Shown here in pieces: positions 1 to 32,000 of a stretch of DNA of 32,000 nucleotides (positions are counted from its first letter, which is position 1; the number at the start of each line of letters is the position of its first letter). The position numbers and the translations under genes are program-made. The notes below the pieces were generated by a model. The model ran no database searches. It was not told the origin of the DNA and saw only the letters and a list, made by a program, of their open reading frames with translations. The stretch comes from an uncultured Chloroflexia bacterium. GTDB lineage: Bacteria; Chloroflexota; Anaerolineae; Anaerolineales; UBA11858. The stretch spans positions 402,136-434,135 of the forward strand of contig CAWAOV010000006.1 of NCBI GenBank assembly GCA_963783765.1, written 5' to 3'.

Positions 1-64
1 AAGTTTATTCCTGATATTAAAGCCGTTATTAATTGGCTGCAGACTTTGTTAATACTGCCTGTCC

Positions 65-856
65 ATGTCTAGTCGTGAACGTTCCGTTCGAACCGAAGGA
101 ATAATCCTGCGTCGAAGGGATTTCGGAGAATCAGACCGAATTCTGGTCCTGTTCACTCGCAAACTTGGCCGAATATCTGGAATCGCCAAAGGATCAAGGA
201 AACCAAGTTCAAAGATTGCAGGACACCTTGAGTTGTTCATGCGATCATCTTTCCTGATCTCCCGGGGCAGGAATTTGCACCTGATCACCCAGGCTGAGGT
301 GATAGACTCATTCAATTCGTTAAGGGCGGACCTCCCAGGCATTGGGCAAGGATCTTATATAGTTGAATTGGTTGATGCTGTGACCTATGAAGAAGGCAGC
401 AATCTAAACTTGTATGATTTGCTGGTCACGACCTTAAAAGCCCTGGATTCGGGGGAAGATCAGACGATCATAACCCACTATTTTGAACTTCATCTCCTCA
501 GTTTAGTTGGGTTTCAACCGGAGTTTTTTATATGTGTGGAGTGTGGAAAGAAGATCACAGAACAAGACCAATTTATATCTGGTGAGTTGGGAGGAGTGGT
601 TTGTCCGGGTTGTGTATCAAAGGTATCTGGCGCTGATATCCGCCCGGTAACAGCCAGGATCCTGAAATATATGCGGCATTTTCAACGCTCAAGTTTGAAA
701 GAACTACTTGCACTTAACATTCCACCTGAAATTACGAATGGACTTGAAGAGGTTATTTACTACTATTTGACTCATACCCTGGAAAAGCACTTAAACAGCC
801 CGGAATTTATAAATCGAATGAAGGAAGACCAAATTAGTAAACATACAGGCGAGTAA
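65..856 (+). CDS. recO: DNA repair protein RecO
   Basis: 263-aa ORF. It has an N-terminal OB-fold-like segment (RTEGIILRRRDFGESDRILVLFTRKLGRISGIAKG) and a C-terminal four-Cys zinc motif (CVECGK...CPGC), as in RecO. Confidence 0.85.
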   Translation: MSSRERSVRTEGIILRRRDFGESDRILVLFTRKLGRISGIAKGSRKPSSKIAGHLELFMRSSFLISRGRNLHLITQAEVIDSFNSLRADLPGIGQGSYIVELVDAVTYEEGSNLNLYDLLVTTLKALDSGEDQTIITHYFELHLLSLVGFQPEFFICVECGKKITEQDQFISGELGGVVCPGCVSKVSGADIRPVTARILKYMRHFQRSSLKELLALNIPPEITNGLEEVIYYYLTHTLEKHLNSPEFINRMKEDQISKHTGE

Positions 857-928
857 TAAGATCGCCTGTACCTGTTGTGGTTAAGGGGTAAAATTGGGAA
901 GTAAATAGCATATATCTGAGGAGGGATT

Positions 929-1591
929 ATGAACAAAAAAAAGTTGTTTCCTCTTATATTGGTGGTGGTATTGACTCTTGGCAGTGCTTGTTCCTCCCAA
1001 AACCTTGCCCCGCCTCCTCTTGATAATTCAGATGATGAAAAAAGCGGCGAAACAGGTGAAACAGGGGAAGTGCTGACTTGTTATCATGCTAATAACTTTA
1101 TTCTCTCATTTGACCATACCCTAACGGTGAATGAAGAAGGAACCAGCCTGACACATATTCTTAAACAGGGAGGCATTGCCCTGATTAGCGAAGACGATTC
1201 AGGAGAACATGACACTCTGCTCAAAACTGCAAACCCCCAGGATTTGAATTTTGAGTACATGGGTGTACTGGGCCCCTGTTCGGTGGAAGCAGGGGGAATG
1301 GTTACAGTCTCAGCAGAAGGGTTTTGTGAATCAGGTGTTGTTTATCTCAACATAACGGAAAATTGGGGTCCGACAACAGGCACCATGACCTGTGATGACC
1401 AGGCGGTCCCATTTAACGCCCCTGGTTTTTCCCATACACAAACAGGCGCTTCTGGTATGGGAGAGGAATTCTTAATCACAGATGATTCCAATGGCCACAC
1501 AGTGATGCGGGAATTTTTGGGTGGTGAAGGGTACCATTCCTGGACCCTGCAGATGGATTTGGACCTAGTTCCCCTGGTGCCTGAAGAATAG
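929..1591 (+). CDS. Lipoprotein of unknown function
   Basis: 220-aa ORF with GGAGG a few nt upstream of the ATG. The signal peptide ends in the lipobox LGSAC, followed by a Pro/Asp/Glu/Gly tether (GETGETGE) and a roughly 170-aa domain with four Cys. No family recognised. Confidence 0.6.
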   Translation: MNKKKLFPLILVVVLTLGSACSSQNLAPPPLDNSDDEKSGETGETGEVLTCYHANNFILSFDHTLTVNEEGTSLTHILKQGGIALISEDDSGEHDTLLKTANPQDLNFEYMGVLGPCSVEAGGMVTVSAEGFCESGVVYLNITENWGPTTGTMTCDDQAVPFNAPGFSHTQTGASGMGEEFLITDDSNGHTVMREFLGGEGYHSWTLQMDLDLVPLVPEE

Positions 1592-1614
1592 AATACTGAA
1601 ATATTCTCTTAGCG

Positions 1615-1660
1615 AAAAAAAGGAAGCTTACTCTCAAGAAAATAAGCTTCCTTTTATTTT
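1615..1660. terminator. Bidirectional rho-independent terminator between convergent genes
   Basis: Perfect 10-bp stem AGGAAGCTTA (1621-1630) / TAAGCTTCCT (1643-1652), with an A-run on the 5' side and TTTATTTT on the 3' side. Confidence 0.7.
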
Positions 1661-1684
1661 AAGATTTGGATTTTGGATGGATTG

Positions 1685-2146
1685 TTATCTCAACTGGCCT
1701 TCAATGCTCGGTTTTGCATCGCCAATTTTATCTCCCTCATAAATAAAATATTTTAAAGTAAGGGGGATAATTTTACCTATCATTGCCTGGGCAGGGCAAT
1801 ATGTATCCGCGGATAATTCCATTGCCCGGGTAACGGCACTCTCGGAAATATCCTTTCCTGCCACATGGTATTCGATGATTGCTTTGGTAAAAACTTTTGG
1901 ATGTTGATCAGCCCTTTCTGTATCGACCTTTACTTGAAAGTCTGTTACAGCCTGGCGTTTTTTTGTCAAGATAGAAATCACATCCATTGCTGTGCAGCCG
2001 GCCAGGCTGACAGCCATCAGCTCCATGGGACGAAAACCGTCATCATCCCCTCCTACTTCAGGGTATGATCCCAAGGGAACTTTAAAACCCGAATCGGCTG
2101 ATCCTGTAAAAGATAATTTGCCTTTCCATTCAACTTTTGCGTTCAT
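1685..2146 (-). CDS. OsmC/Ohr-family peroxiredoxin-like protein
   Basis: 153-aa ORF with the two conserved Cys contexts of the OsmC family (SLAGCTAMDV and DTYCPAQ). AAGGAG SD. It starts 3 nt after the upstream tlpA-like stop. Confidence 0.8.
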   Translation of the reverse strand: MNAKVEWKGKLSFTGSADSGFKVPLGSYPEVGGDDDGFRPMELMAVSLAGCTAMDVISILTKKRQAVTDFQVKVDTERADQHPKVFTKAIIEYHVAGKDISESAVTRAMELSADTYCPAQAMIGKIIPLTLKYFIYEGDKIGDAKPSIEGQLR

Positions 2147-2149
2147 GAG

Positions 2150-2719
2150 TTACTCCTTTAGAAGGGGGGTGACATATTTTTCCAAAGTTGGCAGATTGAT
2201 TGAGCCCAACCAGGCCATACGTAGGTGACCCCTTCTGTCTATGACCCAAGAATTTGGCAGCGTGCTGTTCTGAAAGGTGATCAAAGATTCGTTGCCTGGA
2301 TCCAGCAGGATGATAAAATTCAACCCTTGCTCTTCCACAAATGCACGAACCTCTCTTTCAGGTTGGCCCGCTTCAATTGCGACGATCTGAAAACCATCTT
2401 CATTGTATTTCTCATAATAGGCTTTGAACTCAGGCATCTCCTCCCGGCAAGGTGGACACCAGGTGGCCCAGTTATTTACCAGCACGACCTGGCCAACAAA
2501 ATCGGACAAAGATACCTGATTGCCATCCAGATCAAATAAAGTCAGCTCAGGAGCTGGCTGATCAACTTCAATGGGAGGGAGTACAAATGGATCTTGAACT
2601 GATTGGTTTTCAGATATATCACCCTGCACATAGAGAGCTATCCCAATTAAGACCAACAATCCCACGCCGACAAATATGAACGGGAGGAAATTGGTTTTAT
2701 TAGTGTTGGTTTTGGTCAT
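2150..2719 (-). CDS. TlpA/ResA-family membrane-anchored thiol-disulfide oxidoreductase
   Basis: 189-aa ORF with an N-terminal TM helix (FLPFIFVGVGLLVLIGIALYV) and a thioredoxin fold with WCPPC active site. Confidence 0.8.
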   Translation of the reverse strand: MTKTNTNKTNFLPFIFVGVGLLVLIGIALYVQGDISENQSVQDPFVLPPIEVDQPAPELTLFDLDGNQVSLSDFVGQVVLVNNWATWCPPCREEMPEFKAYYEKYNEDGFQIVAIEAGQPEREVRAFVEEQGLNFIILLDPGNESLITFQNSTLPNSWVIDRRGHLRMAWLGSINLPTLEKYVTPLLKE

Positions 2720-3341
2720 TATCCTGTTCCTTGATGATTCTGGTGAAAATAAGGGGCTATGGTTTTCTATTGTACTATTTAGAGTCGATCTTCAGGCTCC
2801 TTCTTACATAAGATTTACAACCTTGAATTCAGACTGATCCCGGTAAAAAGATGACATTACTGACCAAAATTTAAGAATTGAGAGACCTCAATACCTGATT
2901 ATATTTCCCCTGATTGGTCAGCTCCGAAAGCCCTGATTTGTCTCATTTTGGCCTCTAGGTGGCCTGAGATCCGGAAATTTGCCAGATAATAAATAAATGT
3001 CACCTAAAAAGGGTGAGTTTTGTCAATCGAATCACAGTGTTAAGCTGTGAAATATAAATTGAATACTGGTATACTAAATCGTGAAAGTTTTACTAACTTT
3101 GGCTCCGTTGACGTTATCCATTACACATGAGAAATTATAACAAGTGTTGCTTGAGCAGCGCCCAGGCTGTATTAAACTGCACCCACTTTTATTGGTATCA
3201 GGTATTCAAGAAAAAGAAACCGGGTATCAGGGGTTATATTAACGCTGGATTTAGCGGAGGAGCAGCTCCCAGGGTGTCTGAAGGCGACTTGGATTGTTCC
3301 TCTTTTTGATTTAATTGTGGTATTTGCGAAAGGAGAAAAAT

Positions 3342-3755
3342 ATGGCAAGCTTGTCTCTAGAACTTCCTACGATGTACGGAGACCATCATGTACTCGAAGT
3401 CAGGCGCATATTGCTTGAATTTGAGGGTGTAACAGAAGTGTACGCCAGCTCAGGGTTTCATGTTGTTGAAGTGGAATACAACAGCAAAAAGACTCCCAAA
3501 AAAGACCTGGAAGCTGCACTTGAACAAGCAGGATATATGGGGGATTTCAAAATGGCCTTGGAACCATCTACACCGGCCAATGAAGACGTAAAAGGTGCAT
3601 ATTTCCGCCATACCGAGGCCAGCGAACAGACTGGGAATATAGTAAATTTTGAGCAGACAGTAAGAGTTCAACGCTCTCCCCTGTGGCCCTGCCCTGGTAT
3701 GGGGCCCGTAAAAACGCAAATTTTAGAAGTGGACGAGGAGACTGAAGATGGCTAA
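3342..3755 (+). CDS. Small HMA-like (ferredoxin-fold) protein lacking the CxxC motif, coupled to cooS
   Basis: The ORF opens at TTG 3315, but ATG 3342 follows AGGAGA (3331-3336). The 137-aa product has a beta-alpha-beta-beta-alpha-beta pattern like heavy-metal-associated domains, with MYGDHH where GMTCxxC normally sits. Its stop overlaps the cooS ATG by 8 nt. Confidence 0.6.
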   Translation: MASLSLELPTMYGDHHVLEVRRILLEFEGVTEVYASSGFHVVEVEYNSKKTPKKDLEAALEQAGYMGDFKMALEPSTPANEDVKGAYFRHTEASEQTGNIVNFEQTVRVQRSPLWPCPGMGPVKTQILEVDEETEDG

Positions 3756-5763
3756 ACAAAAAAGAACTATCGAGGAACTGAGTATCGATCCCGCGACCCA
3801 GGAAATGCTGCAACGCGCTGAGGATATGGGGATCAAAACTGCCTTTACCCGGGCAGATGATATGGCTCCCTGCAACATCGGCGGCGCAGGCATGTGCTGC
3901 AAAAACTGCAGCATGGGTCCCTGCCGGTTGACCAAAGACGGCCAGGTGGGCATCTGCGGAGCAACTATAGATACAATCCAGGCTCGCAATTTCCTTCGGG
4001 CAATTGCTGCTGGCGCATCAGCACACTCTGATCACGGCCGCGATATGGCCTTTACCCTCAAAGCAACCGCCAATGGGGAAGCTGAGGGTTATGTCATTCG
4101 CGATGTGGCCAAACTTCGGACCGTGGCGCGTTACTATAATATACCGGTTGATGACCGCTCGCCGAATGATGTCGCCAATGACCTGGCTGATTTGTATATC
4201 TCCCAGTTTGGACAGCAAACTGGACAGGTGGCCCCTGTAGTCAGGGCACCGAAAAAACGCCAGGAACGCTGGAAAGAAAAGGGCGTTATACCCCGTGGTG
4301 TGGACCGGGAGGTTGTTGAGGCCCTGCACCGCACCCATATCGGTGATGATCAGGATCCAAAAAATATCCTCAAACAAGGTATTCGTACAGCTTTGTCTGA
4401 TGGATGGGGCGGAAGCCTGATGGCAACTGATATCTCTGACATCCTGTTTGGCACACCTGCCCCTCTGCTTGGTGAAGCCAACCTGGGTGTTTTAAAGGAA
4501 GATTGGGTAAACGTGGTCATTCACGGCCATGAACCAACTTTGAGCGAAATGATTGTGGCTGCATCCCAAACACCGGAAATTATCGAGTACGCTAAAGCAG
4601 CTGGAGCAAAAGGTGTCAGCCTTTCTGGTATTTGCTGTACTGCCAATGAGACCCTGATGCGTCAGGGCATCCCTGCAGCTGGTAACTTCCTGCAGCAGGA
4701 AATGGCCATCCTAACTGGCGCCGTGGAAGCCATGGTAGTGGACGTGCAGTGTATTATGCAGGCCCTGGTAGGCCTGGCAGAAAATTTCCATACCAAGATC
4801 ATCACCACTTCCCCCAAGGTGAAAATCACAGGCGCTACTCATATCGAGTTTGATGAGCATAAAGCCCTGACGATAGCTAAAGACATACTTAAAAAAGCAA
4901 TTGATAACTACAAGAACCGCGGTGATATCCAGATCCCGGATTATAAATCCGAGCTTATCCCTGGTTTTTCACATGAGTACATCAATTACGCTCTGGGTGG
5001 ATCCTACCGGGCTTCATTCCGACCCCTGAATGATGCTATCATCTCAGGCCGGATCCGCGGCGTGGCAGCAGTTGTAGGCTGCAATAATCCCCGCAGCCAG
5101 CACGACTACCTTCATACGGTGGTAACCAAAGAACTTCTGAAACAGGACGTTCTGGTAGTGGAAACAGGATGTTCCGCTATCGCCAATGCCAAAGAAGGTT
5201 TGTTGATGGGCCAGGCCGGTCTGGATCAGGTTGGTCCCGGGCTGCGCGAAATCTGTGAAGCCACCGGTATGCCCCCGGTTTTGCATATGGGAAGCTGCGT
5301 GGATAACAGCCGCATCCTGACGGTTTTATCCCAGATGGTTGAAGAAGGCGGTCTGGGCGATGATATCGACCAGGTGCCTGCTGTTGGTCTGGCACCGGAG
5401 TGGATGAGCGAAAAAGCAATCTCGATTGGAACTTACTGTGTGGCTTCCGGAGCATACGTGATCTTTGGAGGCACCTCCCCGGTGGGGGGTATGCCTGACA
5501 AAGTTTCTGACAGTGATATCGTCACCAATCTAATTAGCTCTGGATGGGAAGAGGATTTTGGTGGAAAACTGGAATTCATTCCTGATCCTGCAGACATGGT
5601 CAAAGCGACTCTGGCTCATATTGATAAAAAACGGGCAGAGTTGGGTTTGATTGAATATGACCCCAGCCTGTTTGGCAAGAGCGGAGATAGGGACATGATT
5701 GCGCTGGAGAAACTTCCTCTCAAGGAACGCCGGCAAGCTATATATGGATCCGCTGTGAAATGA
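3748..5763 (+). CDS. cooS: Anaerobic Ni-Fe carbon monoxide dehydrogenase catalytic subunit (CODH of CODH/ACS)
   Basis: 671-aa ORF with GAGGAG SD. The N-terminal Cys motifs CNIGGAGMCCKNCSMGPCRL are typical of CooS/AcsA, and the length and remaining Cys/His ligand contexts are consistent. Confidence 0.95.
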   Translation: MAKQKRTIEELSIDPATQEMLQRAEDMGIKTAFTRADDMAPCNIGGAGMCCKNCSMGPCRLTKDGQVGICGATIDTIQARNFLRAIAAGASAHSDHGRDMAFTLKATANGEAEGYVIRDVAKLRTVARYYNIPVDDRSPNDVANDLADLYISQFGQQTGQVAPVVRAPKKRQERWKEKGVIPRGVDREVVEALHRTHIGDDQDPKNILKQGIRTALSDGWGGSLMATDISDILFGTPAPLLGEANLGVLKEDWVNVVIHGHEPTLSEMIVAASQTPEIIEYAKAAGAKGVSLSGICCTANETLMRQGIPAAGNFLQQEMAILTGAVEAMVVDVQCIMQALVGLAENFHTKIITTSPKVKITGATHIEFDEHKALTIAKDILKKAIDNYKNRGDIQIPDYKSELIPGFSHEYINYALGGSYRASFRPLNDAIISGRIRGVAAVVGCNNPRSQHDYLHTVVTKELLKQDVLVVETGCSAIANAKEGLLMGQAGLDQVGPGLREICEATGMPPVLHMGSCVDNSRILTVLSQMVEEGGLGDDIDQVPAVGLAPEWMSEKAISIGTYCVASGAYVIFGGTSPVGGMPDKVSDSDIVTNLISSGWEEDFGGKLEFIPDPADMVKATLAHIDKKRAELGLIEYDPSLFGKSGDRDMIALEKLPLKERRQAIYGSAVK

Positions 5764-5777
5764 AGGAGATAAGATAA

Positions 5778-8700
5778 ATGTCGAAATACATTGCTACCCG
5801 AGCCGTCCGCGGCGCAAATGCCCTTGTCTACGAAGCCGAGGCAATGCTTTTTAAAGCCCTGGCTGAAAAGGGGCCGGAAACAGTCGTAGAATTTCCCAAT
5901 ACAGCTTATTACCTGCCCTTGATCTACGCCATGACTGGTGAAAAGATTGCTACATTGGGTGATATTCCCCCTCTCCTTGAGAAGGCTCGCAGTCTGCTTC
6001 ATCCCATTCCGTCCGATGATAAATGGACCCCGTATCTTGGAGAAACCCTGGACAGCGGCATGGCGACGTTAATTGCTGCTGAAATCATCGAAGCTATCCG
6101 GACTGTCTACGGCCTCCAACCTGAGATGTATCCGAATATCGAACTGGCAGGCGGAACTGAGTATGGAGACCGCGATTTTGGGTTGACCGGCCGCTTAAAC
6201 GGACCGATCGATGATATTCAGCTTCGCTCCTGGGGTATTCAGCTGGTTGACGGCAGGATGCCTGGATTTGCGGCGATTGTTGGCGCGGCCAAGTCAAATG
6301 AAGTGGCCGTGAAGATCGTCCGTGAACTGCAGCAGCGGAATATCCTGACATTCCTGTGCGGCAACGTCAACGGCAGGAGCATCATTGACCAGCTTGTTGA
6401 AGAAGGTGTGGAACTGGGATATGACACCTACACAGTGCCGTTCGGAACAGATACCCTGAGCGCGATCTACGCCCTTGGATTCGCCTCGCGGTCCGCTCTG
6501 ACTTTCGGCGGCATTGATGCCGGCGAGGCCAGGAATATCCTTAATTACAACCGTGCCCGCGTTTTTGCCTTTGTGCTGGCGCTGGGTGAAGTCGATGATC
6601 TAAAATATGCCGCAGCGGCCGGTGCCATCAACTTTGGCTTCCCGGTCATTGCGGATACGGTAATCCCGGAGATCCTACCCACTGGTGTGACCACCTATGA
6701 ACATGTGGTCAGCATGCCATTCGATCAAATCGAAGGCAAAGATGACATGGAACGCGCAACTGCTCTGGTGCAGAAATGCATCCAGATCCGCGGTGTAAAG
6801 ATCAAAATCACAGATGTGCCCGTTCCTGTTCCTTACGGTTCAGCCTTTGAGGGCGAAGTTGTTCGCCGGGCGGATATGCGGGTTGAGTTTGGTGGGAAAA
6901 ACTCCCGCTCCTTTGAATACCTTTTTATGTCTGATATGGAAGAAATTACCGATGGCAAGGTAACGGTAGTTGGACCTTCCTTTGAGGATCTTGAAGATGG
7001 CGCCTCGATGGATATGGGTGTTGTAGTCCAGGTGGCCGGCCGCGAAATGGAAATGGACTTTGAACCGGTGCTGGAACGTCAGATCCATGACTTTGTCAAT
7101 GGCGCTTCCGGTATTCAACATATCGGCCAGCGCGACATTGTCTGGTGCCGGATCGCAAAATCCGCTTCTGAAAAAGGATTCAGTCTGGAACATTTTGGAA
7201 AGATCATCCATGCCCGCCTCCATTCCGATTTTGGCGCGGTGTTGGATAAAGTTGAAGTGACCATCTACACTGAAAAAGACGATATTGATAAATGGCTGGC
7301 AAAAGCCCGCGAGGCTTATGACTTCCGCAACAAACGTCTGGCGGATATGACTGATACTTCAGTGGATGTGTTTTACTCCTGCACCCTGTGCCAGAGTTTC
7401 GCTCCGGACCACGTTTGTGTGGTCAGCCCAGAACGTCTTGGATTGTGCGGTGCCTACAACTGGCTGGACTGCAAAGCATCCTTCAGTATCGATCCTACTG
7501 GACCTAACCAGCCCATCCAGCTGGGAGAGGTTTATGACGAGGAAGTGGGATACTGGGAAGGTACTATTGACTATACCAAGTCTGCTTCTCACGGCGTAAT
7601 CGAAAAAGTATCCATGTACTCGATCATGGAAAATCCCATGACAGCCTGCGGCTGTTTTGAGGCCATATTAATGTACATCCCCGAAGTTGAGGGTGTGATT
7701 GTAGTCAGCCGTGAAGACACTGGAATGACACCCATGGGCATGAAATTCAGCACCTTGGCCGGCATTGCCGGCGGTGGTGTGCAAACACCCGGTGTGATGG
7801 GTGTGGGCAAGTATTATATGCTCAGTCCTAAATTCATCTCTGCAGACGGCGGATTTAAGCGAGTTGTCTGGATGAGCAAGAATATTAAAGACAGCATGCA
7901 GGGAGAATTCGCTGCAGTCGCCGAACGTGAAGGTATTCCTGATTTGATCGATAGAATTGCCGACAGCGAGTCCGTGACAACCGTTGAAGAACTTCAGCAA
8001 TGGGTTAAGGATAAGAATCACCCAGTCCTGGAAATGCCCACTATGCAGAGGGAAGAGAAAGAATTGGATATTCCCGAAGCAGTGCAGGAGAGCAGTGAGG
8101 TTATCGCCCAGGCAGAGGCAGTGATTGCCAAAAAGACCCCCGAGACCCCAGAACCTGCAGCAGCCGCACCACCACCAGCACCAACCCCGGCTGCTCCAGT
8201 TCCATCAATACCAGCAGGTGTAACAGGAGATGGTCCAGAAAAGGCCGTCAACATGCTGCGCCGGGCTCTGATGGCAGCTTTGGCTGAATTGGGCGGCATT
8301 GAAGGAATGGAAGATTTCCAGCTGCCGGCAATGCCTTCGGCCCCTGCGGCAGCCCCCGCTTCGGCCCCTGCGGCACCAGCGCCCGTCGTTTCTGATGAAC
8401 CCTGGCTGCCGGCTGGTACAAAAACAAAACTCTCCAAGGAGAAATGGGATGGTGTTGTCAGAGAGATTACCCTGGGCGCAACAGCGGCCGAGGGTGGCAC
8501 TCGATCCCATACCGTCACAATTGGTGGCTCCACCGCCATGCCCTATATGCACTTTGAAGGACAAACGCCCAATAAACCGGTGATCGCGATCGAAATTCAG
8601 AGCCGCAAACCAGATGATTGGTCTGATCTGCTGATGAAAGCCTGGGGCGATGCAATGAATGATCCTGGTGATTGGGCCAAGGCAGCCGAACAGGCAGGCG

Positions 8701-9380
8701 CAGAAGTTCTTTATCTGAAACTGAACCTCACAGACGCTGATGGTAATCCGACAACCAAAGAACAGGCTGTTGAAGCAGTTGATAAAGTTCTCAAGGCCAG
8801 CGGATTACCCCTGGTAGTCTTTGGACCCGGCCAACCGGAACCGGATAATGACCTTCTGGTAGAGATATCCACCAAATTTAAGGGCGAAAAATTGCTCCTG
8901 GGTGTATGTGAAGACAAGAATTACCGCACTATAGTGGCCTCGGCCATGGCAGATGGACAGTTGGTTGTGGCTCGCACCGCGATGGATGTGAACCTGGCCA
9001 AGCAGCTCAATATTCTAATCACGGATATGGGTTTGTCGGCTCAGAATATCGTTATGGATCCCACAACGGGAGCCCTGGGTTACGGATTTGAATATGGTTA
9101 TTCCGTAATGGAACGCCTCAGGATCGCAGCTTTACAAGGTGACTCAATGACCCAGTTCCCGATGCTGGTAACTCCTGGCGAGGAATGCTGGAAGGCCAAA
9201 GAATCCAAAGTTGGCCATGATGTGCCGGAGTCCTGGGGTGATTGGGAAGCCCGGGCTCTCGCCTGGGAAACTACCACGGCCATCATGTTGGTTGAATCCT
9301 GTGCCGATCTGATTGTCTTGCGGCACCCAGAAAGTGTCAGACGGACCAAAGAAGCCATTGATGATTTGATGACTGGATAA
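5778..9380 (+). CDS. acsB/acsD: Fusion of acetyl-CoA synthase AcsB (aa 1-756) and corrinoid Fe-S protein small subunit AcsD (aa ~886-1200) via a Pro/Ala-rich linker
   Basis: The N-terminal 756 aa are collinear with Moorella AcsB, including the A-cluster ligands (FYSCTLCQSFAPDHVCVVSPERLGLCG and MTACGCFE), and end at HPVLEMPTM where AcsB normally stops. The C-terminal 315 aa match AcsD/CdhD (GGTRSHTVTIGG, LYLKL, NLAKQLNILITDMGL, DPTTGALGYGFEYGYSVMERLR, LRHPESV). It is a single uninterrupted frame. Confidence 0.9.
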   Translation: MSKYIATRAVRGANALVYEAEAMLFKALAEKGPETVVEFPNTAYYLPLIYAMTGEKIATLGDIPPLLEKARSLLHPIPSDDKWTPYLGETLDSGMATLIAAEIIEAIRTVYGLQPEMYPNIELAGGTEYGDRDFGLTGRLNGPIDDIQLRSWGIQLVDGRMPGFAAIVGAAKSNEVAVKIVRELQQRNILTFLCGNVNGRSIIDQLVEEGVELGYDTYTVPFGTDTLSAIYALGFASRSALTFGGIDAGEARNILNYNRARVFAFVLALGEVDDLKYAAAAGAINFGFPVIADTVIPEILPTGVTTYEHVVSMPFDQIEGKDDMERATALVQKCIQIRGVKIKITDVPVPVPYGSAFEGEVVRRADMRVEFGGKNSRSFEYLFMSDMEEITDGKVTVVGPSFEDLEDGASMDMGVVVQVAGREMEMDFEPVLERQIHDFVNGASGIQHIGQRDIVWCRIAKSASEKGFSLEHFGKIIHARLHSDFGAVLDKVEVTIYTEKDDIDKWLAKAREAYDFRNKRLADMTDTSVDVFYSCTLCQSFAPDHVCVVSPERLGLCGAYNWLDCKASFSIDPTGPNQPIQLGEVYDEEVGYWEGTIDYTKSASHGVIEKVSMYSIMENPMTACGCFEAILMYIPEVEGVIVVSREDTGMTPMGMKFSTLAGIAGGGVQTPGVMGVGKYYMLSPKFISADGGFKRVVWMSKNIKDSMQGEFAAVAEREGIPDLIDRIADSESVTTVEELQQWVKDKNHPVLEMPTMQREEKELDIPEAVQESSEVIAQAEAVIAKKTPETPEPAAAAPPPAPTPAAPVPSIPAGVTGDGPEKAVNMLRRALMAALAELGGIEGMEDFQLPAMPSAPAAAPASAPAAPAPVVSDEPWLPAGTKTKLSKEKWDGVVREITLGATAAEGGTRSHTVTIGGSTAMPYMHFEGQTPNKPVIAIEIQSRKPDDWSDLLMKAWGDAMNDPGDWAKAAEQAGAEVLYLKLNLTDADGNPTTKEQAVEAVDKVLKASGLPLVVFGPGQPEPDNDLLVEISTKFKGEKLLLGVCEDKNYRTIVASAMADGQLVVARTAMDVNLAKQLNILITDMGLSAQNIVMDPTTGALGYGFEYGYSVMERLRIAALQGDSMTQFPMLVTPGEECWKAKESKVGHDVPESWGDWEARALAWETTTAIMLVESCADLIVLRHPESVRRTKEAIDDLMTG

Positions 9381-9399
9381 ACAGTTGTCTGATATACCC

Positions 9400-9427
9400 G
9401 AGTTGAGCCTTTTTTAAGGCTCAACTC
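9400..9427 (+). other. Intra-operon stem-loop between acsB::acsD and acsC
   Basis: Perfect 10-bp stem GAGTTGAGCC / GGCTCAACTC with an 8-nt loop. There is no U-tract on either strand, so it is more likely an mRNA processing or stability element than a terminator. Confidence 0.4.
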
Positions 9428-9471
9428 AGCAAGCTTAAACGAAAAACAAATAAGAACAACGGAGAAAACGC

Positions 9472-10803
9472 ATGGCTCTAACCGGAATTCAAATTTACAA
9501 GCTGCTCCCTCAGACAAACTGTAAGGAATGTGATTTCCCTACCTGCCTGGCCTTTGCCATGAAATTGGCTGCCAAACAGGTTGAACTAGCTAAATGTCCT
9601 TATGTAAGTGAGGAATCAGCAGCACAACTGGCTGAGGCTGCTGCACCGCCAGTCCGTCCCATAACGATCAAATCAAATGGGCATGAAGTGAAAGGCGGAA
9701 ATGAAATTGTTATGTTCCGCCATAATAAAAGATTCTTCAGTCCCCCCGGGATTTTTGTCCGGGTTTATGACGATCAATCGGCCGATGATATCAAGGCCAA
9801 GGTTAAACCAGTCTCTGATTATGTAGTGGATTATGTTGGCATGGATCTGACAATGGGCGGGATCGCCATCCAGGCACGCGGAGGAGATTTTGGTGCCGCA
9901 GTGAAAGCTGTCCGAGAGGTCAGTACAATTCCCCTGATCCTGATTGCTCCTCCGGAGGTATTAAAGACCGGTTTGGAAAGCCTGGGCGCTGATGATATCC
10001 CGCTTTTATGCAGCGCGACTGCGGAGAATTGGGAAAAAATGGCCGCCCTGGCAAAGGAATATAATGCTCCCCTGGCAGTTGAAGCAGGCAATATCGACAC
10101 CATGGTCGATCTGGTGGAGAAGCTGGAAAGCAAAGACCTAAAGGATTTTGTGCTGTCACCTACACAAAGAACCCTGATTGGCACTTTAACCGCCAATACC
10201 ACCATACGGCGAATGGCTCTGAAGGAAAATTACCACCAGCTAGGTTTCCCGATCATCAACTTCCCGGGCGATGTGGGTGACCCTGCCCGCGAGCTGACTC
10301 TGGCAATGCAAGCCATTGGCAAATACAGCAGTTTTATTGTCATGGATACCTTTGATCCCGCCACCGCTTATTCACTATTGGTGCTGCGAGCAAATATCTA
10401 CACTGATCCCCAGGAACCCATTCAGGTCACTCCGGGAATTTACGAGATCAATAACCCTGGCCCCGAGGATCCTTTCCTGGTCACTACGAACTTCAGCATC
10501 ACTTACTTCAGTGTTGCCAATGAAGTGGAAAGCATGGGCATACCTGCCTGGCTTCTGGTAACAGACTCGGAAGGTATGAGCGTGCTCACAGCCTGGGCGG
10601 CTGGCAAATTTGATGCCGAAATCATCGCCAAGGACGCCAAGCGATTCAATGCGGCTGAAAAGGTGACCAAGAAACGCATTGTGCTGCCAGGTCATACGGC
10701 GGTATTGTCCGGTGAACTTGAGGAAGAACTTCCAGATTGGGAAGTAAAAGTCGGCCCCAAAGAGGCTGTTGACCTGCCCGCATTCATGAAAGAAGCACTA
10801 TAG
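9472..10803 (+). CDS. acsC: Corrinoid iron-sulfur protein large subunit
   Basis: 443-aa ORF. The N-terminal 4Fe-4S motif has C-x2-C-x4-C-x16-C spacing (CKECDFPTCLAFAMKLAAKQVELAKCP), followed by TIM-barrel and corrinoid-binding regions typical of AcsC/CdhE. Confidence 0.9.
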   Translation: MALTGIQIYKLLPQTNCKECDFPTCLAFAMKLAAKQVELAKCPYVSEESAAQLAEAAAPPVRPITIKSNGHEVKGGNEIVMFRHNKRFFSPPGIFVRVYDDQSADDIKAKVKPVSDYVVDYVGMDLTMGGIAIQARGGDFGAAVKAVREVSTIPLILIAPPEVLKTGLESLGADDIPLLCSATAENWEKMAALAKEYNAPLAVEAGNIDTMVDLVEKLESKDLKDFVLSPTQRTLIGTLTANTTIRRMALKENYHQLGFPIINFPGDVGDPARELTLAMQAIGKYSSFIVMDTFDPATAYSLLVLRANIYTDPQEPIQVTPGIYEINNPGPEDPFLVTTNFSITYFSVANEVESMGIPAWLLVTDSEGMSVLTAWAAGKFDAEIIAKDAKRFNAAEKVTKKRIVLPGHTAVLSGELEEELPDWEVKVGPKEAVDLPAFMKEAL

Positions 10804-10840
10804 GATTGCAGGTGAAAGCAGGTTGTGTTCTATAATAACA

Positions 10841-10884
10841 GGTAGGGTCGCCGTTCAATTATTGAATGGTCCCTACCTTTTATT
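10841..10884 (+). terminator. Terminator-like hairpin with U-tract after acsC
   Basis: GGTAGGG...CCCTACC outer stem with an inner TTCA/TGAA pairing, followed by TTTTATTATCTTT. Confidence 0.5.
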
Positions 10885-10909
10885 ATCTTTAATTGTTGGA
10901 TAGGGAAAG

Positions 10910-12832
10910 ATGGCAACCAATTATTCAGTAAAATTTGATATTGCCCAGGAACCGGTTGAAGTTCCGGCAGGAACCCTGTTATCGGATGCTGCCGAAAAAG
11001 CAGGCATAGAGATCAACCAACCGTGTGGAGGTCAGGGGCGTTGTGGGCAGTGTGCTGTTCAGGTGACATCTGGAAATGTGCGGCGCCGGTCTACGATGCG
11101 TTTGTCGGCAGAGGATGTTGAAGATGGCTACGCTATCGCCTGCCAGACAATTATAGAAGGGGATTTGACCGTTGTCGTCCCACCGCAAGAGAAGATCCAG
11201 CAGCGGTTGACCACGGGCCAGTCCGCGGCTGATGTCACAGTCCCGGAAGGTTATGACCATCGTAAGGACCAATCTGTCCACCGAATTCATGTCACATTAA
11301 AACAGCCCTCGATGGAAGATCAAACCAGTGACTGGGCTCGATTAAAGACTGCCTTACTTCTAGAGACTGGGTTGACGAATATATCGATCTCCCTGCCTAA
11401 TTTACAGAAACTACCGGGTGTGCTGCGGGATGGGGACTGGAAAGTATCCCCGGTTTTGTATGTGGAAGATGGAATGGAAGCAGGAGGTTTTGGTGAAGTG
11501 ATAGATCTGCTGCCGGGGTTGGTTTCCCCCGATACACCCCTCTGGGGAGCAGCAGTGGATATTGGCACCACCACAGTCAAAGTGATGCTGGTGGATCTGA
11601 TCAGTGGCGAGCCACAAGGCCAGGCAACTGAATATAATGCCCAGATCGCCCGGGGAGAGGATGTGATCTCCCGGATCATATTCGCTGGAAAAGGGGAGGG
11701 TGATAAAACCCTCCGGTCTCTGGTGTTGGAGACAATAAATGAGCTGCTTGAAAGGGCCTGCCAGAGAGGAAAATCATGCCCGGACAGGATCTACAAAACC
11801 ACCATCGCCGGAAACAGCACCATGACCCACCTTTTACTGCAGATACCTCCCTCAAGTATTCGGCTGGCGCCATTTATCACGGTAGCCAATCACCTACCAG
11901 TGATGACAGCCCTGGAATTGGGTTTAAGAACCCATCCGGAAGGTAAAGCGATCTGTCTGCCCGGGGTTGCCAGTTATGTAGGGTCGGATATATCAGCGGG
12001 CGTGTTGTCTTCTGGTATGTCAGAAACAGAAAAAGTCACCCTCTTCCTCGATGTGGGCACCAATGGAGAAATGGTCCTGGGATCAAAAGAATGGCTGGTT
12101 ACCTGCGCCTGTTCGGCGGGCCCGGCCTTTGAAGGTGCAGGAGTGCTGCATGGTATGCGGGCTACAACCGGTGCAATCGATGAGATCTGGATCAATGAAG
12201 AAACCAAAGAAGCATCCTGGCGGGTGATCGGGGAGGGGAAACCAAAAGGATTGTGCGGCAGTGCTTTGATCTCCCTGCTGGCTGAGTTATTAATGACCGG
12301 AGTGATCAACAAAAGCGGTCGATTTGACTTCTCTTTGGATTCGAAACGGGTTCGAAAAGGCTCCCACGGCGGTGAATATGTGGTCTGCTGGGCGGATGAA
12401 AATGAAATTAATGAAGATATCATCCTGACCGAAGTGGATATTGATAATTTGATGCGAGCAAAAGCAGCAATTTTCGCGGGGTTTTCAGTTTTGGGCGATA
12501 GCGTAGGAATTCCCCTGGAATCTGTTGAACAAGTCTTGATTGGCGGTGGTTTTGGCCAATATATCAACGTCGAAAAGGCAGTTCAAATAGGCTTGCTGCC
12601 AGATATGCCCTGGGAACGTTTTAAGTTCCTGGGAAATACTTCCCTCAAGGGAGCTTATCTAGCTTTGCTTTCCATAAAAAACCGGCAGGAGATATCGGAG
12701 ATCGCTAACCGGATGACCTATATTGAACTTTCTGCAGATAACCGCTTTTTTGACGCATTTACTTCAGCAATGTTTTTACCCCACACTGATATGACTCTCT
12801 TTCCATCTGTGAAGATCGGTGGGGATAAATAA
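10910..12832 (+). CDS. acsV: Reductive activator of the corrinoid Fe-S protein (RACo/AcsV): 2Fe-2S ferredoxin domain plus ASKHA ATPase
   Basis: 640-aa ORF with an N-terminal plant-type ferredoxin motif (CGGQGRCGQCAV...C) and ASKHA phosphate and adenosine motifs (VDIGTTTVKV, LDVGTNGEMVLG, IGGGFGQY). Confidence 0.85.
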   Translation: MATNYSVKFDIAQEPVEVPAGTLLSDAAEKAGIEINQPCGGQGRCGQCAVQVTSGNVRRRSTMRLSAEDVEDGYAIACQTIIEGDLTVVVPPQEKIQQRLTTGQSAADVTVPEGYDHRKDQSVHRIHVTLKQPSMEDQTSDWARLKTALLLETGLTNISISLPNLQKLPGVLRDGDWKVSPVLYVEDGMEAGGFGEVIDLLPGLVSPDTPLWGAAVDIGTTTVKVMLVDLISGEPQGQATEYNAQIARGEDVISRIIFAGKGEGDKTLRSLVLETINELLERACQRGKSCPDRIYKTTIAGNSTMTHLLLQIPPSSIRLAPFITVANHLPVMTALELGLRTHPEGKAICLPGVASYVGSDISAGVLSSGMSETEKVTLFLDVGTNGEMVLGSKEWLVTCACSAGPAFEGAGVLHGMRATTGAIDEIWINEETKEASWRVIGEGKPKGLCGSALISLLAELLMTGVINKSGRFDFSLDSKRVRKGSHGGEYVVCWADENEINEDIILTEVDIDNLMRAKAAIFAGFSVLGDSVGIPLESVEQVLIGGGFGQYINVEKAVQIGLLPDMPWERFKFLGNTSLKGAYLALLSIKNRQEISEIANRMTYIELSADNRFFDAFTSAMFLPHTDMTLFPSVKIGGDK

Positions 12833-12896
12833 AGCAGCACAGGAGTGAATTATAATAACCCTAGTAAAACCAAAAGAAGATTGAGGAGGCATTTGT

Positions 12897-13820
12897 ATGT
12901 ACATCATTGGAGAGAATATTCATATCATATCCCCGAGTGTCAAGAAGGCGCTGGCTGATCGTGATGCCGAATTCTTCAAAAAATCGGCGATTCAACAGGT
13001 TGAGATGGGTGCCAGCGCGGTTGACCTGAATCTGGGAAGACAGAAACACGAATGGGAAGAGATCTTTCCCTGGGTAACCAAAATCGTTCAGGATGTTGTT
13101 GACGTCCCGCTTTGCATTGACAGCACCAATTTGGCTGGCATTGAAGCTGCCCTGAAAGTGATCACCAAAGCCAGGCCTATTATCAACTCCACATCAGCGG
13201 AAGCCGAGCGGTTGGAGCAGGTTCCTCTGCTGGCAAAGAAATATGACGCCCAGCTGATCGCCCTGACCCTTAAGAAAGAAGGTATTCCTGTGGAAGCTGA
13301 TGAAAGGGTAAATATCGCCCTGGAATACTTGATCCCCAGAGCTATGGAAGTAGGCATGGAGATGCCAGATTTGATCATTGACCCCTTGGTTCTGACTGTC
13401 TCTGGATGCCAGGAATACTGTCCGGAATTGATCGAAGCCGTTCGGACAATTAAGTATGCCGGTGATCCTCCCCCCTCGATTTCGGTTGGTTTATCCAATG
13501 TGTCCAATGCTGTGCCGGAAGAAACCCGCCCGATCCTCAACCGGGTTTATCTGGCCATGTTAATGGGCGCCGGGTTGGAAATGATGATTGCTGACCCATT
13601 TGATGAAAAACAGAACGAAGTCATCCGCATCATCGAAGAGCGGGATGAAGGAACATCCCTGGGCAAACTTTATTTGAAATTACATGATGCCACCGAGGCG
13701 ATGGGCGAGATCACCAAGGCGGATATTGATGAAAGTGATCCCGAACAGGTCGCTGTCTGGAAGTCCGTTCAGGTGCTTCTGAATAAAGTGATTTACGCCG
13801 ATTCTTTCCTGGAACAATAA
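12897..13820 (+). CDS. acsE: Methyltetrahydrofolate:corrinoid/iron-sulfur protein methyltransferase
   Basis: 307-aa ORF with GAGGAGG SD. It is collinear with Moorella MeTr (IIGENI, LCIDSTN, INSTS, IDPLVL, GLSNVS, ADSF), with a roughly 40-aa insertion near the C-terminus. Confidence 0.85.
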   Translation: MYIIGENIHIISPSVKKALADRDAEFFKKSAIQQVEMGASAVDLNLGRQKHEWEEIFPWVTKIVQDVVDVPLCIDSTNLAGIEAALKVITKARPIINSTSAEAERLEQVPLLAKKYDAQLIALTLKKEGIPVEADERVNIALEYLIPRAMEVGMEMPDLIIDPLVLTVSGCQEYCPELIEAVRTIKYAGDPPPSISVGLSNVSNAVPEETRPILNRVYLAMLMGAGLEMMIADPFDEKQNEVIRIIEERDEGTSLGKLYLKLHDATEAMGEITKADIDESDPEQVAVWKSVQVLLNKVIYADSFLEQ

Positions 13821-13852
13821 AAAAGAGATTCTCCCGGACTATACGATAAGGC

Positions 13853-13886
13853 CCGAAGCCTTCTGAAAGGACTTCGTCCCTTTTAT
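13853..13886 (+). terminator. Candidate rho-independent terminator after acsE
   Basis: CGAAG-CCTT / AAGG-a-CTTCG hairpin with one bulge, followed by TCCCTTTTAT. Confidence 0.45.
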
Positions 13887-14020
13887 GTTAAATGACATGC
13901 TAAACGACACCTGATGAAAGGATAAATGCTAGGGTAATTCAAAAATTGAATCATCTATAATGAAAACGGTCTTATTAATGAAAGTATTCCAGGCACCACA
14001 GAAAAGGAATTGGAGGATGT

Positions 14021-15376
14021 ATGTCTGAGGAAAACATCAATATTGAAGAATTGCTGGAAAAAGCAAAAAAACCAGCAGCAGATGCGTTAAAACTACATCC
14101 CTTTTATAAGGGAAAGATGGAAACAACGTTGAAATGCACTGTGCGAAGTATCGATGATTTTGCAATCTGGTATACCCCGGGCGTTGCTGCACCCTGTCGG
14201 GATATTTATCAGGACCCCGAGATGGTTTATCAGCATACCAGCAAGGGAAATACCATTGCCGTGATCAGTGATGGAACACGGGTGCTTGGTCTTGGCGACA
14301 TCGGTCCCAAAGCTGGCCTTCCCGTGATGGAAGGCAAGGCCCTCCTGTTCAAATATCTGGGCGGTGTAGACGCAGTTCCGATCATGCTTGATACTAAAGA
14401 TCCTGATGTTTTTATTGAGACGGTTCTGCTGCTGCAGTCCTCTTTTGGAGGAATAAATTTAGAGGATATTGCCCAACCCAAATGTTTCCGAATCCTGGAT
14501 GAGCTGCGGGAGAAGTGTGAGATCCCCGTCTGGCACGATGATCAGCAGGGAACAGCAACTGTAACCCTGGCGGGATTGATGAACGCCTTGAAAGTTGTGG
14601 GAAAAAAGAAGGAGGAGATCCAGATCACCTTTATTGGTTCTGGCGCTTCCAATGTGGCGATTTCTCGCTTGATCTACAGCTGGGGTGTGGATCCGGGTAA
14701 GTGCTTCATGGTGGATAGCAAAGGTATCCTTGGCACCCATAGAGATGATATTAAATCAAAAAAGGATCAATTTAAGGAAAAGTGGCATTTGTGCCAGATC
14801 ACAAATAAAGAAGGCCGCCAGGGTGGAATTCCAGAAGCTATGAAAGGCGCGGATGTAGTGATAGCTCTCTCCAAACCCGGTCCTGATGTGATCAAACCAG
14901 AATGGGTTAAGTCCATGAATCCCGACGCGATCATTTTCAGCTGCGCCAATCCCATTCCCGAGATCTGGCCCTGGGTTGCAAAGGAAGCAGGTGCCAGGGT
15001 TGTTGCTACTGGACGGTCTGATTTCCCCAATCAGGTAAACAACTCACTGGGTTTCCCGGGAATTTTCAGGGGAGTACTGGATGTGAGAGCATCAACGATC
15101 ACAGATGAGATGTGTTTTGCAGCGGCTGAAGCCCTGGCTGACCAGATAGGCGATCAACTTGATGAAGAACATCTTCTGCCCACGATGGATGATTGGGAAG
15201 TGTTTGCTAAAGAAGCAGCGGCGGTAGGCATGAAAGCCCAGGAACAGGGTGTTGCCAAATTAGAGCGCACCTATGATGAGCTTCTGAAAAGCGCTACTGA
15301 AGTTATAAAACGATCCCGGGACCTGACATCCCTGATGGAGAAAAAAGGCTTCATTCCAGCCCCACCGGAAGATTAA
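14021..15376 (+). CDS. NAD(P)-dependent malic enzyme (oxaloacetate-decarboxylating malate dehydrogenase), short form
   Basis: 451-aa ORF. The N-terminus HPFYKGKMETTLKC...WYTPGVAAPC, the ISDGTRVLGLGDIG motif and the Rossmann segment FIGSGASNVA are typical of prokaryotic malic enzymes. Confidence 0.9.
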   Translation: MSEENINIEELLEKAKKPAADALKLHPFYKGKMETTLKCTVRSIDDFAIWYTPGVAAPCRDIYQDPEMVYQHTSKGNTIAVISDGTRVLGLGDIGPKAGLPVMEGKALLFKYLGGVDAVPIMLDTKDPDVFIETVLLLQSSFGGINLEDIAQPKCFRILDELREKCEIPVWHDDQQGTATVTLAGLMNALKVVGKKKEEIQITFIGSGASNVAISRLIYSWGVDPGKCFMVDSKGILGTHRDDIKSKKDQFKEKWHLCQITNKEGRQGGIPEAMKGADVVIALSKPGPDVIKPEWVKSMNPDAIIFSCANPIPEIWPWVAKEAGARVVATGRSDFPNQVNNSLGFPGIFRGVLDVRASTITDEMCFAAAEALADQIGDQLDEEHLLPTMDDWEVFAKEAAAVGMKAQEQGVAKLERTYDELLKSATEVIKRSRDLTSLMEKKGFIPAPPED

Positions 15377-15411
15377 ATAGTTCCTTCAACCTTAAATAAT
15401 AACTAAAAAAG

Positions 15412-15452
15412 ACCAGCGAGCAGTCCCTGTGAAAACAGAAACCCTCGCTGGT
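15412..15452. terminator. Hairpin after malic enzyme gene, with its better U-tract on the minus strand
   Basis: Perfect 9-bp stem ACCAGCGAG / CTCGCTGGT enclosing an inner CTGT-GAAA-ACAG hairpin. It is preceded by AAAAAAG (a U-run if read on the minus strand) and followed by ATGGTTTA. Confidence 0.5.
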
Positions 15453-15633
15453 ATGGTTTAAGGAGATAATATTTCCCTACTTCAGGATGATTTTAGGGGT
15501 TTGGGCCAGAATTGGGACTTGATTTTTAGCCAGTTGCAGTATACTGAATTGTACCTTAGTTTATCTTGGCCAATTACATGCCAGCTAATGATATCTTGTG
15601 TTAATATATTCTGGGGAGAAACATAATACGAAG

Positions 15634-15661
15634 TTGACAGGATTTGAAAGTTGTTTATAAT
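15634..15661 (+). promoter_or_regulatory. Near-consensus sigma-70-type promoter upstream of the dpp-like operon
   Basis: TTGACA (15634-15639), a 16-nt spacer, then TATAAT (15656-15661). The inverted repeat GGATTTG (15640-15646) / CAAATCC (15662-15668) brackets the -10. Confidence 0.5.
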
Positions 15662-15968
15662 CAAATCCCAAGCACGTTTTTTGAGTATAGATTCTCAGGG
15701 GGAAATTCCTAAAGGCAAATCTAATTGTGTATTAACCTTTAGGCGGTGCCAAGCGGGGAAAGGAATTAGGCACAGGTGATCAGAGAGAATTGACTAACTC
15801 GGACCGCACCATTAATTAATTTTTTATATTCCTTATATTTGTTCCCACCATTAACAGGGAACCTATTTGCATATAAATGCTATTAAGGAGGTGATGCCCG
15901 GAGACAATACACCTAGCATAACTCAGTACGCAATGCCCTATATCTAATTCTCAATAGGAGGAGAAACA

Positions 15969-16148
15969 GTGTCAAAGAAACTATTTTTTATTTTAATCTC
16001 TCTGCTCATGATCAGTTCCTTCGTTTTGGGCGCCTGCGCCCAGACTCCAGCCCCTGTCGAAGAGGTTGAGGAAGTCGAAGAAATGGAGGAAGTAGAAGAA
16101 GTAGGAAATGGCAGAAGAAGAGGAAATGGCAGAAGAAGTTATGGGTGA
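15969..16148 (+). other. Orphaned 5' part of the binding-protein gene: lipoprotein signal peptide plus acidic tether, out of frame with the body
   Basis: GTG 15969 follows AGGAGGAG. It encodes SKKLFFILISLLMISSFVLGAC (lipobox LGAC) and then EEVEEVEEMEEVEEV. After about 16104 the frame degenerates to GNGRRRGNGRRSYG-stop, while the acidic tether continues in the +1 frame. Confidence 0.65.
16103..16138 (+). repeat. Exact tandem duplication of an 18-nt unit
   Basis: AGGAAATGGCAGAAGAAG occurs at 16103-16120 and again at 16121-16138. It encodes EMAEEE/EMAEEV in the body frame. Confidence 0.9.
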
Positions 16149-17745
16149 AAAGATTCCCCTGACCCTTTACTACATGCCAGTAACCCGCTTCTATTATCCC
16201 AGTCCGAAAGAAATCGGCGAAGCTATGGCTGCCGATCTGGCGAATGCCGGATTTGACGTTCAGCTTGAACTGGCTGGCGACTGGCCCACCTACCTTGGTT
16301 TGCGCCGTGAGGGTAACCTCGATGGTCTCTACCAACTTGGTTGGGGTGGTGACAATGGTGACCCCGACAACTTCTTGAACTACTTCTTTGGATTTGCCGG
16401 TGCTGACAAGGTTGGAGACGATCCTTCAGCATGGGTAAAGAGCCCAGAAGCCCGGGAAGGTTGGTATGCCAATACTGATGTCGCCTACTTGCTCTATCAG
16501 GCGTCCATCACACCGGATCAGGCTGCAAGAGAGGCTATGTACAAGCAGGTCGAGAATCTACTTCACGATGATGTTGCCCGCCTCTGGGTAGCTCACAACA
16601 ATACTCCCCTGGTTTTCTCCAGTTTGGTCAGCGGTTATGTGCCGCAGCCTGTTGGAGCCGACTACTTTGAAGGTGTGACCGTTGAAGGTTCTGACACCTT
16701 TGTATTTGGTCGCGGCGGTGACTCCGTTCAGTTGGATCCCGCAGTTGTAACTGATGGTGAGAGCTTCCGTGTTACCGGACAGGTTCTGGAACCACTCTAT
16801 CAGTATGAACCGGGTTCCACCAAACCAATCCCCGCACTGGCTGAATCTTGCACCCCGAATGCAGAAAGCACTGAATGGGTATGTGCTCTTCGCCAAGGTG
16901 TGAAATTCCACGACGGAACAGACTTCAATGCTGCCGCAGTGGTCTTTAACTTTGAACGCCAGCGCTTTACGTCTCATCCCCAACACTATGAAAGCCAGGT
17001 GTATGAGTATTACGAATACATGTGGGGCGGCCTTGATGATGCGAGCATAATCACCTCAGTTGAAGCTATTGATGACTACACAGTGAAATTCGTGCTTGCA
17101 GAACCCCTGGCTCCGTTCTTGGCTAACTTGGCTATGGATATCTTTGCGATTTCCAGCCCAACAGCAATGGAAGCCGCTGGTGAAGACTATGGTCTTCCCT
17201 CCAATGGCGCAGTGGGAACAGGCCCCTTCAAGTTTGTGGAATGGGTAGAAGGCGATCACATCACAGTTGAAGCAAATGCCGACTACTGGGGTGGCGCGCC
17301 TGGTGTAGAGCAGATTGTGTTCAGAGTCATTGCTGATGACTCCGCTCGCTTCCTGGCTTTGCAGGCTGGCGATATCCAGGGTTTTGAACAGGCCGTGGTA
17401 GAAGATCTGGTCACTGCTGAAGCCGCTGATGACCTTTATGTTATGACCAGACCAGCCCTCAATACCGGCTATCTGGCCTTCAGCTACAAGATTGTTGAAT
17501 TCCAGGATGTCCGAGTTCGTGAGGCACTTGCCCACGCCATCAACCGTGAAGGATTAATCGAAAACTTCTACGGTGCCTATGGTGAAGCTGCAACCAACTT
17601 CCTGCCCCCGTTGATCTGGGGCCATGATAATACTATCGTGGATTGGGAATATGATCCTGAACTGTCACGCTCGTTGCTGGCAGAAGCTGGATTCCCTGAT
17701 GGACTCAGCGAAGTTACCATTGACCCCGCCTTTGTGACCGAGTAA
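16108..17745 (+). CDS. ABC transporter substrate-binding protein, family 5 (DppA/OppA-like), circularly permuted and lacking an in-frame signal peptide
   Basis: 545-aa ORF. Residues 15-193 match the C-terminal third of DppA-type proteins (GWGGDNGDPDNF ... YFEGVTVE). Residues 194-545 match the mature N-terminus through the middle (DSVQLDPA, LAESCTPNAESTEWVCALRQGVKFHDG, GTGPFKF, DPELSRSLLAEAGFPDG). Confidence 0.8.
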   Translation: MAEEEEMAEEVMGEKIPLTLYYMPVTRFYYPSPKEIGEAMAADLANAGFDVQLELAGDWPTYLGLRREGNLDGLYQLGWGGDNGDPDNFLNYFFGFAGADKVGDDPSAWVKSPEAREGWYANTDVAYLLYQASITPDQAAREAMYKQVENLLHDDVARLWVAHNNTPLVFSSLVSGYVPQPVGADYFEGVTVEGSDTFVFGRGGDSVQLDPAVVTDGESFRVTGQVLEPLYQYEPGSTKPIPALAESCTPNAESTEWVCALRQGVKFHDGTDFNAAAVVFNFERQRFTSHPQHYESQVYEYYEYMWGGLDDASIITSVEAIDDYTVKFVLAEPLAPFLANLAMDIFAISSPTAMEAAGEDYGLPSNGAVGTGPFKFVEWVEGDHITVEANADYWGGAPGVEQIVFRVIADDSARFLALQAGDIQGFEQAVVEDLVTAEAADDLYVMTRPALNTGYLAFSYKIVEFQDVRVREALAHAINREGLIENFYGAYGEAATNFLPPLIWGHDNTIVDWEYDPELSRSLLAEAGFPDGLSEVTIDPAFVTE

Positions 17746-17804
17746 CCATCTTAGGAAATAGAAATTCCTGAAAGTAAAAGGTTAGGTCAATCTGTTGTAA
17801 AAAA

Positions 17805-17836
17805 AGGAGGGGCGTTAACCCGCCCCTCCTTTCTGT
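17805..17836 (+). terminator. Attenuator-type hairpin between binding-protein and permease genes
   Basis: Perfect 10-bp GC-rich stem AGGAGGGGCG / CGCCCCTCCT with a 6-nt loop, followed by TTCTGT (a weak U-tract). Confidence 0.5.
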
Positions 17837-17858
17837 AAGGAATTATTGGAGGTCTTCT

Positions 17859-18911
17859 TTGACTCGCTATATTATTCGACGAATAATCTCTGTGATCCCC
17901 ACTTTAATTGGGGTCACCTTTGTAATCTTCATGTTCCAGCGCTTGATCCCTGGAGATCCGGCAATTGCTATGCTGGGGGAGCATGCGACCGATGAGAGCA
18001 TCGAACGGATCCAAGAGCAATTGGGTCTCAATCGCCCTCCGTTCCTGGATCGGGAAGCACTGGCGGAAGGAGACCTGGCTGGTTTTTTTGACAGTCAATA
18101 CATTAATTACATGGCTCGTCTCAGCCGGTTAGATCTGGGAGATTCAATTCACCGGCGGATCCCTGTGCTGGAAACACTAAAATTGAGATTCCCGGCAACG
18201 GTTGAGCTATCGTTACTTTCCATGATCATCGCCGTAATGGTAGGTATACCGGTAGGAATAATTTCCGCTTCCCGCAGGAACTCCCTGATTGACAGCGTCG
18301 CCATGGTGAGTTCTCTTGTGGGAGTTTCAATGCCCATATTTTGGCTGGGATTAATGGAAATCATGCTCTTTGCTGTGTTCTTAAAATGGCTTCCTGCTGG
18401 TGCTCGATTAAGTACCGGGTTTGAAATACAGGGAATCACTAATTTATACTTGGTTGATAGTCTAATAACTGGCAATTGGGCAGGATTTAAAGATGCTCTG
18501 TCTCATATTATTATGCCCGCAGTGGCCCTGGCAACCATTCCAATGGGGATTATTGCTAGAATGACGCGCTCCAGCATGTTAGATGTGCTCCAGGAGGATT
18601 ACATCCGAACTGCCAGGGCAAAAGGATTGGGAGGAAGAAAGGTGCTGTTTAGGCATGCCCTTAAGAATGCCGCCTTACCGGTAGTCACAATCGTTGGTCT
18701 CCAGGCAGGCACATTATTGGCAGGAGCTGTCTTAACCGAAACAATATTTTCCTGGCCTGGGATTGGCCGTTGGGTTTATGATGCCATTCTTGGCCGGGAT
18801 TACCCCATCGTGCAGGGTGGCACCTTGTTAATTGCGCTGATATTTGTTGGTGTAAATTTGATTGTAGATATTTTATATGCACTGCTGGATCCAAGGATCC
18901 GGTATAAATAA
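17859..18911 (+). CDS. Peptide/nickel-family ABC transporter permease (DppB/OppB-like)
   Basis: 350-aa ORF with a TTG start 6 nt after GGAGG. The N-terminus is typical (YIIRRIISVIPTLIGVTFVIF), and the C-terminal half carries an EAA-like region (YIRTARAKGL). Confidence 0.9.
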   Translation: MTRYIIRRIISVIPTLIGVTFVIFMFQRLIPGDPAIAMLGEHATDESIERIQEQLGLNRPPFLDREALAEGDLAGFFDSQYINYMARLSRLDLGDSIHRRIPVLETLKLRFPATVELSLLSMIIAVMVGIPVGIISASRRNSLIDSVAMVSSLVGVSMPIFWLGLMEIMLFAVFLKWLPAGARLSTGFEIQGITNLYLVDSLITGNWAGFKDALSHIIMPAVALATIPMGIIARMTRSSMLDVLQEDYIRTARAKGLGGRKVLFRHALKNAALPVVTIVGLQAGTLLAGAVLTETIFSWPGIGRWVYDAILGRDYPIVQGGTLLIALIFVGVNLIVDILYALLDPRIRYK

Positions 18912-18920
18912 GGAAGCTTT

Positions 18921-20150
18921 ATGGCACAGATCAATCCGGAAGAGTTTATAGTAACTGATTTTGCGGTTCGGGAACATCGCTCCTTATGGGGTGATGCCTG
19001 GCGGCGGTTGATATCCAGCAATACAGCCCGATTGGGGATGTTTATTGTGGTCCTTTTTGTATTCTCGGCAACTTTTTCGCATTATTTTTGGAAGTATGAA
19101 CCCAAAAAAGACCTGGACTATTCCTTAAAACTCAAAGCGCCCAACCTGGTGGTGACAGAAGAAATCCCCTCTATCCATCCCTTTGGAACTGATAAATTGG
19201 GACGGGATATCTTTCGAAGAGTTATTCATGGCGGCTGGAATTCCTTACGGGTTGGTATTGTGGCTGTCGGGATCTCGTTATTATTTGGAGGGGTAATTGG
19301 TTTGCTGACCGGTTTTTATGAATCCACTACCATGACAACAGTGGAGCGGATTGTGTTATACGGCATAACGGGTTTCTTGCTGGGTATGTTGGCTGCCTGG
19401 ATTGCGAACCAGTTTCTCCAACTGGTTATTTTTACTGTCTTAGGTTTATTGGCTGGTTATTTCGAAGGATTGTGGGCAGGAAAATATTACCGGGTGTTAT
19501 TTTTTGGAGTCCTGGGAGCCCTGCTCAGTTTTGGACTTGCTCTGTTTGTTGGACTGTCTGTCGCGCTAATTTGCGGTTCACTGGGTTTGTTAGCAGGATT
19601 GCTGTTATCCGTGACTTTGGATGGAAGGTTTTTCTCGAATGTAATGATGCGAGTGATGGATATGATTTTATCCTTCCCTGGTTATTTATTGGCAATCGCC
19701 ATTGTTGCCTTTTTAGGACCTGGCCTTAGTAAGGGTATGATTGCCATCGGTGTTGTTGGAATACCGGTTTATGCCCGACTAACCCGATCAGCGGTCTTAT
19801 CTGTGGTGAATAAGGAGTACATCCTGGCAGCCCATTCCGTGGGAGAATCCCATGGCCGGATCATCTTCAGGCATATCACCCCCAATATTCTTTCCCCGAT
19901 TATTGTACAAACGACCATGGGATTGGCAAATGCGATCCTGTCCGCGGCAGCTCTTGGTTTCCTGGGATTGGGCGCCATTCCACCGGAACCAGAATGGGGA
20001 GCTATGTTGGGTGATAGCTACCGATATTTAACCAGCGGTGCCTGGTGGGCGGTTTTATTCCCCGGCCTGGCAATTATGCTGAGTGTGCTGGGCTTTAATT
20101 TACTGGGAGATGGCCTCCGCGATGCGCTAGATCCTAAACTGCGGACGTAG
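18921..20150 (+). CDS. Peptide/nickel-family ABC transporter permease (DppC/OppC-like) with ~100-aa hydrophobic insertion
   Basis: 409-aa ORF. The flanks are collinear with DppC (HPFGTDKLGRD...GLLTGFY // MMRVMDMILSFP...LGDGLRDALDPKLR). An extra segment spans aa 134-234. Confidence 0.9.
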   Translation: MAQINPEEFIVTDFAVREHRSLWGDAWRRLISSNTARLGMFIVVLFVFSATFSHYFWKYEPKKDLDYSLKLKAPNLVVTEEIPSIHPFGTDKLGRDIFRRVIHGGWNSLRVGIVAVGISLLFGGVIGLLTGFYESTTMTTVERIVLYGITGFLLGMLAAWIANQFLQLVIFTVLGLLAGYFEGLWAGKYYRVLFFGVLGALLSFGLALFVGLSVALICGSLGLLAGLLLSVTLDGRFFSNVMMRVMDMILSFPGYLLAIAIVAFLGPGLSKGMIAIGVVGIPVYARLTRSAVLSVVNKEYILAAHSVGESHGRIIFRHITPNILSPIIVQTTMGLANAILSAAALGFLGLGAIPPEPEWGAMLGDSYRYLTSGAWWAVLFPGLAIMLSVLGFNLLGDGLRDALDPKLRT

Positions 20151-20160
20151 GAAAAATGAT

Positions 20161-21156
20161 ATGAAACCATTATTAGAGATTAAAAGCTTAAAAACCCGAT
20201 TCTATACCCAGGACGGCGTTGTTAAAGCGGTAAACGATGTATCCTATTCCATGAATAGTGGTGAGATCCTTGGCGTGGTTGGAGAAAGTGGTTGTGGCAA
20301 AAGCGTTCATGCCCTTTCCATGATGCAGCTGATCCCGGATCCTCCTGGAAAGATCACCCAGGGAGAAGTCTGGCTGGACGGGCAGGATCTGCTTACACTA
20401 TCAGAAGAGGAGATGCAAGAAGTCCGCGGCCGAGATATTGCCATGATCTTCCAGGACCCGATGACCTCATTGAACCCAGTTTTTACGGTTGGGTTTCAGA
20501 TCATCGAGGCAATCCAGCTTCACACTGATATGACTCACGATGAAGCGAAACACCGGGCAGGAGAGCTGCTGGAATTGGTGGGTATTCCAGGTTCAAAAGA
20601 CCGCCTTGATGATTATCCACATCAATTCTCTGGCGGCATGCGACAGCGAGCAATGATAGCAATGGGATTGTCCTGTGAGCCAAAACTTTTGATAGCAGAC
20701 GAACCTACCACAGCGCTGGATGTCACCATCCAGGCCCAGATCATTGACCTGGTTAATAAACTTCAGGTTGAATTGGGTATGGCAATCATGTGGATCACCC
20801 ATGACCTGGGGGTGGTGGCAGAACTTGCCCATAACATCAATGTGATGTATGCTGGTTCTATCATCGAAACCGGAAAAATCCGTAATATATATAAAAATAC
20901 AAGGCATCCTTATACAATAGGTTTGCTGGGATCACTGCCGAGGCTCAATGATGCCCCGGGGACCGAGTTGATGTCGATTCCAGGGCTGCCGCCAGATTTG
21001 CTTGCCCTTCCGGGAGGCTGTCCTTTTGCGGCCCGCTGTGAATATCGGGTTGAGCAGTGCGTGGTAGAGAATCCACCGCTGGTAGAAATTGATGGACCAG
21101 ATCATTCTGCCGCTTGTTGGCGATGGGAAGAGATAGCAGGGATAGAGTCAAAATGA
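20161..21156 (+). CDS. ABC transporter ATP-binding protein (DppD/OppD-like)
   Basis: 331-aa ORF with Walker A GESGCGKS, signature FSGGMRQR, Walker [13 protein letters not shown], and the C-terminal oligopeptide-type Cys-containing extension. Confidence 0.9.
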
Positions 21157-22136
21157 AAGCTGAGAATAAAAAACTACTCGAAATTAAAAATTTAAAGAAA
21201 TACTTCTCGGGTTCAGAAGGGCAGTTATTTAAATCCAGCAATGATGTGAAAGCGGTTGATGATGTCAGTTTTGATATTTATCAGAAGGAAACGCTGGGAT
21301 TGGTGGGTGAAACCGGCTGCGGTAAAACAACAGTAGGTCGAACTATGCTGCATTTATATAAACCGACCGGGGGAAAAATCCTGTTTGACGGAGTTGATTT
21401 AAACTCCCTTGGAGAAAGGGATCTACGCCGTCAGCGCAGTAAAATGCAGATGATCTTCCAGGATCCCTATGCGTCCCTAAACCCGCGCATGACGGTTGGG
21501 TCTATTGTAGGATCTCCCCTGGATGTGCACACAAAACAGAGCAGAAAAGATAAACAGGATCGTGTGCAGGATTTATTGGATATTGTTGGATTAAATCCGG
21601 ATTTTGTCAACCGCTATCCCCATGAATTCTCTGGAGGCCAGCGGCAAAGAATCGGCATAGCCCGGGCCCTGGCACTGAATCCCGAATTTGTGGTATGTGA
21701 TGAACCTATCTCCTCATTGGATGTATCTATCCAGGCCCAGGTCGTAAATTTACTGGAAGATCTGCAAAAAAAATTAGGTCTGACCTACCTGTTTATCGCG
21801 CACGATTTGAGTATGGTCCGCCATATTAGTGACCGTATGGCTGTCATGTACCTGGGAAAAATTATGGAATTAGCAGATCGGGATGAGATCTTTTTGAATT
21901 CTCTTCATCCCTATACTCAGGCCTTGATGTCTGCTGTGCCAATTCCTGATCCAGATTTAGCCGAGGAAAAAGAGCGGATCATCTTGGATGGAGATATTCC
22001 CAATCCTGCCAATCCGCCAGTGGGCTGTAATTTTAATACTCGTTGTCCAGTAGCCACCGATATTTGTTTTAAAGAAGAGCCAGAATATCTGGAAGTAAAA
22101 GATAAACACTGGGTAGCATGCCACTTGGTGAAATAA
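21153..22136 (+). CDS. ABC transporter ATP-binding protein (DppF/OppF-like)
   Basis: ATG 21153 overlaps the upstream stop (ATGA). Walker A GETGCGKT, signature FSGGQRQR, Walker [12 protein letters not shown]. The longer ORF from 21114 would overlap dppD by 43 nt. Confidence 0.9.
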
Positions 22137-22171
22137 ACATGTCCAGTAGGACTTATTTCTAAAGGATTTAG

Positions 22172-22209
22172 ACCCTCCTGGTGTATTTACTGGGAGGGTT
22201 TTGATTTGA
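22172..22209 (+). terminator. Rho-independent terminator after the transporter ATPase genes
   Basis: ACCCTCC / GGAGGGT stem followed by TTTTGATTT. Confidence 0.6.
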
Positions 22210-22246
22210 TCACGTTAGAGAAGAAGTTAATGTGGAGCTAGATATT

Positions 22247-23275
22247 ATGGACTTTGGCCCTAGGCTTTCCTGCGAGGTTTTCACCCTGAAATTGCATCAC
22301 CCTTTTCGACTCTCAACAGGAGTAAGTACAACACGGACAGCTCATTGGATCCGGCTTGAGGACGATCAGGGCTGGGGGGAGGGCACAATACCTCCTTACT
22401 ACAATATCAGTGATCATGATATGCAGGCGTTGTGGGAGGGAAAATCTCACAGTAAGGAACCCTTTCCGGATGATCCCGGTGAGATATCTAGCTGGGTTGG
22501 GGAGGATGGTCCTGCGCCAGCAAGGGCGGCATTGGATTTGGCCCTGCATGACAGGATTGGTAAAAACCGCTCGCTTCCTCTTTATCAACTTTTAAATCTA
22601 CCGGCTCCAATTCCTTTTTCAACAGCTTTCACAATTGCGATATCAGAACCCGAAGAAATGGCACAAATGGCGCTGGACCATCCGGAGTTCCCGCTGATTA
22701 AGCTAAAACTTGGCAGTGAGGACGATATCAGCCGAGTGGCCGCAGTTCGAAAAGCCAGGCCTGATGTGAGATTGTTCGTTGATGCAAACGCTGCCTGGGA
22801 ACCAGATGAGGCTGTCCGCATGATCAAGGAGATAACTCCGTTTGGGATCGAAATGGTCGAACAGCCTGTCGGCGGAGATGATATTGATGGGCTGGGACAT
22901 GTGCAAAGCCATACTACAATCCCGATCGTTGCAGATGAATCCTTGACTTCATTGTCATCACTTGAGGAATTGGCTAAAAACGGAGTGCAGGGTATCAACC
23001 TGAAACTTATGAAGCTCGGAGGATTGGGACCAACTCTTAAACTTCTCCACCGGGGCCGTGAACTGGGTTTCAGGATCATGCTGGGGTGCATGACGGAAAC
23101 TTCCCTTGGAGTGACAGCTATGTCTCACTTGGCTGCCTTTGCAGAGTGGCATGACCTGGATGCGCCTTTGCTGATCAAAAATGATCCCTTTGAGGGTGTT
23201 CAGTATGACCAGGTGCGTGTATCTTTGCCGGATCGGCCGGGAATTGGTATTATAAGGAGGGTCAATCCAAGTTGA
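22247..23275 (+). CDS. Enolase-superfamily dipeptide epimerase (L-Ala-D/L-Glu epimerase-like)
   Basis: The ORF opens at GTG 22232, but ATG 22247 has GGAG 9 nt upstream. It carries the MR/MLE-subgroup motifs: KxK (LIKLKLG), metal ligands (VDANAAW, VEQP, VADES) and a second catalytic Lys (NLKLMKLGG). Confidence 0.75.
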   Translation: MDFGPRLSCEVFTLKLHHPFRLSTGVSTTRTAHWIRLEDDQGWGEGTIPPYYNISDHDMQALWEGKSHSKEPFPDDPGEISSWVGEDGPAPARAALDLALHDRIGKNRSLPLYQLLNLPAPIPFSTAFTIAISEPEEMAQMALDHPEFPLIKLKLGSEDDISRVAAVRKARPDVRLFVDANAAWEPDEAVRMIKEITPFGIEMVEQPVGGDDIDGLGHVQSHTTIPIVADESLTSLSSLEELAKNGVQGINLKLMKLGGLGPTLKLLHRGRELGFRIMLGCMTETSLGVTAMSHLAAFAEWHDLDAPLLIKNDPFEGVQYDQVRVSLPDRPGIGIIRRVNPS

Positions 23276-23352
23276 TCTTCAGCCAGACGGCAGCGAAACA
23301 CCCTAAAAATACCCTTTTCAGATAGTAAATTGGTTCGTTTAACAAGAATTAA

Positions 23353-23381
23353 TTGACATTATATCAACCGCAGACTACAAT
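23353..23381 (+). promoter_or_regulatory. Sigma-70-type promoter for coaE-cdaA-cdaR
   Basis: TTGACA (23353-23358), a 17-nt spacer, then TACAAT (23376-23381), about 45 nt upstream of the coaE ATG. Confidence 0.5.
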
Positions 23382-23424
23382 GTAGATTGACTGAGGTTAT
23401 GGCCCAAATCGGTTAGGAGGAGTC

Positions 23425-24558
23425 ATGAGTGCCTGGCGCGGAAAATATGCCATTGGGTTAACCGGAAATATAGCAACCGGAAAGAGTGTGGTCCGGAAGA
23501 TGCTTGAGCATCTGGGCGCATACGGTATTGACGCGGATGTGCTCTCTCACCGTGCCATAATGAAGTCTTCACCGGGATATCAGCCCGTGATCGATACCTT
23601 TGGGCAGTGGGTTTTGGGGGCAAATGGAGAAATTGACCGGAACAAATTAGGTGAATTGGTGTTTAAGAATCCAGACGCGATGATGCGGTTGGAGACAATC
23701 ATCCATCCTCTCGTTAGACAGGCACTGGATGTGCTGGTCAATAAAACTTCCCATCCGATTGTTGTTGTTGAGGCCATCAAATTGCTGGAATCCGACATGC
23801 ACAACTTGTGTGATCAAGTTTGGGTGACCATGTCCTCAACAGATCTTCAGTTGGAAAGGTTGATCGATAAGCGGAGCATGACCCGGCGTGAGGCAGAGGA
23901 CCGTATCAATGCCCAACTGCCGGCAACAGCAAAACTGACCAAAGCGGATGTGGTCATTGAGAATGATGGATCATTTGAAAAGACCTGGAAACAAGTATAT
24001 GACGCCTGGCAGGTCATCACCCAGGAAAAGCCCGGGTTTACGCCGGTGCCAAGCAAGTCATATGGCAAACTGGATGTGCGCAGGGCAACACCGGAATCCG
24101 CTGAACAAATCGCTGTTTATATGAGTGCTCACAGTCGCGCAAAGCGGAAGATGACAAAAGACGATATTATGGCTGCTTTTGGCGAGAAGGCTTATATGCT
24201 GCTGATGTCGGATGAAGAGATTATCGGATTGTTAGGCTGGCAGGTTGAAAACCTGATCACAAGGGTTGATGATGTCATGTTGAATGAAGGATTGGCGTTC
24301 CAGAATGGTTTGGAAGCCCTGATGAGCTTTGTGGAGGACTCCTCCAAGGAGCTCCAGAGCGAGGCTGCCCTTCTGTTCCTGCCGCCGTCTCTGGCTCAAC
24401 ATGAGAATCTGTGGAGCGGTCTTGGATATCAGGCCAGAACAGTAAAAGATCTCCAGGTGAAGGCCTGGCAGAATGCAGTTATGGAATCCATGCCTCCAGG
24501 CACAGTCCTGCTCTTCAAACAGCTTAGAAAGGATCGGATTTTACGTCCGATGCAGTAA
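23425..24558 (+). CDS. coaE: Dephospho-CoA kinase with ~170-aa C-terminal extension
   Basis: AGGAGG SD. The N-terminal roughly 200 aa are CoaE-like (IGLTGNIATGKS P-loop, DADVLSH, IIHPLV). The C-terminal part (from about nt 24040) is not part of canonical CoaE. Confidence 0.8.
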   Translation: MSAWRGKYAIGLTGNIATGKSVVRKMLEHLGAYGIDADVLSHRAIMKSSPGYQPVIDTFGQWVLGANGEIDRNKLGELVFKNPDAMMRLETIIHPLVRQALDVLVNKTSHPIVVVEAIKLLESDMHNLCDQVWVTMSSTDLQLERLIDKRSMTRREAEDRINAQLPATAKLTKADVVIENDGSFEKTWKQVYDAWQVITQEKPGFTPVPSKSYGKLDVRRATPESAEQIAVYMSAHSRAKRKMTKDDIMAAFGEKAYMLLMSDEEIIGLLGWQVENLITRVDDVMLNEGLAFQNGLEALMSFVEDSSKELQSEAALLFLPPSLAQHENLWSGLGYQARTVKDLQVKAWQNAVMESMPPGTVLLFKQLRKDRILRPMQ

Positions 24559-24583
24559 TTATTTCTTCATCAGGTAGATCGAA

Positions 24584-25441
24584 GTGATTAATAATCTTTG
24601 GAATTATTTGCTTTTTATATTTCAGCGAGCAAATTGGCTCAGCGTTGTTGATATTTTCCTGGTTGCTGTAGTTGTGTTTTTTGTCCTTTACCTGCTCAGG
24701 GATACCAAAGCGCTGGTCCTCTTGAGGGGCGTTCTTTTTCTGATCGTTGTGATCAGCTTGCTCTCCAGCCTGAGAGTCCTACCTGCATTCTCCTGGTTAG
24801 TAACAAGTACGTTGCCGACTTTGCTGCTGGCAATTCCGGTTATTTTTGCGCCAGAAATCAGACGTGTTCTGGAACGTATTGGTAGAACAGGTTCAATATT
24901 CGCCCAGGATCAGCTCACACCTGCAATGGAGCAGATTATCCAGCGGGTAGTAAGAGCATCCCGGAGAATCGCTGAGCGTAAATATGGGGGATTGATCGTG
25001 TTGTCCCGCCTGGATTCTCTTCAGGCTTATATTGAAACCGGGGTGCATCTTAAAGCAGCTGTCAGCCCGGAAACTTTGATCCAGATCTTTTACCCCAAAA
25101 CGCCCCTGCATGATGGCGCAGTGATCATCTCTGATAATGTCATTTCTGCTGCAGGTTGTGTGCTGCCCCTTTCGGCCAGTGGTGTATTGGAATCCTCACC
25201 GGAAAGATCGATGGGATTAAGACACAGGGCTGCATTAGGTATAGCAGAGGAAAGTGATGCAATTGCAGTTGTGATCTCTGAAGAAACCGGCATTGTTTCC
25301 CTGGCTTATGATGGAAAACTTGATAAATATGTCCCTCTGGATGAACTGCAGGGCAAGTTGAACAGCTTTTTCCAGCACGAGCCAGTTCAAAGATCGCTCC
25401 TCTCCCGGCTGATTACACTCTTCCAAGGAACGATAGAATGA
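24584..25441 (+). CDS. cdaA: Diadenylate cyclase CdaA (c-di-AMP synthase)
   Basis: 285-aa ORF with three N-terminal TM helices and a DAC domain carrying the HDGAVII and GLRHRAALG motifs. Confidence 0.9.
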   Translation: MINNLWNYLLFIFQRANWLSVVDIFLVAVVVFFVLYLLRDTKALVLLRGVLFLIVVISLLSSLRVLPAFSWLVTSTLPTLLLAIPVIFAPEIRRVLERIGRTGSIFAQDQLTPAMEQIIQRVVRASRRIAERKYGGLIVLSRLDSLQAYIETGVHLKAAVSPETLIQIFYPKTPLHDGAVIISDNVISAAGCVLPLSASGVLESSPERSMGLRHRAALGIAEESDAIAVVISEETGIVSLAYDGKLDKYVPLDELQGKLNSFFQHEPVQRSLLSRLITLFQGTIE

Positions 25442-26661
25442 GACTGATGCGCTGGTTGGGCGGTAATCTAACTTCCTTGATCCTCTCCTTATTATTGGCA
25501 GTGGTCATCTGGATCTCAGCTGTTACTTCTGCCAATCCCAATGTTGAGGCAGAGCTGATGGTACCGTTTGAAGTGCGCCAGCAGGCGTCCGATATTGCGA
25601 TCGTTGATCCAATACCGCAGACAGTAACTTTAAAAGTCCTGGCCCCGGAAAGCATCATTCAGAGCCTGGAAGAAGAAAATCCGCTGGTTGCCTATATCAA
25701 CCTTGCGGATATCTCTGCTGGAACCTATCGATTCACTGTTCAGGTCTATATACCAGACCAGTTGAAGCCGATCCGTGTCCTGGAACAAAATCCTGAAAAG
25801 CTGGAATTGAAAGTTAGCAACCTGATTTCGAAGTTGTTGCCGATATCTATCCAGGTGGAAGGAGAACCGGCTGTTGGCTATCAGACCAGCGGGTTATCCT
25901 GGGAAGGGAGCTCCGTCACTATTACTGGCCAAGACATAGCTGTTCAGGAAGCGTCTATAGTAGTTGGCGTCCTGGATATATCAGATGCAACCGGATCGAT
26001 CGTTAGAAGTATCAATTTGGAAGCCAGGAACAGCACTGGGGAGGTGGTTGAAGGATTGGAGATCTCACCTGAGACCGTTCAGGTGACTCAGTCAATCAGC
26101 CTGCAGGGGGGTTATAGAAACCTGGCTGTGAATGTTACCACTCAGGGTGCTGTGGAACCGGGCTATCGCTTTACAAGCATCACTCCGGCACCACCAACCG
26201 TGATGGTCTTTTCCGCAGACCCCCAACTTGTGGAAGGGCTACCAGGATACGTGAATACAAAACCTCTGAATTTGAATGGAGTGGATGGTTACCTGGAGAC
26301 CATTTTGGAGCTGGATTTGCCAGAAGGGATCACTGTAGTAGGTGATCCGACGGTTTTGGTCCAGGTGAATGTTACCGCCTTAGAAACCAGTATGCTGATC
26401 ACCCGGAATATTGAGGTAGTTGGACTATTGCCGGGCTTAGATGCACAAGTATCACCTGAACAAGTAAGTGTCCGGATATCTGGGCCAGTGCCAGTCCTTG
26501 AAAACCTCACCTTAAGAGATATCAGGGTGGTGGTTGATCTCACCAACCTGGAAATAGGGACCTATACGTTGGAACCCACGGTGGAAATCCTGCCAGCGGA
26601 TATAATATGGGAAGATATCTCTCCAGCAACTGTTGAAATAGTCATCGGGGAGGGGCAGTAA
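25438..26661 (+). CDS. cdaR: CdaA regulator CdaR (YbbR-repeat protein)
   Basis: ATGA overlap with cdaA. It has an N-terminal TM anchor followed by repeated roughly 90-aa beta-rich YbbR-like modules. Its position directly after cdaA is typical. Confidence 0.8.
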   Translation: MRLMRWLGGNLTSLILSLLLAVVIWISAVTSANPNVEAELMVPFEVRQQASDIAIVDPIPQTVTLKVLAPESIIQSLEEENPLVAYINLADISAGTYRFTVQVYIPDQLKPIRVLEQNPEKLELKVSNLISKLLPISIQVEGEPAVGYQTSGLSWEGSSVTITGQDIAVQEASIVVGVLDISDATGSIVRSINLEARNSTGEVVEGLEISPETVQVTQSISLQGGYRNLAVNVTTQGAVEPGYRFTSITPAPPTVMVFSADPQLVEGLPGYVNTKPLNLNGVDGYLETILELDLPEGITVVGDPTVLVQVNVTALETSMLITRNIEVVGLLPGLDAQVSPEQVSVRISGPVPVLENLTLRDIRVVVDLTNLEIGTYTLEPTVEILPADIIWEDISPATVEIVIGEGQ

Positions 26662-26700
26662 AGCGATTTCGCCCCTCTATAATATTTCCTACAAATAACT

Positions 26701-28071
26701 ATGTCAAAACCTGTCGTGGCCATTGTTGGCCGACCCAATGTGGGTAAGAGTACCCTTTTTAATCGCCTTGCCGAACGCCGGATGGCGATTGTGGATGATA
26801 TTCCGGGAACGACAAGAGACCGCCTTGCCACAGAAGTTGAATGGACCGGCGTGGTTTTTGATATCGTTGATACGGGAGGTTTGGATCCCACCCAGGTTGG
26901 TCCCGGAAAAGGACAGGATCCGCTTTCTGTTGGATCTCACCAGTTCATCGATGAAATCCGCAAACAAGCTGAAATCGCCATTCAGGAATCCGATGCGATC
27001 CTTTTTGTTGTCGACGGACAATCCGGTATCACGCCTGCAGATCGCGAGATCAATGATTCCCTCAGGAAAGTTCAGGAGATCAAGGATGGAAAGGACTATC
27101 CTCCTATCCTGCTGGTTGTAAATAAATGTGATAACCAGAAGACGCGCCTGAACGCCGTCCAGTTTTATGAGCTTGGCTATAAAGAGCTCCATATCGTATC
27201 TGCGATTCACGGCTCAGCTACTGGCGATATGCTGGATGCGTTGGTGGCTGTGCTTCCAGAGGGTGGAGAGGAAGAAGAGGATACTTCAGTAAAGATCGCC
27301 ATTGTGGGCAAACCCAATGTTGGCAAATCCAGCATACTGAATAAAATCACCGGGGAAGAACGAGTGATTGTCAGCAACATCCCGGGAACAACGCGGGATT
27401 CGATTGATACCCGGTTGGTCTATAAGGATGTCCCGATTACCATCATTGACACAGCCGGGATCCGGAAACGCGGCAGCATTGATACTGGTGTGGAGAAATT
27501 CAGTGTTTTAAGGGCAATGAAGGCCATTGAGCGGTCAGATGTTGCCCTGCTGGTTGTAGATGCGTATGAGGGAGTAAAATCCCAGGATACACATGTTGCC
27601 GGGTATATTCTAGATGAATGGAAAAGCGCTGTTGTAGTGATCAATAAATGGGACCTTATCGAAAAAGATTCCCACACGATGGCTGAATTCACTAATTACG
27701 TCCGGTATGAATTAAACTTCATGGATTATGTGCCCATTCTGTTTACCTCTGCCCTGACTGGCAAGCGAGTTGATCAGATCCTGGATCTGGCACTTGAAGT
27801 CCAAAAAGAGAGAATGGTCAGACTGCCAACCTCACAGGTGAACAGGATCGTTCAAAACGCCCAGGATAAACACCCGGCACCTTCTAAAGCCGGCAGGCAT
27901 TTTAAGATCTATTATGGAACCCAGGTCCGAAATGATCCCCCGACATTTTTGCTTCATGTCAATGATCCCAAATTGACCCATTTCACATACCTGCGTTATA
28001 TAGAAAACCAGATCCGGGAACAAGCGCCATTTGTAGGTACCCCAATCAAGATCCTGCTCCGCGCGAGTTAG
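26701..28071 (+). CDS. der: Ribosome-biogenesis GTPase Der (EngA)
   Basis: 456-aa ORF with two tandem GTPase domains (GRPNVGKS...DTGG...NKCD and GKPNVGKS...DTAG...NKWD) and a KH-like C-terminal domain. Confidence 0.95.
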   Translation: MSKPVVAIVGRPNVGKSTLFNRLAERRMAIVDDIPGTTRDRLATEVEWTGVVFDIVDTGGLDPTQVGPGKGQDPLSVGSHQFIDEIRKQAEIAIQESDAILFVVDGQSGITPADREINDSLRKVQEIKDGKDYPPILLVVNKCDNQKTRLNAVQFYELGYKELHIVSAIHGSATGDMLDALVAVLPEGGEEEEDTSVKIAIVGKPNVGKSSILNKITGEERVIVSNIPGTTRDSIDTRLVYKDVPITIIDTAGIRKRGSIDTGVEKFSVLRAMKAIERSDVALLVVDAYEGVKSQDTHVAGYILDEWKSAVVVINKWDLIEKDSHTMAEFTNYVRYELNFMDYVPILFTSALTGKRVDQILDLALEVQKERMVRLPTSQVNRIVQNAQDKHPAPSKAGRHFKIYYGTQVRNDPPTFLLHVNDPKLTHFTYLRYIENQIREQAPFVGTPIKILLRAS

Positions 28072-28145
28072 GATCGAACCACAAATTCCAGAAAACCCGA
28101 CAGAAATATATGATTGTTGAGTTGAGGTGAGAGTCAACCTTCCCC

Positions 28146-28174
28146 TTGCCTTGACTGAGTTTGGATTATATAAT
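28146..28174 (+). promoter_or_regulatory. Candidate promoter for lepB
   Basis: TTGCCT (28146-28151), a 17-nt spacer, then TATAAT (28169-28174). Confidence 0.4.
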
Positions 28175-28205
28175 CGGGAATACGTTCAAAGGTGAAGGTT
28201 AGTAA

Positions 28206-28796
28206 ATGACAGAAGAATTTGATTCACTCCAACTCGAAAATGAAGAAAACCGCCCGGAAAAACCTAATCTATTGGGTGTGCTGGTTGATATTCTTGAAAC
28301 CTTATTGCTTTCAGTAGTTCTTTTTTTCCTGATTAATGCTGTTTCTGCCAGGATCCGGATCGATGGATCCAGCATGGAACCCAATCTCCATCATGGTCAA
28401 TTTGTGATCGTCAGCAAGATCAACTACAAAATTGGAGAGCCAGAAAGAGGCGATGTGGTGGTATTTGACTTTCCCCGCAACATCACCGAGGAGTATATCA
28501 AGCGCGTGATTGGTTTACCAGGAGAGCAGGTCCAGGTAAAAGATGGCCAGGTGTATATTAATGGTCAATTACTTTCTGAACCTTATTTGATGGTGGATCC
28601 GCAGTACGAAGGAGATTGGGTGGTTGACAAAAACACCCTGTTTGTATTGGGTGATAACCGGAACAACTCCTCTGACTCCCATAATTGGGGTATGGTTCCC
28701 ATGGAAAATATCGTCGGGGAAGCGCTGTTGATATATTGGCCGCCGGATTCCTGGGGATTAGTTAACGGGGCAAACCCGGTTTTGGCTTCAGAATGA
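28206..28796 (+). CDS. lepB: Signal peptidase I
   Basis: 196-aa ORF with an N-terminal TM helix, the catalytic Ser box GSSMEPNL, the Lys box YIKRVIGLPGE, and GDNRNNSSDSHNWG. Confidence 0.9.
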   Translation: MTEEFDSLQLENEENRPEKPNLLGVLVDILETLLLSVVLFFLINAVSARIRIDGSSMEPNLHHGQFVIVSKINYKIGEPERGDVVVFDFPRNITEEYIKRVIGLPGEQVQVKDGQVYINGQLLSEPYLMVDPQYEGDWVVDKNTLFVLGDNRNNSSDSHNWGMVPMENIVGEALLIYWPPDSWGLVNGANPVLASE

Positions 28797-28993
28797 TCAA
28801 ATGCCAGCCCGTATATTTCTGGGGCTGATTTAAGGGAAAACCCTTTACTGGTAGATAAAATAAAATAGCTCAGCCGGCGAGCAGTATCTGTTATCATTAG
28901 GAAGAAGAAACCGGACAGTTAAAACACCAAGCCCAGAGGGGTTGGTGTTATCTCAGTATTTATTGTGATAAGGTCTTTTTTTGGGAGTTTTGT

Positions 28994-29566
28994 ATGGCTA
29001 ATGGGGCACTTACTAAGCGCATTATCCCAATCCATGTGTTGACTGCCAGTTACCGGATTGCGGGTACGGTGAAGGTCAGTAACAGCGGATTAAGCGGTCT
29101 GATGACAGACCAAACCAGTCAGTTTATGACCATTATGGATGCCAGTCTTGGTCGTATCCATGACCCGGATTTCCTGGTTCAACGACTGCCTGACATCCGC
29201 CTGGTAAAAGACCAGATCCACAGCGCCAGCGTAAAACGGCGCCAGGATATCGGACCGAGAGGGATCATGCGCGCGGGTTATGAACATGTTAATGTGTTCC
29301 ATATCGCCATTACCGATTCCACTTTTGAATATGAAGGCTGCCTGGAATGGCCAGGGCGATTTGATTTTAAAGCCCTGATGTCTGGTGGGACCTGGGAATA
29401 CCTGCCTGTTTTTGACGGAACTGTACGTTCCATTATCTATCCCGAGATGGAGATTAAAAGCGAAGCCATGTTAATCAACCGTAAACACATCGCTACTTTT
29501 ACTCATGCCTTGAAGAAAGCGGATGAAGACTCTTCACTGCCGGGAATTCCGCTAGGCTTGACCTGA
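28994..29566 (+). CDS. Hypothetical protein with two similar ~75-aa halves
   Basis: 190-aa ORF with GGGAG 7 nt upstream. No family recognised. The halves at aa 11-80 and aa 99-170 share a pattern. Confidence 0.55.
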   Translation: MANGALTKRIIPIHVLTASYRIAGTVKVSNSGLSGLMTDQTSQFMTIMDASLGRIHDPDFLVQRLPDIRLVKDQIHSASVKRRQDIGPRGIMRAGYEHVNVFHIAITDSTFEYEGCLEWPGRFDFKALMSGGTWEYLPVFDGTVRSIIYPEMEIKSEAMLINRKHIATFTHALKKADEDSSLPGIPLGLT

Positions 29567-29616
29567 TTTAACGCTGATGGTAAAATTTTTGCCGTTGTCT
29601 TAATAAATCGTTTTTT

Positions 29617-29689
29617 GCCCCCATCGTCTAGGGGACCAGGACATAACCCTTTCAAGGTTAAGACCGGAGTTCGAATCTCCGTGGGGGCA
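29617..29689 (+). tRNA. tRNA-Glu (anticodon UUC)
   Basis: 73-nt cloverleaf folded by hand: acceptor GCCCCCA/TGGGGGC, D-arm GTCT-AGGGGACCA-GGAC, anticodon stem TAACC/GGTTA with loop CTTTCAA, 4-nt variable loop, and T-arm CGGAG-TTCGAAT-CTCCG. CCA is not encoded. It closely resembles E. coli tRNA-Glu. Confidence 0.95.
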
Positions 29690-29692
29690 CAG

Positions 29693-29725
29693 AAAAAAAT
29701 CCTCTGAAAAGAGGATTTTTGGTTT
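29693..29725 (+). terminator. Rho-independent terminator after tRNA-Glu
   Basis: ATCCTCT-GAAA-AGAGGAT hairpin flanked by an A-run and TTTTTGGTTT. Confidence 0.75.
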
Positions 29726-29740
29726 AAGGGAAATTGAGGT

Positions 29741-29799
29741 ACCTCCGCGGTCTCCCTCTAGGTCAGTCCCTGGTTTTTTGTGTATACGACCGCGGAGGT
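29741..29799 (+). promoter_or_regulatory. 12-bp perfect stem whose 3' arm contains a Shine-Dalgarno sequence
   Basis: ACCTCCGCGGTC (29741-29752) pairs with GACCGCGGAGGT (29788-29799) across a 35-nt loop. GGAGG (29794-29798) lies 7 nt upstream of ATG 29806. Confidence 0.45.
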
Positions 29800-29805
29800 C
29801 TTAAC

Positions 29806-29868
29806 ATGATTGAGGGGATCAGTAACATCCCAAAACTGATCAATTTACTGGCTTCTGTGTTCCAGTAG
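29806..29868 (+). CDS. Candidate 20-codon small ORF (MIEGISNIPKLINLLASVFQ)
   Basis: ATG with a well-spaced GGAGG. The peptide is short and amphipathic. There is no other support. Confidence 0.2.
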   Translation: MIEGISNIPKLINLLASVFQ

Positions 29869-30114
29869 GGGAAGACCGCCCCCGTGAGCCTGCCCTTAGT
29901 GTGGAATCTCACTGTGTCAGGATGCCCCTACCAGTACCGAGATAGAGCCAGGTATATAGTACTGGAAGCACGATCGTCCACAAAACATTTTCCCAGACAG
30001 GGAAGACTATCTGGACAGTCCCTGATTATCTAAAAATGAAGAATATAAATAATGACCGGACTATGACTTTTATCCCAAAAGAGAGGAGATCATAGTGAAA
30101 AATACTGAAAAAAC

Positions 30115-30163
30115 TTGACAAACGGATTAAAAATATGTTACGATGTAATCGATTACATATAAT
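30115..30163 (+). promoter_or_regulatory. Promoter region with embedded LacI/GalR-type palindromic operator
   Basis: TTGACA (30115-30120), an 18-nt spacer, then TACGAT (30139-30144), with a second TATAAT at 30158-30163. The perfect 16-bp palindrome ATGTAATCGATTACAT (30143-30158) fits the TGnAAnCGnTTnCA operator pattern. Confidence 0.5.
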
Positions 30164-30409
30164 GTGGTAATTCACTGGTCCCTATGATTGCCTGAAGGTG
30201 TAACCGAATAATGATTATTCCTCCATCTGCATATTTTCTAAAATGGCTTAGACTGGGTCAGGAGTGGTGTGGTCATTGAGTGTTCATATTTTATATGAGC
30301 GCTCTTTTTTTATCTCATAAATCAGGAAATCAAATCAATTAAAGGAGGTATTGCTGCCAAAAAATCGTATTCTCAACTGTACCCATGATTAGTATAAGGA
30401 GTAATGAAG

Positions 30410-31651
30410 ATGGCAAAAAAAGTATTTATTTTAATCCTCGTTGTTATGCTTCTCACGGCCTGCGCTCCAAAAACCGTTGAAGTGATCAAAGAGGTAGAAG
30501 TGCCAGTAGAAGTGGAAGTTGAAAAGGAAGTCATTGTCGAAGTGGACAAATCGCCCATTTCCGTGACCATCCCCTGGACGGGAGACGCGATGGAGCTCTT
30601 CCTGCCTGTCGTAGAAGCCTTTGAAGCCGAAACTGGTATTGAAGTCACAGTTCTCCCTTATAAGACTGCTGATCTTGGCCCGCTCCTGCCAGCCCAGTTT
30701 ATGGCTGAGGAACCCATGGCCGATGTATTCATCATGTCCTGGCCCTGGTGGATTGAACAGAACACCGAACACCTTTTAGATCTAACTGATATAGCGGCCG
30801 ATGTAGATTGGCTTGGCAACCCGGTTGTTGTTGAAGGAAAAACCTACGGTATTCCTACCTATCTGTGGGTAAAAGGCGGATTCTGGTATTTTCAATCAGT
30901 TTTCGATGCCAATGGTCTAGAAAAACCTGAAACATGGGATGAATTTAATGCCCTTTTGGTTGATCTGACTGAAGTCGAAGGTATTGTTACTCCACTTTCC
31001 TCCCCCTTTGATTATCCATTGGCAGATATCGTAGAACACTTTATGCAAGCAGTGGGTGGTCCAGAAATGATCCAGGGCATTATCGATGGATCCGTCAAAT
31101 GGACAGATCCTGAGGTAAAGGCAGTATTCACCGATTACCTGATCCCCCTGTTGGATGAAGGCTACTTCGATGATCCTGTAAACAGAGGCACAGCAGGAGA
31201 ACTCTGGATTGAAGGAGATTATGCCTTACACTATTATGGGAACTGGATTCAGGATAAAGTTGAGGATCCTGCTGATTTACGGATCCTGCCTGTTCCGGGA
31301 TCTACAGCCATAGTCAGTGGTACCGACTGGATGTTCATTCCGAAATACACTAACCGGATAGATGATGCCAAAACTTTCATCGAGTTTGTGATCAGCGAAG
31401 CTGGTATGAAGCTCCGACTTGAACAGGGTGGTTTATTATCCAGCCGAGCAGATATTTCTCTTGATGTCTATCCCCCCAATGAAAAAGCGCTGGCAGAAAC
31501 AGTGAATACATTCACTGTGCTGCCTGACCTGGATGACACCATTGGTGGTGAATGGCAGAGCACTTTCTGGGATCAGATCGCGTTGTTATGGGTAGACACT
31601 TCTGCCCTTGATGAAGTTCTGACAACCCTCCAGGAAAAGATGCCTGAGTAG
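30410..31651 (+). CDS. Sugar-type ABC transporter substrate-binding lipoprotein (family 1)
   Basis: The ORF opens at ATG 30404, but ATG 30410 is 8 nt after AAGGAG. It has the lipobox LLTAC, a VEVxxEVEV acidic tether, and a roughly 370-aa family-1 binding-protein-like body rich in Trp/Tyr/Asp. Confidence 0.8.
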   Translation: MAKKVFILILVVMLLTACAPKTVEVIKEVEVPVEVEVEKEVIVEVDKSPISVTIPWTGDAMELFLPVVEAFEAETGIEVTVLPYKTADLGPLLPAQFMAEEPMADVFIMSWPWWIEQNTEHLLDLTDIAADVDWLGNPVVVEGKTYGIPTYLWVKGGFWYFQSVFDANGLEKPETWDEFNALLVDLTEVEGIVTPLSSPFDYPLADIVEHFMQAVGGPEMIQGIIDGSVKWTDPEVKAVFTDYLIPLLDEGYFDDPVNRGTAGELWIEGDYALHYYGNWIQDKVEDPADLRILPVPGSTAIVSGTDWMFIPKYTNRIDDAKTFIEFVISEAGMKLRLEQGGLLSSRADISLDVYPPNEKALAETVNTFTVLPDLDDTIGGEWQSTFWDQIALLWVDTSALDEVLTTLQEKMPE

Positions 31652-31663
31652 TTAGTCTTTGAT

Positions 31664-31705
31664 AATGTTCCTCGCAGCTCGAAAATTCGAGCTGCGAGGA
31701 ACATT
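31664..31705 (+). terminator. Strong hairpin after the sugar binding-protein gene
   Basis: Perfect 19-bp stem AATGTTCCTCGCAGCTCGA / TCGAGCTGCGAGGAACATT with a 4-nt loop, followed by TCTGTC (a weak U-tract). Confidence 0.65.
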
Positions 31706-31886
31706 TCTGTCAGATTCGGTAAAATAATTTTTAATAATTAAGCTGATATACCAATGTTTGTTTAGATTGGTAGAAGAACCGTAATTATTTCCAAAATTTT
31801 GGAACTTATAATCTAAATAATTATCAGAGCAGTTTCAAATACATGCAAACGTGGATATCCTTTGAACTAAAGGGCAATGGATGATC

Positions 31887-32000
31887 ATGAAAAAAAGACT
31901 CAGTACATTTCTGGAAGTGGTTATTTTTATATTCCCGGCATTGATCCTGCTGTTGATCTTTGTGGTTATTCCGGCAATAAAAACCCTCTCTCTGGCATTT
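31887..32000 (+). CDS. Sugar ABC transporter permease, 5' fragment (runs off window)
   Basis: MKKRLSTFLEVVIFIFPALILLLIFVVIPAIKTLSLAF is a typical N-terminus of MalF/UgpA-type permeases. An in-frame alternative ATG lies at 31881. Confidence 0.6.
   Translation, partial: MKKRLSTFLEVVIFIFPALILLLIFVVIPAIKTLSLAF

Follow-up and report, generated by a model that had tools for sequence, protein, structure and literature searches.

Comparison with described systems and organization of the locus

In the Moorella-type bacterial systems, docking of the corrinoid iron-sulfur protein (CoFeSP) is transient, and the Moorella gene order is B-C-D. Because docking is transient, the methyl hand-over from the corrinoid protein to the A-cluster in the Wood-Ljungdahl pathway is hard to capture structurally. 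Acetyl-CoA synthase (AcsB) and the CoFeSP small subunit (AcsD) are separate polypeptides of 729 and 323 aa, and the chain lengths in the PDB agree with what the initial annotation had stated for Moorella and Carboxydothermus. For the archaeal ACDS complex, the barrel of the CoFeSP small subunit (CdhD) has been modelled, with the support of crosslinks, in direct contact with domain A3 of ACS, and an N-terminal leucine-zipper helix of CdhD was found experimentally to drive hexa- to octameric assembly (preprint PMC13370988).

The DNA analysed here (the window, 32,000 nucleotides from an uncultured Anaerolineales bacterium) encodes AcsB and AcsD as a single protein, AcsB::AcsD, within an operon of related genes (Table 1). 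No description of this fusion was found in the literature. Judged by sequence comparison, it is genuine and conserved, and represents an uncharacterised variant of an enzyme system already known.

Table 1. Features of the acs locus in the window
Feature	Position	Strand	Description and evidence
HMA-like small protein	3315..3755	+	146 aa; Pfam HMA, E = 1.1e-5
AcsA, Ni-CODH catalytic subunit, bacterial type	3748..5763	+	671 aa; TIGR01702 CO_DH_cata, 605 bits (cutoff 478)
Fused AcsB::AcsD	5778..9380	+	1200 aa; Pfam and NCBIfam scans; at least 120 clusters with the same four Pfam domains
AcsB part, domains A1 (CODH docking), A2 and A3	5778..8045	+	aa 1-756; NF040764, 946.5 bits (cutoff 800)
Linker	8046..8432	+	aa 757-885, 129 aa; pLDDT <50 except two helices
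Linker helix 1	8097..8129	+	aa 774-784, consensus DVIAQAEAVI; AF2 helix 774-784
Linker helix 2	8235..8297	+	aa 820-840, consensus RAExAVxxLRRALxAALAELGG; AF2 helix 820-837
'PDxPW' motif just ahead of the barrel	8391..8405	+	aa 872-876, SDEPW in the window
AcsD part, CoFeSP small-subunit TIM barrel	8433..9380	+	aa 886-1200 and stop; NF003376, 4djd_D alignment
AcsC, CoFeSP large subunit	9472..10803	+	443 aa; NF003195, 509 bits (cutoff 306); Pfam FeS and CdhD
AcsV/RACo, corrinoid-protein reductive activator	10910..12832	+	640 aa; Pfam Fer2, RACo_linker, Raco_middle, RACo_C_ter
AcsE-like methyltetrahydrofolate:corrinoid protein methyltransferase	12897..13820	+	307 aa; Pfam Pterin_bind

AcsB and AcsD domains in one polypeptide

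The fused gene is a single ORF with no internal stop codons, and its product has a predicted mass of ~131 kDa, as estimated from its length. Four Pfam families were located on the protein (CODH_A_N, aa 22-108; CdhC, 349-502; ACS_CODH_B_C, 514-756; and CdhD, 897-1183), while the NCBIfam scan returned CODH_ACS_al_bet at aa 11-756 and the delta-subunit model NF003376 at aa 883-1198. Models of the ACS/CdhC type and of the CdhD type thus both fall on one polypeptide, as the initial annotation had predicted for a domain scan.

The AcsB part matches the CODH_ACS_al_bet model (NF040764) almost from end to end, with aa 11-756 corresponding to model positions 2-704 of 705. The A1 domain, which docks to CODH, is present (CODH_A_N, E = 6.2e-29), and the alignment with NF007078 starts at aa 1. 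The A-cluster ligands are in place, with C535, C538, C547 and C557 as the cysteines of the [4Fe-4S] cluster and the Cys-Gly-Cys motif C624-G625-C626 at the Ni-Ni site. None of them varies among 98 fused homologues, and their numbers are higher by a constant 29 than those of the Moorella ligands (C506/509/518/528/595-597). Moorella and Carboxydothermus AcsB were the best PDB matches of this part, ahead of CdhC (9c0s_E). The alignment with Moorella AcsB (729 aa) can be followed as far as residue 726, which pairs with window aa ~754, and the AcsB part thus stops where Moorella AcsB stops. For the AcsD part, the NF003376 score was 355 bits (cutoff 280), with aa 883-1198 covering positions 3-312 of the 313 in the model, and residues 8-319 of Moorella AcsD (4djd_D, 323 aa) aligned with window aa 888-1199 (E = 7.5e-88). 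The score with the Moorella-type WLP_AcsD model (NF040759) was 246.5 bits against a cutoff of 430; by these model scores, the domain is AcsD and lies outside the narrow Moorella-type subfamily. The AF2 model of the fused protein was weak overall (mean pLDDT 63, pTM 0.40) and the AcsD barrel was predicted confidently (pLDDT 85-95). These models and alignments bear out the initial description of a complete bacterial-type AcsB, with its docking domain, ligands and Moorella-like end, followed in the same frame by a full AcsD/CdhD-like domain.

The catalytic and partner genes are intact. AcsA scored only 83 bits with the archaeal cdhA model, for which the cutoff is 781. AcsC pairs with the AcsD domain and is the subunit that actually carries the corrinoid. 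AcsV reached 644 bits with NF040756, under the cutoff of 800, and the AcsE-like protein 226 bits with NF005719 and 211 bits with NF040758, each under its cutoff. The HMA-like gene directly upstream overlaps the start of acsA and is conserved in this position across the Anaerolineales loci; its product in the window has 'GDHH' in place of the usual CxxC motif. No CooC gene was found in this window, nor any match of the CdhB (epsilon) type among the window ORFs scanned.

Conservation of the fusion in Anaerolineales

A survey of related lineages, as proposed with the initial annotation, recovered the same fusion in about 50 species-level Anaerolineales/Chloroflexota genomes, within a conserved operon of shared order (HMA-like, AcsA, AcsB::AcsD, AcsC, AcsV, AcsE, malic enzyme). 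The count of frames was limited to the ~50 related loci where the linker could be delimited on both sides, by the AcsB end and the AcsD start. There, the two parts lay in one frame with no stop codon in a linker of 381-801 nt, always a multiple of three. The sole exceptions were two long-read metagenome-assembled genomes (MAGs) with the linker out of frame, and their assembly set is frameshifted in several genes. The four Pfam domains of the window protein also recur together in proteins of about 1200 aa that make up at least 120 clusters. On this distribution, the fusion is the norm across Anaerolineales; with a second fused lineage spread over many phyla (see below), it is less rare than was first thought.

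The same data bear on whether the fusion is an assembly or sequencing artefact, in which a stop codon was lost or an intergenic spacer was read through. The frame is indeed broken in this gene in a few long-read MAGs (L045, L046, L048, L069), but members of that set (e.g. L017, L045) are frameshifted in many genes of the locus, as indel errors predict. Moreover, the uniform frame and linker lengths come from ~50 independent genomes of many studies and assemblers, the clusters of fused length are numerous, and the amino acids of linker helix 2 are kept despite synonymous variation. The comparative data already refute an artefact, which has a negligible probability, and uphold the initial opinion that spacer read-through was unlikely. 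This confirms, at the level of sequence, a genuine covalent AcsB::AcsD fusion with a translated linker.

Conserved elements of the linker

The linker consists of an acidic stretch, helix 1, a Pro/Ala spacer, helix 2, a second Pro/Ala spacer and a D/W motif, so that the acidic stretch, Pro/Ala runs and amphipathic helix of the initial annotation were all found. Across 98 homologues it is variable in length (113-181 aa) and rich in A (19.5%), E (14.7%) and P (14.3%), with conserved islands inside it. In helix 1, I776, A779, E780 and A781 are at least 90% conserved. Helix 2 has a hydrophobic heptad (V824, L827, L831, A834/L835, L838), and V824, L827, L831, A834, L835, A836, E837, L838 and G839 are at least 90% conserved. 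Among 39 distinct loci, its amino acids are constant while most conserved sites use 3-6 synonymous codons, a pattern by which helix 2 is seen to be under purifying selection at the protein level. It lies about 45 residues ahead of the barrel, followed by a Pro/Ala stretch, and a longer version of ~30 aa occurs in another subclade. In the motif just ahead of the barrel, D873 and W876 are invariant in the 98 sequences. In the AF2 model, the two helices stand in otherwise low-confidence coil and have no confident docking. The linker alone gave no NCBIfam family match and no meaningful PDB match. From the conservation of its two amphipathic helices and D/W motif, the linker is more than a spacer.

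A second fused lineage

A second and much broader AcsB::AcsD lineage (about 1150-1320 aa; e.g. P0151, locus L080) was found in many phyla, with MAG labels that included Planctomycetota, Lentisphaerota, Spirochaetota, Aminicenantes, KSB1, Chitinivibrionales, Desulfovibrionaceae and others. Its proteins share the four-domain architecture and the A-B::D-C-V gene order of the window, but match the window protein with an identity of just ~52% for the AcsB part and ~42% for the AcsD part. The linker is similar in length (109-200 aa) and has the same layout: it opens with an acidic stretch, continues with a central amphipathic helix flanked on either side by Pro/Ala, and closes with a short conserved motif ahead of the barrel. 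Homology to the window linker was not detectable (hhalign probability 0.1%). The closest relative, L077, is unfused, and its acsB and acsD are separated by a CBS-domain gene.

In rough NJ trees, the second lineage formed a separate clade and unfused sequences lay between the two fused clades. The second lineage therefore probably arose by an independent fusion, which suggests at least two independent AcsB::AcsD fusions. The recurrence of a linker with the same layout and no detectable homology points to recurrent selection for tethering. The initial annotation had also described acsD as moved ahead of acsC. The order B-D-C does hold here, but it is not specific to the fusion, as it was also seen in the unfused L077 and in L080 of the second lineage. 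The archaeal order is cdhC-cdhD-cdhE, with D likewise ahead of E.

Proposed role of the fusion

We consider it likely that AcsB::AcsD works as one polypeptide whose linker leashes the corrinoid protein next to the A-cluster. AcsA would bind domain A1 as in Moorella, forming an (AcsA)2(AcsB::AcsD)2 core. AcsC would bind the AcsD barrel non-covalently and bring the corrinoid, and the linker would therefore tie CoFeSP as a whole to A3, the C-terminal domain and modelled contact of CoFeSP in the methyl-transfer state. With the corrinoid on AcsC and not on AcsD, the tether would act on the methyl carrier indirectly. Such a leash would give a fixed 1:1 stoichiometry and a high local concentration, and its length would let CoFeSP swing off to reach both the AcsE methyltransferase and the AcsV activator. 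The fusion supports A3 and the AcsD barrel as functional partners, because fused domains often interact. A tethering role of the linker is reasonable in view of the crosslink-supported contact that was modelled between the two in archaeal ACDS. However, the linker is far longer than is needed to bridge A3 and AcsD, and simple proximity thus fails to explain its length. The two helices, like the D/W motif, most likely serve in docking or self-association and not as spacer, and helix 2 may have a docking or oligomerising function comparable to that of the archaeal CdhD N-terminal helix.

Alternatively, the linker might mainly be a scaffold, in which helix 2, possibly with helix 1, forms an intermolecular coiled coil and the tethering of a single CoFeSP is secondary. 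The clean a/d heptad of helix 2, its Ala-rich composition and strong conservation, and its longer form in another subclade are consistent with this, as is the long central amphipathic helix of the independent second lineage. Its position and layout also match those of the archaeal helix that forms hexamers and octamers experimentally (PMC13370988), and the best local pairing of helix 2 by hhalign was on that N-terminal helix. This pairing was, however, not significant (probability 0.5%, E = 0.12), and none of 15 archaeal-type CdhD N-termini scored above 3.9 bits with a helix-2 HMM. In the window's subclade, helix 2 has only ~18 residues, which is short for a stable coiled coil, and AF2 confidence is low there. 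What the linker shares with the archaeal CdhC tail is acidic, low-complexity sequence, and these searches do not support homology of the linker to archaeal CdhC or CdhD tails. A mainly scaffolding linker is a tentative reading and less likely than tethering.

Cleavage in the linker after translation, or internal initiation, may also yield free AcsD. The fusion might serve translational coupling only, with equimolar synthesis followed by linker cleavage to conventional separate AcsB and AcsC/AcsD. The linker is long, disordered and, from the AF2 model, probably accessible to proteases, and the closest relative (L077) uses separate genes. Conserved helices and an invariant D/W motif are, however, unexpected in a discarded segment, the operon showed neither a recognisable protease site nor a processing protease, and the recurrent independent fusion with a similar linker layout suggests that the linker itself is functional. 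Coupling followed by cleavage is accordingly judged very improbable.

Implications of the proposed tethering

With tethering as the preferred reading, AcsB::AcsD would offer a ready-made 1:1 complex for cryo-EM and kinetics. It also suggests a more ACDS-like, pre-assembled enzyme in many uncultured anaerobes of the Anaerolineales, Planctomycetota, Lentisphaerota, Aminicenantes and Spirochaetota. A bolder and rather unlikely extension is that bacteria have independently, at least twice, turned the archaeal ACDS principle into a covalent form, and that the conserved central amphipathic helix of the linker self-associates into a standing CODH/ACS/CoFeSP supercomplex channelling CO and methyl groups. 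If this were true, transient docking of CoFeSP in the Moorella style would be just one of several solutions used by bacteria. The fused proteins, naturally locked in their stoichiometry, would then be samples in which to trap the methyl-transfer state. Fused proteins of 1150-1250 aa are at present annotated only as 'subunit alpha/beta' or 'acetyl-CoA synthase'. AcsD is hidden in such names, so that genome surveys which count acsD/cdhD only when it stands as its own gene could mistake the pathway for incomplete in these lineages.

Relation to bacterial CODH/ACS, E2 swinging arms and archaeal ACDS

Compared with the CODH/ACS and CoFeSP of Moorella thermoacetica, Carboxydothermus hydrogenoformans and Clostridium autoethanogenum, the window has all components, of bacterial type. 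AcsB likewise has three domains and identical A-cluster ligands, and AcsC, RACo and the methyltransferase are also encoded alongside it. The difference lies in AcsB and AcsD, which are separate chains in those bacteria and one chain joined by a 129-aa linker here.

The initial annotation had likened the linker to the swinging arms of 2-oxo-acid dehydrogenase E2 proteins, which are Ala/Pro-rich, charged, extended and flexible, and keep a mobile carrier module near active sites. This likeness holds for composition. It does not extend to architecture, as the linker has conserved helices and a D/W motif, and the protein lacks lipoyl, PSBD and E2 catalytic domains (only the four ACS/CdhD families were found by Pfam). 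Furthermore, the tethered AcsD module carries no substrate, the corrinoid being on AcsC.

In the archaeal ACDS of Methanosarcina acetivorans, CoFeSP is held permanently with ACS in one complex, and by analogy the same is proposed here. Both systems have the beta-delta-gamma gene order and an acidic tail after the A3 domain of ACS. They are also analogous in layout upstream of the delta-subunit barrel, where an amphipathic Leu-heptad helix and then a Pro/Ala stretch are placed, with no significant sequence homology between the linker and the archaeal tails. Archaeal CdhC has no domain A1 whereas the window protein does, and archaeal ACDS uses a CdhA-type CODH with CdhB whereas the window encodes a bacterial AcsA type and no CdhB-like ORF among those scanned. 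The archaeal subunits associate non-covalently by way of disordered tails and a CdhD coiled coil, while in the window protein the link is covalent.

A single reading frame for AcsB and AcsD

Pfam and NCBIfam searches placed ACS/CdhC-type and CdhD-type models on one polypeptide, as the initial annotation had expected of a chain joining acetyl-CoA synthase (AcsB, ACS) to the small subunit of the corrinoid Fe-S protein (AcsD, CoFeSP). The bacterial 'alpha/beta' ACS model NF040764 matched aa 11-756 with 946.5 bits against a cutoff of 800, and the 313-position delta-subunit model NF003376 matched aa 883-1198 with 355 bits against a cutoff of 280. In the PDB comparison, the nearest solved structures to the AcsB part (aa 1-756) were Moorella and Carboxydothermus AcsB. 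Alignment with Moorella AcsB (729 aa) ended where its residue 726 aligned at aa ~754 of the window protein, and residues 8-319 of the solved Moorella AcsD (323 aa) matched the AcsD part (aa 886-1200) with E = 7.5e-88. The A-cluster ligands C535, C538, C547, C557 and C624-G625-C626 were all present and were invariant across 98 homologues. Scores above the curated cutoffs, together with the presence of the ligands and the partner, assign the window protein by sequence to both the bacterial AcsB family and the AcsD/CdhD family. The coordinates, domain boundaries and linker description first proposed agree with the ORF, Pfam, NCBIfam and structure alignments.

Features of the fused protein, its surroundings in the window and two related loci (aa, residues of the window protein)
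Feature	Position	Strand	Description
ORF	929-1591	+	220 aa; without Pfam match
HMA-fold protein	3315-3755	+	146 aa; 'MYGDHHV' replaces metallochaperone MxCxxC
AcsB::AcsD ORF	5778-9380	+	1200 aa; ATG start; translation without internal stop
CODH_A_N	aa 22-108		Pfam domain
CdhC	aa 349-502		Pfam domain
ACS_CODH_B_C	aa 514-756		Pfam domain
Helix 1	aa 774-784		consensus DVIAQAEAVI; I776, A779, E780 and A781 at least 90 % conserved
Helix 2	aa 820-840		consensus RAExAVxxLRRALxAALAELGG; nine positions at least 90 % conserved
PDxPW motif			directly ahead of AcsD barrel; D873 and W876 invariant
CdhD	aa 897-1183		Pfam domain
Malic enzyme gene	14021-15376	+	after acsE
Opp/Dpp/Nik-type ABC transporter	16108-22136	+	~700 nt downstream of acs-malic enzyme cluster
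ORF	23425-24558	+	377 aa; dephospho-CoA kinase domain in first ~184 residues only; C-terminal half without assigned domain
Linker in L042	L042 5381-6181		Ca. Promineifilaceae MAG; ~267 aa, twice the usual length
CBS-pair protein in L077	L077 4846-5361		171 aa; exactly between acsB and acsD

Across 98 aligned fused proteins, mean column identity was 0.82-0.88 in the three AcsB domains and in AcsD, and 0.35-0.47 in the linker (aa 757-885) apart from three islands, namely the two helices and the PDxPW motif. These islands are separated by Ala/Pro/Glu-rich stretches of variable length, and the whole linker spans 113-181 aa across the alignment. The hydrophobic residues of helix 2 fall on a/d heptad positions (V824, L827, L831, A834/L835 and L838). 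AlphaFold2, run on the same alignment, modelled the AcsD barrel with pLDDT 85-95 and the linker with pLDDT < 50 and exactly two helices (774-784 and 820-837); the AcsB part was poorly modelled from a shallow alignment, so the model is uninformative on domain docking. The linker is a flexible leash bearing conserved short helices rather than a featureless spacer. Comparison of the linker alone with the PDB gave low-complexity matches only, to mitoribosomal protein mS40. In the long linker of L042, the usual helix 2 is preceded by an additional Ala/Gln/Glu-rich segment (LLQQAQEAALRQSVALQKAAAEALRQAQLL), which is probably helical.

Conservation of the fusion in Anaerolineales

Among 5.8 billion proteins, with matches clustered at 90 % identity, at least 120 clusters of ~1170-1256 aa carried the same four Pfam domains and were 69-100 % identical to the window protein; their named sources were Anaerolineales, Anaerolineae or Chloroflexota MAGs. 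A locus scan with one genome per species yielded 76 loci, in which operon components were placed by tblastn. Every Anaerolineales-type locus had the order HMA-like protein, AcsA, AcsB::AcsD, AcsC, AcsV, AcsE, usually with malic enzyme next, and AcsB and AcsD shared one frame in these loci except in a few long-read MAGs. Where both ends could be located (~50 loci), the intervening segment was 381-801 nt long, in multiples of three and with zero stops. Only two long-read MAGs had out-of-frame linkers, and the set to which they belong has frameshifts in several genes (e.g. L017 and L045). Helix 2 residues were constant across 39 distinct loci, with three to six synonymous codons at most of the conserved sites. 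A frame kept without stops, combined with synonymous codon variation, indicates that the linker is translated and under purifying selection. Read-through of an intergenic spacer had been considered unlikely at the outset, and this judgement is upheld by the stop-free in-frame linkers and the synonymous variation in helix 2; the linker stop or frameshift that would have spoken for it was absent from the ~50 loci, bar the two long-read MAGs. The artefact explanation is excluded.

Five long-read MAGs that carry the label 'uncultured Chloroflexia bacterium MFD...' (L017, L045, L046, L048 and L069) had frameshifts, which in L017 and L045 affected several locus genes. Frameshifted assemblies of this kind can break the fused gene into at least two ORFs, which could mask the fusion in automated surveys.

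A second fused lineage and an unfused relative

The linker plus AcsD served as query in an exhaustive HMMER search that covered 1.84 billion representative proteins. Standalone AcsD/CdhD of 300-330 aa made up most of the matches, which also included N-terminally extended archaeal-type CdhD (380-470 aa) and several fusions. Two fused clades were distinguished: F1, which contains the window protein (representative P0122), and F2 (representative P0151, 1209 aa). With P0151 as query, the four domains of the window protein were found in at least another 120 clusters, of 1148-1319 aa. The F2 names retrieved were metagenomic or unclassified throughout, and the named sources were Desulfovibrionaceae, Phycisphaerae, Tepidisphaerales, Lentisphaerae, Victivallales, Spirochaetota, Aminicenantes, KSB1, Chitinivibrionales and 'Deltaproteobacteria bacterium'. 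The F2 locus L080 has the order CooC, AcsA, AcsB::AcsD, AcsC, AcsV, DUF3786. F2 linkers (109-200 aa) follow the same plan as those of F1: they start acidic, and two Pro/Ala stretches flank a long amphipathic helix (consensus roughly EIVREIIGTLSEKFLGE) ahead of an 'AAERL..K.F.I' motif. A shared origin of the F1 and F2 linkers was rejected, as homology was undetectable (hhalign probability 0.1 %). The suggested survey of related lineages found the fusion in both F1 and F2, and it is less rare than was first supposed. Its components and chemistry are conventional, and proteins of this architecture occur commonly in metagenomes.

Matches P0121, P0125, P0132, P0137, P0140 and P0194 were rejected as standalone 'linker plus AcsD' proteins, most being N-terminally truncated pieces of fused proteins. 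The HMMER matches also included AcsD barrels joined to other partners (P0154, P0164, P0170, P0180 and P0129). P0154 (1038 aa) has an N-terminus that by eye is methylenetetrahydrofolate reductase-like; a long, helical and repeat-like stretch separates it from AcsD. In two of the further fusions (764 and 1122 aa) AcsD precedes 450-800 aa, in one (845 aa) ~540 aa lie ahead of AcsD, and one (521 aa) combines AcsD with ~200 aa. Within Wood-Ljungdahl gene sets, AcsD seems to be fused often.

The nearest AcsD to that of the window outside F1 is the unfused P0123 (324 aa, 65 % identity). Its contig, L077, has the order AcsA, AcsB, CBS-domain protein, AcsD, AcsC, AcsV, AcsE and two CooC-like genes, and its AcsB (766 aa, C-terminus HPALVMEPIF) is 74 % identical to the window AcsB. 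The CBS-domain gene occupies the place of the linker in the fusion. Domain scans led to rejection of this gene as the source of the linker, in which no CBS signal is detectable, the L077 protein being an ordinary CBS pair. Neighbour-joining trees of the AcsD and AcsB domains, which are rough, without support values and with unfused sequences sparsely sampled, placed F1 beside its unfused sister and F2 as a separate clade, with unfused sequences between them. The simplest reading of these trees would be that the fusion arose independently at least twice. B-D-C, the gene order of unfused L077, is older than the F1 fusion. This indicates that there was no fusion-specific rearrangement, contrary to what the earlier mention of acsD as moved ahead of acsC implied. 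The archaeal order cdhC-cdhD-cdhE is likewise B-D-C.

Possible roles of the linker

Sequence evidence gives a complete enzyme set for the carbonyl branch, with ACS and the CoFeSP small subunit in one chain; the corrinoid-carrying large subunit, AcsC, has a separate gene immediately downstream of the fusion. The solved CoFeSP structures, from Moorella and Carboxydothermus, show AcsC and AcsD as a stable heterodimer. In a crosslink-supported model of the archaeal complex (preprint PMC13370988), ACS engages CoFeSP mainly by contact of its A3 domain with the small-subunit barrel, and the fusion therefore joins two surfaces modelled as meeting for methyl transfer. The linker would hold CoFeSP beside the A-cluster, in a fixed 1:1 ratio and at high local concentration, and would be long enough to leave AcsE, the methyltransferase, and AcsV, the activator, within reach of CoFeSP.

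The conserved linker helices need an explanation beyond flexibility. Helix 2 might act in self-association or docking, as a rival to the leash or an extension of it, a role judged rather improbable. Its placement, heptad character and following Pro/Ala stretch are like those of a helix in the disordered N-terminal region of archaeal CdhD, where a Leu-zipper (Leu50/57/64) assembles into hexa- to octameric coiled coils, the scaffold of the 2 MDa ACDS complex; according to the authors, this region is absent from bacterial AcsD (PMC13370988). Homology between the two helices was not supported: none of 15 N-terminal extensions from archaeal-type CdhD scored above 3.9 bits with a helix-2 HMM, and hhalign paired helix 2 with the archaeal helix at a probability of 0.5 % (E = 0.12). 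The resemblance is therefore treated as functional analogy only. Homology of the whole linker to the archaeal CdhC/CdhD tails, an idea taken from PMC13370988, was unsupported and is kept as an analogy of position and layout; the linker alone and the linkers of two other subclades had zero cdhC/cdhD matches in NCBIfam at E <= 10, and the alignment of the linker with the CdhC tail was an acidic low-complexity match.

Neighbouring genes

The last 8 nt of the HMA-fold gene overlap the start of acsA, and such a gene is conserved ahead of AcsA in essentially every Anaerolineales locus; its product might serve CODH/ACS as an alternative metal chaperone. The 32-kb window has no gene for a CooC/CbiA-type Ni-insertion ATPase, and CooC-like genes are present in L077 and L080. 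The position of the malic enzyme gene is conserved in most Anaerolineales loci, which suggests that acetyl-CoA/pyruvate metabolism is linked to the acs operon. The ABC transporter consists of two permeases, two ATPases and a binding protein of the SBP_bac_5 family. Against nickel NikA this binding protein scored 150 bits, below the cutoff of 393, and the system could be a nickel or oligopeptide importer.

Comparison with known systems

No description of an AcsB-AcsD fusion turned up in full-text searches of the literature, and the papers retrieved that use 'fused' concerned unrelated contexts; an earlier mention is possible, particularly in the 2018 survey by Adam et al. A 2026 preprint on ACS phylogeny covers prismane-CdhC fusions without the AcsB-AcsD fusion. 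Databases contain hundreds of AcsB::AcsD proteins under no more specific names than 'subunit alpha/beta' or 'acetyl-CoA synthase'. The fusion is real, conserved, recurrent and uncharacterised, and is neither rare nor a new enzyme. Its recurrence and the conserved linker helices would be useful and mildly surprising to Wood-Ljungdahl specialists, above all at a time when CoFeSP docking is under structural study. The proposed likeness of the linker to E2 swinging arms holds for composition and does not extend to relatedness. With domain A1, a bacterial-type CODH and no CdhB found, the window system is distinct from the archaeal ACDS.

What the first reader, a model, noticed from the sequence alone, without database searches (positions are those of the whole stretch)
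16108..17745. Circularly permuted family-5 (DppA/OppA-type) substrate-binding protein
After the acidic tether, residues about 15-193 read IPLTLYYMPVTRFYYPSPKEIGEAMAADLANAGFDVQLE ... LGWGGDNGDPDNFLNYFF ... MYKQVENLLHDDVARLWVAHNN ... GYVPQPVGADYFEGVTVE. Block for block, this matches what is normally the C-terminal third of these proteins. The E. coli DppA equivalent is FSIDLWAMPVQRPYNPNARRMAEMIQADWAKVGVQ ... MGWTGDNGDPDNFF ... LYKQAQVVMHDQAPALIIAHST ... GYVVDPLGKHHFENVSIE-stop. With no linker, residue 194 (nt 16687) restarts with the normal mature N-terminus and family signature: GSDTFVFGRGGDSVQLDPA ... PALAESCTPNAESTEWVCALRQGVKFHDGTDFNAAAVVFNFER ... GTGPFKF. The ORF stops at WEYDPELSRSLLAEAGFPDGLSEVTIDPAFVTE, which is where a normal protein would continue into the block that comes first here. 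The order is therefore [C-terminal third]-[N-terminal two thirds] in one frame. This is the product expected from tandem duplication and fusion followed by truncation at both ends. The new termini lie inside a lobe and the old termini are joined directly. I am not aware of a described permuted cluster-C binding protein. The downstream permeases and ATPases are intact, so the system may still be in use.
Basis: partly seen in the sequence, partly recalled or inferred. Interest (0 to 1): 0.75.

Follow-up and report, generated by a model that had tools for sequence, protein, structure and literature searches.

The report
Circularly permuted dipeptide-type binding lipoprotein
The gene encodes a DppA-like nutrient-binding protein whose last third has been moved in front of its first two thirds; this rearranged form is conserved and under selection in a clade of uncultured Anaerolineales, and close relatives at the same locus have flipped back to the normal order.

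Summary
ORF 16108-17745 matches Pfam SBP_bac_5 in swapped order. Residues 18-193 align to E. coli DppA 374-535 and residues 196-534 to DppA 29-373, so the chain is cut exactly at DppA 373|374.

This is not a misassembly. About 54 protein clusters from many independent assemblies keep the same order at 77-93% identity, in the same operon (malic enzyme, SBP, dppBCDF, racemase), with dN/dS of 0.03-0.08. With a deepened alignment AlphaFold2 folds it confidently (pLDDT 90.6), including the old-termini junction. The dipeptide-clamping residues DppA R383 and D436 are kept as R27 and D82.

- The true start is GTG 15969, a lipoprotein signal peptide. In this window it is out of frame with the ORF because of an indel in the GAA-rich tether, which is either an assembly error or a very recent lesion.
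- Two contigs at the same locus carry the normal order yet nest inside the permuted clade (99/100 bootstraps) and carry junction scars. This points to a secondary re-permutation.
- Family-5 proteins with other cut points, and tandem SBP5-SBP5 fusions, are common in metagenomes.

I found no paper describing a permuted cluster-C binding protein. The only natural precedent found is TpMglB-2, in cluster B.

The parts
15956..15962 (+). Shine-Dalgarno-like AGGAGGA, 6 nt upstream of the GTG start
   Evidence: Read directly from the sequence. Conserved in L001, L002 and L005.
15969..16037 (+). Lipoprotein signal peptide VSKKLFFILISLLMISSFVLGAC, with lipobox LGAC and Cys23 at 16035-16037. It is in a different frame from the main ORF in this window.
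   Evidence: The same peptide heads the intact orthologues (P0014, P0024 and others).
16038..16149 (+). Acidic Glu/Val/Ala-rich tether. A frame-breaking indel lies near 16100-16107 (GTAGGAAATG). Frame 0 stops at TGA 16146-16148. Frame 1 opens after TAG 16102-16104.
   Evidence: Three-frame translation and alignment with L001, L002 and L005.
16150..16686 (+). Block C (K15-E193): equivalent to DppA 374-535, the second half of the C-lobe plus the final N-lobe strands. Contains R27 and D82, which align to DppA R383 and D436.
16687..17721 (+). Block N (G194-I538): equivalent to mature DppA 29-373, covering the N-lobe, domain II and the first half of the C-lobe. Begins with the family motif TFVFGRGGDSVQLDP.
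17722..17745 (+). New C-terminal tail DPAFVTE plus stop. It is a remnant of the first half of the ancestral hairpin loop.
   Evidence: Comparison of tails and loops.
17859..18911 (+). DppB-like permease
   Evidence: NCBIfam NF008161, 355 bits, below the equivalog cut-off. Pfam BPD_transp_1 in orthologues.
18921..20150 (+). DppC-like permease (409 aa, with about 100 extra N-proximal residues)
20161..21156 (+). DppD/OppD-like ATPase
21153..22136 (+). DppF/OppF-like ATPase. Its ATG at 21153 overlaps the dppD stop as ATGA.
22232..23275 (+). Enolase-superfamily racemase/epimerase. Best matches are the DgcA and L-Ala-D/L-Glu epimerase models, both below their cut-offs. Conserved directly downstream of the transporter.

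Best explanation
The locus encodes a genuine, evolutionarily fixed circular permutant of a DppA-like (family 5, cluster C) substrate-binding lipoprotein, serving the adjacent DppBCDF-type ABC importer.

How the chain runs (the order along the sequence is shown; its assignment to lobes is inferred from the DppA alignment and recalled domain boundaries):
- A lipobox cysteine and an acidic tether come first.
- The chain enters the fold in the middle of the C-lobe, at what is a surface hairpin loop in normal-order relatives (DppA 373|374).
- It crosses the hinge into the last N-lobe strands and continues through at most three linking residues into the old N-terminus.
- It builds the N-lobe and domain II, crosses the hinge again, and ends in the first half of the C-lobe.

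Both old termini lie in one lobe and both new termini in the other, so the number of hinge crossings is unchanged. The Venus-flytrap mechanism should therefore work as in DppA. The only architectural change is that the membrane tether attaches to the C-lobe instead of the N-lobe (inferred).

The order arose by an in-place swap of two adjacent gene blocks between a fixed signal-peptide/tether and a fixed 3' end. The most likely route is tandem duplication of the mature region followed by two in-frame deletions (inferred). One sublineage later swapped the blocks back.

The substrate is probably a dipeptide. The conserved racemase next door hints at a dipeptide containing a D-amino acid (inferred).

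The copy in this window is separated from its signal peptide by an indel in the low-complexity tether. I think an assembly error is more likely than a real, very recent inactivation.
For: Swapped, gap-free tiling of Pfam SBP_bac_5 and of E. coli DppA.

Conservation:
- About 54 of the top 120 clusters are collinear with the permuted order at 77-93% identity. They come from NCBI, ENA, JGI and Logan assemblies, on contigs of up to about 1 Mb.
- Three GTDB species representatives carry it.
- Synteny is identical across contigs: CODH/ACS, malic enzyme, SBP, dppBCDF, MR_MLE.
- dN/dS is 0.03-0.08 with dS of 0.9-2.3.

Structure and binding site:
- AF2 with alignment A2 gives mean pLDDT 90.6 and pTM 0.87, with 86-98 across the junction. 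The first and last elements are strands, as expected for a cut hairpin.
- Best Foldseek matches are GbpA, DppA and HbpA.
- R27 and D82 align to DppA R383 and D436 and are invariant in 34 permuted sequences. Those DppA residues bind the dipeptide termini, and the double mutant loses binding (PMC12136057).

In-place block swap and reversion:
- blastn of L006 and L007 against the window shows collinear flanks and exchanged blocks.
- The normal-order proteins P0023 and P0028 nest inside the permuted clade (94 and 99 of 100 bootstraps; 0 of 100 place them outside).
- They carry EGSS-TFVFG, a short IAPDT loop and a TE* end as scars.

Possible intermediates: tandem SBP5 fusions exist (P0244, P0258, P0271, P0368, P0356).
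Against: - No experimental structure or binding data exist for any member.
- The first AF2 run, with only close homologues, was poor (pLDDT 54).
- No permutation-aware superposition could be run. Foldseek aligned only about 365 columns.
- This window's copy has no in-frame signal peptide. As assembled it would not be exported.
- No duplication intermediate (N-C-N-C or C-N-C) was found within this clade.
- The NCBIfam DppA equivalog score is far below its cut-off (273 against 1005 bits), so dipeptide specificity is not established.
- P0053, P0062 and P0068 do not group with the main permuted clade (3 of 100), so a single origin is not settled.
Confidence: 0.85

Rival explanations
1. This particular copy is a pseudogene. 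A real frameshift in the tether uncouples the binding domain from its signal peptide, so the protein is not exported, even though the permuted family as a whole is functional.
For: The signal peptide and the ORF are in different frames, with TAG at 16102-16104 and TGA at 16146-16148. The exact 545-aa product is not on record elsewhere.
Against: This is the only lesion. The remaining 1.6 kb is intact and as constrained as its orthologues (dN/dS 0.05-0.08 against L001, L008 and L009). The transporter genes downstream are intact. The indel lies in a GAA-rich low-complexity stretch, where assemblies often err. A related long contig (L005) is riddled with such frameshifts.
Confidence: 0.3
2. Misassembly, or a chimeric join of two gene fragments.
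For: None beyond the unusual order.
Against: The same three junctions recur in about 54 clusters from independent projects and assemblers, on contigs of up to 1.05 Mb, 321 kb and 223 kb, and in three GTDB representatives. Sequences have diverged (dS about 1-2) while the order is preserved.
Confidence: 0.01
3. The normal-order genes at this locus (P0023 and P0028) are the ancestral state rather than revertants, and the permuted order arose several times independently from such ancestors.
For: P0053, P0062 and P0068 are permuted but branch apart from the main permuted clade in NJ trees. The junction could in principle be re-created from similar termini.
Against: P0023 and P0028 nest deep inside the clade: 99 of 100 bootstraps with the young subclade, 0 of 100 outside. 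They are 94% identical to P0001 in the N block, whereas P0001 is 79-83% identical in that block to the older permuted lineages sampled, P0044 and P0049. dS to L009 exceeds dS to the window. Their EGSS prefix matches the permuted junction VEGSD. Their loop is a 5-residue scar, not the 21-residue hairpin of the outgroup. The tails of older permuted lineages (DPNITPAE) resemble the long loop (AEDITDAE), not the short one.
Confidence: 0.1
4. The permutation is adaptive: moving the lipid tether from the N-lobe to the C-lobe changes how the tethered protein docks on DppBC. The alternative is that it is a neutral topological variant.
For: A similar idea was raised for the tethered, permuted TpMglB-2 (PMC4990184). 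Relatives in this group are often built into multi-SBP fusion lipoproteins, where the attachment point could matter.
Against: Normal-order relatives are equally tethered lipoproteins. The order flipped back in one sublineage with no visible change of context. That fits near-neutrality better.
Confidence: 0.25

Closest known systems
E. coli DppA and relatives (GbpA, HbpA, H. pylori DppA); Pfam SBP_bac_5, structural cluster C
   Same: - Homologous over the whole mature length: DppA 29-535 is fully covered, at about 30-33% identity in Foldseek alignments.
- The dipeptide-clamping Arg and Asp are the same.
- The operon partners DppBCDF are the same.
- The predicted fold elements match.
   Different: - The order of the chain is permuted at DppA 373|374.
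- It is a lipoprotein with a long acidic tether attached to the C-lobe.
- It scores far below the DppA equivalog cut-off.
- Its specificity is untested.
TpMglB-2 (Tp0684) of Treponema pallidum, proposed 'Type Ic / Cluster Bc' (PMC4990184)
   Same: A naturally circularly permuted ABC-transporter ligand-binding lipoprotein that still binds its ligand. The permuted topology is shared by a family of homologues.
   Different: - It belongs to a different structural cluster (B, sugar-binding) with no sequence relationship.
- Its permutation adds a fourth hinge crossover, and its permuted segment shows little sequence similarity to canonical MglB.
- Here the crossover count is unchanged, and the permuted and canonical forms are 72-96% identical block for block.
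Normal-order Anaerolineae paralogues and orthologues (P0054-P0120; P0023 and P0028)
   Same: 72-96% identical within each block. They have the same lipoprotein signal and tether architecture. P0023 and P0028 also sit at the same locus.
   Different: - The block order is N-C.
- A 21-residue hairpin loop (AEDxxDAEGNVxYxAGD) occupies the site where the permuted proteins have their termini.
- P0023 and P0028 have a 5-residue scar there instead.
Second permuted family-5 group (L058 ORF 5116-7506; P0121-P0125, P0127 and others)
   Same: Also circularly permuted family-5 binding proteins, followed by a DppB-like permease. The named members are from Chloroflexota (Anaerolineae, Thermoflexales).
   Different: - The cut point is different: Pfam profile 68-366 comes first, then 1-58.
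- The group is much more diverse (50-98% identity).
- It is often fused behind an SBP_bac_3 domain.
- It is only about 40% identical to the window protein.

Membership tests
Pfam SBP_bac_5 (PF00496) / cluster C substrate-binding proteins | Significant match to the family HMM above the gathering score | tested here: met
   296.3 bits against a cut-off of 32.4.
Pfam SBP_bac_5 (PF00496) / cluster C substrate-binding proteins | Collinear match to the model, in canonical N-to-C order | tested here: not met
   Residues 29-97 match profile 297-364 and residues 239-534 match profile 1-283. The controls P0023 and P0055 are collinear.
Pfam SBP_bac_5 (PF00496) / cluster C substrate-binding proteins | Bilobed cluster-C fold | tested here: inconclusive
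   The AF2 model is confident (pLDDT 90.6, pTM 0.87) and its best structural matches are DppA, GbpA and HbpA. Only a sequential aligner was available, so just about 365 columns (TMq about 0.5) were superposed. There is no experimental structure.
Pfam SBP_bac_5 (PF00496) / cluster C substrate-binding proteins | Encoded next to OppBC/DppBC-type permeases and two OppDF/DppDF-type ATPases | tested here: met
Pfam SBP_bac_5 (PF00496) / cluster C substrate-binding proteins | Export signal (signal peptide or lipobox) | tested here: inconclusive
   Present at 15969-16037 but out of frame in this window. In frame in orthologues.
DppA dipeptide-binding protein (NCBIfam NF043070 equivalog) | Score above the equivalog cut-off | tested here: not met
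   273 bits against a cut-off of 1005.
DppA dipeptide-binding protein (NCBIfam NF043070 equivalog) | Arg and Asp that bind the dipeptide carboxyl and amino termini (DppA R383 and D436) | tested here: met
   They align to R27 and D82, which are invariant in A1. Their role is taken from PMC12136057.
DppA dipeptide-binding protein (NCBIfam NF043070 equivalog) | Binds dipeptides | not testable with these tools
   Needs ITC or DSF on purified protein.
Circular permutant (general definition) | Two segments that together cover the whole homologous domain, in swapped order, in one polypeptide | tested here: met
   DppA 374-535 followed by DppA 29-373, with no gap or overlap. One continuous ORF in all members.
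Circular permutant (general definition) | Old termini covalently joined, with new termini at a former internal site | tested here: met
   Junction ...YFEGVTVE-GS-DTFVFG. The new termini fall in the former hairpin loop between LSEVTI and KIPLTLYY.
Circular permutant (general definition) | Same three-dimensional fold as the non-permuted homologue | tested here: inconclusive
   The confident AF2 model includes the junction. A permutation-aware superposition was not available.
TpMglB-2-like 'Cluster Bc' permuted binding proteins | Homology to MglB-type cluster B sugar-binding proteins | tested here: not met
   All sequence and structure matches are to family 5 / cluster C.

The most novel reading that the evidence does not exclude
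Cluster-C (family 5) binding proteins form an undescribed, topologically plastic group.
- Circular permutation has been fixed repeatedly, at six or more different cut points, in Chloroflexota, a Planctomycetota MAG and a methanogen-related archaeon.
- Tandem SBP5-SBP5 fusions serve as the raw material.
- At one orthologous Anaerolineales locus the order went canonical, then permuted, then canonical again, leaving scars.

This would give a natural series of 80-95% identical proteins that differ mainly in chain topology.
Probability: 0.6. Interest if true: 0.8.

Novelty: new variant of a known kind. Interest (0 to 1): 0.72.

Why it matters
- Natural circular permutants are usually known only from distant pairs. 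Here the permuted, ancestral-order and apparently reverted forms are 72-96% identical block for block, sit in the same operon, and carry readable junction scars. The route and the cost of permutation can therefore be tested directly.
- The family gives nature-validated cut sites in the large cluster-C scaffold, which is useful for biosensor engineering.
- It moves the lipid tether to the other lobe. This gives a handle on whether the tether position matters for docking on the permease.
- It affects annotation. Collinear HMM thresholds fail, and some members are deposited as 'hypothetical protein' (P0003, P0205).

Tried and rejected
- Exact look-up of the 545-aa window product found nothing.
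- The first AF2 run, with 34 close permuted sequences, gave pLDDT 54 and was discarded as uninformative. Adding block fragments of normal-order relatives at 34-51% identity fixed this.
- Foldseek against afdb50 was unavailable.
- Midpoint-rooted NJ trees were misleading. I replaced them with outgroup rooting and bootstrap split tests.
- I looked for duplication intermediates (C-N-C or N-C-N-C) among the 120 closest clusters and found none. All long relatives are fusions with other SBP families.
- A programmed frameshift in the tether was considered and rejected. Orthologues have a plain continuous ORF, and the site is an ordinary GAA-rich repeat.
- A split protein (two polypeptides) was rejected. 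No member has a stop or a start at the junction.
- Literature searches combining circular permutation with OppA, DppA, substrate-, solute- or periplasmic-binding protein returned only engineered sensors and TpMglB-2.
Full report
**1. Observation**

The 545-aa ORF at 16108-17745 is present as described. Pfam SBP_bac_5 matches it at 296 bits, but in two stretches. When the halves are scanned separately, residues 1-193 match profile positions 297-364 and residues 194-545 match positions 1-283. Two close relatives (P0023, P0055) match positions 1-364 collinearly.

Against PDB sequences, residues 196-534 align to E. coli DppA precursor residues 29-373, and residues 18-193 align to DppA 374-535, the last residue. 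The two pieces tile DppA with no gap or overlap. This is a textbook circular permutation with the cut at DppA 373|374. The old C-terminus runs into the old N-terminus at residue 193|194 (nt 16686|16687)...YFEGVTVE|GSDTFVFGRGGD.

**2. The true 5' end, and a lesion in this copy**

ATG 16108 is simply the first start after a TAG at 16102-16104. Upstream there is AGGAGGA at 15956-15962, then GTG 15969. It opens a classic lipoprotein signal peptide (VSKKLFFILISLLMISSFVLGAC) followed by a Glu/Val-rich tether. This stretch is in another frame and stops at TGA 16146-16148.

Orthologues carry the same signal peptide and tether in one uninterrupted ORF of 576-593 aa. The window therefore has a 1-nt insertion or 2-nt deletion near 16100-16107, inside a GAA-rich repeat.

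The rest of the gene is intact and as constrained as its orthologues. I judge an assembly or sequencing error more likely (about 0.7) than a real, very recent inactivation (about 0.3). One related 1.05-Mb contig (L005) shows many such frameshifts.

**3. Not an artefact: a conserved clade**

- Of the 120 best protein clusters, about 54 are collinear with the permuted order over q12-545 at 77-93% identity. They come from NCBI, ENA, JGI and Logan assemblies, including contigs of 1.05 Mb, 321 kb and 223 kb. Those that carry a name are Anaerolineales or Chloroflexota MAGs.
- Three GTDB species representatives (L008, L009, L010) have the permuted order.
- Gene order is conserved across contigs: CODH/ACS genes, RACo, pterin-binding protein, malic enzyme, the SBP, DppB, DppC, DppD, DppF, then an enolase-superfamily racemase. 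The window is collinear with L001 and L002 at 83% nucleotide identity.
- Nei-Gojobori dN/dS between permuted orthologues is 0.03-0.08 with dS of 0.9-2.3, in both blocks.

The permuted gene has therefore been maintained by purifying selection for a long time.

**4. Anatomy of the cut**

Normal-order relatives at 72-81% identity per block (P0054-P0120) read ...AGFPDGLSEVTI-AEDxxDAEGNVxYxAGD-KIPLTLYYMPV... That is a 21-residue surface hairpin between two strands.

Permuted proteins end ...LSEVTI-DPAFVTE* or -DPNITPAE*, which resembles the first half of that loop (AEDITDAE). They begin, after the tether, ...G(E/D)K-IPLTLYYMPV, which is the end of the loop. The chain was therefore opened in the middle of that hairpin.

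The old termini are joined through at most three residues (VE-G[SA][DN]-TF). From recalled DppA domain boundaries (not checked here), both old termini belong to the N-lobe and the new ones to the C-lobe. If so, the number of hinge crossings stays at two. TpMglB-2, by contrast, needed an extra crossover (PMC4990184).

**5. Does it fold and bind?**

AF2 with only close homologues was poor (pLDDT 54). After I added block fragments of normal-order relatives at 34-51% identity (A2), the model reached mean pLDDT 90.6 and pTM 0.87. The 10-residue blocks spanning the junction score 86-98, and the first (15-22) and last (535-538) elements are strands, as expected for a cut hairpin.

Foldseek's best PDB matches are GbpA (3m8u), H. 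pylori DppA (6ofq) and E. coli DppA (1dpe, 1dpp). Every listed match aligns only about 355-400 columns (TMq 0.42-0.54). That is what a sequential aligner gives for a permutant, and it suggests that no solved structure has this topology. A permutation-aware superposition could not be run.

DppA R383 and D436 form the salt bridges to the dipeptide carboxyl and amino groups, and the double mutant loses binding (PMC12136057). They align to R27 and D82, which are invariant in 34 permuted sequences.

The best NCBIfam model is DppA, but far below the equivalog cut-off (273 against 1005 bits). The partners are DppB/C/D/F-like. The conserved neighbour at 22232-23275 resembles DgcA and L-Ala-D/L-Glu epimerases, also below cut-off. 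A dipeptide substrate, possibly one containing a D-amino acid, is a reasonable inference and no more than that.

**6. How it arose, and an apparent reversion**

Contigs L006 and L007 come from two different projects and encode P0023 and P0028, 563-aa proteins in the normal order. They lie in the same locus, with malic enzyme upstream and DppB downstream.

blastn shows collinear flanks and exchanged blocks:

| L006 | Window | Segment | Identity |
|---|---|---|---|
| 3-1186 | 14870-16069 | left flank | 77% |
| 1184-2229 | 16683-17728 | N block | 83% |
| 2234-2761 | 16149-16676 | C block | 86% |
| 2769-2926 | 17737-17895 | right flank | 93% |

The two blocks were therefore swapped in place, between a fixed signal peptide and tether and a fixed ...TE-stop plus downstream DNA.

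P0023 and P0028 do not look ancestral:
- They are 94% identical to permuted P0001 in the N block, and 94% identical to the window protein in the C block, against 72-81% to other normal-order proteins.
- They fall inside the permuted clade in 94 of 100 bootstraps. They fall inside its young subclade, excluding the older permuted lineages, in 99 of 100. They are never placed outside.
- dS gives the same nesting.
- They carry scars: the N-terminus EGSS-TFVFG copies the permuted junction VEGSD-TFVFG; the loop is a 5-residue IAPDT rather than the 21-residue hairpin; and the end is ...GVVI-TE*.

The most parsimonious reading is canonical, then permuted, then canonical again. The mechanism is inferred: tandem duplication of the mature region with two in-frame deletions, or equivalently excision as a circle and reinsertion. 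No intermediate was found in this clade.

P0053, P0062 and P0068 are permuted with the same type of junction but different tails, and they do not group with the main clade (3 of 100). Whether there was one origin or several is open.

**7. The phenomenon is wider than this locus**

- A GTDB locus from another Anaerolineae MAG (L058) encodes a 796-aa lipoprotein: an SBP_bac_3 domain followed by a family-5 domain in a different permutation, Pfam profile 68-366 then 1-58. Fifty-one of its 120 best clusters share that order at 50-98% identity, either stand-alone or fused.
- I searched all 50%-identity cluster representatives with the window protein and mapped 148 of the top hits onto a normal-order reference. 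Twenty-six are permuted, with cut points near reference positions 155, 204, 285-303, 333, 358-384 (the window's site) and 467.
- The named members among these include a Planctomycetota MAG and a Candidatus Methanofastidiosia archaeon. Two of them have C-terminal membrane anchors.
- The same search found proteins with two to four tandem SBP5 copies (P0244, P0258, P0271, P0368, P0356). These are the classical precursors of permutation by duplication.

These are single gene predictions per representative, apart from the two well-populated groups. The census is indicative and not curated.

**8. Comparison with what is known, and novelty**

The protein is a family-5, cluster-C binding protein by homology and context, but it fails the collinearity that every described member shows.

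The only natural permuted ABC binding protein I found in the literature is TpMglB-2, from cluster B, proposed as 'Type Ic / Cluster Bc' (PMC4990184). Searches pairing circular permutation with OppA or DppA returned nothing relevant.

I classify the finding as a new variant of a known kind. I cannot exclude a description in journals outside the searchable library.

**9. Verdict**

Four things add to the value of the finding: the conserved clade under selection, the orthologous locus that has both orders with scars, the additional cut points, and the tandem fusions. The caveat for this window is the frame break between the signal peptide and the binding domain.

Noticed in passing
L058:5116-7506 (+); relatives P0121-P0125, P0127 and others: A second, different circular permutation of a family-5 binding domain: Pfam profile 68-366, then 1-58. 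It is often fused behind an SBP_bac_3 domain in one lipoprotein. Fifty-one of the top 120 clusters share this order at 50-98% identity.
   Followed up: partly
Proteins P0251, P0269, P0335, P0360, P0351, P0262, P0293, P0321, P0349, P0377, P0381: Further permuted family-5 proteins with other cut points (about reference positions 204, 285-303, 333 and 467) or with the window's cut site at only 33-37% identity. They include a Planctomycetota MAG and a Ca. Methanofastidiosia archaeon. Two (P0269, P0293) end in a C-terminal membrane anchor.
   Followed up: partly
Proteins P0244 (1202 aa), P0258 (2754 aa), P0271 (1398 aa), P0368 (1016 aa), P0356 (1228 aa), P0262 (3461 aa): Giant proteins with two to four tandem family-5 binding domains. 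These are possible raw material for permutation by duplication.
   Followed up: no
Relatives P0054, P0067, P0070, P0076, P0079, P0093, P0110 and others; P0032 and P0048: Many close normal-order relatives are fusions of another binding protein (SBP_bac_3, Bmp/PF02608, Peripla_BP_4) with the family-5 domain, at 830-911 aa. P0032 and P0048 show the permuted domain fused behind another binding protein through the same acidic tether.
   Followed up: no
window 16100-16107: A frame-breaking indel in the GAA-rich tether separates the lipoprotein signal peptide (15969-16037) from the binding-domain ORF.
   Followed up: partly
window 3748-13820: A CODH/acetyl-CoA synthase gene set lies upstream, with CdhC/ACS, CdhD, RACo activator and a pterin-binding methyltransferase, followed by a malic enzyme at 14021-15376. 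The annotation is by synteny with L001, L002 and L005. It suggests a Wood-Ljungdahl-capable Anaerolineales genome.
   Followed up: no
window 18921-20150: The DppC-like permease is 409 aa, about 100 residues longer than E. coli DppC. The match to the DppC model is split, with its best stretch at residues 205-408.
   Followed up: no
window 22232-23275: An enolase-superfamily racemase/epimerase (DgcA-like or L-Ala-D/L-Glu epimerase-like, below the cut-offs) is conserved immediately downstream of the transporter in all related contigs. It is a possible clue to a peptide substrate containing a D-amino acid.
   Followed up: partly
L005 (ERZ25039508 contig_23304, 1.05 Mb): This related long contig has many genes broken into fragments, including RACo, malic enzyme, dppB and CoaE. 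The pattern is typical of uncorrected long-read indels. Its permuted SBP also lacks the signal peptide for that reason.
   Followed up: no
L037:6001-9197: Two normal-order family-5 SBP genes lie in tandem in a Ca. Poribacteria MAG.
   Followed up: no
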